This document shows positions 1 through 45,663 of a stretch of DNA of 45,663 nt, piece by piece. The translations under genes were made by a program, and so were the position numbers. The stretch is taken from positions 1 to 45,663 of the IMG/VR virus record IMGVR_UViG_3300048597_000147. The stretch is one strand, 5' to 3'. This stretch comes from a virus. Each line of letters starts with the position of its first letter. Positions within the stretch are counted from its first letter, which is position 1. A model generated the notes under the pieces. It saw only the letters and a list, made by a program, of their open reading frames with translations. It had not been told where the DNA came from and did not search any database.

Positions 1-127
1 GATACCCCGTTCCTACCCCAAAAAATCTAGTGGGGGTAGGTGTGTTGTGGTGTTCTGTGATGTGGTGTTATAGGGTGTCGTGTCGTGTTCTGCGCTCCGC
101 TGCGTTGCACTGCGCTGCGCTGTGCAT
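1..127. repeat. Terminal overlap copy 1 (identical to 45537-45663)
   Basis: Read directly: the first 127 nt (gataccccgttcc...ctgcgctgtgcat) recur exactly as the last 127 nt. Unique length is 45,536 bp. This implies a circular, circularly permuted or terminally redundant genome. Confidence 0.95.
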
Positions 128-156
128 CCCGCCCCCCCTTTCCGTACCCCACCCAT

Positions 157-621
157 CTATTCACCCTCGCCCACAATTTCACCCGTGACCGTGCCGACAT
201 CGCCGGCCGACCGTGCCGACGTCGGCGCCGTGCCTGGCGCTGGCGGCAGCAGCGGCGCATCGTCGGCCAACGCAGCCAGGAGGGTTTCAAGGTTGCCATC
301 CGTCGAGACCGTCTTTTGCGTTGGCTTGCCGGCTCCGTACTCCATCGCCAGGCGAACGACCTCCATCACGCCCCGCCAGCTACGTTGTTTCCGGGCAGCA
401 TCCAACGCATCAGCCAGGAGGGTTTCTACCTCCTCGGGGGGGATTGCGTTCCGCACTGCATCCAGGTAGGCACGCTCGACGGCCTTTGGCTTGCGGCCAC
501 CCATGCGATTGCCGGGCGCAAAGCTGCCGTCAGTCCGATGGCTTGGCTTGTCTGCCCGGATAGGCGCCAGGTCGCCGCCTGAACCCGCAGAACCCCCCGT
601 TTGCCCGTCAGTTATACGCAT
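157..621 (-). CDS. Putative terminase small subunit (positional call)
   Basis: 154-aa ORF. Across the terminal overlap it lies on the same strand directly upstream of the large terminase gene. It has a basic Gly-rich N-terminal segment (FAPGNRMGGRKPK) followed by a helical domain. No catalytic motif is visible. Confidence 0.4.
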   Translation of the reverse strand: MRITDGQTGGSAGSGGDLAPIRADKPSHRTDGSFAPGNRMGGRKPKAVERAYLDAVRNAIPPEEVETLLADALDAARKQRSWRGVMEVVRLAMEYGAGKPTQKTVSTDGNLETLLAALADDAPLLPPAPGTAPTSARSAGDVGTVTGEIVGEGE

Positions 622-804
622 CCATACACCTTCTTTCTAACGTCATCGCTATGCCTCTGCAATGCCCCTAGAATCGCCGTGATTCCTCCGAGTGTACATC
701 TGCACCCTCGGGAATCTCCTGGCCCGTCCTATTGCCATTGCCCATGTTCGCCTTGAGTGTACGTCCGTGCTGGCGTGTTGTCTATAGGTTATGTCAACCG
801 GCAT

Positions 805-848
805 ATCGTAGGGGAATCGTAGGGGAATCGTATAGAAACGGTCTGAAT
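805..848 (+). promoter_or_regulatory. Array of four phased 11-bp direct repeats (atcgtagggga / atcgtagggga / atcgtatagaa / acggtctgaat)
   Basis: Read directly. A 32-nt block (816-847) recurs exactly at 9486-9517, and a shorter version recurs at 3453-3473. The array lies in the divergent intergenic region between the packaging operon and the RadC operon. Confidence 0.6.
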
Positions 849-874
849 TTGGTCCGAATTGCCCGCCCCGCCCG

Positions 875-883
875 TGCTACTAT
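875..883 (+). promoter_or_regulatory. Candidate extended -10 promoter element (TGcTACTAT) for the RadC operon
   Basis: gtgctactatgtgg here matches gtgctacactgtgg at 3490-3503. Both lie downstream of the 11-bp repeat arrays. No good -35 is present. Confidence 0.35.
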
Positions 884-1105
884 GTGGTCACAAACGCAGT
901 TCACCCGACGGGGCGCAGGTTCACCCTCGGGGGCACATTAACAAACGGGCGCCGTAACATCTACTGCAAATCTCCTGGTACGCCGAAGGGCTGGGGAGAG
1001 GAACAAGCAAGGACGGCGACCCCATAACGGACAGGTGCGGTAAGTCGCCCGGCTTGGCAGTCGGGATGTGAACAGGTGCCACGAAACTTACCGGAGGATA
1101 GCAGG

Positions 1106-1600
1106 ATGAGCGAACAAATCAGCTTGATTGAGAACGAAGAACGGCCCCGCAAACGTGGTCATCGGGTGCCCGTGCTGGCGTTGAAGATGGTGCGTGAACG
1201 TGACCTGTACATGGAATCCACACAGGTGCGCAGTCCGGCAGACGTTCACGAAATGCTGAGAGGTGACCTTGAAGATTCGCCCTTCGAGGTAATGGTAGTG
1301 GTCACGCTCGACACTAAGAACAAGGTCATCGGCAGCACGCAAGTGTATGCGGGTTCACTTAACACGGCAGTCGTTCGCATCTGTGAGGTACTGCGGCCCG
1401 CCCTGCTACAGAACGCGGCCAGTATCATCATTGCCCACAACCATCCAAGCGGAGACCCGACCCCGAGCCCGGAGGATGTACGTGTAACAGAGATGGTTGT
1501 TGAGGCGGGCAAGCTGATGGACATTGCCGTGCTCGACCATCTAGTAATCGGACTCGGGCGGTACGTCAGTTTGAAGGAGCGTGGTTTGGGTTTCAAGTAG
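1106..1600 (+). CDS. radC: RadC-like JAB/MPN+ domain protein
   Basis: Shows the signature [26 protein letters not shown] (H-x-H-P-S-G ... D JAMM motif) typical of RadC-like JAB proteins. GGAGGA lies 8 nt before ATG 1106. The track start at 1076 is an upstream GTG. Confidence 0.9.
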
Positions 1601-1673
1601 GCGAAACGGGGCACGGCGCCCCGTCCGTAGCAAGTAGCTACGCTGACGAGCCTTAGATGGAGAGGGTAGAGCA

Positions 1674-1958
1674 ATGAACGTCAATCCCTATGTTGTTCTT
1701 TCAACTGGAGAGCGATTGTACTCGCATAGTGTAGGTGAAGCAGCAGCAAGCGCGGCCCTGGAGGAAGGACGCACCCTCAAGTGCGGAGAGTACGAAGCAG
1801 GAAGGTATCGAGTCGAGGCGAACGGGCGCACCTGGAAAGCTTATTATCTAAAGGATAAAGATGGCTACATCTACGCAAACCAGGGCGACACGGTAAACAT
1901 TACAGCAATCATGTGTGCCCTGTATTCATGGGACCAATGGCAGATACAAGAGGGGTGA
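1674..1958 (+). CDS. Hypothetical protein (94 aa)
   Basis: ORF with GGAGAGGG upstream. It sits in the early operon. No motif recognised. Confidence 0.6.
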   Translation: MNVNPYVVLSTGERLYSHSVGEAAASAALEEGRTLKCGEYEAGRYRVEANGRTWKAYYLKDKDGYIYANQGDTVNITAIMCALYSWDQWQIQEG

Positions 1959-1962
1959 GAAG

Positions 1963-2157
1963 ATGAAACGCTACAACAATGCGCCTAAGTTTATGACCGC
2001 TAAGTATGCGGGGGTCTGCGCAGAAACCGGTAAGCCTATCAAGGTGGGCGATAAGATTCTTTACTCTGGTGGCAAGGCATACACCGAGGATAGTCAGTCA
2101 TACCGGGACTATGCAAGTGCTGAGTTTGACCGTGTTTGGATGGGGCAAGAGTACTAA
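1963..2157 (+). CDS. Hypothetical protein (64 aa)
   Basis: ATG 1963 is preceded by aggggtgag. It abuts the stop of the previous gene. Sequence begins MKRYNNAPKFMTAKYAGVCAETGKPI. Confidence 0.55.
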   Translation: MKRYNNAPKFMTAKYAGVCAETGKPIKVGDKILYSGGKAYTEDSQSYRDYASAEFDRVWMGQEY

Positions 2158-2168
2158 GGAGACCAGCT

Positions 2169-2660
2169 ATGTACTTCTCAGGATGCAGCACCGTTGCGGA
2201 GATTAAGACAGAGTATCGTAGGCTTGCGATGCTTCACCACCCGGACAGAGGCGGCGACACTGCCACGATGCAGGCCATTAACGCAGCGTACCACGCAGCA
2301 TTGAAGGCAGCCGATGGGCAGACCAGCGCCGGCAGCGATGGCAAGGAACATACCTACCGCTACAACGAACAGACCGAGCAGGCTGTAATGGAAGCACTGG
2401 CCGCAATCCTGCGGGTGAAGATGGATGCGGAGGTTTGGCTTATCGGTCTGTGGATTTGGATACAGGGCGACACTAAGCCGGTCAAGGAAAAGCTAAAGGA
2501 ACTCGGGTGCATGTGGCACAGTCAGCGGGCGTGTTGGTACTGGCGCCCTCCTGAACTCAAGCGCTACGGCAAGAGCAAAGGCGACCTTGGGTATCTCGCT
2601 TCCAAGTACGGGGCGAAGGGATTCAAGACGACGGTAGACGGCCAGGACCTGGCAGCGTAA
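2169..2660 (+). CDS. J-domain (DnaJ-like) protein with a Trp-rich C-terminal domain
   Basis: AEIKTEYRRLAMLHHPDRGGD is the J-domain helix II plus HPD loop. AAGGAG lies 7 nt before ATG 2169. Confidence 0.85.
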   Translation: MYFSGCSTVAEIKTEYRRLAMLHHPDRGGDTATMQAINAAYHAALKAADGQTSAGSDGKEHTYRYNEQTEQAVMEALAAILRVKMDAEVWLIGLWIWIQGDTKPVKEKLKELGCMWHSQRACWYWRPPELKRYGKSKGDLGYLASKYGAKGFKTTVDGQDLAA

Positions 2661-2751
2661 CAGGTAGGACGGTTCACGCCGGAGGAGGGGTGCAACTCCC
2701 CTCCCTACCCCTAGCAGTACAGCAATCGATAGTCAAGAGGAGACAAGACCC

Positions 2752-2955
2752 ATGACCGTATATGAGAAGCACGCATACATCTATGGCTATAAGATTGACG
2801 GGCCGGCGACCTGCTACTATCTGCCTACCCCACGCTCACGCAAGTGGCGCCGGGCATGGAGTGTTAAGCAGTACTCGGAACAAGCATACGCACAAGCGGA
2901 GAAGTTTTTGGTATCGGGTACGTGGCACGCTTTCAAGTTTGAAGGGGGGATGTAA
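2752..2955 (+). CDS. Hypothetical protein (67 aa)
   Basis: ORF with AAGAGGAG upstream. No motif recognised. Confidence 0.55.
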   Translation: MTVYEKHAYIYGYKIDGPATCYYLPTPRSRKWRRAWSVKQYSEQAYAQAEKFLVSGTWHAFKFEGGM

Positions 2956-3236
2956 TGCCTACTGAGTGCGAGATATGCCATGAGGATTATGAGCAGGCTA
3001 GCGATAGTCCATACAACATCTGTCCGGAGTGCTGGCAGGAGCAGCGCCAGCATTACACCGGTGCAGATGAGCCGCCCCCTACACCGGAGGAACTGGAGCA
3101 GGAGCGCGCATACTACGCATACCTCGACAGTGTATATGGGGTGAGGGCGCCGGACCCGGTGGATGCAGCAGCCGACGACGACGACGATGACCAGGGATAT
3201 TGCGGCCCGACGTGTGGACGGTTCGGGAACTGGTAA
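2955..3236 (+). CDS. Small zinc-ribbon protein with an acidic tail
   Basis: CEIC...CPEC pattern and a run of Asp residues. Its start overlaps the previous stop (TAATG). Confidence 0.6.
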   Translation: MPTECEICHEDYEQASDSPYNICPECWQEQRQHYTGADEPPPTPEELEQERAYYAYLDSVYGVRAPDPVDAAADDDDDDQGYCGPTCGRFGNW

Positions 3237-3247
3237 GGAGGGGAGGT

Positions 3248-3460
3248 ATGTACCACGCACGGCTTATGTCTGGACGGTGCAGGACAGGGACGGATAAGCA
3301 GGGCCAGGTCACGCACGCAGTATCGACGGACGCCTATCCATCTTGGGATGCTGCGCTATGTGGTAAGGCGCCCGGTATCCGTGGTAATGGGTGGTCTAGT
3401 TGGCAGGCGCCCTCGGTCACATGCCCTAAGTGCTTGGCTAAGATGCAAGAGGAATCGTAG
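3248..3460 (+). CDS. Hypothetical protein (70 aa, C-terminal CPKC)
   Basis: ATG 3248 is preceded by AAGGAGGGGAGG. The track ORF 3200-3460 has an unsupported upstream start. Confidence 0.55.
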   Translation: MYHARLMSGRCRTGTDKQGQVTHAVSTDAYPSWDAALCGKAPGIRGNGWSSWQAPSVTCPKCLAKMQEES

Positions 3461-3473
3461 GGGAACTGTCTGA
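3453..3473 (+). promoter_or_regulatory. Third copy of the 11-bp repeat family (aatcgtagggga actgtctga)
   Basis: Read directly. It overlaps the stop codon of the 3248-3460 gene and lies 20 nt upstream of a TGcTACACT extended -10 (3491-3499). Confidence 0.5.
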
Positions 3474-3480
3474 TTCATGC

Positions 3481-3507
3481 TTGCCCATAGTGCTACACTG
3501 TGGGCAA
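3481..3507. promoter_or_regulatory. Near-perfect 27-bp palindrome TTGCCCAtAGTG-cta-CACTgTGGGCAA over the candidate -10
   Basis: Read directly. 12-nt arms with one mismatch. Operator-like. Confidence 0.4.
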
Positions 3508-3970
3508 GCAATCAACTATCGCAGTCCCAAAGGAGGAAAATGGTAGGGTGCCGGACCTTGATTCAATCCTGGCCTATGTCAAACGGCCGGGGCAATATGG
3601 CGGGCTGTCATACACAGCATGGGTGGATGCTATTGCAGCAGAGGAGAATCAGAACATGAACAAGTCACTTGAAGATATGACGATTGAAGAACGGGTGGAA
3701 CTGGCGGGCGCCGTGTTCGCCTCTGACCTGTCGGACCTGGAAGATGAGCCGCCACCTATGCCCGACCTTGACACGGCGCTGGCCCGGATTGCAGCGGAGA
3801 ATCCGGCAGCGGCAGCGGCAGCCCGGGCCTACCTCGACCGGAAGCACGATGCCCTATCGGAATGGGTGCGGCTGAGGGTATCACCGGCAGAGAAGGGCCG
3901 GCTGTATGCGGAGGCGGAAGCCAAAGGGATTACGTTCTCGGACCTGGCACGGGAAAAGATGGGACTGTAG
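3500..3970 (+). CDS. Hypothetical protein with a C-terminal ribbon-helix-helix (CopG/MobC-like) motif
   Basis: C-terminus is RVSPAEKGRLYAEAEAKGITFSDLAREKM. The true start may be GTG 3548, downstream of AAGGAGG (3530-3536), because GTG 3500 lies inside the candidate promoter and palindrome. Confidence 0.65.
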   Translation: MGKQSTIAVPKEENGRVPDLDSILAYVKRPGQYGGLSYTAWVDAIAAEENQNMNKSLEDMTIEERVELAGAVFASDLSDLEDEPPPMPDLDTALARIAAENPAAAAAARAYLDRKHDALSEWVRLRVSPAEKGRLYAEAEAKGITFSDLAREKMGL

Positions 3971-3973
3971 AAG

Positions 3974-4012
3974 AAACCCCCGGGCAATTGCCCGGGGGTT
4001 TTGTTATTGTCT
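3974..4012. terminator. Bidirectional intrinsic terminator between convergent operons
   Basis: AAACCCCCGGGCA-at-TGCCCGGGGGTTT stem (3974-4001) followed by ttgttattgt. A T-run is also present on the other strand. Confidence 0.8.
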
Positions 4013-4288
4013 CGGCATCTTAGGCACGGGCCAGAGCAGCAACCACATGCGGCCGGCCCGAGGTCTGCGCAGCAGCAGCGGCAGCCAGAGGGTAAGCCGC
4101 ACCAACGCCAGCACCAGGAGCAGGGTGCATAGTTCGGCTGCACCCATCGGCCAGAAGTGCGCCCCCATTGCAAGCATTACCCTCTCATATGGAGTGTACG
4201 CTACAGACCCAAGTACATACATCCATATAGCCGACAACCCCACCCACTTAATGATTGTCCACAGTCTACCTACCGTCATCCTCCCCAT
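4004..4288 (-). CDS. Small membrane protein (94 aa)
   Basis: Three hydrophobic helices (LWTIIKWVGLSAIWMYVLGSVA, AAELCTLLLVLALVRLTLWLPLLL). Last gene of the early-left operon. Confidence 0.6.
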   Translation of the reverse strand: MGRMTVGRLWTIIKWVGLSAIWMYVLGSVAYTPYERVMLAMGAHFWPMGAAELCTLLLVLALVRLTLWLPLLLRRPRAGRMWLLLWPVPKMPRQ

Positions 4289-4362
4289 CCTCCCTGCCCC
4301 GATGTCTCGGGAATCACATTTCCACCACTGGATTAGGGAGTTCGTTCCCTAATCCCTAATCC

Positions 4363-5136
4363 TTATGTCGAGTTAGAAACTGCCCGGGCTTGCGACTCAC
4401 GCAGCTTCAATTGTTCCAGTGCCCGGTATGCGTCGGTCCGGTTCTTCGTTGCAAGCTTCGGCTTGCGTCCTTCGTAGGTGACCAGTCGAGCAGCGACGAG
4501 CTTTGCTTGTGCGTTGTCCCACCTGGTCTGTCCCCACCCGTGGACCTGGTTCATGTGGTCCCGGCCCCACTTGTCGCCGGCAAGCGCACGCTCTAGCAGG
4601 GTGACCGCATCCTGGTGTGCCTTGAGGTCGGGCGAGGTCGGCGCCGTGAATACCTTGTCCACCTTGCTGCCTACCTGTAACTTGTTCAGTGCAATTCGTA
4701 GCTCCGCTTCAAGGTTAGTGATGGTCTGGTCCTTGAGGCGCAGCGCATCCGCTTGTTCCTGTAACTGCGAACGCAGCAACTCGTTCTGGTTGACCAGTTC
4801 ATTCCATTGTCCGATGGTCACCGCCTTCTGCAGTTCATCATGCAGGGCTGTGACCACCATCGCCCACCCGAATACCAGCAGGCCCACGGCCAGGGCGCCG
4901 ACCCCTACCGCAGACCATCGGGGCCACACGTCGGCCACCAGGCCCGACGTGTGCAGCAATCCATGGATGCCGAGCCATGCACCCACGGTGAGGGCAGCGG
5001 CGCCGAGCCCCCCGCCGAAGTTCTGAGCCCACACAGAACGGACCTGCGCAGTGTTCGTACTGCGCAGTGTCCTTCCTGTTACCGTCGCCGCCTCGCCTGG
5101 CGGAGCGTATGGTTCAACGAACTGGCGTTCCCTCAT
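4363..5136 (-). CDS. Membrane plus coiled-coil protein (257 aa), hypothetical
   Basis: Two TM helices (GGGLGAAALTVGAWLGIHGLL and SAVGVGALAVGLLVFGWAMVV), then a heptad-like segment. The start abuts the upstream stop. Confidence 0.7.
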   Translation of the reverse strand: MRERQFVEPYAPPGEAATVTGRTLRSTNTAQVRSVWAQNFGGGLGAAALTVGAWLGIHGLLHTSGLVADVWPRWSAVGVGALAVGLLVFGWAMVVTALHDELQKAVTIGQWNELVNQNELLRSQLQEQADALRLKDQTITNLEAELRIALNKLQVGSKVDKVFTAPTSPDLKAHQDAVTLLERALAGDKWGRDHMNQVHGWGQTRWDNAQAKLVAARLVTYEGRKPKLATKNRTDAYRALEQLKLRESQARAVSNST

Positions 5137-5137
5137 G

Positions 5138-5656
5138 CTATGCCGCTTGTCTCAATCCCCCGTAACCCTTCGGCCCGACCGTGTAGTATTGCCGTGTAAC
5201 CTTGACCACCTGGCCCCGATGGTAGACCTTGACTTCCTTCTCCTCGGTGCGTTCCAGTTCTAGCGGCAGGTCCCAGGATTCGTAACGTTCCGGGTTGCGC
5301 CCGAGGGATGCGGCCGGTGCATCCATATCCTCGAACTGCCCCTCGTACACACGCCTGGCGCTGACTGCCTGGCCGTTGGTGGGGAGGAAGCGCACGCCGA
5401 AGTGCTGGCAAACTGCTTCCCAATTCCCGAACCGGTAGCGCAGGGCTGATACTGAAATGGCGCCTTTGTCCCTGTTGCGTTCGTAGTCCCGTCGCCCCCG
5501 AGCTATCCCCGGAGAACCGGGGATAGTCAGGCTGCGCTTAGTTGCGGCAAATGCGGCCGGGTTCTCCATGCACGCCGCTTCGTGCCGGGCGACCGACCGA
5601 GTTGCGCACGTTGCGCCGCAGTGCTGGCACTGCGTATACTCAGGCGCCCGGCCCAT
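5138..5656 (-). CDS. Putative DNA-binding protein (Zn cluster plus homing-endonuclease-associated-repeat-like motif)
   Basis: Contains CQHCG...HEAAC, and ISVSALRYRFGNWEAVCQHFGV resembles the FGSW..A...G helix motif of HNH-associated repeats. The start is set at ATG 5656 because the upstream part of the 237-aa track ORF is a 13-Arg out-of-frame read of a GCC repeat. Confidence 0.5.
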   Translation of the reverse strand: MGRAPEYTQCQHCGATCATRSVARHEAACMENPAAFAATKRSLTIPGSPGIARGRRDYERNRDKGAISVSALRYRFGNWEAVCQHFGVRFLPTNGQAVSARRVYEGQFEDMDAPAASLGRNPERYESWDLPLELERTEEKEVKVYHRGQVVKVTRQYYTVGPKGYGGLRQAA

Positions 5657-5900
5657 CGCTATCCTCCGCCGCCGCCTCCGCCGCCGCCGCCTCCGCCGCC
5701 TCCCATTTGCGCTGCCTCTCGTTGGACATTGCGGCATGAACAGCGGAAGTAACTGCGCCCCCGATGTTTTCCGCAGTGTTGCGAACCATATCGAGCGACC
5801 CCCTTGCCTGGATGTTGGCCTCGTCCACCGTAGATATGGCGTAGTGCTCATTCCGATACCAAATAGTGATGTTTACGCTGACTTCGTAGGCGTTCTTCAT
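5640..5900 (-). CDS. Hypothetical protein (86 aa) with an Ala/Glu-rich tail
   Basis: Plausible globular N-terminus (MKNAYEVSVNITIWYRNEHYAISTV). ATGA overlap with the upstream gene. Confidence 0.6.
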   Translation of the reverse strand: MKNAYEVSVNITIWYRNEHYAISTVDEANIQARGSLDMVRNTAENIGGAVTSAVHAAMSNERQRKWEAAEAAAAEAAAEDSDGPGA

Positions 5901-6544
5901 GCGTGTTCTCTCCCGTTGGTTGTTGTCATTGCGGCCCGTACTTCGGCCAGGTCCTTCTGCACGGTGCGAACTGATACCCGCAACTGTTCCGCAATCTCCG
6001 GCTGCGTGATACCTTGCGCCGCAAGTTGCGCCGCAGCGTGCGCCCGTTGCGGGTTGCGGGGTAGTGGTGCGGATGGTGCGGGTCCCGCACTCTCCGCAAT
6101 TGCGGGTTGCGTGCCCGCAGGCGCCGCACTTTCTTGCGTGTTCTTGCGGGTCTGCTGCGTGGGCTTGCGGGGTGCGGCTTCCTCACTCAGCGCAGCATGG
6201 AGGGCAGACAAGACCCCCTCAGCTACAGGGCCAAACCACCCGAACGCAATCGCCGCCAGCCAGGGCGCCCCGTTCTCGACGTAAAGAAACATCTGGAGCA
6301 GCCCGGACATAACACCGAACAATGCAATCCCTACGCCGGCCGCCACCTTGACGTTACTGGTGCGGGCAATAACGAACGAGTAGACAGACAGAGCGTTCGC
6401 TACACCCACACTAAGACCCAGGGTCCAGACCACTAGGCCGCTGTGGAACTTGGCTGCGTAGTCATGCACGTTGACGATGCTCCAAAGGACGGTGACGATA
6501 ATCACCACGACGATGCTGCGCTTAATGATTGTCCGATGGTCCAA
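5897..6544 (-). CDS. Polytopic membrane protein fused to a C-terminal helix-turn-helix
   Basis: Four or five hydrophobic helices in the first ~115 aa, then a low-complexity linker, then GITQPEIAEQLRVSVRTVQKDLAEV (HTH). Confidence 0.75.
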   Translation of the reverse strand: MDHRTIIKRSIVVVIIVTVLWSIVNVHDYAAKFHSGLVVWTLGLSVGVANALSVYSFVIARTSNVKVAAGVGIALFGVMSGLLQMFLYVENGAPWLAAIAFGWFGPVAEGVLSALHAALSEEAAPRKPTQQTRKNTQESAAPAGTQPAIAESAGPAPSAPLPRNPQRAHAAAQLAAQGITQPEIAEQLRVSVRTVQKDLAEVRAAMTTTNGREHA

Positions 6545-6695
6545 CCTCCTCCCTCCTCTCCTCTACCTGCTGTGCCTGTAACCTATCGTATTCTTCCAAC
6601 AGTCGGGCCAGTGCATCCCGGTCCACCACGGCCAGGGGGCCGGGCCGCTTCACCCCCTGGCGCAAACTCCACAACTGCCGTGCAGTCGGCGGCAT
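6522..6695 (-). CDS. Hypothetical small protein (57 aa)
   Basis: ATG 6695 is preceded by GGAGGG at 5-nt spacing. Contains LARLLEEYDRLQAQQVEE. Confidence 0.45.
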   Translation of the reverse strand: MPPTARQLWSLRQGVKRPGPLAVVDRDALARLLEEYDRLQAQQVEERREEVGPSDNH

Positions 6696-6696
6696 C

Positions 6697-6804
6697 CTAC
6701 CCTCCGAGGAGGACGTTGGTTTGGCCGAACAGCACGGCCATCCCAAACGCCGCCAACAACAGGATAGCAACCCCCTTCCACAAACCCTCGTTCCGCATCT
6801 GCAT
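6697..6804 (-). CDS. Hypothetical single-TM micro-protein (about 33-35 aa)
   Basis: AGGAGG lies directly upstream. Sequence MQMRNEGLWKGVAILLLAAFGMAVLFGQ. The start could be 6804 or 6798. Confidence 0.35.
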   Translation of the reverse strand: MQMRNEGLWKGVAILLLAAFGMAVLFGQTNVLLGG

Positions 6805-6808
6805 CCTC

Positions 6809-7075
6809 CTATGCTTGCGAACTGTAATAAGTCTTGGTGACCCCTCGCATATCTTCCAGGTTGTCCAGTAGTGACTTGGCGCAGAGGGGGCAACCAACCA
6901 CCCTCTCATGCTGCACGTTGTAGTGTTGGGGGACCAGTTGCCCCGTGCTGGTGCGGTACACAATCCGCACCGTTGCCCCGCAGCAGCGGGTAGTCGCCTC
7001 GTCCACCCGGCTGGCATAGTTGTAGGTGTCCCCCCCCACAACCTCACTGACAGCCACGCTCCCCACGACCGGCAT
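6809..7075 (-). CDS. Hypothetical Cys-containing protein (88 aa)
   Basis: Contains RCCG...GCPLC. Preferred over the overlapping alternative frames because its composition is non-repetitive. Confidence 0.55.
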   Translation of the reverse strand: MPVVGSVAVSEVVGGDTYNYASRVDEATTRCCGATVRIVYRTSTGQLVPQHYNVQHERVVGCPLCAKSLLDNLEDMRGVTKTYYSSQA

Positions 7076-7077
7076 AC

Positions 7078-7350
7078 CTACCCCCTCAGCAGAGCCTCAA
7101 GTTGCTCCAAGGCCGGGAGCTTGCGGGCAAGCCCTTCGACAGCGTGCCGGGCGGCCGTGCGCTCCATGAGGTCATAGGTGTCCCAAAAGATTGCCAACTC
7201 CCGAGAGGTCGGGGTTGCGGTTTCGTCCACCTGGCCCGCAGCCCCCTCCGTAACGGGCTGCGTCCACTGGCGCATCTTGACTACAGCGGCTGCCGCCTCG
7301 CTTGCTTTGACCTCGCCCAACCCGGGCACCGTTCGAGAAATATCCAGCAT
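7078..7350 (-). CDS. Hypothetical protein (90 aa)
   Basis: The start is moved to ATG 7350 (MLDISRTVPGLGEV). The upstream part of the track ORF is Arg/Pro-rich and overlaps a hairpin. Confidence 0.5.
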   Translation of the reverse strand: MLDISRTVPGLGEVKASEAAAAVVKMRQWTQPVTEGAAGQVDETATPTSRELAIFWDTYDLMERTAARHAVEGLARKLPALEQLEALLRG

Positions 7351-7377
7351 CTTCTTCGTTCTCCTGGTGATAGTGTG

Positions 7378-7399
7378 GGGGAGGGTTGACCCTCCCCCT
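7378..7399 (-). other. Intercistronic GC hairpin GGGGGAGGG-ttga-CCCTCCCCC
   Basis: Read directly. There is no U-tract, so it may be an attenuator or RNA-stability element. Confidence 0.4.
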
Positions 7400-7406
7400 G
7401 ATTGAC

Positions 7407-7724
7407 CTAGCTGCCGGCGCCGTCGAGGTCGAGGTTCACGCCTGCAATGAGTTCGCTTGCGTCCTCGTCGGCCAGGGCCTGGCGTGCCATCCGTTCGGCA
7501 AACTGGCGCAGCGGGTCGGCCGGCTTCTGGCGCTGGTACTCCTGCTTGCACATGCCGAGGGCCATCCCCGAGGCGATGCGGCCGACGCTCTTGATGTTGT
7601 AATCGATGGTCGCAAACGACCCGGCAATCTCGTTGTCCTCGACGGCCACGACCTCATCACTCCCCAGGTCGATGAGACTGACCACAATCCGCACTGCGTA
7701 CCGCTTACTGTCAATGTTCCCCAC
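7407..7724 (-). CDS. Hypothetical protein (105 aa)
   Basis: Clean ORF with balanced composition. No motif recognised. Confidence 0.65.
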   Translation of the reverse strand: MGNIDSKRYAVRIVVSLIDLGSDEVVAVEDNEIAGSFATIDYNIKSVGRIASGMALGMCKQEYQRQKPADPLRQFAERMARQALADEDASELIAGVNLDLDGAGS

Positions 7725-7758
7725 GATGCTTCTCCTTTACTGATAGATGTTGAATCGA

Positions 7759-9180
7759 CTAGACCTCGGCGTACTCCCCGTATTCTTCTTCTTCCTCCTC
7801 CTCCTCCTCCTCAATGTGATGGATGTTGTACCAGGACTCGAACACCTGGTCCCGGTTCTTCTTGGTATAACCACCATGCCCCCGGACGTGGGATGCAAAC
7901 GCCACGCTTGCCCGGTCCATGTCTGCATACATATCCGTGTTCTCAGCAGCCCACAGAATTGCCTGCTGAGGGCCGGTCCACTGCTGCCAGGGCAGGGAGG
8001 GGGGAGCAACGTCGCCGGTTGTCTCCTCTCGCTCCTCCTCCTCCTGCACGCTGGCCGTGGCCGCTACATCCTGACCACCCCCCTTAGTTTTCTTTGACTT
8101 CGGCGCCTCATGCTTATTGACGTAGGTGCGCCACTTGGCTAGGACCTCGCTCGGTTCCACACCTACCAGAAAGGCCAAATGCTTTTGCCATGCGCTGGCA
8201 ACGTGACTATCCCCGGCAAACTTGCCCGACGCTGCCGCCCACTGCACCGCAGCGGAGTAGTCCGTTACCGTCATCCAGTCGCCCCACCCATCGGGGTTAT
8301 CGCTCAACCCGGCCGCAACTGCCGGCGCCGACCGGACGGACGGGCGGGACGGCTCACTAGCCCACACGTTCCCATCCTCATCCATCGTGTACGCTTCCTG
8401 CGTACCTGGAAGCTGCCCCTCCTCCTCGCCGTCCGGCTTGCTCCGGTCCTCCAACTCAGCGGCGATGTGCTGATTTGCCAGCGCAAGGCGGGCCTGCGCG
8501 ATGCGTTCCACCGACTGGTAACGGGACTCGAAATCATCCAGCGGAATCATCGGGAACTCGGCCATTAGCGCCGCCCGAGTCGCCCGGCGAATCGCTACAT
8601 CCTGCCGGCTGCGCTGCGCAGGAACCGTGTCCGACTGCCAGAACTTGCGGCCCGTCTTTTTGTCGTTAACCCACTCGTCTTTTTCGTTGGCGTTCTTGCG
8701 CCAGAAAGCGTAGTGCCAGCGGGGTTTGTACGGGATGCCAAGCTCTTTCATTTCCCGGGCCACGTCGAAGCGGAACACACGGGCACGGGCGCCCTTATCC
8801 TCTGGCGTGTACGGAACATCCGGGTCAGTGTGGGCCGCTACCTCCTCGGGGGTCAGGTCCTCTACGTCCACCGTGTAGCGGAACTTGCCCACGAACGCAT
8901 GACGGTCGGCCATCTTCTTCCACATCTCAAGGGAAGGCTCGGCGCTGTACCCACGGCCACGCTTGATTACGAACATATCCACGCCAGGGACCAGACCATA
9001 CTGGTAGGTCAACTGCGCAGCCTTGAGACAGGCGGGCCGGGCCAGGCGGGTGTCAGCATCGGGGATGTTGAAGTACATCCCGATGCGGTTCGCCAGTAAC
9101 TCCAGTGCTTCCTTCTGGCCGAACTGCGCCAGGGCCGTAGTCGCCGGCGCCGCTACAACAATCTCTTGCTTCTCGTTCAC
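7759..9180 (-). CDS. Putative RecT/Red-beta-like single-strand annealing protein with a long C-terminal extension and poly-Glu tail
   Basis: AAQLTYQYGLVPGVDMFVI and QDVAIRRATRAALMAEFP resemble the conserved RecT blocks (..QLGL.PG....yli.. and ..A.rR...yLP). The C-terminus is EEEEEEEEEEYGEYAEV. Confidence 0.5.
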   Translation of the reverse strand: MNEKQEIVVAAPATTALAQFGQKEALELLANRIGMYFNIPDADTRLARPACLKAAQLTYQYGLVPGVDMFVIKRGRGYSAEPSLEMWKKMADRHAFVGKFRYTVDVEDLTPEEVAAHTDPDVPYTPEDKGARARVFRFDVAREMKELGIPYKPRWHYAFWRKNANEKDEWVNDKKTGRKFWQSDTVPAQRSRQDVAIRRATRAALMAEFPMIPLDDFESRYQSVERIAQARLALANQHIAAELEDRSKPDGEEEGQLPGTQEAYTMDEDGNVWASEPSRPSVRSAPAVAAGLSDNPDGWGDWMTVTDYSAAVQWAAASGKFAGDSHVASAWQKHLAFLVGVEPSEVLAKWRTYVNKHEAPKSKKTKGGGQDVAATASVQEEEEREETTGDVAPPSLPWQQWTGPQQAILWAAENTDMYADMDRASVAFASHVRGHGGYTKKNRDQVFESWYNIHHIEEEEEEEEEEYGEYAEV

Positions 9181-9186
9181 GATGAG

Positions 9187-9384
9187 TTATCCTTTCGTCA
9201 CGAACTCATCCGCCCACGATGCGGGCAGTCCTTCACGTTCCAGGCAGCGCAGGTAGGCCAGGAACCCTTTGTCCGGTTCGGGGTCCGTGCGCTCCGCAGT
9301 TGTCACAGCAGGGGGCTTGTCCGGTGTCTCGATAACTACGGGGCCACCGTTAACAACCCGACCCCTCGCTATCATCTGCAACAT
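9187..9384 (-). CDS. Hypothetical protein (65 aa), first gene of the early-left operon
   Basis: GGAGG RBS. It lies about 35 nt downstream of a consensus promoter. Confidence 0.6.
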   Translation of the reverse strand: MLQMIARGRVVNGGPVVIETPDKPPAVTTAERTDPEPDKGFLAYLRCLEREGLPASWADEFVTKG

Positions 9385-9422
9385 CTGTTAACCTCCGGTG
9401 AATTTGTTTGCTTGATGACCAG

Positions 9423-9451
9423 AGTATAGCAAACAAGTTAACCATTGTCAA
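9423..9451 (-). promoter_or_regulatory. Near-consensus sigma70-type promoter (TTGACA-N17-TATACT) for the early-left operon
   Basis: On the minus strand: ttgaca atggttaacttgtttgc tatact. The -35 is at 9451-9446 and the -10 at 9428-9423. Confidence 0.7.
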
Positions 9452-9485
9452 CCGGTTTGGCGGGGAGAATTTGCCAAAAGTAAAC

Positions 9486-9517
9486 ATCGTAGGGGAATCG
9501 TATAGAAACGGTCTGAA
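9486..9517 (+). promoter_or_regulatory. Second copy of the 11-bp repeat family (32-nt exact match to 816-847)
   Basis: Read directly. It lies 35-66 nt upstream of the -35 of the early-left promoter. Confidence 0.6.
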
Positions 9518-9540
9518 AGCGGGTAGGAGCGTACAGGTAC

Positions 9541-9592
9541 GGGGAGATACGTGCAGTGGTACGTATCGAGATACGTACTAGGGGAGGTACTA
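9541..9592. other. Candidate attP core: GTACGTATC-GA-GATACGTAC perfect inverted repeat (9559-9578) abutting the integrase stop
   Basis: Read directly. It has imperfect flanking symmetry and an extra GATACGT copy at 9546-9552. Serine-integrase attP sites are inverted repeats around a non-palindromic central dinucleotide. Confidence 0.3.
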
Positions 9593-11068
9593 CTAGAGGA
9601 ACTTCACGTCTACCACTTTGCAGTTCTCTACCCACACCTGGACGTGCTGGCGCAGCCAGGCGTTAGCGGCCGGGCCGCTGCTGTCGAGAACTTCCAGCCC
9701 AACATCAATTACGTCTTGGAGGCGGGAGACCTGGGAGCCACGGGCTATCTCCTCCTCCATGGCTGCATCCAGTTCATGCAGCCTGGCCTGGGTCTCATCA
9801 ATCTTTGCCTTGAGGTCGCCTACCATCTTGGCGTAATCCTCGATGGTGATGTGACCCATCACATAGAGGTCATTCGCCCGCTGCCGGGCGGCCACCAGTT
9901 GCTGCAGGGTGCGGCTGGCCCGCTGTATCTCTTGCTCCTGGGCCGACGTGTCAACCTCATCGGACACGCCAGCGGCGCCGACCTCGGCCAGCGTGTGGAT
10001 AGCTGCCCGTATCCGGTCCATGACCCGCTTATAGGGGATGGTGCAGCCTGGATGCCGCCTCTCACACAGCAACTGCATCCGGCCGGTATTGTGCCAGTGC
10101 TGCACCCTCATGCGCCCGCCACACGTAGCGCACCAGACCACGCCAGATAAGACATAGGACGCATCGGCCAGCCCTCGATTCCCTTTGCGCTGCGCACGCT
10201 CGGCAAAGGTACGCTCCGCTGTCTCCTCATCTATGATGGGCGGCCAGTTGCCCCGGGCCCGCACGTAGGGGCGCCCCGTCCCTGACTTGCGATTGACTTC
10301 ACCATACCCGGCATAACGCCAGGCGAGGTCAAGGACCCCATAAACGAACCAGAAGTCCCACCTGGCGCCCTTGGGTCGGGTCAGCCCGGCAGCCCGCAGC
10401 CGGTCGGCAATTGTGATTCCGCTTTCCCCACCGAGATACCACTGAAAGATGTTGCGCACCCACGGCGCTGCATCCTCGTCTATCTCGATGTACTCCGTAC
10501 CATCCGGCCGGAACCTGCGCAGGTATCCCCATGGTGGGGTGCCACTAGGAATTTTCCCCGCACGGACCCGGCCTATCATCCCCTCACGGTGGCGACGAAC
10601 CAACTCCTCGACCTCTGCCTGGGCGCCGATGGTCAGAACGGCATCGACAATACTGCGCCCTTGGTTGTACTCGGGAACTCCGAACTCACGGGGCGGGGAG
10701 GAGAGATCGTATAGCTGGACCTTGGCACGCCGGCATAGCGCACGCACCGCGGCGCCTAGCGATTCAGTTCGGGCCAGCCGGGACCAGTTGAGGAATATCA
10801 GCACGTCGATGCTGCGTGAGTGCAGCAGTTGGGCAAGTTGGGAGAACGCCGGAATGTCCCTGACGGCATCTTCCCACAAGTCGATAGACCGGGATTGACC
10901 AGGGACAATGAGTTCTGCAATGATGGTTGCGCCGTGCCGGGCGGCCACGTCCCGCCCCTGGCGTAGCTGCACGTCAATCGAAACCTTATCGTCAGCGGCT
11001 TGCGCCCCCGTAGAAACGGCTGCGTACACCGCACATCGTAAGGTTTGAGACTGGAGTTCCTTCGCCAT
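9593..11068 (-). CDS. int: Large serine recombinase (integrase)
   Basis: N-terminal resolvase domain (RCAVYAAVSTGAQ), recombinase domain (PWGY), zinc ribbon (CATCGGRM...LLCERRHPGC) and a C-terminal coiled coil. ATG 11068 is preferred over the TTG at 11077. Confidence 0.9.
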   Translation of the reverse strand: MAKELQSQTLRCAVYAAVSTGAQAADDKVSIDVQLRQGRDVAARHGATIIAELIVPGQSRSIDLWEDAVRDIPAFSQLAQLLHSRSIDVLIFLNWSRLARTESLGAAVRALCRRAKVQLYDLSSPPREFGVPEYNQGRSIVDAVLTIGAQAEVEELVRRHREGMIGRVRAGKIPSGTPPWGYLRRFRPDGTEYIEIDEDAAPWVRNIFQWYLGGESGITIADRLRAAGLTRPKGARWDFWFVYGVLDLAWRYAGYGEVNRKSGTGRPYVRARGNWPPIIDEETAERTFAERAQRKGNRGLADASYVLSGVVWCATCGGRMRVQHWHNTGRMQLLCERRHPGCTIPYKRVMDRIRAAIHTLAEVGAAGVSDEVDTSAQEQEIQRASRTLQQLVAARQRANDLYVMGHITIEDYAKMVGDLKAKIDETQARLHELDAAMEEEIARGSQVSRLQDVIDVGLEVLDSSGPAANAWLRQHVQVWVENCKVVDVKFL

Positions 11069-11086
11069 TGTAAGCAACTTGCAAGA

Positions 11087-11115
11087 TTAGACTACAGGGC
11101 GCAAGGTGGTACAAT
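11087..11115 (+). promoter_or_regulatory. Candidate promoter TTAGAC-N17-TACAAT reading antisense into the repressor gene
   Basis: Read directly. It lies between two CTTGCAAG/TTGCAAG copies (11079-11086 and 11123-11129). Confidence 0.25.
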
Positions 11116-11268
11116 GCGTTCTATTGCAAGTGGCACGCTTGCTCCCTGTAAGGAATAGCCATGAAAAGATATAATCCGTCCGGCGACATTGCCCGGCTGT
11201 TAGATTCAATCCTCGGAAGCATCACATCCGACACCATCCACCAGAGAATCACAAAGGCGCAGGCGGGG

Positions 11269-11829
11269 TCAGTCACCCTCCGTGGCAAGACCCAACACAA
11301 ACGTCAAAAGAATCGCCCGGATTCTCTCAACCGTCGTCGGGGACAGTGAAAGATTAGAGATTGCAAGCGTGCCACTCAATCTCTTTACTGTCTCCTCAAC
11401 ATCCTCCTCCGACTTTCGCACCGAGAACGCCATAGCCCGCAGCACTGACAGCATTTCCTCCCGCTTCCGGGGCGGCATGGAATCAATCAATGCTGCCGCC
11501 TCGTCTGCGAACTTGCTGGCGTAGTTCGGTTCTTCGGCATCGGGCTTCGGTGCATACATCGGCGCCCCCGGCCGGCACTGTAGCCAGTCCAACGTAACCC
11601 CAAAGTAGACAGCCACACGCAGCCAGTCCTCGACGGGCATCCCCTTTGAACCGCTGAATACCTGCGAGATAAACGACCTGGACCGGTCAAGCTCCTTCGC
11701 CAACTGGACCTGCGTCACCCCTCTATCACTTGCCAGGAAAGCTACACGCTTGGCAGGCGTGTCAAATGTTTCTTCAAAGAAGTCCATACTCGTTGCATCC
11801 GCTGTGTGGTTGTTGCGCACATCCTCCAT
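11269..11829 (-). CDS. XRE/CI-like HTH repressor
   Basis: VTQVQLAKELDRSRSFISQVFSG is an XRE-type HTH. It is divergent from the plus-strand early/replication operon. No S24 peptidase domain is visible. Confidence 0.8.
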   Translation of the reverse strand: MEDVRNNHTADATSMDFFEETFDTPAKRVAFLASDRGVTQVQLAKELDRSRSFISQVFSGSKGMPVEDWLRVAVYFGVTLDWLQCRPGAPMYAPKPDAEEPNYASKFADEAAALIDSMPPRKREEMLSVLRAMAFSVRKSEEDVEETVKRLSGTLAISNLSLSPTTVERIRAILLTFVLGLATEGD

Positions 11830-11868
11830 GATACCCCCGTCACTAGCGATGTTTTCCCGTGGAAACCA

Positions 11869-11877
11869 ATTTTACCA
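11869..11877 (-). promoter_or_regulatory. Candidate extended -10 (TGgTAAAAT) promoter for the repressor gene
   Basis: The minus strand reads tggtaaaat. It overlaps a TTACCAAA repeat copy (11872-11879). Confidence 0.45.
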
Positions 11878-11893
11878 AAATCAATTAAACCGC

Positions 11894-11922
11894 TTGACAA
11901 CGTTACCAAAGTCTGCTAATCT
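11894..11922 (+). promoter_or_regulatory. Rightward early promoter TTGACA-N17-TAATCT
   Basis: The -35 is at 11894-11899 and the -10 at 11917-11922. The spacer contains the second TTACCAAA copy (11903-11910). Confidence 0.65.
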
Positions 11923-11972
11923 GTGTCCTAACGGCGAACATCGTCGCCCCAAGTTAACAGGAAAGGACACCT

Positions 11973-12191
11973 ATGCAAGACGGTACTTCAATCTTCAAAC
12001 TTCCGGCTGAGACACGCCGGGAACTGTCTCTCCTCAAAGAGATGCTGCCAGATTCTGCGTTCGCCGGTATGCCACGGTCGAAGTCGGGGCGGCAGCGCAC
12101 CAATGAAATGCTGGTGCGTTTCCTCATCGACAGCAATCCCGTCGCAGCCGACGCCAGCCGCCGCATCCGGGGGGAGGTCAGCGGTGAGTGA
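11973..12191 (+). CDS. Small early protein, possible RHH/Cro-analogue (72 aa)
   Basis: First gene after the rightward promoter. SIFKLPAETRRELSLLKEML looks like a beta-strand plus helix. The call is mainly positional. Confidence 0.5.
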   Translation: MQDGTSIFKLPAETRRELSLLKEMLPDSAFAGMPRSKSGRQRTNEMLVRFLIDSNPVAADASRRIRGEVSGE

Positions 12192-12324
12192 GCCTATTGT
12201 GATTGTTGTTGGGGAGGGTGCGAACTCGTTCCGGGTAACGTTCAATCGGCCACCTGCACTGACAGCTAAAGCTTTCTTCTCTGAGGCCCGCCGCATCCAG
12301 CGCAGCCGCACCTATAAAAAGTGA
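12184..12324 (+). CDS. Hypothetical micro-protein (46 aa)
   Basis: GTG 12184 overlaps the previous stop (GTGAGTGA). Followed by a hairpin. Confidence 0.35.
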   Translation: MSEPIVIVVGEGANSFRVTFNRPPALTAKAFFSEARRIQRSRTYKK

Positions 12325-12348
12325 CGCCCGGCGAACGAACCGGGCGTC
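12323..12348 (+). terminator. GC hairpin GACGCCCGG-N8-CCGGGCGTC (weak terminator or attenuator)
   Basis: Read directly. There is no U-tract. Confidence 0.35.
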
Positions 12349-12426
12349 AGGTAGAGAGGATGAGCTTGGCACTACTGGTCACAGTGTAGCGGGGCCAGTA
12401 GGTGAGGTTATGTAAGGAGCGTTACC

Positions 12427-13191
12427 GTGAAGGGCTTATTATTCGAGGAGCCGCCCCTAGTAGTGTCGCCATCCCTGGCGAAAGCACTAGGCAGTGTAGA
12501 CGAGGCGATTGTACTGCAACAGGTTCACTACTGGTTGCAGCGGTCGAGCCACGAACACGACGGGCGCAAGTGGGTCTACAACTCCGCCGAGGAATGGCAG
12601 GAACAATTCAGCTTCTGGTCAGTCAAGACCATCCGCCGCATCTTCGGCCGGCTGCGAGAGAAAGGATTGCTACTCACAGGGAACTATAACCAGTCACTGC
12701 TTGACCGAACGTTATGGTACTCCATCGACTACGAACTGCTTGACCAGATGGGATTACCATTTGCCCAAACGGGAAAATCGATGTCCCGAAAAGGTACAAG
12801 CCATGTCCCGGAAAGGGATACGTCTAACCATAAGAATACTACAGAGACTACAGATTCTGTAGTAGTGGTGGTGGAGGCGGCGAGGGGCGAAGTGTTCCGG
12901 CTGTGGAAAGACAACATGCCCGGGTCCATGACCCCCATCATAGCCGACGACTTGAACGACCTCATTGATACCTATGGACCAGAGGAGGTACGAACGGCAA
13001 TCGATATAGCGGTCAAGGCAGGAAACCGAAACATCCGCTACGTTCGGGGAGTGCTGGTCAAGAGGGCAGCCGGCAGCGACGGCAGACCAGGCCACGGTCA
13101 AGGCGGCAAGCAAACTAAGGTCGAGGCGAGCATGGCGGCAGTCGATGAAGTATTCGCAGCCATGGAGAGGGGAGAGTTCAAGTGGGAGTAG
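12427..13191 (+). CDS. DnaD-like replication initiation/organiser protein
   Basis: N-terminal winged-helix-like segment (AIVLQQVHYWLQRS...WSVKTIRRIFGRLREKGLL). C-terminal DnaD/DnaB_2-like segment (FRLWKDNMPGSMTPIIADDLNDLIDTYGPEEVRTAIDIAVKAGNRNIRYVRGVL). AAGGAG lies before GTG 12427. Confidence 0.65.
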   Translation: MKGLLFEEPPLVVSPSLAKALGSVDEAIVLQQVHYWLQRSSHEHDGRKWVYNSAEEWQEQFSFWSVKTIRRIFGRLREKGLLLTGNYNQSLLDRTLWYSIDYELLDQMGLPFAQTGKSMSRKGTSHVPERDTSNHKNTTETTDSVVVVVEAARGEVFRLWKDNMPGSMTPIIADDLNDLIDTYGPEEVRTAIDIAVKAGNRNIRYVRGVLVKRAAGSDGRPGHGQGGKQTKVEASMAAVDEVFAAMERGEFKWE

Positions 13192-13709
13192 ACGGCATTA
13201 TCAAGCAACTATTTGCGGCCTACCCTAACACGCAGGTTCCCCCGGCCACGGTCGCAATGTATGTCAAGCTGCTGCGAGACATACCCGGCGAGGAGTTGCA
13301 GGTCATCGTAGACCAAGCGATTGCGGAGAGTAAGTTCCTCCCCACGATTGCGGAACTCCGGACTATGCGGCGCAACCTGCGGAACGTGATGGCACTGACG
13401 TGGGTAGACGGATGGGATTCAGTGATGAAGGCAATCGCCGGAGTCGGGTCTTATAGCGTCCCCAAGTTCAAGGACCCCATCACGGCCCAGGTGGTCAAGG
13501 CCATGGGGTGGCGTGAATTGTGTACGTCGGAGAACATTGAGGTCACTCGGGCCCAGTTCCGGCAGATGTACGAATCCTACCAGGCACGGGGCGAACGGGT
13601 TGACAAGCTGCTGCCCCACGTACTGGCCCAGGTGGAACGGAATGGCGGGATGCTTCCGATGCGCAAACTCCTGGAGGTAGGCAATGGCAGCACGAACGCA
13701 GCGCCGTGA
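13182..13709 (+). CDS. Putative replicative helicase loader (G39P-like)
   Basis: LFAAYPNTQVPPATVAMYVKLLRDIPGEELQVIVDQAIAESKFLPTIAEL resembles the G39P-type loader N-domain. It directly follows the initiator gene. Confidence 0.45.
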   Translation: MGVDGIIKQLFAAYPNTQVPPATVAMYVKLLRDIPGEELQVIVDQAIAESKFLPTIAELRTMRRNLRNVMALTWVDGWDSVMKAIAGVGSYSVPKFKDPITAQVVKAMGWRELCTSENIEVTRAQFRQMYESYQARGERVDKLLPHVLAQVERNGGMLPMRKLLEVGNGSTNAAP

Positions 13710-14025
13710 GGTTGACCGGCATTACGAGCCCAAGGACGTGAGCGAAGCAGGGGCGCCGGATTGGGCGCAGGGCTGCCCTAAGTGTGTGCGGGGACTTGTC
13801 TCCCCGCCCGAGGCGGCGCCGCTACCGGCCCCCCTGTACGCTGCACTGGTGGCCCTGGCCCGGGTGGGGCGCCTGCGATTCTGCGACTGTGATGCGGGCA
13901 AGGCGATGGAACGGTTCTTACGGCAGAGGTACGCAGAGATACGGGCCGGCCGGGACAGATACCCCGACTGGCAGGCAATCGAAGATGCGGCGGCAACGCC
14001 ATCAGTAAGATACGTCGGAGGATAA
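13684..14025 (+). CDS. Hypothetical Cys-containing protein (113 aa)
   Basis: Contains CPKC...CDC. No family recognised. Confidence 0.5.
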   Translation: MAARTQRREVDRHYEPKDVSEAGAPDWAQGCPKCVRGLVSPPEAAPLPAPLYAALVALARVGRLRFCDCDAGKAMERFLRQRYAEIRAGRDRYPDWQAIEDAAATPSVRYVGG

Positions 14026-14026
14026 C

Positions 14027-14443
14027 ATGGAAGGAGAAAGGCAGGGGAACCCGTGGGGCATGTTGGCCCTGCTGCTTATCGGTCTGTTTCTGGTGTTCTC
14101 CGCTATGGGCGGGGACGAGTCCAGCAAGCCGGTGACCGAGCGTGTCAACCACACGGACGACGACACCCGGGCACTGTTGACCGGCAACGAAGTAATGAGC
14201 CGGAACCAGTTGAACCTGCTGTCTGAGGTAACGAACGAGTTCTATGATTGCATCGGCGCTGGCGCCTGCGTGTTCACGGACAGTGTGGACAACAGCCAGG
14301 TAGACAACAGCCAGTGGGCCGACAACAGCACGCAGCGCACGGAGGTCCAGGGAGAGCGTAACACCATCGTACACAGCGACGGCACCATGGCCTGCGAGTC
14401 ACCCACGCAGCCGGGCGCATACTCGCCGGACTATTGCGAATAG
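14027..14443 (+). CDS. N-terminally anchored or secreted small protein (138 aa)
   Basis: Hydrophobic helix WGMLALLLIGLFLVFSAMG followed by a polar Cys-containing domain. Confidence 0.6.
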   Translation: MEGERQGNPWGMLALLLIGLFLVFSAMGGDESSKPVTERVNHTDDDTRALLTGNEVMSRNQLNLLSEVTNEFYDCIGAGACVFTDSVDNSQVDNSQWADNSTQRTEVQGERNTIVHSDGTMACESPTQPGAYSPDYCE

Positions 14444-14454
14444 GAAGGTACACA

Positions 14455-14721
14455 GTGGGCAAACGCTATTTCAGTTTCGGCGGTGGTGTTCAGTCGATGG
14501 CCGTGTTGGTTCTGCAGTCGCAGGGCAAGGTTCAGTATGACGAGTTCTTGTTCGCCAACGTGGGACACGATAGCGAGAACCCGGCGACCATTCAGTACAT
14601 CGAGGAGTACGCTAGGCCATTCGCAGAGGAGTTCAACATTCCCTTGGTAGAACTCCAGTTCATGCGCCAGCGGTTGGGGGAGCCGGAGGAGACCTGCGAC
14701 ACGGGGCATTGTTTCGTATGA
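14455..14721 (+). CDS. PP-loop (PAPS-reductase-like) N-terminal fragment, 88 aa
   Basis: KRYFSFGGGVQSMAVLVL matches the SGGxDS-type PP-loop. The protein ends after about 90 aa, whereas family members are about 230-260 aa. AGGAAGG lies before GTG 14455. ATGA overlap with the next gene. Confidence 0.5.
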   Translation: MGKRYFSFGGGVQSMAVLVLQSQGKVQYDEFLFANVGHDSENPATIQYIEEYARPFAEEFNIPLVELQFMRQRLGEPEETCDTGHCFV

Positions 14722-15017
14722 GCGACTATCACAAGCGGTGGGCACTGGACCGGCTGCGGGAGTCGAGGGATGGGGAAACCATGCACCACGACAACGGCCG
14801 CCAGATTGTCCACCTGGCGGGGCAAGCAGAGACCGAAGTGCTGGCGTTCCACCTGGACCTGACTACGGGCGAGAAGCGGTACTACAAGGTCACGGCCGAT
14901 GGTAAGCGGGAATGGCTGGACAAGCCGAAGCCGCCAGCCCTCGGAGACAAGACCGTAGCGCAGCCCAAGGCGAAGCGGGTGAAAGTCGCAGCAGAAAGGG
15001 GATTCTGGAATGACTGA
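14718..15017 (+). CDS. Hypothetical protein (99 aa)
   Basis: ATG 14718 overlaps the upstream stop. Lys-rich C-terminus. Confidence 0.55.
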   Translation: MSDYHKRWALDRLRESRDGETMHHDNGRQIVHLAGQAETEVLAFHLDLTTGEKRYYKVTADGKREWLDKPKPPALGDKTVAQPKAKRVKVAAERGFWND

Positions 15018-15107
15018 TATGTTCTACGGTCTGGACCCCGCCGAGGTACTGGCGGCCGTGTCGCTGGTTTGTACTATTATCGCTGGCCTACTAATGAGGA
15101 GTTGAAG

Positions 15108-15869
15108 ATGGAATACCTAGAGAGAGTGAGCAAGAGCCGTCAGTTGTTGGAGGGGAAGTTCCCCTACCCGGCCGGGCGTCAGTGCATCCGCTATGCCATC
15201 CAAGAAATGGCCGAGTACGATGATGCCTTGATGCGCCTCATGGAACCCGAGCACAAGCGCAACAACGAGCGCACGCCGGACCATCGCAAGGAACTTGGTC
15301 AAGCTATTTACATGGCGGCGAGTGCGCTGCTGCTGCTGCCCAAGGAGTACGAGGTTAGGCCGACCATCGCCTTATCCCTGAACACGGAGGAAACGTTCGG
15401 GATGGTAGTTCACCACCTAGGGCTAGCCTTGACGTACTCTGACGGTTTCCTATTCTATATTTCGGCAGACGTGCAGTATGCCCTGTCTTACATGCGACAG
15501 CTTTGCACTCGCAGAGGTTGGGACATTGACCTACTGGTAGAGGAGACCTGTCAGGAGTTCGAGCGCAAGTGGGGCGCTGAGGGCTGCGGTCTGGTGTTCA
15601 AGTGTGCTTGTGGTGCAACGGGGTGCGATGCTCACGCAGAGGTCAAGGCCCTGGCGAACCGGGAATACAGTGTTACCATCGACTTCGATGGGGCAGCAGT
15701 CACCGAGGTTGTGACTGCCGACAAGTTCCCCAAGATGGTATACGCCACCGTGTTCGAAAACGGCAACCAGGGTTTTTTTGTGGACGATGGCGAGAACTAC
15801 GGTTCTATCGCCCTGGTCACTGAGGACATGAAGCGATTGCGCCAGTTCATGGGGGTGCAAGATGCGTAG
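15108..15869 (+). CDS. Hypothetical protein (253 aa); N-terminus weakly MazG-like all-alpha
   Basis: GAGGAG lies 6 nt before ATG 15108. IRYAIQEMAEYDDAL...RKELGQAIYM loosely resembles NTP-pyrophosphohydrolase helices. This similarity is not verified. Confidence 0.55.
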   Translation: MEYLERVSKSRQLLEGKFPYPAGRQCIRYAIQEMAEYDDALMRLMEPEHKRNNERTPDHRKELGQAIYMAASALLLLPKEYEVRPTIALSLNTEETFGMVVHHLGLALTYSDGFLFYISADVQYALSYMRQLCTRRGWDIDLLVEETCQEFERKWGAEGCGLVFKCACGATGCDAHAEVKALANREYSVTIDFDGAAVTEVVTADKFPKMVYATVFENGNQGFFVDDGENYGSIALVTEDMKRLRQFMGVQDA

Positions 15870-16161
15870 GCTGACGCTGGGTTGCCGCTGCGATTCCCCG
15901 ACGTGTGAGCGAGAACTGGAGGTAGTGGAAGTGTCGAAAGGTGTCTACAAGGTACGGGTCCTGACCCCCGGTAACGGGACCCGTACCGTAACAGACTACT
16001 ACGGTGGGGACAAGCTGGTAAATCTGGCCGGCGACTACGATATTCTTGACGTCCGGGATGTGATTGACGACGACCTGAGTGCAGAGTTCCATCTTGACCA
16101 GGATGTTGCGGCCCGGCTGATTGCCTTCATCGAGGAGGGGCGCCGTGAGCTTTCCATCTGA
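15862..16161 (+). CDS. Hypothetical protein (99 aa)
   Basis: Overlaps the upstream stop by 8 nt. Contains CRC..PTC. Confidence 0.55.
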   Translation: MRRLTLGCRCDSPTCERELEVVEVSKGVYKVRVLTPGNGTRTVTDYYGGDKLVNLAGDYDILDVRDVIDDDLSAEFHLDQDVAARLIAFIEEGRRELSI

Positions 16162-16585
16162 TTGGGCCGAGAAGATGGCCCGGGAGAATCCCGACCTGGC
16201 AGAGTTGAATCCCGACCTGCTCCCCGCCAGCAAGCCCAAGGCTGCGGTCATCATCCACAGCCAGCAACCAGAAGGCGACAAACTGGCGCAGGAGTTCGAG
16301 GAGTTGTGGAAGCAGGCTGACGGCCCGGAACTGGTGAAGGAACACCAGTTCCACCCGCTGCGCAAGTGGAAGTTTGACTACGCCCATCTAGACACGAAGG
16401 TTGCAATCGAGATTGAAGGCGGGGTCTGGACCAACGGGCGCCACGTTCGGGGCAGTGGGTTCATCGGGGATGCGGAGAAGTACAACACGGCCGCCATGCA
16501 CGGATGGGCAGTCATCCGCCTGGCGACGGGGATGGTAACCCGGGAAGCAGTCGAGGATATTGTTGGCTTCATCCGGGGACAGTAA
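16145..16585 (+). CDS. Vsr/DUF559-like PD-(D/E)XK endonuclease-fold protein
   Basis: FHPLRKWKFDYAHLDTKVAIEIEGGVWTNGRHVRGSGFIGDAEKYNTAAMHGWAVIRL fits the D...E-x-E/K core with a GW.V.R tail. GAGGAGGGG lies before GTG 16145. Confidence 0.55.
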   Translation: MSFPSDWAEKMARENPDLAELNPDLLPASKPKAAVIIHSQQPEGDKLAQEFEELWKQADGPELVKEHQFHPLRKWKFDYAHLDTKVAIEIEGGVWTNGRHVRGSGFIGDAEKYNTAAMHGWAVIRLATGMVTREAVEDIVGFIRGQ

Positions 16586-16645
16586 AGCGGCCGAGTGAGA
16601 ATAACAGTTATACGCGGGCAGGTGCCCGCAAAGGAGACGGACACG

Positions 16646-16906
16646 ATGGTTGGTGGAACTGTACATACGGTGTATCACAAGGACGATTACATCGAGATCG
16701 TCGTGCAGGGAGTAAGGACAGAACACAATGATTGTATCCACATCAAGGTTGTCTGGAACGATTTACCGATTCGGCGTGGCGATTCGATTTGGTGGCAGGA
16801 CCGCACAGCGTACTGGACACCACAGGACAGGAGCAGGCAGGACGTGCCGATAGACCGCATTGGCTACAGTTTCGGCTTTAGTCACACGACAGAGGCGCAG
16901 CCGTGA
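16646..16906 (+). CDS. Hypothetical protein (86 aa)
   Basis: AAGGAG lies 9 nt before ATG 16646. The track start at 16595 has no RBS. Confidence 0.5.
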   Translation: MVGGTVHTVYHKDDYIEIVVQGVRTEHNDCIHIKVVWNDLPIRRGDSIWWQDRTAYWTPQDRSRQDVPIDRIGYSFGFSHTTEAQP

Positions 16907-17136
16907 CATTCATATCATGGGGCGTATGGGTACCGGACCCCGAAGAAGATGACTTTTCCGGCGAAGCGTGCCCGCAATGCGGAATGCACGACGCGTATCC
17001 CGACACAAACGAGTTTGGGGACGGCGAACCGGGTGACGACGTTCTTTTGTATCGATGTGGAAGTTGCGGGCATACATGGTGCGAACCTGTGCTGGATTAC
17101 GAGCCGCACGCAGAGATTGAACTGAGCAACTTCTGA
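16903..17136 (+). CDS. Zinc-ribbon protein (77 aa)
   Basis: Contains CPQCG...CGSCGH. GTGA overlap with the upstream gene. Confidence 0.6.
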   Translation: MTFISWGVWVPDPEEDDFSGEACPQCGMHDAYPDTNEFGDGEPGDDVLLYRCGSCGHTWCEPVLDYEPHAEIELSNF

Positions 17137-17157
17137 TATTTCCGCGCGTAAACGGCA
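17136..17157 (+). repeat. 22-nt conserved motif ATATTTCCGCGCGTAAACGGCA, copy 1 (abuts the stop codon)
   Basis: Exact repeat of 18001-18022. A degenerate third copy (ccgtagataaacggca) lies at about 18624-18639. Confidence 0.85.
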
Positions 17158-17218
17158 GTATCAATGGAAGTAGTATATTTCAGACGATAGTAACAGTTAT
17201 CTGCGGAACGGTGAGACG

Positions 17219-18001
17219 ATGGCAAAGAGAGACGGTTTTTGGCGATGGGATAGGGGGAAGCTTGCCGAGGAGAAGGGTAGGCAGGCGTACATAAACGGAA
17301 AACCCCAATCGGCCAATCCATACAAGCGCACCTTCTGGGGATTCGGTGGCTACTGGGACTTAGGTTGGATGTTAGCGGAAGCAGATGCAAAGTGCGAGGA
17401 AAATATGAACACACAGAATGCACAGAATGCAGAGATGCTACAGCAGATTAACCAGTTCCTTGCCGCAATATCGCCACCCGACCCGGACGGCATATATTCA
17501 GTGGCAAAGGTGGACAGTAGTGTCGATCCAGTCGAACTGTACCGACAAGGGTTAGCTATGGGAAGCGGGCATGTTTGGTATGTCGGCACTGAGAAAGTGG
17601 CGACTGCCATTACTGGCAACGGCCCACGAGCGAAGGCAAATGCTGAGTTCTATGCCGCCGCCCCGGTTTTTGTTCGGTGGCTACTCGATCAACTTTCCGA
17701 GGCTACTACTCGCGCAGAAGCAGCAGAGGGACAGTTAGCCAAACTGCAACTGGATTACATTGATACCGCCAACGGCGCAGTAATGGAACGTCAGCGTGCG
17801 GAGAAGGCAGAGAAGGAGCGCGACGCATTGTTGTGGGAGAGTGACGACGGCATCTGTGGTCATTGTGGCGAGGGTGCAGTGCGAGTGAGCATCGACACAG
17901 AAGGATACCCATACGAGGTGTTTGCTGTGCGCTACTGTCCTGTTTGCCACAACGCATGGGTACGAGAAGAACCGGTAAATCCTGAGGCGTCGCAGATGTA
18001 A
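17219..18001 (+). CDS. Composite protein: Rmf/CrpP-like N-terminus, Ea22-like middle, C-terminal zinc ribbon
   Basis: GRQAYINGKPQSANPYKRTFWGFGGYWDLGWMLAEA resembles the Rmf pattern (G.QA...G....NPY......W..GW..A). ANAEFYAAAPVFVRWLLDQL resembles the Ead/Ea22-type motif. Also contains CGHCG...CPVCH. Confidence 0.6.
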   Translation: MAKRDGFWRWDRGKLAEEKGRQAYINGKPQSANPYKRTFWGFGGYWDLGWMLAEADAKCEENMNTQNAQNAEMLQQINQFLAAISPPDPDGIYSVAKVDSSVDPVELYRQGLAMGSGHVWYVGTEKVATAITGNGPRAKANAEFYAAAPVFVRWLLDQLSEATTRAEAAEGQLAKLQLDYIDTANGAVMERQRAEKAEKERDALLWESDDGICGHCGEGAVRVSIDTEGYPYEVFAVRYCPVCHNAWVREEPVNPEASQM

Positions 18002-18022
18002 TATTTCCGCGCGTAAACGGCA
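18001..18022 (+). repeat. 22-nt conserved motif ATATTTCCGCGCGTAAACGGCA, copy 2 (abuts the stop codon)
   Basis: Exact repeat of 17136-17157. Confidence 0.85.
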
Positions 18023-18046
18023 TACTCACTCGAAAGGATTGCGATC

Positions 18047-18619
18047 ATGGGAATACCGATAACTTGGTACGCTCTGGCGGCGAATACGGACGATCTGCCG
18101 CCACACAACGCACAGTATAACTACACGAGCAAGGAGGCTCCCGTCGAGGCGGACGAGTACGAACGCCAACGCCAGCGCGCCGAAACGGCAGAGGCAGCGC
18201 AAGCGGCGCTAGAGGCACGCAATGCTATGCACTCTCAACTGTGGGAACGGGTTATGGAGTTAGAGCAGAAATTATCCGCAGCCATTTCCCGCGCGGCCGA
18301 TGCGGAGAAAACAGAGGCGGCGTTTTCGCGGCTACAGTCGGAGCACTCCGACTTGATCGAGCGAAAGCGCGTGTGGGAATCGCTGCAAGAGCAGTATGCC
18401 CGTGATATGGGGGTGCTGCACAAGAATACAACGGAGCGCGACCGGCTTCGGCTGTATGCCGACAAAGCGTTGGCAATGCTGCGTTCGTTTCCTGCCAGTC
18501 GCGTTGAGAATCTGTTTTCCCCTGGTAACTACAGCCAGCGAGACGACGATGCGAGCGCAGTGGGATGGTGGCTTGCCGAAGTGCGTAGATTTTTGCAAGA
18601 CGACGTAAGGCAACCATAG
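18047..18619 (+). CDS. Coiled-coil protein (190 aa), hypothetical
   Basis: Long Ala/Glu/Arg heptad-like stretch. Last gene before the terminator. Confidence 0.65.
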   Translation: MGIPITWYALAANTDDLPPHNAQYNYTSKEAPVEADEYERQRQRAETAEAAQAALEARNAMHSQLWERVMELEQKLSAAISRAADAEKTEAAFSRLQSEHSDLIERKRVWESLQEQYARDMGVLHKNTTERDRLRLYADKALAMLRSFPASRVENLFSPGNYSQRDDDASAVGWWLAEVRRFLQDDVRQP

Positions 18620-18650
18620 TCCCGTAGATAAACGGCATTACCACTAGAGA

Positions 18651-18683
18651 CCCACGGTTGTCCACCGTGGGTTTACTTTTTCT
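18651..18683 (+). terminator. Intrinsic terminator
   Basis: CCCACGGT-tgtcc-ACCGTGGG followed by TTTACTTTTTCT. Confidence 0.8.
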
Positions 18684-18747
18684 CCAGACAGTTCACTTAT
18701 AGACAACAATCCCGACTTGAGTTAACATAAGGGTGCCAGTTTGCAGA

Positions 18748-18764
18748 AGTTTGTGCTGCCTATA
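18748..18764 (+). repeat. 17-nt motif AGTTTGTGCTGCCTATA, copy 1
   Basis: Exact repeat of 28935-28951. Both copies are preceded by GCCAGTT. This copy ends 11 nt before ATG 18776. Confidence 0.8.
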
Positions 18765-18775
18765 CGTTCGGCAGT

Positions 18776-19567
18776 ATGCAGCGACACCTAATTATTGCGC
18801 CTAAGTCTGACCTGGAGTTCGCCCATAGTGAACTCCAGCGCATCGTCAATGCAGGCTTTACGACCTGCCGCCTACTCATTGACAACGTTACCCTCCGGGC
18901 CGTGGTCGATGCGTTAGACGACCCCTACGATGTGGTGTGGTTCATTGCCCATGGCGGCAATGAGGGCATCCAGTTGGAAGATGGGGTACTTAGCCCCTCG
19001 CTTCTCATCCAACTGCTGCGACCGCATCCCCCACTACTCCTAGTCCTCAACACATGCTCATCCCTTGGGATGGGTATGCGGGCGCACCGTGCATTGCGTT
19101 GTACGGTTATCTCCACCCTCATCGACATACCGGACGTGTTGGCCTTTGTGACGGCCGCAAGCCTGGCGCAAGCCCTGGCCCGTGGTCTGTCCATCCCCGA
19201 AGCGTATGACCTTTCCCGCCCCGACGAAAATCGGGAGTATGTCATGCTTAATGGGGCAATCTCCATGAACAGCAAATCCAAGCACGACGACACTAATCGC
19301 CTGCTGGCCCGGCTGTACATGCAGATTGACGAATTGCAAGAGCAAGTAGAGGAGGTCAAGGCCAGCGTGCAGCGGCCGACGTTCTCCAAACTTGTCTATG
19401 CGCTGGCCTGGGTATTCCTCCTCGGCCCCTCTCTGTTCTTCCTCAAACTAAGGACCCTAGCGGCGGTACTGGATTCGACACAGTTCCTATGGACTGTCCT
19501 CGCCTGGACCGTGGCTGCGGTTCTGTTTGGCTATGCTCAAGGTTTATTCAAGGAGAAGTCTCAGTGA
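18776..19567 (+). CDS. Membrane-anchored minimal CHAT/caspase-fold domain protein
   Basis: VVWFIAHGGNEGIQLEDGVLSPSLL (His59) and PLLLVLNTCSSLG (Cys94) match the CHAT His/Cys dyad context, followed by DIPDVLAFVTAASLAQALARGLSIPEAY. Then come a coiled coil and two C-terminal TM helices. No Shine-Dalgarno is visible. Confidence 0.6.
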   Translation: MQRHLIIAPKSDLEFAHSELQRIVNAGFTTCRLLIDNVTLRAVVDALDDPYDVVWFIAHGGNEGIQLEDGVLSPSLLIQLLRPHPPLLLVLNTCSSLGMGMRAHRALRCTVISTLIDIPDVLAFVTAASLAQALARGLSIPEAYDLSRPDENREYVMLNGAISMNSKSKHDDTNRLLARLYMQIDELQEQVEEVKASVQRPTFSKLVYALAWVFLLGPSLFFLKLRTLAAVLDSTQFLWTVLAWTVAAVLFGYAQGLFKEKSQ

Positions 19568-19713
19568 AAGACTACATTGTAGGGGGATGGAAATCCCTAA
19601 GCGAACGTGGCCGGGCCGTGGTTGCCGTGGTCCTGCTGCTGATTCTCGGCGCCCTGTTGGGCTATACCATGTTCCTGGGTTATGACTGGTCATGGTTGAA
19701 GGACCTGCTCTAG
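19564..19713 (+). CDS. 49-aa single-TM protein (holin-like size and topology)
   Basis: AAGGAG lies 8 nt before GTG 19564. GTGA overlap with the CHAT gene. Contains AVVAVVLLLILGALLGYTMFLGY. Confidence 0.55.
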   Translation: MKDYIVGGWKSLSERGRAVVAVVLLLILGALLGYTMFLGYDWSWLKDLL

Positions 19714-22700
19714 TGCGGCGGGCGATTATCCCCCTGCTGGCCGTCCTCCTGGTTCTGACCCTCGTCGGTACTGTACTGGCGCAGTCGGCAGAGCAAGGGT
19801 GGACGGTCATCGAATCGGGGGCAGAGTTTCAAGATGGGTTCGTGGCCCTGGAAGATGTGACGGTGGACGGGCCGCTAACGCTGGCCGGTGCCATGCAGTT
19901 CGCCTCCCTTGCCACGCTGCCCGATAAACCGCAAGCGGTCACGGCAGGCGGCATAATCACGGTGACCGGCAGCCTGGTCACGCTCGATGCGCAGGAGGTT
20001 GTCACGGCGGGCGGCCTGGGGGGTGGGTCGCCTGGCGACATTGCGATTCTCACCAACAGCGGCGCCTATACCGTCACCGTCCTTGGCACTGCGTTGGGCC
20101 CGTTCGACAGTGTTGCCATGGTCTACGGGGGAACCGAGTGGCTGCGGGTCGCTACCATCACAACCGCATCACAGCCCCCGACCCCTACCCCGATTGCTAC
20201 CAACACGCCGACGCAGACGCCTACGAACACGCCGACGCAGACGCCTACGCAGACGCCTACGTTCGTGCCGACGCCTACCAACACCAGCACGCCGACGCCG
20301 GTCCCACCGGCAGCGCAGACTGGCACGTACACCACGAACGTACCCATGCTCCAGGTGTACAGCGGTGACCCCATGCTGGACTACAACAACCGCACCCTCA
20401 TTTGGGGCGGCACCATCCAGTCAACGGGATTCCCCATGCTGCGCCTGGCCGGAGCATACGACGGTTTCCGCATGACCTGGCAGTTTGCCGACAACCAGGT
20501 TGGCACAGGGGACCAGGCCACGCTGCAAATCGGTAGTGTCTACTCCACGACTGCGCCGGCGACGGGAGACCCCAACGGGTGGGAGGTCGGGTGGCGCTGT
20601 GGTATTGACGGTGGATGCCGGGGATGGCGGGCCGAAAGACGTACTACAGACTGGACGTTCTTAGGGGCAGGCAAGACCTACACCAACACGCTAGGCACGA
20701 CCTACCCCTACACTGTCACATATCGGGACTTCGACAACGGCAGCTTCACCGTCCAGCACATCATCACGGGTACGCTGCGCTTCGGCCTGCAAGACTACAG
20801 TGCTAAGAGCGTTGTCGGGCAAGTGATTACGACAACTGTCCTTTCCGCCGACGCCAGCGTTGGGGGTGGCCCCGACTGCGGCAGCGACGACTATCCCGAC
20901 TTCTTCCCCACCTGGGGGAGCCGGAACGAGGACGGGCCCACCAACTACAGTGCGCGGATCCATCTTGGAACGCACTATCAGGCCAACATTGCGCAGACGC
21001 AGGGCGACATTGCAGACTTCCCCTGCTACTCCAAGTATGCCGGGCAGTTCCCCCTTCCCAACATCGGAAGCAGTGTAGTCAACAGCGCAACCGTCACCGT
21101 CTACCAGTTCGGCAACCCCGGCTATGGCACCGGGTACGAGGACGACGGGACGAAAGAGACAGTTGTTGAAGTGGGCGAAATCTCCCCCAACTGGACTGAA
21201 CTTGGGATTACTTGGGATAACTCTCCCCGACCACGGGAGAACATCTCACGCACCCGGTTCTATCCACTGCCCGGGACGTGCAGCCCGACCCCCTACTGGT
21301 ACTGCGTGCCGCCCATCCCCTACGAGTTGGACATCACGGAGATTGTGAAGCGTGCCTATGCCAACGGGCAGACACACGCTTCTTTCCTGGCGTACACGGC
21401 AGCCGGGCAGTACCATTCCGGTAAGTTCATCTGGACCCGTGAAGCAAGCGGTAATCCTTCCTGGCCTCCTGTGGTGCGTATTGCCTACGCAGCGGCAGGG
21501 GCACCCACGCCCACGCCCACGACGCCCCCAACGGCCACGCCCACGGGTGTGCCTGGCGTGCTGGATGACTTCAACCGTACAGTCCTAGGGACCAACTGGA
21601 ACGGGCCCGGGGATGCCACGCTTGGCTATACCCTGAACAGCAACTCCCTGGTCATGGGCGGCAATAAGGCGCTGCTGTGGCAGCCGGCGACCTTCGGGGC
21701 AAATCAGCGGGTCACCGTAACCCTTGCCTACATGGACCCGGCAGCTACACATCTTGGCCTGGCCCTCAAAGCCAACAGCACCTACACCCGTATGCTCGAA
21801 GCGGAGTACGTGGTAGGTAGTGGCGTGAGGTTCTGGACCCTTGACCCCGTGTGGAACGCCAGTGCATTTGTCTCTATGACTCTTGCTGCTGGCGATGTGT
21901 GGAGCGTCGAGGCGCTGGACAATGGCGACCTGCGCACCTACAAGAACGGGGCCTACATCGGCGGCCGAACCATCACGTTCTCCGGTAACGCATCGGGCGG
22001 GATGGCCGGGGTCTACGCCTGGAACAGCGGCGCCAGCCGGGTAGACAACTTCAACGCCACCGACGTAGGGGCGCCGAATCCTGGCGCCACGGCCACGCCA
22101 ACACCCACCAACACGCCGACGCCTACGGGGGCGCCGCCAACCAACACGCCTACGGCCACGCCTACCATGACGCCACTGCCTGGCACGGCGACCCCGACGC
22201 CTACCCCTGGCCCCGGCAACACCTACTACATATCGACAACGGGGGACGACCGCAACAATGGCACGTCCCTTGCGCAAGCCTGGGGGACGTTCAACCGGGC
22301 ATGGGAAACGCTCATGCCGGGCGACACGCTGCTGATTGCCGATGGGACCTATAACCAGTCTATCGCCCCGAACCGGCGCCATGGTCTGCCCAACGCCCGC
22401 ATCACAATCAAGGCAATCAATGACGGGCAGGTAGTCATTGACTGCAACAGTGCCTTCGAGTGTACGCCTATTCAGCTAGGGGACAACCCCGGCCCTGGCG
22501 GGCCATACGGCGATTACTACCTAGTCGAAGGCATTGTAGCCCGTGAGGGGTGGCTGTACAACGTCCTGGTCAAGAGCCAGCACAACATCCTGCGCCGCAT
22601 TAGTGCATACGATACGTCCACCGACCGCAACTCACAGAGCATCCTCATCTGGAACGACTACAACGTGCTGGAAGATTCAATCTCTGCAGGGACCGGCCGC

Positions 22701-23576
22701 TACATGATTGACGTGTACCAGGCAGAGAACGTGATTCTGCGTAGGAATGTCGCCATGTGGCGCAGTTGGGACGGTAAGAACTTCTGTGGTGTGTCATGGC
22801 CCAACGGAAACAACCTAGGACTCTACAACTCAAGCACGACCCTAGTAGAGAACAACATTGCCTATGGGCGGGCGCTGACCGGCATGTTCGCACAGGCCAA
22901 CGCCGACGCTGCGGTGGCAGTGGGAAATCGCTTCTTCGGCAATATCAGTGCCCTCATCGGCAGGGACTATGACAATACCCCATGGTTCTACGGAAGTGGG
23001 CAACTGCAACCGGAGGAACGTCCTGGACCCACTGTCAACCCCTACGGGGACCCTTGCCCGACCTCAATCACCAGATGGTCATGGGGCAACCAACAAGACG
23101 CCTACTCCCTATGGGGCCAGGGAGAAATCAGGGATAACGTGTTCAGGGATAACATCGGCCTAGACTCACAGGGCAGCGGCATGAACGCCACCGACCCATC
23201 CGGCACCCCCGGGAACAAGAGCAACAACGTCATGGACCGCTTTACCCTGCGCAGCACCGGGACCAACATCCCGGAATGGCAGAGCCGCAACTACGGGCCG
23301 AACCTACAGATTGCTATGGGGGGGGTATCCGCACCGACCAACAGCCTAATTCCCCTCTCTCCCTACCCGCTACAGGATGGGGCGAGACTGACAAACCGCT
23401 ACATCGATGGGGTCTACACCAGTACCCCCCTCAAGCCCTGGCCGATGGAACAGCGGGCGATGGCGGAAATGGGAGTATCCATTAACGCCATTATCGACAC
23501 GGCTGTAAACCGTGCAGCCGGCGGCAGCATGGCCTGGCCCATCCCCACGGGTGGCACACAACTAGGAGCTCCGTAA
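19692..23576 (+). CDS. 1,294-aa signal-peptide multidomain protein (Pro/Thr linkers; carbohydrate-binding-like, ConA/LamG-like and right-handed beta-helix domains)
   Basis: RRAIIPLLAVLLVLTLVGTVLAQ/S is a Sec-type leader. There are three PT-rich linkers. NWTELGITWDNSPRP...PPVVRIAY resembles DNRLRE-type modules. NTYYISTTGDDRNNGTSLAQAWGTFNRAWETLMPGDTLLIADGTYNQ is a pectate-lyase-fold N-cap. The start may be GTG 19713 (TAGTG overlap). Confidence 0.85.
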   Translation: MVEGPALVRRAIIPLLAVLLVLTLVGTVLAQSAEQGWTVIESGAEFQDGFVALEDVTVDGPLTLAGAMQFASLATLPDKPQAVTAGGIITVTGSLVTLDAQEVVTAGGLGGGSPGDIAILTNSGAYTVTVLGTALGPFDSVAMVYGGTEWLRVATITTASQPPTPTPIATNTPTQTPTNTPTQTPTQTPTFVPTPTNTSTPTPVPPAAQTGTYTTNVPMLQVYSGDPMLDYNNRTLIWGGTIQSTGFPMLRLAGAYDGFRMTWQFADNQVGTGDQATLQIGSVYSTTAPATGDPNGWEVGWRCGIDGGCRGWRAERRTTDWTFLGAGKTYTNTLGTTYPYTVTYRDFDNGSFTVQHIITGTLRFGLQDYSAKSVVGQVITTTVLSADASVGGGPDCGSDDYPDFFPTWGSRNEDGPTNYSARIHLGTHYQANIAQTQGDIADFPCYSKYAGQFPLPNIGSSVVNSATVTVYQFGNPGYGTGYEDDGTKETVVEVGEISPNWTELGITWDNSPRPRENISRTRFYPLPGTCSPTPYWYCVPPIPYELDITEIVKRAYANGQTHASFLAYTAAGQYHSGKFIWTREASGNPSWPPVVRIAYAAAGAPTPTPTTPPTATPTGVPGVLDDFNRTVLGTNWNGPGDATLGYTLNSNSLVMGGNKALLWQPATFGANQRVTVTLAYMDPAATHLGLALKANSTYTRMLEAEYVVGSGVRFWTLDPVWNASAFVSMTLAAGDVWSVEALDNGDLRTYKNGAYIGGRTITFSGNASGGMAGVYAWNSGASRVDNFNATDVGAPNPGATATPTPTNTPTPTGAPPTNTPTATPTMTPLPGTATPTPTPGPGNTYYISTTGDDRNNGTSLAQAWGTFNRAWETLMPGDTLLIADGTYNQSIAPNRRHGLPNARITIKAINDGQVVIDCNSAFECTPIQLGDNPGPGGPYGDYYLVEGIVAREGWLYNVLVKSQHNILRRISAYDTSTDRNSQSILIWNDYNVLEDSISAGTGRYMIDVYQAENVILRRNVAMWRSWDGKNFCGVSWPNGNNLGLYNSSTTLVENNIAYGRALTGMFAQANADAAVAVGNRFFGNISALIGRDYDNTPWFYGSGQLQPEERPGPTVNPYGDPCPTSITRWSWGNQQDAYSLWGQGEIRDNVFRDNIGLDSQGSGMNATDPSGTPGNKSNNVMDRFTLRSTGTNIPEWQSRNYGPNLQIAMGGVSAPTNSLIPLSPYPLQDGARLTNRYIDGVYTSTPLKPWPMEQRAMAEMGVSINAIIDTAVNRAAGGSMAWPIPTGGTQLGAP

Positions 23577-24241
23577 TGGGCGCACGACTGGCAGGTAACG
23601 CAGCGAATCATCTATCGGCAACTCTGTCCCCCACAGAGTTGACCCTATCCTTTTGGATGAAGCACCACACGGCCGGAGGATACCGCACCATCGTGGACCT
23701 CGCCGGTGCAGGGAACATCATCCTGTACGCCGACAGCAACAACAATCACTTCACACTGTACAAGGGAGGGCCGGAAACACTCGGCCCCACCCTTACCCTT
23801 GACCAGTGGTACTACGTCGCCGTCACGCAGACCGTGGGCGACGTGATGACCGTCTACCTTGACGCCGTGCAGCAAATCCAGGTGACGGCCGTCACGACGG
23901 CCGTGGGCGCCCTGCGCTTCGGCAGTAACACGGGATGGGGCGAACCGGGTGACATTACCATCGCCTATGCCCGTGCATGGTCCTCGGTCCTCTCCGCTGC
24001 GCAGCTTGCAGCGGAGAAGGACAGCACCACGCCCGTAGTCACGGCGGGACTGCTGGCCGACTGGCGCCTGGTGGACGGGAACATGCTGGCCGACAGTAGC
24101 GGCGCCAACAACCCGCTAATCCTGACAGGCACCGTCCCATGGGCTGCTGACCCAACGCTTAGTGGGGGAGGCGGGGGAGGCGGCAGCACAAGCCGTAAAG
24201 CAATCGTAGCCCCTCGGGGCAGTCGCTTATACCGGAGCTAG
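23576..24241 (+). CDS. LamG/concanavalin-A-like lectin-fold protein with a poly-Gly C-terminus
   Basis: LTLSFWMKHH...TIVDLAGAGNIILYADSNNNHFTLYKGG...WYYVAVTQT...TVYLDAV fits the LamG_3 pattern. TAATG overlap. Confidence 0.6.
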   Translation: MGARLAGNAANHLSATLSPTELTLSFWMKHHTAGGYRTIVDLAGAGNIILYADSNNNHFTLYKGGPETLGPTLTLDQWYYVAVTQTVGDVMTVYLDAVQQIQVTAVTTAVGALRFGSNTGWGEPGDITIAYARAWSSVLSAAQLAAEKDSTTPVVTAGLLADWRLVDGNMLADSSGANNPLILTGTVPWAADPTLSGGGGGGGSTSRKAIVAPRGSRLYRS

Positions 24242-24242
24242 G

Positions 24243-25097
24243 ATGAACTTCTCGATTGAACGCCAGCACCCGAGCGTGCTGGCAGTTCGCCATGCAATCT
24301 CGGCCGGATGGCAGCAGGAACATCTACTACTTGCTGACGTGCATTACGACTCGACGCACTGTAATCGCATCCTGCTAAAGAAGCTGCTGGACCAGGCAAA
24401 GGACAAGGGCGCCGGCATCTTCATTTGCGGGGACTGGAACGATGCAATGCAGGGCCGTGATGACCGCAGAGCGTCCAAGGATGACCTGCGAGGGGAGTAC
24501 AAGGTAGGTCATTACCTCGATGCGGTTGTAGACGATTCTACGGCCTTCTTGGAGCCATATCGTGACAATCTTCTTGGCATCGGGGACGGGAACCATGAGA
24601 CCTCAATCTTGCGCCACCATGAAACCAACGTACTCGGGCGCATCTGTCACGCTCTCAAGGTGCCCTATATGGGTTATGCGGGGTTCGTGCGCTGGATGTT
24701 CGCCTATGAGAAGGATGGTAAGCGTAGTGGTATGTCCTCGCTTCCAATGTGGTTCCACCATGGGGCAGGGGGCGGCGGCGAGGTAACGAAGGGAACCGCA
24801 CGGGCGCAGCGGGAAATGGGTCCAGTACCTGACGCCCGTATCTACATCGGGGGACACATTCATCGTTCCTGGCGCATTGACGATGCACGTATCAAGCTCA
24901 CCCAGGCGGGCAAGGTCACCACGGAGCGCACGCTGCACCTGTGCATCCCCACACTCAAAGACGAGTTCGACCTACGGGGAGGGTATCACGTCGAAAAGGG
25001 CCGCTGGCCCCGAGTGATAGGAGGGTACTGGTTGCGCTTCTGGCACGACAACATGAACGATGCACGGGTTGAGTTTGACGCAAGCCTGGCCCTATGA
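24243..25097 (+). CDS. Calcineurin-like metallophosphoesterase
   Basis: The ordered motifs ADVHYD, CGDWND, GDGNHE, HHG and GGHIH match D-x-H / GD-x-x-D / GNHE / H / GH-x-H. Confidence 0.85.
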   Translation: MNFSIERQHPSVLAVRHAISAGWQQEHLLLADVHYDSTHCNRILLKKLLDQAKDKGAGIFICGDWNDAMQGRDDRRASKDDLRGEYKVGHYLDAVVDDSTAFLEPYRDNLLGIGDGNHETSILRHHETNVLGRICHALKVPYMGYAGFVRWMFAYEKDGKRSGMSSLPMWFHHGAGGGGEVTKGTARAQREMGPVPDARIYIGGHIHRSWRIDDARIKLTQAGKVTTERTLHLCIPTLKDEFDLRGGYHVEKGRWPRVIGGYWLRFWHDNMNDARVEFDASLAL

Positions 25098-25318
25098 CGA
25101 TGGACCCCCGAGACAAAGACAGCTACATCGCAGACATTATCAGTGGATACTATCGCCTACTAGCGGCGATTGTCGATTTGGCCGAACATGACGCCAAGCT
25201 GGAACCCGAGAAGTACAAGAACCCGGACCAGCGGGCCGACGCCAGGAGAGCCAAGGAAGGCGCCGTCTGGTTCCTGGCCGACGTCGAAGAATACAGGCGC
25301 ACCCTCAGCGCAAGCTGA
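25094..25318 (+). CDS. Hypothetical helical protein (74 aa)
   Basis: ATGA overlap with the phosphoesterase gene. Its 3' end overlaps the convergent minus-strand gene by 14 nt. Confidence 0.55.
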   Translation: MTMDPRDKDSYIADIISGYYRLLAAIVDLAEHDAKLEPEKYKNPDQRADARRAKEGAVWFLADVEEYRRTLSAS

Positions 25319-25847
25319 TTCCCGCAAGGGCATACTGGAACACTTGCGGCCGGCGTTCCAGTATGTCCCGTTCCCACAAGTTGATAACCTTCTCGATGCG
25401 GATTCCTCCCACGGTCTGACCCGTCAGACGTAGGGCCGCTTCCGCATCCCGCAATCCCTTCGCCTTGGAACGGCCGTGCCAGTATTCGCCCTGAATCTGC
25501 CACGCCATCCCCCGGCCGCCGCCGAGGTCTACCACGAAGTCAGGGATGAGACCCCCGGCGCTGCCACGGCCCCCGGCGACTTGCGCCTGGTAGATGTGGC
25601 GCCAGCCGCCACGGTGCAGCCATTCCAGCGTGATAAGTTCGGGGACTGTCCCCGTTGGGTACTGTTCCTGCAACTGCAGAACCCGCTTTGCCAACTTCTC
25701 GTCACCTACTCTGCGGGTGAGTTCGGTCAGTTCAGTGTCAACCGGCTGCACGTCAAAGGCATCGGGGAAACCCTTGAAGATGGGAATGTCTCGCTTCCGC
25801 TTGCCCTTCTTGAACGGGTTCGAGAATCCCCGGGGCTTCTTGAACAC
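25305..25847 (-). CDS. Second Vsr/DUF559-like PD-(D/E)XK nuclease-fold protein, last gene of the virion operon
   Basis: ELITLEWL...LIPDFVVDLGGGRGMAWQIQGEYWHGRS...INLWERDI matches the E...D...(E/Q)xK-like core and the Vsr-like tail. TAGTG overlap with the upstream gene. Confidence 0.5.
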   Translation of the reverse strand: MFKKPRGFSNPFKKGKRKRDIPIFKGFPDAFDVQPVDTELTELTRRVGDEKLAKRVLQLQEQYPTGTVPELITLEWLHRGGWRHIYQAQVAGGRGSAGGLIPDFVVDLGGGRGMAWQIQGEYWHGRSKAKGLRDAEAALRLTGQTVGGIRIEKVINLWERDILERRPQVFQYALAGISLR

Positions 25848-28045
25848 TAGCTAACCTCCTCCAAGGTCAGCGTGTACACCCACTGAATATCAGGGCCTGC
25901 GGTCTCATGCACGTAACGGACAATCTGGCGTGTCGCCCCCGTGACCTTTACCCGATACTCCAAACCATCCACGTCGATGAAGCGCAGCGGGCCTACCTCC
26001 GCAATAAGTCCCTTCAAGTTGGCTACGACGGTCGCCGTGGGCAGCGGGTTCAATGAGCCATCGGGCATCTGCTGGTCATCATGCACGGCGATAGGCAGCA
26101 CCCAACGCCAGCGGTCGGTCAGCATGGAGGAGTATTTCAGGGCCACCCCACGCAGCACCATGGGCGTGTTCGGGCCGATGGATGTAATGCGCAAGCCCAG
26201 GCGCACCCACTTTCCCGTGGGGCGTTCCGCCCCGAAGTCGATGCTGCCGGCGACTGTCTCCCCGGCCCGACGCCACACGTCAGGCTGCGCCGAGTCCTGC
26301 CAGTAGACGGCGACGGAATAGCTGTTCCCCTCAATGTCCCATACGATACGGTCAAAGTCCTTCTCAACCGTCATGTAGCCGCCGTAGAACTTGTCATACT
26401 CTATCCACAGTTCCCGGCCGAGGCGCATGTTCGCAATCTCACGCACCGGGTTGACCACAGTTGCCGGGTAGTTCGTGCGGTGCAGCCAGTTGCTTTCACC
26501 GCCCCACCACAGGTGACCGTTCACGGGGTCTACTTCAATCCCGCCCCCGCCGATGTACTGCAATCCAAGGGAAAGGCAGTGCCAGCCCTCCACGTTGTAG
26601 GCCCACAGCGAACCGTAACCCGTCGTGCTGGCGGGGTCCATTGACATAAATAGGAAGTGCGCAGAAGGCTTGAGGGTGTAGATGTTGCCCCGAACGTCCT
26701 CGGGTAGTTCCTCCTCAGCGTTCGGGCCGATGTTCATTAGGGCGCCCGACTGGTCATAGCGAACGATGGTATTCGTCAGGGGGATGTATAAGGCACCTTC
26801 CCACGAACACATGCCCTGGCCGTTCTTGTCGCTGCGGTAGGGCCATTCCGCTACCTGCACGATGTAATCCCCATCGGCCAGCATGTACAGCCCGTCATCG
26901 CATGACAGGTAAATGTTCCCGCCCATGGTTCCAAAGCCCCGGACCTTGCTCCCGTAGCCGCCTACAGGCTGCACGTCGGTCCAGGTTGTCCCGTTGCTGG
27001 TGTAGGAGACCCCATTGCTGAATCGCCGCCACAGGAAGCCGTTCGCTACCAGGAACTCATTCACAGGGACTGCGGGGTAGTCTACTTGCGCCAGAGTCGC
27101 CGGGTCATAGGTCTTGTAACCCGCACCGTAGGCAAGCCAAATCAGGCCATCCAAGTAAATCGCCTGTTTGATGGCGGCAGCGCATGACACCAACTGAATC
27201 CCCGAGAGGTCATACAGGGCCGAGCCGATAGTGAAGTAGATACTGCTATCCTTGCGCACGATGTTGCTGACCGTGCCCGTCCCGCCCGTCACATCACGCA
27301 GTACCAGGTGAAACCCTACGCCCTGGCCGTTGGTGAGAACGCTGGTCCAGGAGGCCCCCCCGTTCGTGCTGCTGTTCCCGTTATTGACAGAGACTGGCGG
27401 CAGCCAGCACTTCCAAATGTCTGTCTCGTCCGTGGTCACGGCCAGGTGATACTTCGTGGCGCCGACGATGTTGTAAGAACTCAGGGGCAGCCGGACCCAA
27501 TGAGCGTGTGGCCGCTTCATGCTGCTGACTACGGCCCCGCTGGATAGGAGGGTGCCGGGCTTACCTGCGTTGTTGGCGTAGAGCCGCACGGAAATGGTCT
27601 TACCCTCTGGCACGTACATAAGCACCCACACTTGGGACAAGGCAGTTGCATAGTTCGTAGTGAACTCGCTGGACAGCCATGTACCACTGACGGGGCGCAA
27701 AGGCTGCGCCCCTGCGACGTTCTCAATCCCCGTGGACGTGTGCCGGACTGTGGCGGGGTAGTCCCAGGCAAACGGCATGGTCACCTGGTTCGAGAACCGG
27801 CCGTCACCGTGCATGAACAATGGGCCAGCCTCCGGGTCTTTGTGTCCGACGCCAGGCTTCCATTCTTTGAAGGTGAGGTCTGAGAACGTGTCGAGTTCGC
27901 TGTAGGGCCCACCCGTCGAAACACGGGCGGCGAACGGGTTTGCCGTGGCGCACTGGTAATGAGTAGGGTCTACGAGTGCGTAGTTCTGCAATTGAGGGTT
28001 AGCGTCAACAAGACGCCCGAGTTTGATATGTCCGGTCATGGTCAC
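25847..28045 (-). CDS. Large tail/particle protein (732 aa), repetitive beta-propeller-like
   Basis: Lies in the virion operon. It has recurring strand motifs (SIYFTIGSALYDL, GNIYLSCDDGLYML, GALYIPLTNTIVRY). No family recognised. Confidence 0.6.
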   Translation of the reverse strand: MTMTGHIKLGRLVDANPQLQNYALVDPTHYQCATANPFAARVSTGGPYSELDTFSDLTFKEWKPGVGHKDPEAGPLFMHGDGRFSNQVTMPFAWDYPATVRHTSTGIENVAGAQPLRPVSGTWLSSEFTTNYATALSQVWVLMYVPEGKTISVRLYANNAGKPGTLLSSGAVVSSMKRPHAHWVRLPLSSYNIVGATKYHLAVTTDETDIWKCWLPPVSVNNGNSSTNGGASWTSVLTNGQGVGFHLVLRDVTGGTGTVSNIVRKDSSIYFTIGSALYDLSGIQLVSCAAAIKQAIYLDGLIWLAYGAGYKTYDPATLAQVDYPAVPVNEFLVANGFLWRRFSNGVSYTSNGTTWTDVQPVGGYGSKVRGFGTMGGNIYLSCDDGLYMLADGDYIVQVAEWPYRSDKNGQGMCSWEGALYIPLTNTIVRYDQSGALMNIGPNAEEELPEDVRGNIYTLKPSAHFLFMSMDPASTTGYGSLWAYNVEGWHCLSLGLQYIGGGGIEVDPVNGHLWWGGESNWLHRTNYPATVVNPVREIANMRLGRELWIEYDKFYGGYMTVEKDFDRIVWDIEGNSYSVAVYWQDSAQPDVWRRAGETVAGSIDFGAERPTGKWVRLGLRITSIGPNTPMVLRGVALKYSSMLTDRWRWVLPIAVHDDQQMPDGSLNPLPTATVVANLKGLIAEVGPLRFIDVDGLEYRVKVTGATRQIVRYVHETAGPDIQWVYTLTLEEVS

Positions 28046-28908
28046 ATGAGGTATGGGGCGATGTCGATGCGTTGGCGCACGGGGCGATTAACAACCCAAC
28101 TACGCCAGAACTTATCAACCCGGGCCGAGTAGTATCCAATCATTTCCTGGTGGAGTTGGTTTTCTTTCGGGGCTGCGTTCCCGAGAAACAGTTCGTGCAG
28201 ATGTACGATGGCCTGGTCAATCAGCACCCGGTACAGTTCCATCTTCGGCATAGCGACACCCCACTTAACCGGAGTAGTCAGCACATGGCCGACCCCATTC
28301 GTACCGTTGGGGAATCCACGCACCATCCCAAAGAGCGTGACAGGAGCGCCGTAGTCTACGCCGGCGTACTGCATCCATTCGCTATCAATCTTCACCCATC
28401 CATAATCTGGAATGTCTGCGCCCCCGAGGATGGTCAGGGATGTGGCGGCGCCGTCAATGGTTGCGCTCAATGTGGGCACGCCGATGGGGACGGGCCCGTT
28501 GTGGCCCCACCAAACAAGACGCCCCTCAGATGAGTAGGGGGTAACATCGAATCTGAGGACCCGCTGATTGTCAGCGTTCGGTTCAATTCGCCATCCCGGA
28601 ATGTCAACCCAAGTCTCTGCACTGAGCCTGTACGATGTATACACATCGTAAGCGATTGACGCCTTCATCTGCGGCTGCAAGTTCTCAGAGGGGATGTAGT
28701 CGGGGAGGATGTATTCATACTGCCCCGCCTTCCACCCATCCTGAATTGTATGGATGTGAGGCACACGCACCCGGCCGTGCCAGGTCAGCAGGGCATCATT
28801 GATAGCCCCATACATTTCCTGGTCAGTCCAGCGTTCGCTGCTGTTATCCCGTACTCTCGCCCGCAAGTCTGCCAGGATGGTTACCTGGTCCCTCAGATAT
28901 ATTTCCAC
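28042..28908 (-). CDS. Putative head-tail adaptor/tail protein (288 aa)
   Basis: The N-terminus ILADLRARVRDNSSERWTDQEMYGAINDAL resembles gp6-like connector openings. WVKIDSEWMQYAGV...VRGFPNGT parallels the insertion motif in the capsid protein. Confidence 0.5.
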   Translation of the reverse strand: MEIYLRDQVTILADLRARVRDNSSERWTDQEMYGAINDALLTWHGRVRVPHIHTIQDGWKAGQYEYILPDYIPSENLQPQMKASIAYDVYTSYRLSAETWVDIPGWRIEPNADNQRVLRFDVTPYSSEGRLVWWGHNGPVPIGVPTLSATIDGAATSLTILGGADIPDYGWVKIDSEWMQYAGVDYGAPVTLFGMVRGFPNGTNGVGHVLTTPVKWGVAMPKMELYRVLIDQAIVHLHELFLGNAAPKENQLHQEMIGYYSARVDKFWRSWVVNRPVRQRIDIAPYLM

Positions 28909-28934
28909 GTTACCCCCTTCTCGGCCAGTTGCTT

Positions 28935-28951
28935 AGTTTGTGCTGCCTATA
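28935..28951 (+). repeat. 17-nt motif AGTTTGTGCTGCCTATA, copy 2
   Basis: Exact repeat of 18748-18764. It lies in the short intergenic gap upstream of the minus-strand gene starting at 28908, in the opposite orientation relative to the gene compared with copy 1. Confidence 0.8.
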
Positions 28952-28961
28952 GCCTCTCCTT

Positions 28962-29300
28962 TCACACAATCAGATAGTCCACGGTGTACCCGTGGGAGTT
29001 CGCACCCGACAGGTTCAGCACTAGCGCAGTGTTGGCAGGCAGTAGGCGAGGTTCCTTGAACTCACGAATGAAGTAATCGCCCTCGCCGGGCAGCAATACA
29101 CGCTCCTTGTTCACGGAACCATGCTTGACGATGGCCGTGGTCTTGGTTGCACTTTCGTTCTGTACCTTCACGTAAAACAACAGGATACTCTTGGCGGCGC
29201 CAGGCGCTGCAACAAGCGTGTTATCCCCCGACGTGGCCGCCGTACCTACCGCACTGAGGTAGGTAGGCTGCCCGATGATGTCACAATACAAATCGCCCAT
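28962..29300 (-). CDS. Hypothetical virion-module protein (112 aa)
   Basis: The start is set at ATG 29300, after GGGGG. It looks beta-rich. Confidence 0.5.
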   Translation of the reverse strand: MGDLYCDIIGQPTYLSAVGTAATSGDNTLVAAPGAAKSILLFYVKVQNESATKTTAIVKHGSVNKERVLLPGEGDYFIREFKEPRLLPANTALVLNLSGANSHGYTVDYLIV

Positions 29301-29307
29301 AAGCCCC

Positions 29308-29796
29308 CTAGTTGTCTGACTTCGCCATCTGATACCAGGAGACCCCATCACTAATCAAGGTCAGTGTATCGTTCTGGCCTAAGGCAGCGTTACCGGCCAG
29401 CTTGAGCGTGCCGGTGTCCGTAAACGTGACGGTGTTGGAGGGCGACAGGTTGACCAGAATCAACAGGTCACCGGGATTCCCTGCGGCGATGCTGCTGGTC
29501 CCCACGCTGGCCGTGGCCGTGATGGGCTGGAACGTCCCCAACGGGGTGACGGTACTGTTGGCCGTAACAGACAGCGTGCTTTGCTTCTCTGCCCGGAACC
29601 GTTGCGCCTGCACGTCGCCGCCGCTGCGCAGGTCGCCGGCGACTTGTGCGCTGCCATACACTCTTACATCACGTTGAAACCGCACAAGTGTGCTGAACTC
29701 GTAGTAACCTGCTGACCCACTCTGCGCCAATGCGACAGAGCCGGTCAGCAGGAGACCAACGATAGTCAGCAACAGGGAGCGAGTCGCCCGCTGCAT
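29308..29796 (-). CDS. Signal-peptide protein (162 aa), paralogous to the N-terminal domain of the 1,294-aa protein
   Basis: MQRATRSLLLTIVGLLLTGSVALAQ/S is a leader. AAGNPGDLLILVNLSPSNTVTF...ALGQNDTLTL..DGVSWYQMA aligns with GGGSPGDIAILTNSGAYTVTV...ALGPFDSVAMVYGGTEWLRVA. Confidence 0.65.
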   Translation of the reverse strand: MQRATRSLLLTIVGLLLTGSVALAQSGSAGYYEFSTLVRFQRDVRVYGSAQVAGDLRSGGDVQAQRFRAEKQSTLSVTANSTVTPLGTFQPITATASVGTSSIAAGNPGDLLILVNLSPSNTVTFTDTGTLKLAGNAALGQNDTLTLISDGVSWYQMAKSDN

Positions 29797-29805
29797 CTGA
29801 CCCTC

Positions 29806-30390
29806 CTAGTAGTAGTAGAAAATCTTCACCGTGCAGGCGCCCGCGGTCACGGCAGTGAAGTCACTGTCCGAGGTCAAGGTAAGCCGGACGGTCTGTTCCG
29901 TCGTGTGAACCTGCGTGCCCGATGGGGTTCCGCCGTCGAGGGCCGCAACGTTAGCGAACACGTTGAACCCGGCCGTAGCGTTGTAGCGGTCATCATCGGT
30001 CGCAGTGCCCACGTCGAGGACGGCAGACACGTTTCCGGCGAATCCCACCACATCGGCGACAAGCACACGGGCAACCCAGGCGCCGACCGGAATCTTCTGC
30101 GCCAGGTCGAGCGTGCCAACTGCGGCGCCACCATCCGTGAACTCCTTGAAGCTGACACGCTCAATGATGGTGAACATGGCCCCAAGTGCAGCCCAATCGG
30201 ACGCATGGCCCGCATCTTCAAACTTCTGCCAGGTCCGGGGTTCGCTGCCAGTCTGGACGTACAGACTCCCGACCGGAGCCTGCACGAACGGGTAGGCAGC
30301 CCCACGGGGCGCCTCCCGTCCGTACCAGATGGAGGGAGCCGGACCATTGACGCTCGACTCGTAGAATCGAGCCTCTGGTTCCAGGTGCAT
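29806..30390 (-). CDS. Hypothetical head-associated protein (194 aa; decoration candidate by position)
   Basis: Lies immediately downstream of the capsid gene. AGGAGG RBS. Confidence 0.55.
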   Translation of the reverse strand: MHLEPEARFYESSVNGPAPSIWYGREAPRGAAYPFVQAPVGSLYVQTGSEPRTWQKFEDAGHASDWAALGAMFTIIERVSFKEFTDGGAAVGTLDLAQKIPVGAWVARVLVADVVGFAGNVSAVLDVGTATDDDRYNATAGFNVFANVAALDGGTPSGTQVHTTEQTVRLTLTSDSDFTAVTAGACTVKIFYYY

Positions 30391-30399
30391 AGGTTCCTC

Positions 30400-31551
30400 C
30401 TAGCTAATGACCGAGCAACCCTTGAGGAGACCATGGGCCTTCTCGGAGACCAGCACGAAGCCGAACTCACCGAGAATTTCCTTCACCTCGTAGTCACCCA
30501 TCGAGGGCCGGTCAATCACCTGCCAGTCACGGTAGGTAATCCAGCCAAGCTTCTCACTGTCCACCATGTACAGACGGTCGGGCGGGCAAAGATAGTCGAA
30601 CATAATCTCCACGCTGCCGAAGTCAGTCTCGATGGTCGTGATGGTCGAGCCGCCCCGCTTCTCGCTGCGGGTAGTCGTGATGGTGCCTTCGTAGAACGAA
30701 CTCATCTTACGACGCAGCCAGGCGTTCATAATCAGAGTATCGGGCTTGCCGCCGGCCAGGAAGCACTTCACGAACAAATCTTCCACATCCTTGCGGGTGA
30801 CGGCCCGGCCTGCCAGGTTCTCGACGTTCGTGGTCACGAACTGTTCAAACCCACCCATGGCCCGGGGAATCCCGGCTGCGCCAGCGTTGCGGCGCCCGTG
30901 GTAGAAAGTATTCTGCAAGAGGATGGGGAGCGTGCCGGCCTTGAACTTCTCGCCCATGCCGTCCGACCCACCCATCAGCACCGCCAGGTGGTAGGCCATG
31001 GTATCCGTGATACCGTACTTGGTGTCCACCTGCTCCGAGCCGGTGACCTTCACAGCCTCAGAGAAAATCTGAGTGAAGTTGTAGTCATCGGTCGCCTCGG
31101 TTGTGTAGCCGGTGTCATAGTCGGCCCCTTCCAGGCGGGCGATGGTTGTGCGGGTCGCCTGCGCACCGGTCAGATGCGTAGTGGCCGTGGACCCACCAAA
31201 GCCACGGGTGACGGTCAAGGTATTGCCGACGACGCCACTCACGTACATAAGTTCATCGTCAATCTTGATGACGTCGCCCTCCTTGAACAGAGAGCCATCG
31301 ACCACATCAACGCCGGTCTCGCTGTTGTCCAGGTCCTCCGCTGCCGTGGTGACACGGGGCGCAGCGTTCACGCCAAGAAGCCACTCATACTTGGTGTGGG
31401 GCCACTTGTCGAAACGGAACTTCCCCTCATTGTTGGTCCCGAACTTCTTGAGAAGTGGGGCCTCGTTCCAGTCAATTCGGTGGATAATCTCACCGACAGA
31501 ACGCACACGGACCTTGGAATTTCCGTATGTGTCCAGAGTACCTACAGGCAT
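30400..31551 (-). CDS. Major capsid protein (HK97 fold with insertion domain; SU10/DUF5309-like by recollection)
   Basis: 383 aa, following the scaffold gene. Contains YEWL...GDVIKIDDELMYVSGVVGNTLTVTRGFGGSTATTH plus a conserved C-terminal core. GGAGGA RBS. Confidence 0.8.
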   Translation of the reverse strand: MPVGTLDTYGNSKVRVRSVGEIIHRIDWNEAPLLKKFGTNNEGKFRFDKWPHTKYEWLLGVNAAPRVTTAAEDLDNSETGVDVVDGSLFKEGDVIKIDDELMYVSGVVGNTLTVTRGFGGSTATTHLTGAQATRTTIARLEGADYDTGYTTEATDDYNFTQIFSEAVKVTGSEQVDTKYGITDTMAYHLAVLMGGSDGMGEKFKAGTLPILLQNTFYHGRRNAGAAGIPRAMGGFEQFVTTNVENLAGRAVTRKDVEDLFVKCFLAGGKPDTLIMNAWLRRKMSSFYEGTITTTRSEKRGGSTITTIETDFGSVEIMFDYLCPPDRLYMVDSEKLGWITYRDWQVIDRPSMGDYEVKEILGEFGFVLVSEKAHGLLKGCSVIS

Positions 31552-31554
31552 TGC

Positions 31555-32196
31555 TTAGTCCTCCAAGAGCATCTTGTAGTACGCCAACGCATTGCCCTTT
31601 GCTAGTTCATCCCGCATGGCAGACCGCTTCCGGTCCTCCGGGGTCGATGCCCCGCCCGTCCCCAAGTCCACCCGGTTCGCCTCTAGCCGCTGCTGCTGCA
31701 CAGCCTGGGCTTGTGGTGAGTTCTGGCGGGCGTACTCCAACGCCAGCTTCACCGCTTCTTCATAGCTCGTAGCGGCAGCAAAGATACTGGTCGGGGCGCC
31801 CGAGGACCTTGATAGTTCCTCAATGTCCTTCTGGCGCTGCTTCTCCTCCTCTATCCGGGCGAACGTAGTCTCGTACTGCTGAATACGTTGGTCCTTGAGC
31901 CGAAGCTGATACTCAACCTTCTGCTCTGGAGACATTGAAGCCATGACTGCCTCATGCTGGCGCTGCTCCTGTTCTTGGAGCTTGCGCTGCATATCGCTCA
32001 TGGTCCGACTGACCTGCTGCTGATACGCCTTGAACTCGGGCAGTTCATACAGGTTGACCGAACTCTTGCCCGGTGCCTGCTGCCCTGGTTCTGTCCCCGG
32101 CGACTGTTGAGGCGCAACCGGTGCGCTTGCCTGCGATTGTCCAGGTTCGTTAGGAGTCGCAGGGGCGATGGGCTGGCTTGTCAATTCATCTGCCAT
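31555..32196 (-). CDS. Putative scaffolding protein
   Basis: 213 aa, Gln/Glu-rich coiled coil, directly upstream of the capsid gene. Confidence 0.55.
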   Translation of the reverse strand: MADELTSQPIAPATPNEPGQSQASAPVAPQQSPGTEPGQQAPGKSSVNLYELPEFKAYQQQVSRTMSDMQRKLQEQEQRQHEAVMASMSPEQKVEYQLRLKDQRIQQYETTFARIEEEKQRQKDIEELSRSSGAPTSIFAAATSYEEAVKLALEYARQNSPQAQAVQQQRLEANRVDLGTGGASTPEDRKRSAMRDELAKGNALAYYKMLLED

Positions 32197-32238
32197 TACA
32201 TTCCCCTTTTGTCGATAAATGCAACTTATGTCGATTCA

Positions 32239-32267
32239 ATACTGAACACTAGCCCTATGCTTGTCAA
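32239..32267 (-). promoter_or_regulatory. Candidate internal promoter TTGACA-N17-CAGTAT upstream of scaffold/capsid
   Basis: The minus strand reads ttgaca agcatagggctagtgtt cagtat. The gap also holds two TGTCGAT repeats. Confidence 0.3.
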
Positions 32268-32273
32268 TCCCCC

Positions 32274-32939
32274 CTATGGGAACATGGACAGCGGGTTACC
32301 CCTATAGTTCCCACCATACGGGTCGTACATCATCCCGTTACCGGGTTGGGGGGCGAAACGCACCCGGTCATCACCCGTAGGAGGGTAGGGCATGTTAGGG
32401 TTCGGCGGGCGCCAGGCCGGGCGCTGCTGGCCTACCTGCGGAATGAATACCTGCAAGTCCTCAGCCATCATTTGCTCCGGGGCTTCGTAGCCGCTTTCAA
32501 CCTGCTGGCCCATCCACGGCTGCCGCCAGGCTGACGGGCGTACCCCACCATTGCGGGCCGTGGGGTAGGGTTGGCCCGTAGCCGGGTCCAGGCCGCCAGG
32601 CGCAAGAACGTTCGGGTTGTTGCCGAGGCGGGGACGTAGGTCCTCAGTCGCTGTGGCCGTGGATGCGCCGGCCATAGGCGCCTTGTCCCATCCCCGCCGC
32701 ACCGCCCGGCCGCCCGAGTTGTAGCCCGTGGTCATCGTGGCGCCGACGTTAGGGTTCGCCTGGTATTCCCGCTTCTCCTCCTTGCGCTGGATGGGGGATG
32801 CGCCGGCATCCCCCGCACTCTGGTAGTCGCCCCATGCCACGTTGCCGAGGCTGTCAATCTTGCGCCCGTAGCGGTCGAAAGAAACTAACCCATCGGCACT
32901 AACATAGGCTGCATTGTCTGGATGCTTGTTCTTAGCCAT
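32274..32939 (-). CDS. Pro/Gly/Asn-rich low-complexity protein (221 aa), internal-virion candidate
   Basis: ORF between the giant gene and the scaffold gene. No fold recognised. Confidence 0.6.
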   Translation of the reverse strand: MAKNKHPDNAAYVSADGLVSFDRYGRKIDSLGNVAWGDYQSAGDAGASPIQRKEEKREYQANPNVGATMTTGYNSGGRAVRRGWDKAPMAGASTATATEDLRPRLGNNPNVLAPGGLDPATGQPYPTARNGGVRPSAWRQPWMGQQVESGYEAPEQMMAEDLQVFIPQVGQQRPAWRPPNPNMPYPPTGDDRVRFAPQPGNGMMYDPYGGNYRGNPLSMFP

Positions 32940-32948
32940 ATCTCCTCA

Positions 32949-35900
32949 TCACTTCCATTTCGTCCGGGCCGGTTTGAGTCGGTCGCCAGCGTAGAACCAG
33001 TCAGGCAATTCCCCCACCCGCTGGATGGGGCGCCACTCCTTGATGTATTGTGGGAGAACCTCTAAGTTCCTGTCCATCCCCTGCGGGTCAACGTAGGGGG
33101 TCCGGGGTTGGAATCCACCACCGCCACCGCCATATCCCCCACCACCACCGCCACCACCCCATCCGTTGCGGGTCGGTCCACCGCCCCCACGGAACGCCGA
33201 GGCGGGCAATAGTCCACTTCCGGCTGCACGCTGTTGCTGCGGCAGCAGTCCATACCACCAGTCGAGCCATTCCTTTAATCCCTCCTGGTCACGAATCGCC
33301 CGACGTTCTTCACCCGTCGCCGTGCGGTATCGCTCCACCTTATCCCAAATGTCCCGGCCGAACATGCGTTCGGCTTCCGCCCAATCCGTCCCATAGTTGC
33401 GTTCTACGCTGGTGCGGTTCGGGTCATAGGGGCGAGGTCGCCCGTCCACCCACGCATCCACCATCCACGCCTTGGGGTTGGCATCCAAGTAGGCGCTGCG
33501 CCGTTCCTGGTCCCCGGGGTTGTCGGTCCACTTCGGGGTTCTGGCCCACGCCAGCACAGCGTCAGCCCCATAGCGTCCACTGAGGAACTTGAAGCCTTCC
33601 GGTTCAAATGCCGCCAGGTTGTACGCATCGACTTCCGGGTATTGCTCCTTGAAGCGTGCCCGGGCATCACCCTTCGGCAAGTCGAGGTACTGTTCCCACA
33701 GGGACAGCGCACCATCCCCGTAAGCGTTTGCCACTTCGTAGCGTCTTGCGCCCCAATTTGCATCCCCTTGCTTCTCGTAGCTTTCCCAGGCGATGCGGTT
33801 CTTCTCACGCTGCTGCTTCTCTAAGTCGGTGTAGTTGCGCTCCTGGCGTTCCTTCCACATCGACGCCGCTTCTTGCTCAGAGAATCCGAGGGCCACCAGA
33901 CCGGCAACAACGCTCTCATCACGCTTTCGGTAATAAGCATCTGTCTCCTCCCGTGATGCGCCTTCACCCGGGCGCCCTGGCATATCGTAGGCAGCGTCAA
34001 ATACTGCATCCGCATCGGCCATCCGCTTCTCATCCGGGTTCATGCCCCCGTCATAGGTAAACCCATTCCCGGGCCCGTTGCTGCTAGGAATCGGGTACTT
34101 CTCACTGAGGGCGTTCGCCCCGTCGTAGGCCCCGCTAATCTGTGGCTGCCACTTGTCCATCACGCCCCGGCGAATCTTCGTGAGTTCACCAGACTTGATG
34201 TTCGGGTTCGCCAGAATCGCAGCATCAACGGCAGCATCCGCTTCCGCCTTTGCCTGCGCACGCAGGTCCTCGCCCTGGTCATAGCCTGCGCTAATCTGTG
34301 CGCTGGCGCCTGGAGGTCTCCCCTCGCCGCCAGGGATGAGAACACTGGTCCCCCACCCTACCGGCAACTCGGGATTGCTTTCCAGTACGGAATCCCGAGC
34401 CGCCTTGCTTCCGCCCGGGTTCGCCGGCCCATAGCCAAACTCCCGATACTGCTGCGCTGCGGCCCGGGCTTCCTTCTCCCCTTCGGGGTAATACTGGTTC
34501 GTGAGACCCGTCAACCAGCCGCCCAACTCACGGCCAAACCGTTCGACGCCAGCCCCTGCTACGTTCTGTTCGTAGGCAGCCTTGGCCGCCTCCAGATTGC
34601 CCGGAGGAATGAGCGTGCCGGGGTCCACACCTTCTTGGATGTTGTCGGCGTACTGCATCGCATACTGCGCCGTCGCCTGGTCCAGATTGCCCTGCGCCGT
34701 GTTGTTGCGGATAGTGCGGCCCACGAAGTACGGGTCAAACTCTGTTCCGAGAGAGAACATCCCCCCCGTCTGCATCCCCGCCTGGCCCGCTGCTTGCAGA
34801 CCGTAGGCGCCGATGCGGGCCAGCGGGAAGTAGTCGCCTATCTGCTGCGCCTCTGACCACTGCTGGAAGCGAGGTTTTTCCCCGTCCTTGACCGGCATGT
34901 TTTCATCCATCCACGCCCACAGAGGCCCCTGATACCATGGGAATGTTTTCTCCCCGAGGTACTGGAGGGTCGAGTTGAGAACATTCTGCTGCACGTCCTC
35001 TGATTCAATCTCCTCAGTGAACGCCGAGGGCATGTACATGGAAAATGGCAGCGTCCAAACCAGCGGGTTCTGCAACCGGTCAGGCATCCATGGAGTATCG
35101 ATAACCTCTTTCAGCGGGTTCGGAACCGTGCCCTGTAACCGCTGCGGGCGCTCCACTACCTGGCCGTCCACGACGTCTGTGCGCTGGTTCTCGCCAGCGA
35201 TAGCCCGCTGTGTCTCCATCCAGAAGTCCAGCAGGGCCGGCTTTGCCATCACCCGCTGCATCCAGTTCCCGGCCGACCGGGTAAAGTAGTAGTGGAACGG
35301 CAGCACCAGGGCCAGGGCCGTGTCAATGTTGCGACGGTCGTTAAAGTCCATCATCGCAAACTCGCCCATCTTGCGCCCGTGGTCGCTGGCCGCACGCATC
35401 ACGTTATCCCACGCAGGTAGGAGCCGCTTGTTCACAATGTCCAGAACCTGCAACTGCTGTGCCGGAGTAAGTTTGTTCGGCTGCCCCGCCAGGATTGAGG
35501 CGAGGTTCGCCCGGAGATATTCTTCCAACTTGTCCACGCTTTGCAGTTGGCGCAGGGCAGCATCGCCCGCTTCCGGCATCGACTTACGTGCGAGCCGGGC
35601 CTGTTGAATCCCCTGCTTGATGGATGCGTAGGCATCCCCGTCAGGGGTGAAGGACAGACCCTCGCCCGTGGGGTGCCACATGCCCCGACGTGCCGGACGG
35701 GGAACCATCCAGTCAGGCCACGCCTTGACCGCACCGAGGCCCCCACGCATTTCAAACAGGGCATCCTGCCCGCCATTCTTCATACTGTCGATGGCAGATT
35801 GAAGCATCGCCAGTTTATCGGCGCCGCCTCCGGCGAACAGGGCATCCTGCCCGCCCATGACGTTCAGCGCATTGTCGGCATACCGGTTAAGTGCTGCGCT

Positions 35901-38900
35901 GATTGTCTTGCTTGTCCGAATGTTGGCGTCGAAGAACTGGACCAGTGCCTTTGTCGCCTCGTCCATTTCTCCGAATAGGCCGACCTGCTGCAATACCGTA
36001 GCAATGCTTTCGCCCTTGTTCCGCACGTCGAGCAGAGTCATAGCGGCATCGGCCAACTCCCGCCCGATAGCAAGGTCCGGGTTCTGCAGTTGAAGCTGCG
36101 CCAGTTTGCCGATGGTGCGTTCGATTGCGTTCCCGATGTTGGCTAGGTCGGGCTGCGGGTTCATCACATAATTGCGCAGGATGGCGTCAGCGTCTGAGAA
36201 CACGGTAGCAAACAACGCACCCCTAATCGTGTCTACGCCTTGCGTCGTCAGTTCCCCGTTCGGCCCAACAAACGCAGCACGCTCCGTGTCTGGAATCTTA
36301 GCCATGACACGACGCACGAACTCCCTGCTACTGGCAAGCGATAGGGCTTGCCGTAGGTTGTCAGTCGTCTTGGTGTCGAAGTTCACAAGGTCGCCGGCCG
36401 TCAGTTTGCGGGCGAGGGTCTTGGCCGATTCAGATGCGTTGTACGCCAACGTAGTACGCTGGTTTGCTTCTTGCGCAAATGCAACGGGGTCCACATCCTG
36501 CGGCAGCCTACGCACAAGTACGGGCTTATTCATGCCCTCCAAGCGGGCGGCGGGAATACCAAACTGTGCCGCCCGCTGTGATAGTGCGGTGCGGTAGTTC
36601 TGATAACTGGCGTCGTCGGCCAGGCGCATCGCCATTGTGCGCCCGTTCCCCGACAACACAACTCCGCTACTGTCCACAATAGGACTGCCACGGTCCAGGG
36701 CATTTGTTCCGGCCAGCAACTCGTCAGGGTCGAGCCGCTGCGCCATCGTGTTGACCTGCTGCAATCCCGCCGCTTGGCTGCGGTCACGGGGCTGTAGTGC
36801 AGCCGGGTAAGCTTGATTCACCCGGCCGCTTGCATCGTTGGATGCAACGAGAGCATCCAGTTCCACCACATCATATTGCGCCGTGTACTTGCGTGTGGGG
36901 TCGCTCCAGATTTCCACTGTGGCGCCAGCACTGGCGGGCGTGCTGGAAGTAGCACGCTTGTTGTAGTACGCCAGCACCTTCGGCAAATCGGCAGGAGACA
37001 AGTCCTCTAGCTTGCGGATGCGCCCCGTGAGACCGATTTCCTGGCGATGCTTGTTGATACTGTTGACAAGCCATTTGTCCGTCTGGTCCGTGCCGATGTT
37101 CGCACTTGACGCCACCTTGCGCACGTCGGTCAGCGTAGTTGTTGCCGTACTCGCAACAGGTGTAGGTTCCTCAAAATCGTTAACCTTTGGGGTTAACAAT
37201 TCTTCCGGTACATCATCCGCTGCGAGGGCGCCTTCTTCAAGCACATCATCCAAGACGGGGGTCAACAATTCTTCCGGCACGTCGTCCGTGACGAAGCCCG
37301 CCTCGCCCATGGCATCCGCCGTCGCCTGGGGGTCAGCCTTGGCAGCCTCGATGAACTCATCCGGCGAACGCAGCGGCGCCACGTCCTCCATTACATCATC
37401 AACAATCTCCTCGATGTTGCCTTTGACCAGGGCCTTGTAATCTTCAATAACCTGCTTGGGAACATAGACCCCATTCCCACCTGACACGGCCCGAGCCGCC
37501 TCAGTGTTGCCGACAATCTTCGGACCACGGGACGGCCCGCCCAACATTTCAGGAGTCGCCCCGCTTTTGGTTTGTGGGGCCTGCCCCCGTCCCTCCTCCA
37601 GAAGTCGCACCAAGTTCCCGTGATGGTCACGGGCAAGCCACGTCCCCGGGGTATCGTCGGTCGCCTCGCCTACCAGGTGGAAGTCACCAGCGAACGGGTC
37701 AGACCAGCGCAGTTTTGTCGGTGTCTGTTCGGCTAGGTAGTTCCAGACGACCGCACGCTTGGCAGCCGCAAACGCTTCTACGCTCTCATCTGCCAGCCGG
37801 TTCCACATCTGGTTGCGGTAGGTGAAGAACGCATCCCAATCTTTCGTGGCCTTTGCTTCTTCCGTCGCACGCCGCACCGCCCCGGCAGTCTGCGCACCCA
37901 TGGCGTCAGCCTGGCGCATGACGGCCGTAATAATGTCCAGGCTGTCAGTCGTCGGGAATCTGCGCAGCACGTCGAACAACTCAATGGCCGACCGGTCCAC
38001 AATGACACGGTTCGCTTCCCGAGCCGCCTTGTGCGCTGCATCGTCCCACGTTGCCCCCGGGTCGGCCATCCGTGCCGCCGCAATGTCCAACTCGTTGTAG
38101 TTGAAGTACCGGTCAATTACCTTGTTCCAGTCGTAACCGGTCGGCAGCGGTTCGCCGGCAGCATTGCGCAGCAGTGCCTGGCGAGATTCATCCATGACCC
38201 CTTGGAACTTGGCTGCGTACTCCTGCCACGCCTGCGCCGTCTGCTGATAGGCCCGCTGCCACACGGCCGTGCGTTCGGCCATGTTAGTTGTGCCGACGTT
38301 CGCCGCCTTAATCGCTTCCTGGTTAATCCCATCGACCAGCATCCGGGTTTCAACCTTGAGGTCATAGATGCGATTCCACACATCCATCCCGAACTGTAGG
38401 GCCTTGGGGTCCTGGGTCTGCACCAGGTCATCCATGAACGAACGATAGCCGTTGTCCTCAGTGCGGAGAATCTGTTTGGCAATCCGCCACGCCTCGGCGC
38501 CCGCCTCCTTCGCCCCGGTCCCACCCTTGCGGGCAAGCTGCGTGAGGTTCCGGGTCAGCAGGGCAGCGTCGTCAAGCTGAATATCCTTCGTGAACTCAGG
38601 GCGCCAGGATGGAGGTCCACCCGCTACAGCGTTCTCCGCATAGCGCCGGGCCCTCTCCAGAATCGGCTGCATCTTCGCCCACGCCTGCGCAGCCTGTTCC
38701 GGCCCATGGGTCTGAATAATGTCGTTGATTGCCCCACGCAATTCCAGGGGCATAAGCTCATCGGGGATGCGTGCAGCGGTCGGGTCCTTGACCACCATCC
38801 CCGCCACCGCCTCACGCATCTTGCCTGCAACGTTGGTCTTGTCCCCCGTCTTGGCGGCCTCAATCGCAACGTTCGCCAGCACCCGAGCTACATCGTCCTC

Positions 38901-41021
38901 TAGCCCCAGGGCCTGCACTGCTGGCCGGAACTGTTCGGCTACCACGTCCTTCCAGAATCCGTCAAAGGACCGGATGAACGTCGTCCCCCAAATCTTGTCG
39001 TAGTACGCCTTCTCACCCACCGCCACCGTGCCGCCAAGCATGGTAGTGTCGCCCTGCCATACATTGCTTGTCGCCCGTGACGCCCGGGCAATGGGGTTCT
39101 TCTCACTCAGCCCAAACATCTGTGTCCAGTGCCTGGCCGTAGCTTGTCCAGCTTCCGTAAAGGTCTTGTCTGACTGGAAGCGCATATCGACAGGGGCGCC
39201 GCCCGTGCGCCGCTGCACGTCTGCGATAATGCTGGCGATAGGGCGCAGAGAGTAGGTATCGTCCCCGATGGCGTTCGCCGCTTGTGATGCCGCCTGGCGA
39301 ATCCAGTTGCGGGGCGCCAGGTTCAAGTACCCATCTACCAGGATGGCACGCAGGAACCGAGAGGGCCACGATACCGCCTTCATAAGCGGGTTCATTTCGT
39401 CGCTGACACCGTAGGCTTTGCGGGCCGTGTCCTCAATCACCTTGGCAAATTCGGGGATGAACTTTGCCGGGTCAAGTGCCCCCTCGCCTTGCAGCGACTT
39501 CATGCCACGCAGACCCTCGCCGGCCGCTGCCAGGATGGGATAACGCTTAATGACCTCCTTATTCCCGAGGAGACCAGCGCCCACCCGGTACTGACCTTGC
39601 GAGTCGGCCATCTGCCCCGCCAACTGGATACCGTTGACCAGACCACGCCCGCCCGTGGTAATCCAGTCCTCCATGATGGCCTGCATTTGTCCCTTGTCCC
39701 GGATGCCAGTCGCCAGCACCATCGCAGTCTCTGTCAGGCTGCGTGCGTCGAGGTACGCCTTGGCCTGGTTCGTGCGGGCCAGCGGGTTCATTACCTCTGA
39801 CCAGAACTTGCGAATGTCCTCGCCTTGCAGAACCTTCTCGGCGACGGGCCCCGACGCCTTGACCACATCGTTGATGCGCTTGGTGGCGATTGCCGGGTCT
39901 ACGTTGAAGCTCTGCACCGCCCGGGCGCCTTTTGCCAGTTTGGGGGTCATCCCCAAAAGCGACGTCGCCCCGCCCGTCATCCAGTCCACGGGGTCCACGG
40001 CGACACCGAACATAATCTCGGCCCACGGGTTCTGTGTCGATTCGATAATCTCCCGTTCGCTGAGAGAGTTTAGCCGGTTCCACTCCTGGCCGTAGCGGGC
40101 TGCGGCCAGTTCATCCCCTGCGGCCTTGGCCGTCTGCATCTTGGCGTATGCTTCCTTGGCCTTCTCCTCACGGTTGATGATTGTCTCGAACGTATCCGGG
40201 GAGTTGAGAGACTGAGCGTTCGACGTGAACACTCGCCACGCTACCTCCCGCTGTTCAGCCGGTAACTGGTTGATGTCGGTGCGGTACTGAATCTGTGCGC
40301 CGACCTGCTTCCGTGCCTCGTCGTAGTTCTCCCCGAACTGCAACAGGTTCTTGTTCGGGTTGAACGGGTTCAACGACTGATTGACTACCTGCCCCGCCGA
40401 AGCAAGCGAATCGGCCAGCGAGAATTGATACTCCTGCCCCTCACGCAGCCCATAGGGGTCATCCTTCTGGCCCTTGTAGGGGATGAAGGGCGCCGTAGTC
40501 AGTGCCCGAGTTGGAGCGTCGAACCACTGATATGTAAAGTCCAGCACGTTGTCATACCCCGGGAACAGTTCGGGGTTCTCGTCGGTGCGATTCTGCTGCG
40601 CCTGCCAGTCGGCATACTTGGCGGCCGGGGAATCCCCCTGACCAATCCAGTCGAGCAAGGTCCCGGAGGGCATACCCGGCAGCCCCTGGTTACGCACAGG
40701 GACGGACAGTTCATCACGCATCCCGCCAGGCTGCGCACCTTGACGCCACGGGCCAGCATCCACCCGTGTGCGGTCATCCCTATCGGGGCGCCGTTCTCGC
40801 CGGCGTTCTTGGGGTTCGGCCCGCTGTCGAGGCGCATCTGCAGGGCCGCCCCGTACAATCTGACCCGTGACCAGCGGCTGCAACAGGCGAGGGGTTTCCC
40901 TGGCCTGCTGCTGCTGGCGCTGCACTACGGATTGCTTCTCTTTCTGTTCCTGGCGCCCGTAGTCGCCCTTATTCTTCTCCAGCCACTTCTTAATGCTGTC
41001 GGGGTCTGACCAGTTCGGCAT
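32949..41021 (-). CDS. Giant 2,690-aa protein (polyvalent/head-internal candidate) with a ParB/Srx-like segment
   Basis: Uninterrupted 8.07-kb ORF between portal and scaffold. AYPAALQPRDRS...LDRGSPIVDSSGVVLSGNGRTMAM (nt about 36640-36800) resembles ddrB-type ParB domains of polyvalent proteins. It has a duplicated DDVPEELLTP segment and a poly-Gly C-terminal region. Confidence 0.85.
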   Translation of the reverse strand: MPNWSDPDSIKKWLEKNKGDYGRQEQKEKQSVVQRQQQQARETPRLLQPLVTGQIVRGGPADAPRQRAEPQERRRERRPDRDDRTRVDAGPWRQGAQPGGMRDELSVPVRNQGLPGMPSGTLLDWIGQGDSPAAKYADWQAQQNRTDENPELFPGYDNVLDFTYQWFDAPTRALTTAPFIPYKGQKDDPYGLREGQEYQFSLADSLASAGQVVNQSLNPFNPNKNLLQFGENYDEARKQVGAQIQYRTDINQLPAEQREVAWRVFTSNAQSLNSPDTFETIINREEKAKEAYAKMQTAKAAGDELAAARYGQEWNRLNSLSEREIIESTQNPWAEIMFGVAVDPVDWMTGGATSLLGMTPKLAKGARAVQSFNVDPAIATKRINDVVKASGPVAEKVLQGEDIRKFWSEVMNPLARTNQAKAYLDARSLTETAMVLATGIRDKGQMQAIMEDWITTGGRGLVNGIQLAGQMADSQGQYRVGAGLLGNKEVIKRYPILAAAGEGLRGMKSLQGEGALDPAKFIPEFAKVIEDTARKAYGVSDEMNPLMKAVSWPSRFLRAILVDGYLNLAPRNWIRQAASQAANAIGDDTYSLRPIASIIADVQRRTGGAPVDMRFQSDKTFTEAGQATARHWTQMFGLSEKNPIARASRATSNVWQGDTTMLGGTVAVGEKAYYDKIWGTTFIRSFDGFWKDVVAEQFRPAVQALGLEDDVARVLANVAIEAAKTGDKTNVAGKMREAVAGMVVKDPTAARIPDELMPLELRGAINDIIQTHGPEQAAQAWAKMQPILERARRYAENAVAGGPPSWRPEFTKDIQLDDAALLTRNLTQLARKGGTGAKEAGAEAWRIAKQILRTEDNGYRSFMDDLVQTQDPKALQFGMDVWNRIYDLKVETRMLVDGINQEAIKAANVGTTNMAERTAVWQRAYQQTAQAWQEYAAKFQGVMDESRQALLRNAAGEPLPTGYDWNKVIDRYFNYNELDIAAARMADPGATWDDAAHKAAREANRVIVDRSAIELFDVLRRFPTTDSLDIITAVMRQADAMGAQTAGAVRRATEEAKATKDWDAFFTYRNQMWNRLADESVEAFAAAKRAVVWNYLAEQTPTKLRWSDPFAGDFHLVGEATDDTPGTWLARDHHGNLVRLLEEGRGQAPQTKSGATPEMLGGPSRGPKIVGNTEAARAVSGGNGVYVPKQVIEDYKALVKGNIEEIVDDVMEDVAPLRSPDEFIEAAKADPQATADAMGEAGFVTDDVPEELLTPVLDDVLEEGALAADDVPEELLTPKVNDFEEPTPVASTATTTLTDVRKVASSANIGTDQTDKWLVNSINKHRQEIGLTGRIRKLEDLSPADLPKVLAYYNKRATSSTPASAGATVEIWSDPTRKYTAQYDVVELDALVASNDASGRVNQAYPAALQPRDRSQAAGLQQVNTMAQRLDPDELLAGTNALDRGSPIVDSSGVVLSGNGRTMAMRLADDASYQNYRTALSQRAAQFGIPAARLEGMNKPVLVRRLPQDVDPVAFAQEANQRTTLAYNASESAKTLARKLTAGDLVNFDTKTTDNLRQALSLASSREFVRRVMAKIPDTERAAFVGPNGELTTQGVDTIRGALFATVFSDADAILRNYVMNPQPDLANIGNAIERTIGKLAQLQLQNPDLAIGRELADAAMTLLDVRNKGESIATVLQQVGLFGEMDEATKALVQFFDANIRTSKTISAALNRYADNALNVMGGQDALFAGGGADKLAMLQSAIDSMKNGGQDALFEMRGGLGAVKAWPDWMVPRPARRGMWHPTGEGLSFTPDGDAYASIKQGIQQARLARKSMPEAGDAALRQLQSVDKLEEYLRANLASILAGQPNKLTPAQQLQVLDIVNKRLLPAWDNVMRAASDHGRKMGEFAMMDFNDRRNIDTALALVLPFHYYFTRSAGNWMQRVMAKPALLDFWMETQRAIAGENQRTDVVDGQVVERPQRLQGTVPNPLKEVIDTPWMPDRLQNPLVWTLPFSMYMPSAFTEEIESEDVQQNVLNSTLQYLGEKTFPWYQGPLWAWMDENMPVKDGEKPRFQQWSEAQQIGDYFPLARIGAYGLQAAGQAGMQTGGMFSLGTEFDPYFVGRTIRNNTAQGNLDQATAQYAMQYADNIQEGVDPGTLIPPGNLEAAKAAYEQNVAGAGVERFGRELGGWLTGLTNQYYPEGEKEARAAAQQYREFGYGPANPGGSKAARDSVLESNPELPVGWGTSVLIPGGEGRPPGASAQISAGYDQGEDLRAQAKAEADAAVDAAILANPNIKSGELTKIRRGVMDKWQPQISGAYDGANALSEKYPIPSSNGPGNGFTYDGGMNPDEKRMADADAVFDAAYDMPGRPGEGASREETDAYYRKRDESVVAGLVALGFSEQEAASMWKERQERNYTDLEKQQREKNRIAWESYEKQGDANWGARRYEVANAYGDGALSLWEQYLDLPKGDARARFKEQYPEVDAYNLAAFEPEGFKFLSGRYGADAVLAWARTPKWTDNPGDQERRSAYLDANPKAWMVDAWVDGRPRPYDPNRTSVERNYGTDWAEAERMFGRDIWDKVERYRTATGEERRAIRDQEGLKEWLDWWYGLLPQQQRAAGSGLLPASAFRGGGGPTRNGWGGGGGGGGYGGGGGGFQPRTPYVDPQGMDRNLEVLPQYIKEWRPIQRVGELPDWFYAGDRLKPARTKWK

Positions 41022-41043
41022 CTGCCTATTCCTGTCAAGGGAA

Positions 41044-41117
41044 AAACTTCCCGCTAAACTTCCCTAAACTTCCCTGCCAAGGAAACCCAAGAAATGTTTC
41101 TTGGTTTCTTGGGTTTC
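41044..41117 (-). promoter_or_regulatory. Intercistronic element: 3x AAACTTCCC direct repeats plus nested 13-bp-arm palindrome
   Basis: The repeats are at 41044-52, 41056-64 and 41066-74. GAAACCCAAGAAA (41082-94) can pair with TTTCTTGG (41097-104) or TTTCTTGGGTTTC (41105-117). Confidence 0.6.
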
Positions 41118-42091
41118 TACCATGACCGCACCCACCGGCTGTTGGGGGTTTGCGTGCGACCAAACGCCTGCATCCGAGCAATCGCCTGTTGGTTGGCGTA
41201 GTTCTCCCGGGTAAGTGAAGCCTCTTGACCAAGCTGCGTGCGGCGGAAAGATTCATCCTGGCGCTGCTTGAGTTCAGCAAGAGCCATTTCCCGCTGCTGT
41301 GCGGAGAGTTGCCCACGCTTCCACATATCGTCAATCCGGTTCTGTTCCTGGCCGATACCAACTTGATTGCGCTGATACCAGTCCCGAATCTCAGCCTCAC
41401 GGTTCCCAAGTTGCAACTGGCCCCGGCCCATCTCCTGGTCAAAGCCGAACTGCTTGTCCCAATTGCCCTGCTGCTGGCGAGATACCCATTCCGCCATGTC
41501 CTGCTGACGGCCGGCCAGCCCCTGACTGAACCGGTCATTTTGCTGCTGCCATCCGAACTGGTCATTCCAACGGCGCTGCGCCTCGTTGAAGTCCATGCCG
41601 TACTGGTAGCTGTTCTGGCGCAACTGCTCCCATGGCAGCATCTGGCCGAAGTTCGCAACGGCCTGCGGGTCGATGCTTTTCCAGGTGTTCCAGTCGCCCC
41701 ACCCGTACCCCGTGAACGGCGAGGAGTATTGCGCCTGCTGCCCGCCGCCGAGAGGCGCCCACGATTGCCCGCCACCCCACGGGCCCGTATCCATCGAGGG
41801 GGTAGGCTGTTGGCCTGCCTGGGGCTGCTGGCCCTGCTGCGGGTAATTCTGTTCCATCCACAACTGCATGAGGTTCTTGTAGTTCCCCGGCCCGTCGTTC
41901 GCTGCGCCCATGGTGTTCATCTGTCCACCTTGCGCCCCCTGCGTGCGAACCGGCTGCGTGCTGTACTGGTCAGGCTGCGGCGCCATCCCCATCTTGTTCC
42001 TGGCGTCGGGGATGGCGTTCCGTCCCATCTGAGGCGCCGGGGGCTTCCACTGCGCTTGATACTGCTGTCCATACTGATTGCTGTATGCCAT
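41117..42091 (-). CDS. Gln/Asn/Trp/Gly-rich protein (324 aa), internal-virion candidate
   Basis: TAATG overlap with the portal stop, and a GGAGGAAT RBS. The alternative frame 41035-41775 is rejected. Confidence 0.7.
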   Translation of the reverse strand: MAYSNQYGQQYQAQWKPPAPQMGRNAIPDARNKMGMAPQPDQYSTQPVRTQGAQGGQMNTMGAANDGPGNYKNLMQLWMEQNYPQQGQQPQAGQQPTPSMDTGPWGGGQSWAPLGGGQQAQYSSPFTGYGWGDWNTWKSIDPQAVANFGQMLPWEQLRQNSYQYGMDFNEAQRRWNDQFGWQQQNDRFSQGLAGRQQDMAEWVSRQQQGNWDKQFGFDQEMGRGQLQLGNREAEIRDWYQRNQVGIGQEQNRIDDMWKRGQLSAQQREMALAELKQRQDESFRRTQLGQEASLTRENYANQQAIARMQAFGRTQTPNSRWVRSW

Positions 42092-43995
42092 TAGATTCCT
42101 CCAAGTGCGCTAAGTTCCTCCCCAGGCGGGAGAGGTTGGCCCATAAGCTGTGCGAAAATTTCCGGGGGCATATCCGGGGGCAACCCCATAAGCTCCGGTG
42201 TCATCTGCCCCGACAGTTCAGGCGGGAAGGTGCCAGCGTCCATGTTCATGCTTGGCGGCTGGACCGGCATCGGCATACCTGGCGGGGGCATCGGGCCCCC
42301 TGGCCCCATCGGGCCCGGCATCGGGCCGGGCGGCATCCCTGGCGGCATACCTGGAGGCATACCAGGCGGAGCCGGAGGTTGTTCCTCAGCCTGCGCCACC
42401 TGTTCCAGCGGCGTACCTGCAATGATGGTGCGCCAGTCGTCGGGATAGTAAGACTTGAGCATGTCGAGCATGACCTTGGGGCGCAAGGCTTCATCCTCCA
42501 TGGCACGCTCAATCTGGACCCGCACTTCTTCATCCTCGGGCAGCGGAACATCCAGGTACTTGTCACGCACCGTGCGCCGACTGATAACGCCCGATTCTTG
42601 TAAGCGAATTGCAAGGGTCTGCCGTTGAACAATGTCCTGCGGGATGGCCGGCGTGATGGTGACCCGGTTCTCGTAGTATCCCTGAATGTCATCCTTAGAG
42701 AGCGTCACCGTGTACATATCGCCGCCCCGTTCGTTCTTGCCCCAAACGGTAACGCCGTCCTCGTCCCCGAACTCCTCAACCAGCGCCAGGGCCTGCATGT
42801 TGGCCTGTTCTAGCGTGCGCTCCAGGTTAAAGCGTACCTGGTTCACACGGCCCTTGGCAGCATCCGACAACAGGCTTACACCGTACCCGGCCTGCAATTC
42901 GCCGGGTGCCTGCCCGTACAGCACGCCAGGGAATGACGCCTGCTGGATACTCCCATCTACCTGCCCGAGCATCGCCTGAGCCAGCGGAACATTCGGCGCC
43001 GGCTGCACAAGATTGACCTTCGTGCCAGGAGGAGGGGTCAGCACCTGGCCGGGCCGCACGGTGAAATCCTCGACCTCCCGCCCGTCCTCCCTTTCCACAA
43101 CCACCATCGGCCAGAAGTAATACAAAACGCCCGTCCCCATCTGTGACGCTAACCTGCACTGGTAGTAATACAGGTCCCGCATCGGGTGAAGGATGCTGAT
43201 ACCACGATAAGCCTCCCCCCGAATCGGGGCAGAGTCGCCGTATCCCTCAATAATGGGAATCATCGGGTAGTTGGTCTCGGTCGGCTTCTTCACAAACTCG
43301 TCATCCACCAGCACCGAGTTCCAGATGGCCCCGTCCTCACCCGTCCACCAGAAGTCAACTACATCCAACTCCTGTTCAGAGTTCCGCCGCATCTTCTCCT
43401 TGATGCTATCCCGCCGCCGCAATGTGGGATAACGTTGGGATACTTGGGATATTTTCTGCTGGTACTTGTGGTATGCGTACTCGGTCCACATCGGACCCTC
43501 ACGCACCCCCACGTTTAGCGGGTCGAGCGTCCTGATAAGGATGGGGAACCGCTTCTCCTTCAACTTCTCCGGCAACTCATCCTTAATCCACTTGACCTCA
43601 ACCGCATGACGCCCACGAACAAGCGACTGCCAAACCAAATCACTCACCAGACTACGGCGCTGCTGGTGGTCGGCCGTCATCCACATCGCCTTGAGCCAGC
43701 GTTCACGCAGGTTGGCCGTCCCGTCCAGTTCCTCAGTAGGCGCAGACGGGGGAACTTCTATCTTCGGTTCATTCGCAAACAGGCGCATAGCGAGATTGAC
43801 CGTGTTGTAGGCAGTCGGCAGCGTTACCTGTTCCCGCCCCTCCTTCATGGCCTGCTGCTGCGTTTGCGGCCACACGTCCATGCGCCACATACGCTCCCAT
43901 TCTTCGGCCATCTTCACATAGCCAGCACGCTCATGCTCTACGTTCGATACCCGTTCCTTAATGTCGTCTACAGTCAGCTTCATCAATTCCCCCAT
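42091..43995 (-). CDS. Portal protein
   Basis: 634 aa, overlapping the 3' end of the large terminase gene. The N-terminal region (ERAGYVKMAEEWERMWRMDVW...AYNTVNLAMRLF) is typical of portal families. It has a Pro/Gly/Met repeat tail. Confidence 0.8.
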   Translation of the reverse strand: MGELMKLTVDDIKERVSNVEHERAGYVKMAEEWERMWRMDVWPQTQQQAMKEGREQVTLPTAYNTVNLAMRLFANEPKIEVPPSAPTEELDGTANLRERWLKAMWMTADHQQRRSLVSDLVWQSLVRGRHAVEVKWIKDELPEKLKEKRFPILIRTLDPLNVGVREGPMWTEYAYHKYQQKISQVSQRYPTLRRRDSIKEKMRRNSEQELDVVDFWWTGEDGAIWNSVLVDDEFVKKPTETNYPMIPIIEGYGDSAPIRGEAYRGISILHPMRDLYYYQCRLASQMGTGVLYYFWPMVVVEREDGREVEDFTVRPGQVLTPPPGTKVNLVQPAPNVPLAQAMLGQVDGSIQQASFPGVLYGQAPGELQAGYGVSLLSDAAKGRVNQVRFNLERTLEQANMQALALVEEFGDEDGVTVWGKNERGGDMYTVTLSKDDIQGYYENRVTITPAIPQDIVQRQTLAIRLQESGVISRRTVRDKYLDVPLPEDEEVRVQIERAMEDEALRPKVMLDMLKSYYPDDWRTIIAGTPLEQVAQAEEQPPAPPGMPPGMPPGMPPGPMPGPMGPGGPMPPPGMPMPVQPPSMNMDAGTFPPELSGQMTPELMGLPPDMPPEIFAQLMGQPLPPGEELSALGGI

Positions 43996-45377
43996 CCCGG
44001 CATCGGCCTAACCATCCGCTTCTTCTTGCGGGTCTCAACCGGGCCGAACGTATGTACTAACCAGTACCCTAATGCTTTAATAGCATCGTTGGCTTTGTCA
44101 ATGGGCTTAACAGCCTCACTCTGGCCCGGCTTGCGGTCGGGCCACCGCCACAAGTCGAACTCACTCAACACATGCGCCGCACTCCCATCCGGCAGCGGTT
44201 CCGGGTTCGGCAATGAGGAGTTGAAGTACAACAGCGGTTCCCCCAACGTGCTGCTCTTGCTCAACCGGAAGCGTACCGTGTTTATCGTGTCCTCCAACGG
44301 AATCCACTTATAGGCGAAAGACACTTTCGCCAGGTCCTGCCATATCTCCACCTGGGACTTGTTGGCGTGCCGCTGCGTGCCAGCAATATCAATCACGTTC
44401 CCATCCTGGCGCCGCACGTACTTCCAGAACCTGGACCCCATGACCTCGGGAATCACGTCCTGCGCAACTGCGTTCTTCTTGTAGACCGCATCCAGCACAT
44501 GCGTATACGCCCCGACCTTCTGCACAAACAGCGCCGCATACGTGTGGGTCGCCGGGTCAACGGCCAGATTCACCGGCAGCGGAGTACCCGTACTGTCACG
44601 GGCCAACTCCAACGGCCGCACATGCACCGCAATCTCAAACTCTGGAATAACCAACCCATGAGCCCGCTGCGCCTCCGCAGCGAACCGCTTCATAAACCAT
44701 TCCTCCGGCATCGTCGCACGCAACGCCACAATCTCCGGGTCATTGATTCCACCCGGATAGATGGCCGTGTTACTCCACGTCGGCAAACTGAAACTCCGGC
44801 CGCCCTCCGCATTGTCGCCCTTCCACTTGCGCAGCATCGACCCATACCACGGCAGCCCGTTTTCCAACGTCCCCGAGAGAATGACCCATCCCCGAGTCTC
44901 ACTCACACGACCACGCAACTTTAACCAGGTCTCAAAGTCTTGCTGCGCTGCCTCAACCATGAGGGCGCCATGGATGCTGAAAGACGCCAACTTGCTTATG
45001 TCGCTGCTGGTCTTTGTCTCAATCCTCACCCCATACGTGGTTGACATAACCCAGGGCACAGTCTTTGCCTCCGGCATTGACGCCGATGCTACCAACCCAG
45101 CCTTGTTCAGCGCATTGAAGATGTAGGTAAACTCGGCCCGAGCCTGCCCATAGTCCGGTCCCACAATCCAGAACATGCGCTCCTCACCGTCATCGCTTGG
45201 CCCCATCCTCACCAGGGCCGCAGCAACCGATGTAAACGACTTGCCTGCACGCTCACCACCGCAAATGAGCATGAACCGCAAGCCAGCCAGCCATTCACGC
45301 AATATCTCGGCCTGGGCCACGTTCGGCTTGTACCCTAGTGCAGCCCATATCAGCCTTGCCCATTTGTCACTCGACAT
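43983..45377 (-). CDS. terL: Terminase large subunit
   Basis: Walker A LICGGERAGKSFTS. The size (464 aa) and the position upstream of the portal gene fit. Confidence 0.9.
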   Translation of the reverse strand: MSSDKWARLIWAALGYKPNVAQAEILREWLAGLRFMLICGGERAGKSFTSVAAALVRMGPSDDGEERMFWIVGPDYGQARAEFTYIFNALNKAGLVASASMPEAKTVPWVMSTTYGVRIETKTSSDISKLASFSIHGALMVEAAQQDFETWLKLRGRVSETRGWVILSGTLENGLPWYGSMLRKWKGDNAEGGRSFSLPTWSNTAIYPGGINDPEIVALRATMPEEWFMKRFAAEAQRAHGLVIPEFEIAVHVRPLELARDSTGTPLPVNLAVDPATHTYAALFVQKVGAYTHVLDAVYKKNAVAQDVIPEVMGSRFWKYVRRQDGNVIDIAGTQRHANKSQVEIWQDLAKVSFAYKWIPLEDTINTVRFRLSKSSTLGEPLLYFNSSLPNPEPLPDGSAAHVLSEFDLWRWPDRKPGQSEAVKPIDKANDAIKALGYWLVHTFGPVETRKKKRMVRPMPGWGN

Positions 45378-45441
45378 AACTACATTGTGCTCCAGACTCG
45401 CTTACCCACTATATGTTGTGGGATTGACAACAGAAGGGCTT

Positions 45442-45487
45442 AGGAGTAGGGTCATAATCAAGCTAGCTTGATTATGACCCTACTCCT
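45442..45487. repeat. 46-bp perfect palindrome AGGAGTAGGGTCATAATCAAGCT|AGCTTGATTATGACCCTACTCCT
   Basis: Verified base by base. It extends to GCTT.../...TAAGC with one bulged A. It lies in the non-coding gap between the putative terS and terL. Confidence 0.95.
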
Positions 45488-45536
45488 TAAGCTCTCTACT
45501 CACTTTCAGCCCCGATAGCCCGTAACTCGACATAAC

Positions 45537-45663
45537 GATACCCCGTTCCTACCCCAAAAAATCTAGTGGGGGTAGGTGTGTTGTGGTGTTCTGTGATGTG
45601 GTGTTATAGGGTGTCGTGTCGTGTTCTGCGCTCCGCTGCGTTGCACTGCGCTGCGCTGTGCAT
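45537..45663. repeat. Terminal overlap copy 2 (identical to 1-127)
   Basis: See copy 1. Confidence 0.95.

Follow-up and report, generated by a model that had tools for sequence, protein, structure and literature searches.

A Phage Protein Predicted to Join a Minimal CHAT Domain to a Membrane Anchor

Results

We analyzed a 45,663-nt phage sequence (IMG/VR record IMGVR_UViG_3300048597_000147, positions 1 to 45,663; hereafter, the window). One of its operons opens with ORF1, a protein that sequence and model comparisons identify as an unusually small (~160 aa) CHAT/caspase-fold cysteine protease domain with an intact dyad and predicted activity, attached to a membrane hairpin. ORF1, which joins a very small complete CHAT domain to a membrane anchor, represents a large, unstudied gene family. 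Comparison with sister phages indicates that the C-terminal membrane module of ORF1 is the conserved core of its gene slot, whereas the five genes after ORF1 appear to be swappable cargo rather than one machine. We tentatively interpret the module, together with the product of the next gene, ORF2, as holin-like and as bearing an optional protease.

Organization of the Locus

The coordinates of the locus are given in Table 1. All six plus-strand ORFs reported in an earlier note on this DNA are present, and so is the stop/start chaining described there, every junction of which was checked in the sequence: GTGA for ORF1/ORF2 (19564-19567), TAG/GTG for ORF2/ORF3 (19711-19715), TAATG for ORF3/ORF4 (23574-23578), TAG-g-ATG for ORF4/ORF5 (24239-24245) and ATGA for ORF5/ORF6 (25094-25097). 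As also noted earlier, no Shine–Dalgarno (SD)-like motif precedes ORF1 (within 21 nt); such a motif is present before ORF2, ORF4, and ORF5.

Table 1. Features of the ORF1 operon and its upstream region in the window.
Feature	Position	Strand	Characteristics
Intrinsic terminator	18648..18684	+	11-bp stem (18648-18674) with 6 G-C pairs, then T-run; ends the upstream early/middle operon
Weak sigma-70-like promoter match	18700..18728	+	TAGACA-17-TAACAT, 9/12
ORF1	18776..19567	+	263 aa; predicted minimal CHAT protease, coiled coil, and TM hairpin
ORF1, residues 1-160	18776..19255	+	Predicted CHAT/caspase-fold domain (His59, Asn92, Cys94, Asp120)
ORF1, residues 169-254	19280..19537	+	Predicted coiled-coil helix 169-197, TM 204-222, TM 235-254 (AF2 secondary structure, hydropathy)
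ORF2	19564..19713	+	49 aa, one TM; GTG start overlapping the ORF1 stop (GTGA), AAGGAG SD
ORF3	19692..23576	+	Sec-type signal, three Pro/Thr linkers, DNRLRE/CBM96 (452-588), C-terminal right-handed beta-helix (about 845-1269)
ORF4	23576..24241	+	221 aa, LamG/ConA-like; Laminin_G_3, 2e-12, 47.9 bits against a 27.6-bit cut-off
ORF5	24243..25097	+	284 aa, metallophosphoesterase; DxH 32-34, GDxxD 63-67, GNHE 116-119, HH 172-173, GHxH 204-207
ORF6	25094..25318	+	74 aa; last gene of the operon, 3' end overlapping a convergent 180-aa gene

The strong terminator claimed upstream of the cassette was found. Taken together, terminator-like matches here are no more frequent than chance would give (five found versus 6.3 expected); this one, however, recurs at the same place in the sister phages L001 (9961-9984) and L036 (3111-3137). 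The count of sigma-70-like promoter matches is likewise not above chance, and at the position equivalent to the match in the window, L036 has a 10/12 match. In L001, the terminator lies 16 nt before the start codon of the CHAT gene, so that a promoter cannot fit between them, an arrangement in keeping with a late unit controlled by read-through. Judging by the serine recombinase gene at 9593-11077, the phage is temperate.

The CHAT Domain of ORF1

The match of ORF1 to the Pfam family CHAT (PF12770) stayed below the cut-off (E = 2.7e-4, 20.9 bits against 24), which fits a shortened domain of ~160 aa compared with a model of 289 positions. Precomputed PF12770 matches are present in all full-length homologues, graded only 'weak' or 'faint'. 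When the ORF1 family profile was compared with the PDB, it matched the SAVED-CHAT protein (8tl0, E = 5e-7) encoded by the type III-B CRISPR/CBASS locus of Haliangium ochraceum, with the HG and NxC motifs aligned and with His59 and Cys94 of ORF1 falling on the 8tl0 motifs HG and NaC. The same structure was the best Foldseek match (E = 9e-9) of the AF2 model of ORF1 (pLDDT 82 overall, ~90 in the CHAT domain), followed by Csx29, separase, caspase-6, and gingipain; the Foldseek probability was 1.00 for SAVED-CHAT, Csx29, separase, caspase-6/-8/-3, and gingipains. The rmsd to 8tl0 was about 3 Å over about 190 columns, and a helix with a conserved A..L..AL motif comes after the aligned catalytic motifs. 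Across the family, His59 and Cys94 are each conserved in 192/192 sequences, Asn92 in 191/192, and Asp120 in 185/193. As the fold and motif evidence outweighs the sub-threshold Pfam score, we accept membership in the CHAT superfamily. The earlier note had proposed a TM-anchored minimal CHAT protein with His59, Cys94, and a DIPD motif, to be checked by profile and structure searches and by conservation of the dyad; both checks favor the CHAT/caspase fold, and all three motifs, DIPD included, lie where they had been placed and show conservation.

ORF1 differs in build from its closest known relatives. The SAVED-CHAT protease is switched on by oligomerization (bioRxiv 10.1101/2023.06.23.546230). 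It is a soluble host defense protein of ~480-500 aa with a cyclic-oligonucleotide sensor domain, whereas ORF1 is phage-encoded in a late operon and combines its ~160-aa core with a coiled coil and a membrane hairpin; no SAVED or TPR sensor or scaffold domain was found in it using Pfam and the AF2 model. Csx29/Craspase (8eey), separase, and DdvA (8rw5), all among the Foldseek matches, share the caspase/CHAT fold and the His-Cys dyad with ORF1 but are proteins of 700-2,000 aa with TPR scaffolds, next to which ORF1 is minimal. DdvA, a TM anti-sigma factor, demonstrates that a CHAT domain within a membrane protein is possible (PMC11506125). The CHAT domain of DdvA is periplasmic with an incomplete active site, in contrast to the predicted cytoplasmic location and fully conserved dyad in ORF1.

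The Membrane Module of ORF1

The coiled coil and two C-terminal TM helices described in the earlier note are supported by AF2 secondary structure and hydropathy, which indicate that the coiled coil links the CHAT domain to a two-helix membrane hairpin. The module also has a KEKSQ tail. The lack of a signal peptide and the positive-inside rule predict a cytoplasm-facing CHAT domain, and in relatives with an N-terminal anchor, the protease is predicted to lie on the cytoplasmic face as well. Among 28 C-terminal modules, there was no consistent PHROG or Pfam family. ORF1 itself matched PHROG 1296 'holin' (E = 2e-3) in a region spanning the coiled coil only.

Family Size and Genomic Context

At a cut-off of E ≤ 1e-30, the ORF1 family comprises 235 cluster representatives, a number that rises to 603 when E ≤ 1e-10 is allowed, and its members occur in viral and metagenome contigs. 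The top 150 members are 159-358 aa long. C-terminal TM helices were predicted in 114 of 159 relatives and an N-terminal TM in three; about one-quarter had no predicted TM. Four tblastn queries yielded no match among 50,697 GenBank phages.

Across 30 loci, the CHAT gene was located in late or virion operons. In HK97-type phages, it lies between capsid/head-closure and tail-completion genes; at other loci, it is immediately upstream of the terminase genes or after the tail genes amid small TM proteins. Loci L017 and L020 share the order CHAT-TM gene, gene for a ~170-aa TM protein, and gene for a 684-754-aa Peptidase_M23 (+SLT) protein, the last followed in L017 by two 519-aa genes that were read as terminase and portal from size only. 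Virion genes dominated a Pfam scan of 131 neighbor genes, in which classical endolysin families were absent apart from M23/SLT in two loci. Every CHAT-gene neighborhood consisted of phage genes, and none was a CRISPR/CBASS neighborhood. In the window itself, 28 proteins (about half of the total) were scanned with Pfam, and none matched an endolysin or holin family; an ordinary lysis cassette may lie elsewhere in the genome. Glycan-active enzymes with a Sec signal share the operon of the CHAT gene in the window, L009, and L025. Frequently, the CHAT gene's stop codon either overlaps the gene that follows or lies right against it, and in L034, which also encodes an S78 prohead protease, there are 4-nt overlaps at both ends of the gene. 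A small TM protein was encoded within two genes of the CHAT gene in 18 of the 30 loci compared with 5.8 expected, a count reached in 0 of 20,000 simulations; the loci are not phylogenetically independent, and their genes and TM helices were predicted by crude means.

These contexts bear on several possible roles. The earlier note had suggested prophage exclusion or abortive infection, in which a lysogen's protease on the face of the inner membrane would cleave incoming phage proteins or trigger death upon superinfection. Such a role would suit a temperate phage, a membrane anchor like that of many exclusion proteins, the moron-like positions within structural modules, and the terminator and promoter-like site upstream in the window. 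The evidence nevertheless leans against it, and we consider it quite unlikely. The gene lies within late/virion operons and is frequently coupled translationally to the flanking virion genes with no intergenic space of its own, as in the overlaps of L034 and the close terminator of L001. It is the first of six genes in its operon in the window, and fibre-type genes stand in the same operon of sister phages. Furthermore, ORF1-ORF6 and three relatives matched no model in PADLOC-DB 2.0, which includes caspase-like and gasdermin-type systems; the relatives gave only noise (E > 0.01).

The tethered CHAT domain could also act in counter-defense late in infection, destroying a host effector of immunity or suicide that is associated with the membrane, or the activator of that effector, with the coiled-coil/TM part as an anchor only. 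Points in favor are an intact active site under strict conservation, a protease that some sister phages do without, as is usual for accessory anti-defense genes, a gene position that differs between phage types, and nearest fold relatives, SAVED-CHAT and Csx29, that work in immune signaling. Known anti-defense genes are mostly early and clustered in accessory regions, unlike the CHAT gene with its place in late/virion operons, and the enrichment of small TM neighbors would be left unexplained. We therefore rate counter-defense as unlikely, although it merits some weight.

A third possibility is that a late tethered protease works at the membrane as an aid to assembly or maturation, trimming a scaffold or a part of the virion (a fibre, an adaptor, or a protein that joins head and tail). 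In many siphovirus-type loci, the gene stands between those for head completion and those for tail completion, and in the window lineage and L009, it stands beside fibre/adaptor genes, which would be in keeping with this. However, L034 already encodes its own S78 prohead protease, it is not obvious what tailed-phage assembly would gain from a membrane tether, and the sister phages L035 and L036 have near-identical virion genes, yet carry no CHAT domain. An assembly role thus seems very unlikely.

The Remaining Genes and Their Turnover in Sister Phages

ORF2 was confirmed as a 49-aa single-TM protein. For ORF3, the reported length of 1,294 aa holds from the ATG at 19692; a start at GTG 19713, coupled through TAGTG and preceded by a GAAGGA SD, would yield 1,287 aa. 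The domains that had been assigned to it stand in part. The carbohydrate-binding-like domain is supported by CBM96 (27.3 bits, cut-off 26) and DNRLRE (40.6 bits, cut-off 34), and the beta-helix, for which ORF3's own matches fall under the Pfam threshold, by 140 homologues carrying PF13229 Beta_helix, PF14592 Chondroitinase_B, and PF22842; the middle ConA/LamG-like domain found no sequence support in Pfam or the PDB. Proteins of Caldilineaceae/Anaerolineales MAGs are 45-52% identical to ORF3 across the whole beta-helix domain and are encoded on cellular contigs, the longest of which measures 640 kb. These secreted proteins share Beta_helix, PF22842, and Chondroitinase_B with ORF3, and some of them also CBM96. 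Unlike them, ORF3 is part of a phage operon and contains additional domains at its N-terminus and in its middle, as well as three Pro/Thr linkers.

ORF4 is a LamG-fold protein, as proposed, with Laminin_G_3 above threshold, and is weakly similar to the N-terminus of a 619-aa fibre-like protein of L009. The earlier identification of ORF5 as a complete calcineurin-type metallophosphoesterase is borne out by the presence of all five metal-binding motifs, which are invariant in three homologues, and by a match to PHROG 7339 (2e-13); the Pfam (Metallophos_2) and NCBIfam matches were under threshold, and the single-sequence AF2 model (pLDDT 40) was too low for use. ORF6 had no TM and no family match in Pfam or PHROG.

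The earlier note had treated ORF1-ORF6 as one functional module and had named co-occurrence in other genomes as the test; the six-gene set is repeated in no other genome. L001 keeps homologues of ORF1, ORF2, and ORF6 only, lacking ORF3, ORF4, and ORF5. L035 and L036 keep ORF2, ORF5 (76-77% identical), and ORF6, without ORF3, ORF4, or the CHAT domain, and have tail-fibre/fibre-adaptor genes where the window has ORF3 and ORF4. In the slot of ORF1, they encode a stand-alone coiled-coil and two-TM protein of 127-139 aa. An HMM of the ORF1 C-terminal module, run against 4,621 ORFs, recovered this protein in both L035 (E = 1.5e-7) and L036 (E = 7.8e-7). For one TM-less CHAT protein (P0006), the adjacent next gene encodes a coiled-coil and TM protein with a borderline match to the C-terminal module (E = 0.006). 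In L001, L035, and L036, the gene in the ORF1 slot is directly followed by an ORF2 homologue. These comparisons indicate a terminator-bounded operon with ORF1 and ORF2 at its head and, after them, what appears to be interchangeable host-interaction cargo, with ORF5 and ORF6 retained in some sisters only.

It is accordingly hard to credit a dedicated system of six genes, with ORF1 processing or activating a secreted ORF3 depolymerase and ORF4-ORF6 as accessories, and equally hard to credit the related suggestion in the earlier note of a protease-processed secreted depolymerase. The translational chaining of the six ORFs would accommodate such a system, as would L009, where an ORF3 homologue (also with a signal peptide), an ORF4-like protein, and the CHAT-TM gene are found in one operon, albeit in a different order. 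Against it stand the variable gene content of L001, L035, and L036, the occurrence of ORF3 with a CHAT gene in just one other of about 30 loci, the ~50%-identical beta-helix homologues in Caldilineaceae/Anaerolineales MAGs, some of them also with CBM96 and beta-helix together, and the predicted cytoplasmic location of the CHAT domain as opposed to the cleavable Sec signal of ORF3.

A Possible Holin-Like Role

The reading that we prefer, with reservation, is that of a holin-like late membrane module, formed by the ORF1 C-terminus and ORF2, with an optional cytoplasm-facing protease activated by oligomerization. Late in infection, the membrane and coiled-coil parts would oligomerize and bring the tethered CHAT domains together. 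Proximity would switch the protease on, as in SAVED-CHAT filaments and caspases, and the active protease might cleave a membrane-proximal cytoplasmic target and so assist or time the terminal phase (lysis/egress). We infer the late expression, the membrane topology, and the protease activity of ORF1 alike. Since CHAT-less sister phages exist, the protease would be an accessory add-on and not an essential killer. Of the roles considered in the earlier note, envelope degradation or release comes nearest to what the context suggests, for ORF1 and ORF2 and not for all six genes.

Class II holins have two TM helices, and small coiled-coil/TM accessory proteins occur in phage lysis cassettes. The ORF1 C-terminal module may resemble a class II holin in architecture, homology aside, with its predicted cytoplasmic helix, TM hairpin, and short charged tail; the full ORF1 has 263 aa and a large predicted cytoplasmic domain. 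A likeness to holin cassettes is also seen in the second small TM protein, ORF2, translationally coupled to ORF1, and in the module heading a late operon before terminase genes or a large M23/SLT hydrolase at several loci. Unlike holin cassettes, the window has no canonical endolysin adjoining ORF1, and ORF1 shows no significant similarity to a known holin family in PHROG or Pfam, which counts against the holin-like reading. No report of a holin with a protease domain was found in the literature searched, and we know of none.

Further observations count against a holin-like role. The head-tail gene junction at which the CHAT gene lies in many HK97-type phages is unusual for lysis genes and commoner for accessory insertions. 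In addition, about one-quarter of the relatives have no predicted TM, and endolysin families are nearly absent among the 131 neighbors.

Genome and cassette layout

The window begins and ends with the same 127 bp, an exact direct repeat that looks like the assembly overlap of a circular genome; the window thus most likely represents a complete phage genome of about 45.5 kb in circular assembly. It yielded no tRNA genes. An SU10-type major capsid gene was assigned by homology to the annotated contig of a sister phage (L001), and the phage is probably temperate, as it encodes a large serine recombinase. Coordinates of the features discussed here are collected in the table.

The six plus-strand ORFs described in the earlier note exist exactly where it placed them, and all five stop/start junctions (GTGA, TAG/GTG, TAATG, TAG-g-ATG and ATGA) were verified. 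ORF1 lacks a Shine–Dalgarno-like motif, as had been noticed, and such motifs are present at ORF2, ORF4 and ORF5. The strong terminator reported before ORF1 was also found, and it occupies the same place in L001 and in L036, another sister phage; as a group, terminator-like matches were not enriched in the cassette region (five found versus 6.3 expected). The conserved terminator, a distance of only 16 nt between its end and the start codon of the ORF1-slot gene in L001, and a promoter-like site downstream of it in L036 suggest control by read-through or antitermination. A small hairpin immediately adjacent to the start codon of ORF1 was no more stable than shuffled sequence (z 0.08) and was dropped.

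Features of the window and of related loci
Feature	Sequence	Coordinates	Strand	Remarks
Direct repeat	window	1-127 and 45537-45663		exact, 127 bp
215-aa protein	window	5897-6544	-	three predicted N-terminal TM segments; C-terminal HTH (HTH_23, sigma-70 region 4-like)
Large serine recombinase	window	9593-11077	-	494 aa; 42% identity to an L001 gene with Resolvase/Recombinase Pfam matches
260-aa protein	window	17219-18001	+	just upstream of the cassette; weak RMF (ribosome-modulation-factor)-like N-terminus and C-terminal Cys-rich zinc-ribbon-like motif, both below threshold
Terminator	window	18648-18684	+	strong hairpin and T-run; closes the operon upstream of ORF1
ORF1	window	18776-19567	+	263 aa
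ORF2	window	19564-19713	+	49 aa; one TM segment
ORF3	window	19692-23576	+	
ORF4	window	23576-24241	+	
ORF5	window	24243-25097	+	284 aa
ORF6	window	25094-25318	+	74 aa
180-aa protein	window	25305-25847	-	last gene of the virion operon; 14-nt 3' overlap with ORF6
2,690-aa protein	window	32949-41021	-	single ORF within the virion operon, between portal-side genes and capsid gene
Terminator	L001	9961-9984		upstream of ORF1 slot; position conserved, stem sequence partly (CCCAC.../...GTGGG)
Terminator	L036	3111-3137		as for L001
Promoter-like site	L036	3155-3184		10/12 match
ORF3/ORF4 replacement	L001	10941-12104		
ORF3/ORF4 replacement	L035	3622-5019		
ORF3/ORF4 replacement	L036	3791-5020		
Glyco_hydro_cc protein	L025	6447-7835		Sec-type signal (MTVKTRLIPVAVGLLTLLVLLLAVSAAADA); immediately upstream of CHAT-TM gene
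Locus with HK97-type element and BTAD genes	L028	1-4114		BTAD genes on the strand opposite to the CHAT-bearing element
Locus with HK97-type element and BTAD genes	L029	1-4118		as for L028
Locus with HK97-type element and BTAD genes	L030	2-2827		as for L028

Several other genes of the window deserve mention. The 180-aa protein is conserved in all sister phages (57-58% identity); it had no Pfam match, and a PD-(D/E)xK-like motif (PDF...QGEYWH) was seen by eye. The 2,690-aa protein, for which a PDB sequence search returned no match, is a candidate giant internal or ejection protein. The 215-aa protein, encoded near the integrase, looks like a membrane-tethered transcription regulator judging from its predicted domains.

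ORF1 is a predicted minimal CHAT protease on a membrane anchor

The claim that ORF1 is a CHAT protein with a His59/Cys94 dyad was borne out by sequence comparison, structure prediction and conservation. ORF1 itself scored just under the 24-bit cut-off of the Pfam CHAT model (20.9 bits, E 2.7e-4), and all of its closest homologues carry precomputed PF12770 matches. A profile of 11 family members matched one solved structure significantly, the CHAT domain of the Haliangium ochraceum SAVED-CHAT protein (8tl0, E 5e-7), with the H-G and N-x-C motifs in register; weak matches of the family profile to caspase-7 and caspase-3 clustered at the His motif. Prediction with AF2 from that family alignment gave a model with a mean pLDDT of 82 (about 90 over residues 1-150), whose best Foldseek match was again SAVED-CHAT (E 9e-9, rmsd ~3 A), followed by Csx29, separases, caspase-6/-8/-3, gingipains and DdvA. 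When 195 distinct relatives were aligned to the family model, His59 and Cys94 were invariant (192/192 each), and Asn92 (191/192), Glu19 (188/192) and Asp120 (185/193) were nearly so. The CHAT domain spans ~160 aa compared to 289 positions in the Pfam model, and is followed by a helix (169-197) and two hydrophobic helices (204-222 and 235-254). Taken together, these predictions and the conservation pattern identify ORF1 as a putative membrane-anchored CHAT protease, minimal and intact.

An exhaustive profile search over 1.84 billion cluster representatives yielded at least 235 family members at E<=1e-30 (counted as clusters at 50% identity), rising to 603 with a cut-off of 1e-10 and to 2,188 with one of 1e-3. 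Lengths ran from 159 to 358 aa among the best 150. Among 159 members subjected to a simple hydropathy test, 114 had one to four C-terminal TM segments, three had an N-terminal TM segment instead, and about a quarter had none. By the positive-inside rule, we infer that the CHAT domain would be cytoplasmic in both anchored architectures. The only genome-resolved match came from a contig in the MAG of Candidatus Caldilinea saccharophila; the remaining loci were IMG/VR viral contigs or metagenome contigs bearing phage genes. DNA and protein searches of 50,697 GenBank phages, four tblastn queries among them, gave no match even at E 0.1 for ORF1, for two relatives or for the family consensus, and BFVD contained two phage proteins sharing overall fold and length with ORF1. 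Literature searches found no study of such a tethered mini-CHAT phage protein, the sole mention being a CHAT-domain protein annotated in passing in a mycobacteriophage. The family shows a known protease fold in a new architecture; it is large and has so far been seen only in viral and metagenome contigs. Its ~160-aa CHAT domain may be of use in structural or engineering work.

The membrane module is conserved in sister phages and the protease is optional

The virion genes of three sister phages (L001, L035 and L036) are 40-78% identical to those of the window, and their cassette operons differ. The L001 operon encodes a CHAT-TM protein (41% identity), homologues of ORF2 and ORF6, a 387-aa protein whose tandem repeats are fibre-like, a PHROG-644 protein, and a 'podophage GP4 fibre-tail adaptor' (Pfam Gp77). 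L035 and L036 encode homologues of ORF2, ORF5 (76-77% identity) and ORF6, and fibre-like repeat proteins that have their N-terminal 210 aa in common with the 387-aa L001 protein. Their ORF1 slot is occupied by a 127-139-aa protein made up solely of one cytoplasmic helix and a pair of TM helices. BLAST detected no similarity between these stand-alone proteins and the ORF1 C-terminus; an HMM built from the segment that follows CHAT in 144 family members matched both of them among 4,621 ORFs (E 1.5e-7 and 7.8e-7), a result that was reproduced. A TM-less CHAT relative of 161 aa (P0006) is immediately followed by a gene for a 122-aa coiled-coil and TM protein, which the same HMM matched at a borderline E of 0.006. 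Given the stand-alone proteins and this neighbour, ORF1 looks like a CHAT domain fused to a membrane module that is found alone and is possibly also split from the protease. Members of the ORF2 family were present only in the window phage and the three sisters. In this lineage, the anchor module and ORF2 form a conserved pair, and the protease is optional. Neither PHROG nor Pfam assigned a consistent family to 28 C-terminal modules or to small TM neighbours.

Genomic context and proposed function

We surveyed about 30 non-redundant loci with a CHAT gene. A 10-sequence subgroup served for locus scanning, a 39-sequence alignment being too diverse. In HK97-type phages, the gene is flanked by capsid/head-closure and tail-completion genes; at other loci, it lies directly 5' of the terminase genes, or downstream of tail genes amid small TM proteins. 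Its stop codon frequently overlaps or abuts the next gene. Neighbours on the same strand (131 proteins, pooled Pfam scan) belonged mostly to virion and terminase families, with no classical endolysin or holin families other than M23/SLT. In L017 and L020, the CHAT gene is followed by genes for a TM protein of ~170 aa and for a Peptidase_M23 (+SLT) protein of 684-754 aa. None of the 28 window proteins scanned, about half of the total, matched a Pfam endolysin or holin family, and PDB sequence searches with two neighbours (278 aa in L041 and 340 aa in L047) gave nothing useful. A small TM protein (40-200 aa, same strand, with a TM segment) was encoded within two genes of the CHAT gene at 18 of the 30 loci (19 including ORF2 of the window, overlooked by the gene caller) versus 5.8 expected when other positions of these loci are considered; 20,000 simulations never gave a value as high, a statistic based on crude gene calling and TM prediction and on loci related to one another.

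Caspase-fold CHAT proteases are at present studied as host immune executioners (Craspase, SAVED-CHAT, gasdermin activators). The family described here places the CHAT catalytic core on the virus side as well, pared down and tethered to a membrane, and this form is common in viral and metagenome contigs. A prophage exclusion or abortive-infection device, as proposed in the earlier note, is unlikely, since the CHAT gene is embedded in an operon and none of ORF1-ORF6 matched a PADLOC defence model. We consider a counter-defence protease doubtful and an assembly protease very unlikely.

Our tentative working model is a holin-like late membrane pair with a tethered, oligomerisation-activated protease that aids the end of infection. 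Activation by oligomerisation is known from SAVED-CHAT filaments (bioRxiv 10.1101/2023.06.23.546230). By analogy, the ORF1 anchor module and ORF2 would form a holin-like late membrane module, its oligomerisation would bring the tethered protease domains together and activate them, and the protease would cleave a membrane-proximal cytoplasmic target, thereby assisting or timing the end of infection. It is improbable that the CHAT domain, tethered to this module and switched on by its oligomerisation, acts as a holin-scaffolded executioner caspase, killing or opening the cell by cleaving an envelope-synthesis, division or membrane-integrity factor, in phages of Chloroflexota-type and other uncultured hosts; if true, this would be a proteolytic lysis/egress route distinct from the holin-endolysin pathway and from single-gene lysis proteins. 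As fused, apparently split and protease-less versions exist in nature, the family is worth an experiment: the series, found in otherwise similar phages, is a ready test of what the protease contributes to a late membrane protein.

Three further observations were made at these loci. The BTAD genes adjoining the CHAT-bearing HK97-type element in L028, L029 and L030, joined by eCIS_core and AAA genes in the first two, indicate that this element is a prophage in a 78-kb cellular contig. The Glyco_hydro_cc protein of L025 is, by its predicted signal and domain, a second exported glycan-active enzyme beside the CHAT family. One CHAT-gene neighbour (set A6) has OrfB_IS605/Cas12f1-like TNB domains, by which it is classed as a TnpB-type transposon protein in a phage late region.

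The downstream genes are mosaic

The proposal that ORF1-ORF6 act as one system did not hold: the sisters differ in gene content, and a fixed multi-gene system was rejected because none of the neighbour families accompanies the CHAT gene from locus to locus. Beyond ORF1 and ORF2 the operon is mosaic, a host-interaction cargo in which one enzyme resembles host proteins.

The 1,294 aa given for ORF3 are correct if translation starts at the ATG at 19692; from the GTG at 19713, which is coupled to the ORF2 stop codon and has GAAGGA ahead of it, the product is 1,287 aa long and opens with a textbook signal peptide (MRRAII...VLA|QS). The Sec-type signal and three Pro/Thr linkers are present, and a DNRLRE/CBM96 domain scored above threshold. 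The LamG assignment of the middle domain found no support in Pfam or in a PDB sequence search, which gave nothing useful for the N-terminal domain either. The C-terminal beta-helix had 140 homologues (33-52% identity), among them proteins assigned by name to Caldilineaceae and Anaerolineales MAGs; some are encoded on contigs reaching 640 kb, and the CBM96 plus beta-helix layout recurs in some. ORF3 is thus most simply read as a putative host-derived, exported carbohydrate-active protein. Together with the Candidatus Caldilinea saccharophila contig, these host-like homologues point to a probable Chloroflexota host (Caldilineaceae/Anaerolineales). The idea that ORF1 processes ORF3 is hardly credible, as the topology is unfavourable and, among about 30 loci, only one other pairs an ORF3 homologue with a CHAT gene. 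In L009, a fourth phage with another gene organisation, an ORF3 homologue with a Sec signal and a 619-aa protein whose N-terminus resembles ORF4 are encoded in an operon that ends with the CHAT-TM gene.

ORF6 had no matches. Pfam confirmed ORF4 as a LamG protein, and ORF5 has all five metallophosphoesterase motifs and a PHROG match; a PDB sequence search with ORF5 gave nothing useful or more specific, and its single-sequence AF2 model (pLDDT 39.9) was discarded. In the sisters, the proteins replacing ORF3/ORF4 have a common 210-aa N-terminal domain and differing C-terminal halves of short tandem peptide repeats, such as TIALPFVSETETVYQPAVA or GSLTPTGAL.K.T.KKVAG, which by sequence comparison marks them as a shuffled fibre-like module. 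The C-terminus of the L001 protein reappears in the LamG-like 619-aa protein of L009.

Follow-up and report, generated by a model that had tools for sequence, protein, structure and literature searches.

A giant cysteine-free protein encoded among the head genes of an uncultured SU10-capsid-type podophage: a candidate head-internal carrier with a DdrB-type cargo cassette

We analyzed the virus record IMGVR_UViG_3300048597_000147 along its whole length (the window, 45,663 nt) and found a giant gene encoding a protein of 2,690 amino acids, in which two conserved helical blocks (the chassis) enclose an exchangeable segment; in this phage the segment is a cassette homologous to a part of P1 DdrB. 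The evidence leans towards a head-internal ejection or carrier protein with a swappable effector slot. Packaging, ejection, and the formation of a conduit are the steps that we infer for it.

Giant gene and phage genome

The ends of the window overlap exactly by 127 bp; therefore, the genome is complete, with a length of 45,536 bp (45.5 kb). The giant gene (32949..41021, minus strand) starts with ATG, is a single ORF in the ORF list, contains no internal stops in translation, and occupies 17.7% of the genome, in agreement with the preliminary description of this DNA, which had reported one uninterrupted frame of about one sixth of the genome. The encoded protein has a mass of 296 kDa and a pI of 5.15 and contains 10 His and no Cys.

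Since collinear full-length homologues of 2,300–2,900 aa with the same neighbours were found in many independent JGI, ENA, and Logan assemblies, the giant ORF is neither a chance frame nor the assembly error that had been considered as a refuting case. Misassembly, a frameshift fusion, or a G+C-rich stretch that is open by chance thus has a negligible probability; nothing was found in its support, the source being a single metagenomic contig. One relative (locus L014) shares the identical architecture including the cassette, and the AlphaFold models of aa 110–1140 and aa 1760–2690 were moderate to good overall (mean pLDDT of 78 and 75, respectively), which also argues against an artefact.

The absence of cysteine was shared by 124 of 137 family members and, within the same genome, by the scaffold candidate and the two proteins encoded beside the giant gene; the capsid, nozzle-like, and tailspike-like proteins contained 3, 6, and 10 Cys, respectively. 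In T7, taken as a control, gp15 and gp16 have no Cys and the other virion proteins 2–5; Bcep22 gp75 has none in 4,602 aa. A helical, cysteine-free composition was regarded as a supporting, not a defining, property of ejection proteins. No hydrophobic or transmembrane-like segment was present in the giant protein (highest 19-residue Kyte-Doolittle mean of 0.97), and a motif scan revealed no Walker A, HExxH, DxDxD, or HD[SAC] motifs.

Gene neighbourhood

The genes of the minus strand were arranged in the order large terminase, portal candidate, Q/W-rich protein, giant protein, P/G-rich protein, scaffold candidate, and capsid protein. The terminase matched PHROG 2 and the capsid protein matched Pfam SU10_MCP (E 1e-51), supporting the location in a head-morphogenesis block that had been proposed earlier. 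The portal (634 aa) and scaffold (213 aa) proteins were named by position and size and remain candidates; the former is further supported by one homologue, of 46% identity, in which PF05133 is present. In 9/9 contigs of relatives, the genes were likewise arranged as terminase, portal, pre, giant, post, scaffold, and SU10-type capsid protein. The genes adjoining the giant ORF were designated 'pre' and 'post':

41117..42091, minus strand: 'pre', encoding a Q/W-rich protein of 324 aa without Cys, flanked by the portal candidate and the giant ORF
32274..32939, minus strand: 'post', encoding a P/G-rich protein of 221 aa without Cys, flanked by the giant ORF and the scaffold candidate

The 'pre' protein was kept in all relatives, with the terminal motif MQAFGRxQxPxxRW[IV]RSW, and the N-terminal ~150 aa of 'post' were also kept in relatives; both are likely partners of the giant protein.

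A tail tape measure was rejected, as in the preliminary description: the gene is flanked by the portal and scaffold candidates, both capsid and adaptor belong to the SU10 type of podophages, and tape-measure matches in BFVD were non-significant (E ≥0.04, TM about 0.08). Tail-tube genes gave no matches in the genome, absence here meaning the lack of profile matches.

Downstream of the 732-aa nozzle-like gene, only one 180-aa ORF was present before the strand switch; in SU10, the ejection genes occupy the position after the nozzle (PMC9509320). No other ejection-protein candidates were found among the Pfam and PHROG matches of the complete genome. Neither DarA, Hdf, DarB, Ulx, nor DdrA was detected by Pfam or PHROG matches in 30 other ORFs, a search of limited sensitivity where proteins are small and evolve fast. 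The remainder of the genome showed no recognisable RNA polymerase gene. It carries a serine recombinase and HTH/sigma-r4-like regulators, from which the phage appears to be temperate and to depend on transcription by the host.

Architecture of the giant protein

The following parts were distinguished in the protein, from the N-terminus to the stop codon:

40695..41021, minus strand: N-terminal extension (aa 1–109), low-complexity, Q/R/P-rich, net charge +6
37602..40694, minus strand: N-module (aa 110–1140), conserved all-alpha block with a small beta unit at its end
37158..37601, minus strand: acidic linker (aa 1141–1288), net charge −22
36951..37157, minus strand: small conserved domain (aa 1289–1357), ...VRKxAxxxGIGTD...YYxKRA
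35745..36950, minus strand: cargo cassette (aa 1358–1759), DdrB-type ParB/Srx domain and helical extension, homologous to P1 DdrB
36507..36896, minus strand: PF18763 ddrB-ParB core (aa 1376–1505), Pfam profile match
35755..35855, minus strand: 20-nt exact direct repeat at the 3' edge of the cassette (35755–35774 and 35836–35855), sequence repeat
33192..35744, minus strand: C-module (aa 1760–2610), conserved all-alpha block starting with GGLGAVKAWPDWMVPRP
33111..33191, minus strand: Gly-rich linker (aa 2611–2637), RGGGGPTRNGWGGGGGGGGYGGGGGGF, conserved across the family
32952..33110, minus strand: C-terminal tail (aa 2638–2690), VDPxxMDRxLxV...WRP...DWxxAGxxLKPxRTxW[KR], W/R-rich, conserved
32949–32951, minus strand: stop codon of the giant ORF, from the ORF list and translation

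About 85% of the protein matched nothing described in Pfam, PHROGs, PDB, Foldseek, or BFVD, as expected from the earlier view of a mostly helical protein without described domains. The N-module was modelled by AlphaFold as almost wholly helical and had no match in Pfam or PHROGs. The model of aa 1760–2690 was also almost wholly helical, with a core above 90 pLDDT and low-confidence stretches that include the family's best conserved motif, MMDFNDRRNxDTALALVLPFHYYFTRSAGNW (C-module aa ~1889–1920). The domain parsing by AlphaFold and Foldseek suggested earlier thus yielded helical models and no significant fold match: against PDB, the best E-values were 0.22 (N-module) and 0.65 (C-module), and against BFVD, the C-module reached E 0.014 with a probability of 0.21, the queries being whole multi-domain models, with lower sensitivity for single domains.

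The start of the N-terminal extension (MPNW..WLEKNK) was kept in close relatives, and its length ranged from 40 to 670 aa across the wider family. The duplicated DDVPEELLTP module and the poly-Gly stretch of the preliminary description were both recovered: the former lies in the acidic linker at aa 1246–1255 and aa 1269–1278, over a DNA repeat (37189–37219 and 37258–37288, 87% identical), and the poly-Gly runs span aa 2612–2636. The small domain at aa 1289–1357 adjoins the cargo insertion point on its upstream side and was found in relatives P0002–P0007 regardless of cargo. The 20-nt repeat encodes GGQDALF twice (aa 1723–1729 and aa 1750–1756), at a position where P1 DdrB has a single GDMFGGG. 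The conserved C-terminal tail is a candidate encapsidation or portal-interaction signal.

Family and distribution of the chassis

Giant proteins with the N- and C-modules form an unnamed family, which is defined in the present analysis. An exhaustive HMMER search with the N-module retrieved 204 representative clusters, with values below 1e-30 for 131. Profiles built from the N- and C-modules matched the same 137 giant metagenomic proteins, always in N-then-C order, with a gap of 22 to 2,864 aa between the modules and with the C-module reaching the C-terminus in nearly all of them. The query was among the profile-building sequences and its own module match exists by construction; independent support for the family comes from 130-plus other proteins and 21 loci. 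All family members examined were metagenomic, and no cultured member is known. In blastp comparisons with relatives, aa 1–1357 and aa 1760–2690 were kept at 37–65% identity, and the invariant residues of the chassis were mostly P, G, W, R, and D. A chain of undescribed effector domains, as proposed earlier, was therefore not supported: about 85% of the protein consists of two conserved blocks of ~1,000 aa, always co-occurring and in the same order.

We fetched 55 IMG/VR loci solely by capsid-protein similarity. The C-module was found in an open frame of 1,700–2,900 aa just upstream of the capsid gene in 21 of the 22 loci with at least 30% MCP identity, which, together with the synteny above, answers the earlier call for giant ORFs at the same locus in related phages; it was found in none of the about 30 more distant loci. 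The ParB cassette was present in 1 of these 22 clade loci and in 4 of 47 other family members. Since the chassis is near-universal and the cassette sporadic, a core virion or ejection function with accessory cargo fits, and not a purely accessory counter-defence protein. Near-universality in the clade reflects the importance of the chassis and is not proof of which function it has.

This distribution bears on a reading, near to that of the preliminary description, in which the protein is a pure counter-defence delivery vehicle, packaged and injected, with a chassis that just gets effectors into the capsid and the cell. The chassis would then serve as DarA and Hdf serve DarB and DdrB in P1, may itself hold undescribed anti-defence domains, and would have no DNA-conduit role, being dispensable on permissive hosts. 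Such a vehicle is consistent with the DdrB-type cassette here, with the polyvalent-type cargo of relatives (ART, SNF2, RadC), with the occurrence of ddrB-ParB elsewhere in classic polyvalent proteins of 3,000–4,500 aa, and with the virion association of DarB-like giants of the Bcep22 gp75 type (PMC9144972); a transmembrane segment is absent from the chassis, as is a wall hydrolase from most members. We nevertheless consider it unlikely: accessory anti-defence genes are normally patchy, and the chassis was found in 21/22 independently chosen clade loci; members with almost no cargo keep the full ~2,000-aa chassis, and 15% of the genome is hard to explain for an empty vehicle; the chassis shows no conserved residues of catalytic type; and the complete genome encodes no other candidate ejection proteins.

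Cargo slot and DdrB-type cassette

The insertion site lies after ...YYxKRA and before GGLGAV..WPDWMVPRP. According to blastp, the slot is 403 aa long here, 190–199 aa in P0002–P0006, and 16 aa in P0007, the cassette being replaced in close relatives by an unrelated one of ~195 aa or by 16 aa. Near-empty members with the full ~2,000-aa chassis were P0092, P0191, and P0204 (gap of 43–56 aa) and P0007 (16 aa). Cargo domains recognised among 47 other members were Peptidase_M23 (4), ddrB-ParB (4), SLT (2), SNF2 (2), ART-PolyVal (2), DUF3626 (2), and RadC (1); the domains other than wall hydrolases include some described as hub domains of phage polyvalent proteins (PMC5512222). A wall hydrolase (M23 or SLT) was thus present in 6/47 relatives. 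This cargo was counted in favour of a carrier; wall hydrolases are typical of ejection proteins such as T7 gp16 and SU10 gp20 (PMC9509320).

The ParB/Srx-like segment noticed in the preliminary description proved to be a genuine domain: PF18763 matched aa 1376–1505 with 108.4 bits, or 113 bits when the segment was searched by itself, well above the cut-off of 27.6, and the match covered profile positions 3–119 of 121. The motifs LQPRDR (aa 1409–1414) and SGNGRT (aa 1457–1462) aligned with the same motifs in P1 DdrB; the ParB/Srx pocket has a conserved active-site arginine motif (PMC5512222). Residues ~1383–1762 aligned with aa 44–439 of P1 DdrB (31% identity, E 2e-45), the cassette matched PHROGs 5143, 2299, and 14693, and when phage records were searched with the giant protein by tblastn, P1 was matched in ddrB only. 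Judged by sequence, the cassette (402 aa) and the N-terminal part of P1 DdrB are truly homologous. In other proteins, the ddrB-ParB domain occurs together with LPD, SNF2, methylase, and SLT.

DdrB is a head-packaged component of the P1 Dar anti-restriction system (PMC5512222, PMC12810830), and the N-terminal one of its two parts was predicted to be packaged by Iyer et al. (PMC5512222). An anti-restriction activity of the cassette may be proposed by analogy with P1 Dar; it is uncertain because the role of DdrB in P1 is itself poorly defined, one source (PMC12810830) stating of DdrB, together with Ulx and DarB, that they 'confer sensitivity to' EcoB/EcoK systems.

The cargo also bears on another internal structural role, such as forming a core of the head, spooling the DNA or organising the genome, plugging the portal, or directing assembly or head size, for which the protein would stay in the capsid or act in assembly only and its cargo would act on packaged DNA, for instance as a binding protein within the head. 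The gene does lie within the head-assembly block, in the portal-to-scaffold interval, the protein is all-alpha and cysteine-free, the scaffold candidate likewise, its conserved C- and N-terminal motifs could dock on the portal or scaffold, and ParB-type domains bind DNA (PMC5512222). We regard this role as improbable: the M23, SLT, ART, and SNF2 cargo of relatives is sensible only if the protein exits the capsid, a separate scaffold-like gene is already there, and DdrB, to which the cassette is homologous, is in P1 one of a group of proteins co-ejected with DNA (PMC12810830).

Comparison with known systems

P1 DdrB has the ParB/Srx motifs, the helical extension, and the Gly-rich end in common with the cassette. 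Unlike it, DdrB is a free-standing protein of 995 aa whose C-terminal half is metallopeptidase-like; this half is missing in the giant protein (no HExxH, no peptidase Pfam match, no alignment past DdrB aa 439). DdrB also lacks the N- and C-modules in the profile test, P1 is a myovirus, and the giant ORF, in contrast to P1 Dar, has no darA/hdf/ddrA/darB/ulx partners found nearby.

The protein, earlier designated as polyvalent, is a candidate for that class: it is encoded among virion genes of a portal-terminase phage and contains one recognisable conflict-type domain, ddrB-ParB, as its sole polyvalent hub domain, the usual definition (Iyer et al. 2017) calling for at least two such domains in a single polypeptide. 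Of the profile searches suggested there, only that for ParB gave a match; MuF, LPD, methyltransferase, and helicase domains were absent. LPD, MPTase, ArdC, SNF2, and methylase profiles had no match at E up to 10 in five overlapping pieces, and Phage_Mu_F and MuF-C had none at E up to 0.1 (whole protein) and up to 10 (pieces). MuF/SPP1 gp7 proteins are known to bring toxins or effectors, fused to them as domains, into the cell along with the DNA (PMC5512222). Their genes are likewise portal-proximal in the head block; however, the effectors are C-terminal fusions, not internal cargo, and the giant protein is ~5 times larger.

In phi24B, a 933W-like Stx podophage, gp47 is a large polyvalent protein of 2,811 aa detected in virions by proteomics/mass spectrometry, unseen in the capsid and tail reconstruction, and proposed to be a packaged ejection protein (bioRxiv 10.64898/2026.04.10.717836). 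It is similarly a giant of a temperate podophage with the same functional idea; in a domain-level comparison, gp47 differs by its LPD5, LPD1, LPD38, and MuF-C metallopeptidase, none of them detectable in the giant protein. Bcep22 gp75 and JC1 gp69 (Lessievirus) have 4,500–4,600 aa, the latter constituting ~22% of the JC1 genome, and were reported in virions by mass spectrometry for both JC1 and Bcep22 (PMC9144972). These phages are also temperate podophages with a serine or tyrosine recombinase, gp75 is likewise free of cysteine, and its helicase-type anti-restriction domains recall the SNF2 of some family members. Unlike the giant protein, gp75 scored negative with the N- and C-module profiles, its gene is the last of the virion module, ahead of lysis, and the capsid genes are of the 933W, not the SU10, type. 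The giant protein thus appears not to be homologous to gp75, nor DdrB to contain its modules, and the likeness to phi24B gp47, Bcep22 gp75, and N4 vRNAP would be functional.

N4 gp50 (~3,500 aa) is packaged in a podophage head and injected, its flanks serving transport and encapsidation and its centre being functional. N4 vRNAP needs a region that contains a metallopeptidase-like domain in order to be encapsidated (PMC5512222). The giant protein has a comparable three-part layout with a central 'cargo', but no polymerase motifs or matches (PDB, Pfam, PHROG), and its centre is variable and dispensable in the family. A giant virion enzyme with a catalytic chassis, either a vRNAP like that of N4 gp50 or crAss-like phages or a novel DNA-modifying enzyme, is therefore disfavoured and very improbable. 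Its size and layout recall N4 vRNAP and no other RNA polymerase gene was recognised in the genome; against this, DxDxD, HD[SAC], and Walker A are lacking, only 10 His are present, no polymerase was matched in Pfam, PDB, or Foldseek, the part corresponding to the N4 polymerase is the one that is variable or missing in relatives, and the phage looks temperate, relying on host transcription.

The ejection proteins of T7 (gp14/15/16) and SU10 (gp20–24) are also helical, and the known ones reside inside the virion and leave it ahead of the DNA, bridging the periplasm. Transglycosylase domains are present in T7 gp16 and SU10 gp20, comparable to SLT (2/47) and M23 (4/47) in relatives, and the ejection genes form an adjacent set, as do 'pre', giant, and 'post', all cysteine-free. 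They differ in being three to five smaller proteins instead of one ~300-kDa chain, and their genes follow the tail genes, whereas the giant gene precedes the scaffold. A PDB profile search found no homology to ejection proteins, the chassis had no PHROG match, and HMM scores against T7 gp14–16 were about 0 bits; T7 gp15 (7k5c; E 2.1, probability 0.03) and T7 core proteins (9jyy), which together span E 2–8 and probabilities of 0.02–0.03 in the Foldseek list of the C-module, represent noise. No peptidoglycan hydrolase domain was present in the giant, 'pre', or 'post' proteins.

Proposed role

According to the reading that we favour, a head-internal carrier with a cargo slot, the two helical blocks would form a fixed chassis (N-module, aa 110–1140; C-module, aa 1760–2610, with the Gly linker and W/R-rich tail) that is built into the procapsid beside the portal, probably with the 'pre' and 'post' proteins. 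At infection, it would pass through the portal and nozzle as a mostly unfolded chain, either before the DNA or together with it, and then help the genome to cross the cell envelope, as gp14/15/16 of T7 and gp20–24 of SU10 do. The insertion site between the blocks would take exchangeable effectors, here the DdrB-type ParB/Srx domain and helical extension, delivered with the incoming DNA. The cassette may act on or beside this DNA, blunting restriction, if the analogy with P1 Dar holds.

The all-alpha chassis without a catalytic signature, the two-block architecture, the homology of the cassette to P1 DdrB, the absence of cysteine, synteny, core-gene behaviour, the lack of other ejection candidates, and the example of phi24B gp47 were counted in favour of a carrier. 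Counted against it were the location of the gene between portal and scaffold, unlike T7, P22, and SU10, where such genes follow the tail genes; the absence of a transmembrane-like segment; the absence of a wall hydrolase here, just six of 47 relatives having one; and the lack of sequence or fold likeness to known ejection proteins.

The effectors named for the slot were ParB/DdrB, ADP-ribosyltransferase, SNF2 helicase, JAB, M23, SLT, and many cassettes, reaching 2,800 aa, that have no annotation. We tentatively suggest that the chassis is an unrecognised, clade-defining ejection machine of a large uncultured group of SU10-capsid-type podophages, in which a single ~2,000-aa chain with a dedicated internal effector slot might take the place of the ejectosome that several proteins form in T7, P22, and SU10. 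If so, nature would provide here a modular platform for injecting proteins that is coupled to the delivery of the genome.

Genome organization and gene order

The first 127 bp of the window (1–127) were identical to the last (45537–45663). This exact overlap of the ends indicates a closed, circular or terminally redundant, complete phage genome of 45,536 unique bases. The giant ORF occupied 17.7% of it as a single open frame of 2,690 codons starting with ATG; we consider an artefact practically negligible as its explanation.

Genes of the phage: virion block in minus-strand order, then other genes
First in the block, minus strand: large terminase (PHROG 2)
After the terminase, minus strand: portal candidate, 634 aa (assigned by position, without a direct match; one 46%-identical homologue has PF05133)
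41117–42091, minus strand: pre, Q/W-rich protein of 324 aa between the portal candidate and the giant ORF
32949–41021, minus strand: giant ORF, between pre and post
32274–32939, minus strand: post, P/G-rich protein of 221 aa between the giant ORF and the scaffold candidate
After post and before the capsid gene, minus strand: scaffold candidate, 213 aa (assigned by position)
After the scaffold candidate, minus strand: capsid protein of the SU10 type (PF17236, E 1e-51)
28042–28908, minus strand: 288-aa gene downstream of the capsid block, one of a gene pair in relatives
25847–28045, minus strand: nozzle-like 732-aa gene, the other half of the same pair
19692–23576, plus strand: tailspike candidate, 1,294 aa, CBM96/pectate-lyase-like
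9593–11077, minus strand: large serine recombinase (Resolvase, Recombinase and Zn_ribbon_recom domains)
5897–6544, minus strand: 215-aa protein with a sigma-70 region-4-like HTH

The genome encoded HTH/sigma-r4-like regulators and a DnaB_2-type replication protein. No polymerase was recognised. The phage looks temperate and polysaccharide-targeting, like Bcep22-like phages. A weak match to SU10_adaptor (PF24175) was obtained for the 291-aa member of the gene pair in the relative's locus L005 (20496–21371), and the 288-aa and 732-aa proteins of the window themselves had no direct match to anything; judging by these genes, the tail is probably of the SU10 adaptor/nozzle type. PDB sequences yielded zero matches to the portal candidate, the nozzle-like protein or pre. 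In SU10, five ejection proteins, gp20–24, are numbered right behind the tail genes gp16–18 (PMC9509320); in the window, one 180-aa ORF and nothing else lay between the nozzle-like gene and the strand switch. Since the genome is complete, pre, the giant protein and post are the sole unassigned proteins of the virion block big enough for an ejection role.

Positions 1–130, adjoining the terminase end of the map on its upstream side, formed an unusual G/T-rich region of low complexity (GTGTGTTGTGGTGTTCTGTGATGTGGTGTTATAGGGTGTCGTGTCGTG...), possibly linked to a site for packaging or regulation.

Anatomy of the giant protein

Segments of the giant protein
aa 1–109: N-extension, low-complexity, basic
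aa 110–1140: N-module, conserved, all-alpha
aa 1141–1288: acidic linker with two copies of DDVPEELLTP
aa 1289–1357: small conserved domain directly upstream of the slot, ending ...YYxKRA at aa 1357
aa 1358–1759: cargo cassette, DdrB-type ParB module
aa 1760–2610: C-module, conserved, all-alpha, starting with GGLGAVKAWPDWMVPRP at aa 1760
aa 2611–2637: Gly-rich linker, kept in the family
aa 2638–2690: C-terminal tail, W/R-rich, conserved

The ParB segment claimed in the preliminary description was found as PF18763 at aa 1376–1505, and the duplicated DDVPEELLTP with its accompanying DNA repeat and the poly-Gly run close to the C-terminus were likewise present. The only recognised region was aa ~1377–1762 (Pfam, PHROGs, and a tblastn search of 50,697 phage records). 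Against the same records, megablast of the ORF returned zero matches, and tblastn of the protein found nothing outside the ParB cassette. Pfam scans of the whole protein and of five overlapping pieces at E values up to 10 retained ddrB-ParB alone, with no detectable LPD, MuF, SNF2 or methylase domains; matches to Rotamase_2, DUF6827, Maf1, RuvA_C and GRP were weak, far under the cut-offs, and were discarded. PHROGs matched only the cassette, phrog_22097 (E 0.0096 over 19 residues) being discarded. With ddrB-ParB as its one recognised domain, the giant protein is at most a candidate for a polyvalent protein in the strict sense.

A helical unit (W.xYxxLPKGxxARxxYKxxHPE...NLAAxxPxGY...YGxDA..WA) was encoded at 33400–33900 on the minus strand, corresponding to aa ~2440–2530 in the C-terminal part of the C-module. 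The A9 consensus suggests two copies of it in many relatives; in those with a candidate doubled unit, the C-module spans 1,150–1,400 aa vs. about 930 aa.

A chassis family with a variable slot

A search of 5.8 billion proteins revealed six collinear relatives (2,307–2,632 aa) and four more distant ones (2,815–4,686 aa). In pairwise BLAST with the close relatives, aa 1–1357 and 1760–2690 were kept at 37–65% identity, and the middle segment was replaced or missing. Between ...YYxKRA and the start of the C-module, the query has 403 residues, the family proteins P0002–P0006 have 190–199 unrelated ones, and P0007 has 16. We refer to the two modules as the chassis and to the site between them as the slot.

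Exhaustive HMMER searching with a nine-sequence N-module profile against 1.84 billion representatives yielded 204 clusters (131 below 1e-30), nearly all of 2,000–5,300 aa. When the module profiles were run on all fetched proteins, both modules were found in 137, the N-module invariably preceding the C-module, with a gap of 22 to 2,864 aa between them; the C-module reached the C-terminus almost always. Throughout the family, the Gly-rich linker recurred, as did the tail motif (...WRP...W..AG..L.P.R..W[RK]). Ten members looked up by cluster and the closer relatives came from metagenome assemblies only and were labelled at most "hypothetical protein".

Cargo was counted by Pfam scans of 47 other members from about 137 full-length ones, two members longer than 5,000 aa being left out of the family-wide scan.

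Cargo domains among the 47 scanned members
Peptidase_M23: 4
ddrB-ParB: 4
SLT transglycosylase: 2
SNF2: 2
ART-PolyVal: 2
DUF3626: 2
RadC/JAB: 1

Most inserts at the slot in these 47 members had no match to any known Pfam domain. In P0204, a distant relative and the only member with a mapped domain position, M23 lay inside the C-module match span (aa 1386–2446), outside the N-to-C gap of 56 aa; tblastn of this protein against phage records matched endolysins and tape-measure proteins through the M23 domain only. The family repertoire is thus a mixture of cell-wall hydrolases and counter-defence domains. Among podophage ejection proteins, wall hydrolases are a hallmark feature, as in SU10 gp20 (PMC9509320) and, by its annotation, T7 gp16; ART, SNF2 and ddrB-ParB are among the hub domains named for polyvalent proteins (PMC5512222). 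An internal structural role without ejection is unlikely, as it fits poorly with the wall-hydrolase and host-directed cargo of the relatives.

As for the host, the single GTDB match lay on a contig assigned to a Planctomycetaceae MAG, and the MAG names of portal homologues (Rhodoferax, Caldilineaceae, Chloracidobacterium) were mutually conflicting, so that they pointed to no host.

The ParB cassette

The cassette aligned with residues 44–439 of DdrB, the 995-aa Dar-system protein encoded in the darA operon of phage P1 (31% identity, E 2e-45). The alignment reached the Gly-rich end of the module, and LQPRDR and SGNGRT of the ParB/Srx pocket were kept. By its sequence, the cassette clearly belongs to the ddrB-ParB family, whose domain counts as a hub in phage polyvalent proteins according to Iyer et al. 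(PMC5512222). P1 DdrB is reported to be processed and packaged into the head, and the packaged piece was predicted by the same authors to be the N-terminal part with the ParB domain (PMC5512222). The C-terminal metallopeptidase-like half of DdrB is absent from the giant protein, in which the HExxH motif occurs nowhere. As a whole, the giant protein does not qualify as a DdrB orthologue.

At the 3' boundary of the cassette, a 20-nt exact direct repeat (35755–35774 and 35836–35855) encoded GGQDALF twice, and P1 DdrB had a single related GDMFGGG at the aligned position. The repeat may be a scar duplication from cassette insertion or a repeated linker.

Distribution of the chassis and the cassette

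We selected 55 IMG/VR loci by capsid-protein similarity alone, so that the giant gene played no part in the choice, and searched their upstream DNA with the module profiles. Among the 22 loci with capsid identity of at least 30% and enough upstream sequence, the C-module was found in 21, in an open frame of 1,700–2,900 aa directly upstream of the capsid gene; the sole exception, L024, had a 1,549-aa open frame and no profile match. The C-module was found in none of about 30 loci with 24–29% capsid identity. The ParB cassette was detected by tblastn in one of the 22 (L014). The order terminase, portal, pre, giant, post, scaffold, capsid was kept in all nine relatives' contigs, and pre, post and the scaffold candidate were each conserved in relatives as well. 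Taken together, near-universality of the chassis, rarity of the cassette and synteny show the chassis behaving like a core gene that defines the clade, and the cassette like an accessory. A protein serving merely as a vehicle, or purely for counter-defence, is an alternative to which we give some weight, though as a minority possibility: it is difficult to reconcile with the near-universal chassis in the clade and with the existence of cargo-less members.

In L014, the closest relative, the cassette (4326–5507) was 72.6% identical to that of the window, vs. 61% for the N-module and 63% for the C-module (546–3599 and 5508–8336). This difference suggests that the cassette either moved horizontally not long ago or is more strongly constrained.

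In relatives, HNH_3 homing-endonuclease genes adjoined the giant gene on the opposite strand: on both sides in L001 (3089–3586 and 10941–11648) and L002 (4771–5268 and 12623–13330), and on its 3' side beyond a 136-aa ORF in L006 (12193–12696). The window contained none. These genes could promote exchange of the giant-gene region between co-infecting phages.

The last ~20 codons of pre encoded a conserved motif near MQAFGRxQxPxxRW[IV]RSW, recognisable in eight of eight relatives. The extreme C-terminus of the giant protein (32952–33110, minus strand; ...AGxxLKPxRTxW[KR]) was W/R-rich, as in pre, and the two ends may carry a common docking or encapsidation signal. The conserved N-terminal motif of post, HPxNAAYVSADGLVSFDRYGRKLDSxGNV, was found in L003 at the C-terminus of a gene (1099–1719) upstream of the giant ORF, indicating that the small partner genes are shuffled or fused differently among relatives.

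Structure and composition

AlphaFold2 models built with 41-sequence alignments were almost wholly helical for both the N-module (mean pLDDT 78) and the C-module (mean pLDDT 75, core above 90), bearing out the alpha-helical look noted from the sequence. Foldseek searches of the PDB gave best E values of 0.22 and 0.65, respectively; against BFVD, searched with the C-module, the best match had E 0.014, probability 0.21 and TM 0.08. Foldseek was used on whole models, and such whole-chain searching is insensitive to single-domain matches, so that a similarity at domain level may have been missed. The top entries (ABC transporters, dynein, tape measures; TM about 0.05–0.1) were rejected as generic long helical proteins, none being below E 0.01, and "internal virion protein B" and T7 gp15 appeared in the lists at noise level. 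Run on PDB sequences, the family profile retrieved nothing beyond noise from the Gly linkers of scFv chains. The most conserved motif, MMDFNDRRNxDTALALVLPFHYYFTRSAGNW, fell in a low-confidence region of the model, and its 81-aa segment found nothing among PDB sequences; it may be an interaction surface.

A motif search found no Walker A, HExxH, DxDxD or HD[SAC] motifs in the giant protein and so gave no sign of a chassis of the polymerase, NTPase or metalloprotease type. That the chassis is itself an enzyme, such as a virion RNA polymerase, is therefore very improbable; moreover, the polymerase of N4 occupies the centre of its protein, the very part that varies in this family. No transmembrane-like segment was found either.

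The giant protein contained no Cys and only 10 His. No Cys occurred in 124 of the 137 family members; the overall frequency of this residue was 0.007%. Cys counts in the window genome were 0 for pre, the giant protein, post and the scaffold candidate, 3 for the capsid protein, 6 for the nozzle-like protein, 7 for the integrase and 10 for the tailspike-like protein. As a control, the ejected core proteins gp15 and gp16 of T7 had 0, other T7 virion proteins 2–5. Bcep22 gp75 had none in 4,602 aa; mass spectrometry identified its homologue, JC1 gp69, as a virion component (PMC9144972). Such avoidance would be expected of a chain that crosses the tail channel unfolded into an oxidising periplasm.

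Proposed role and significance

Functionally, the closest systems include phi24B gp47, a 2,811-aa LPD-type polyvalent protein present in virions and recently proposed as an ejection protein (bioRxiv 10.64898/2026.04.10.717836), the DarB-like virion proteins of 4,500–4,600 aa of Bcep22-like podophages (PMC9144972), the N4 vRNAP and the MuF-effector fusions (PMC5512222). None of them is demonstrably homologous to the chassis. A common backbone with Bcep22 gp75 or P1 DdrB was rejected, the module profiles scoring negative; on T7 gp14–16, their scores were near zero. The giant protein would thus belong to a known kind, the giant packaged carrier or ejection protein, and the chassis with an internal, defined cargo slot would be new.

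On balance, we lean towards the chassis being a head-internal ejected protein in genome delivery, with a slot carrying co-injected effectors. It would be packed inside the head and ejected, would take part in genome delivery, perhaps by forming a conduit, and the slot effectors would enter the cell together with it. The effector of the window phage would be the DdrB-type ParB module, probably countering restriction by acting on the incoming DNA or close to it. In this reading, the architecture, the relationship of the cassette to P1 DdrB, the changing content of the slot, the nearly universal chassis of the clade and the composition are observations, and packaging, ejection, a conduit and the activity of the cassette are deduced from them.

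Crossing of the envelope by the DNA and proteins of short-tailed phages is understood for a few models only, and a connection of giant virion proteins with this step is just beginning to emerge (phi24B gp47). In this family of about 200 sequence clusters, a fixed, unannotated chassis of ~2,000 aa is cleanly separable from variable cargo. Its defined insertion point has practical appeal where phages are to be engineered for protein delivery. Extreme Cys avoidance, shared with T7 gp15 and gp16 and Bcep22 gp75, may serve as a cheap marker of ejected virion proteins, and each insert in the slot is a candidate early-acting effector.
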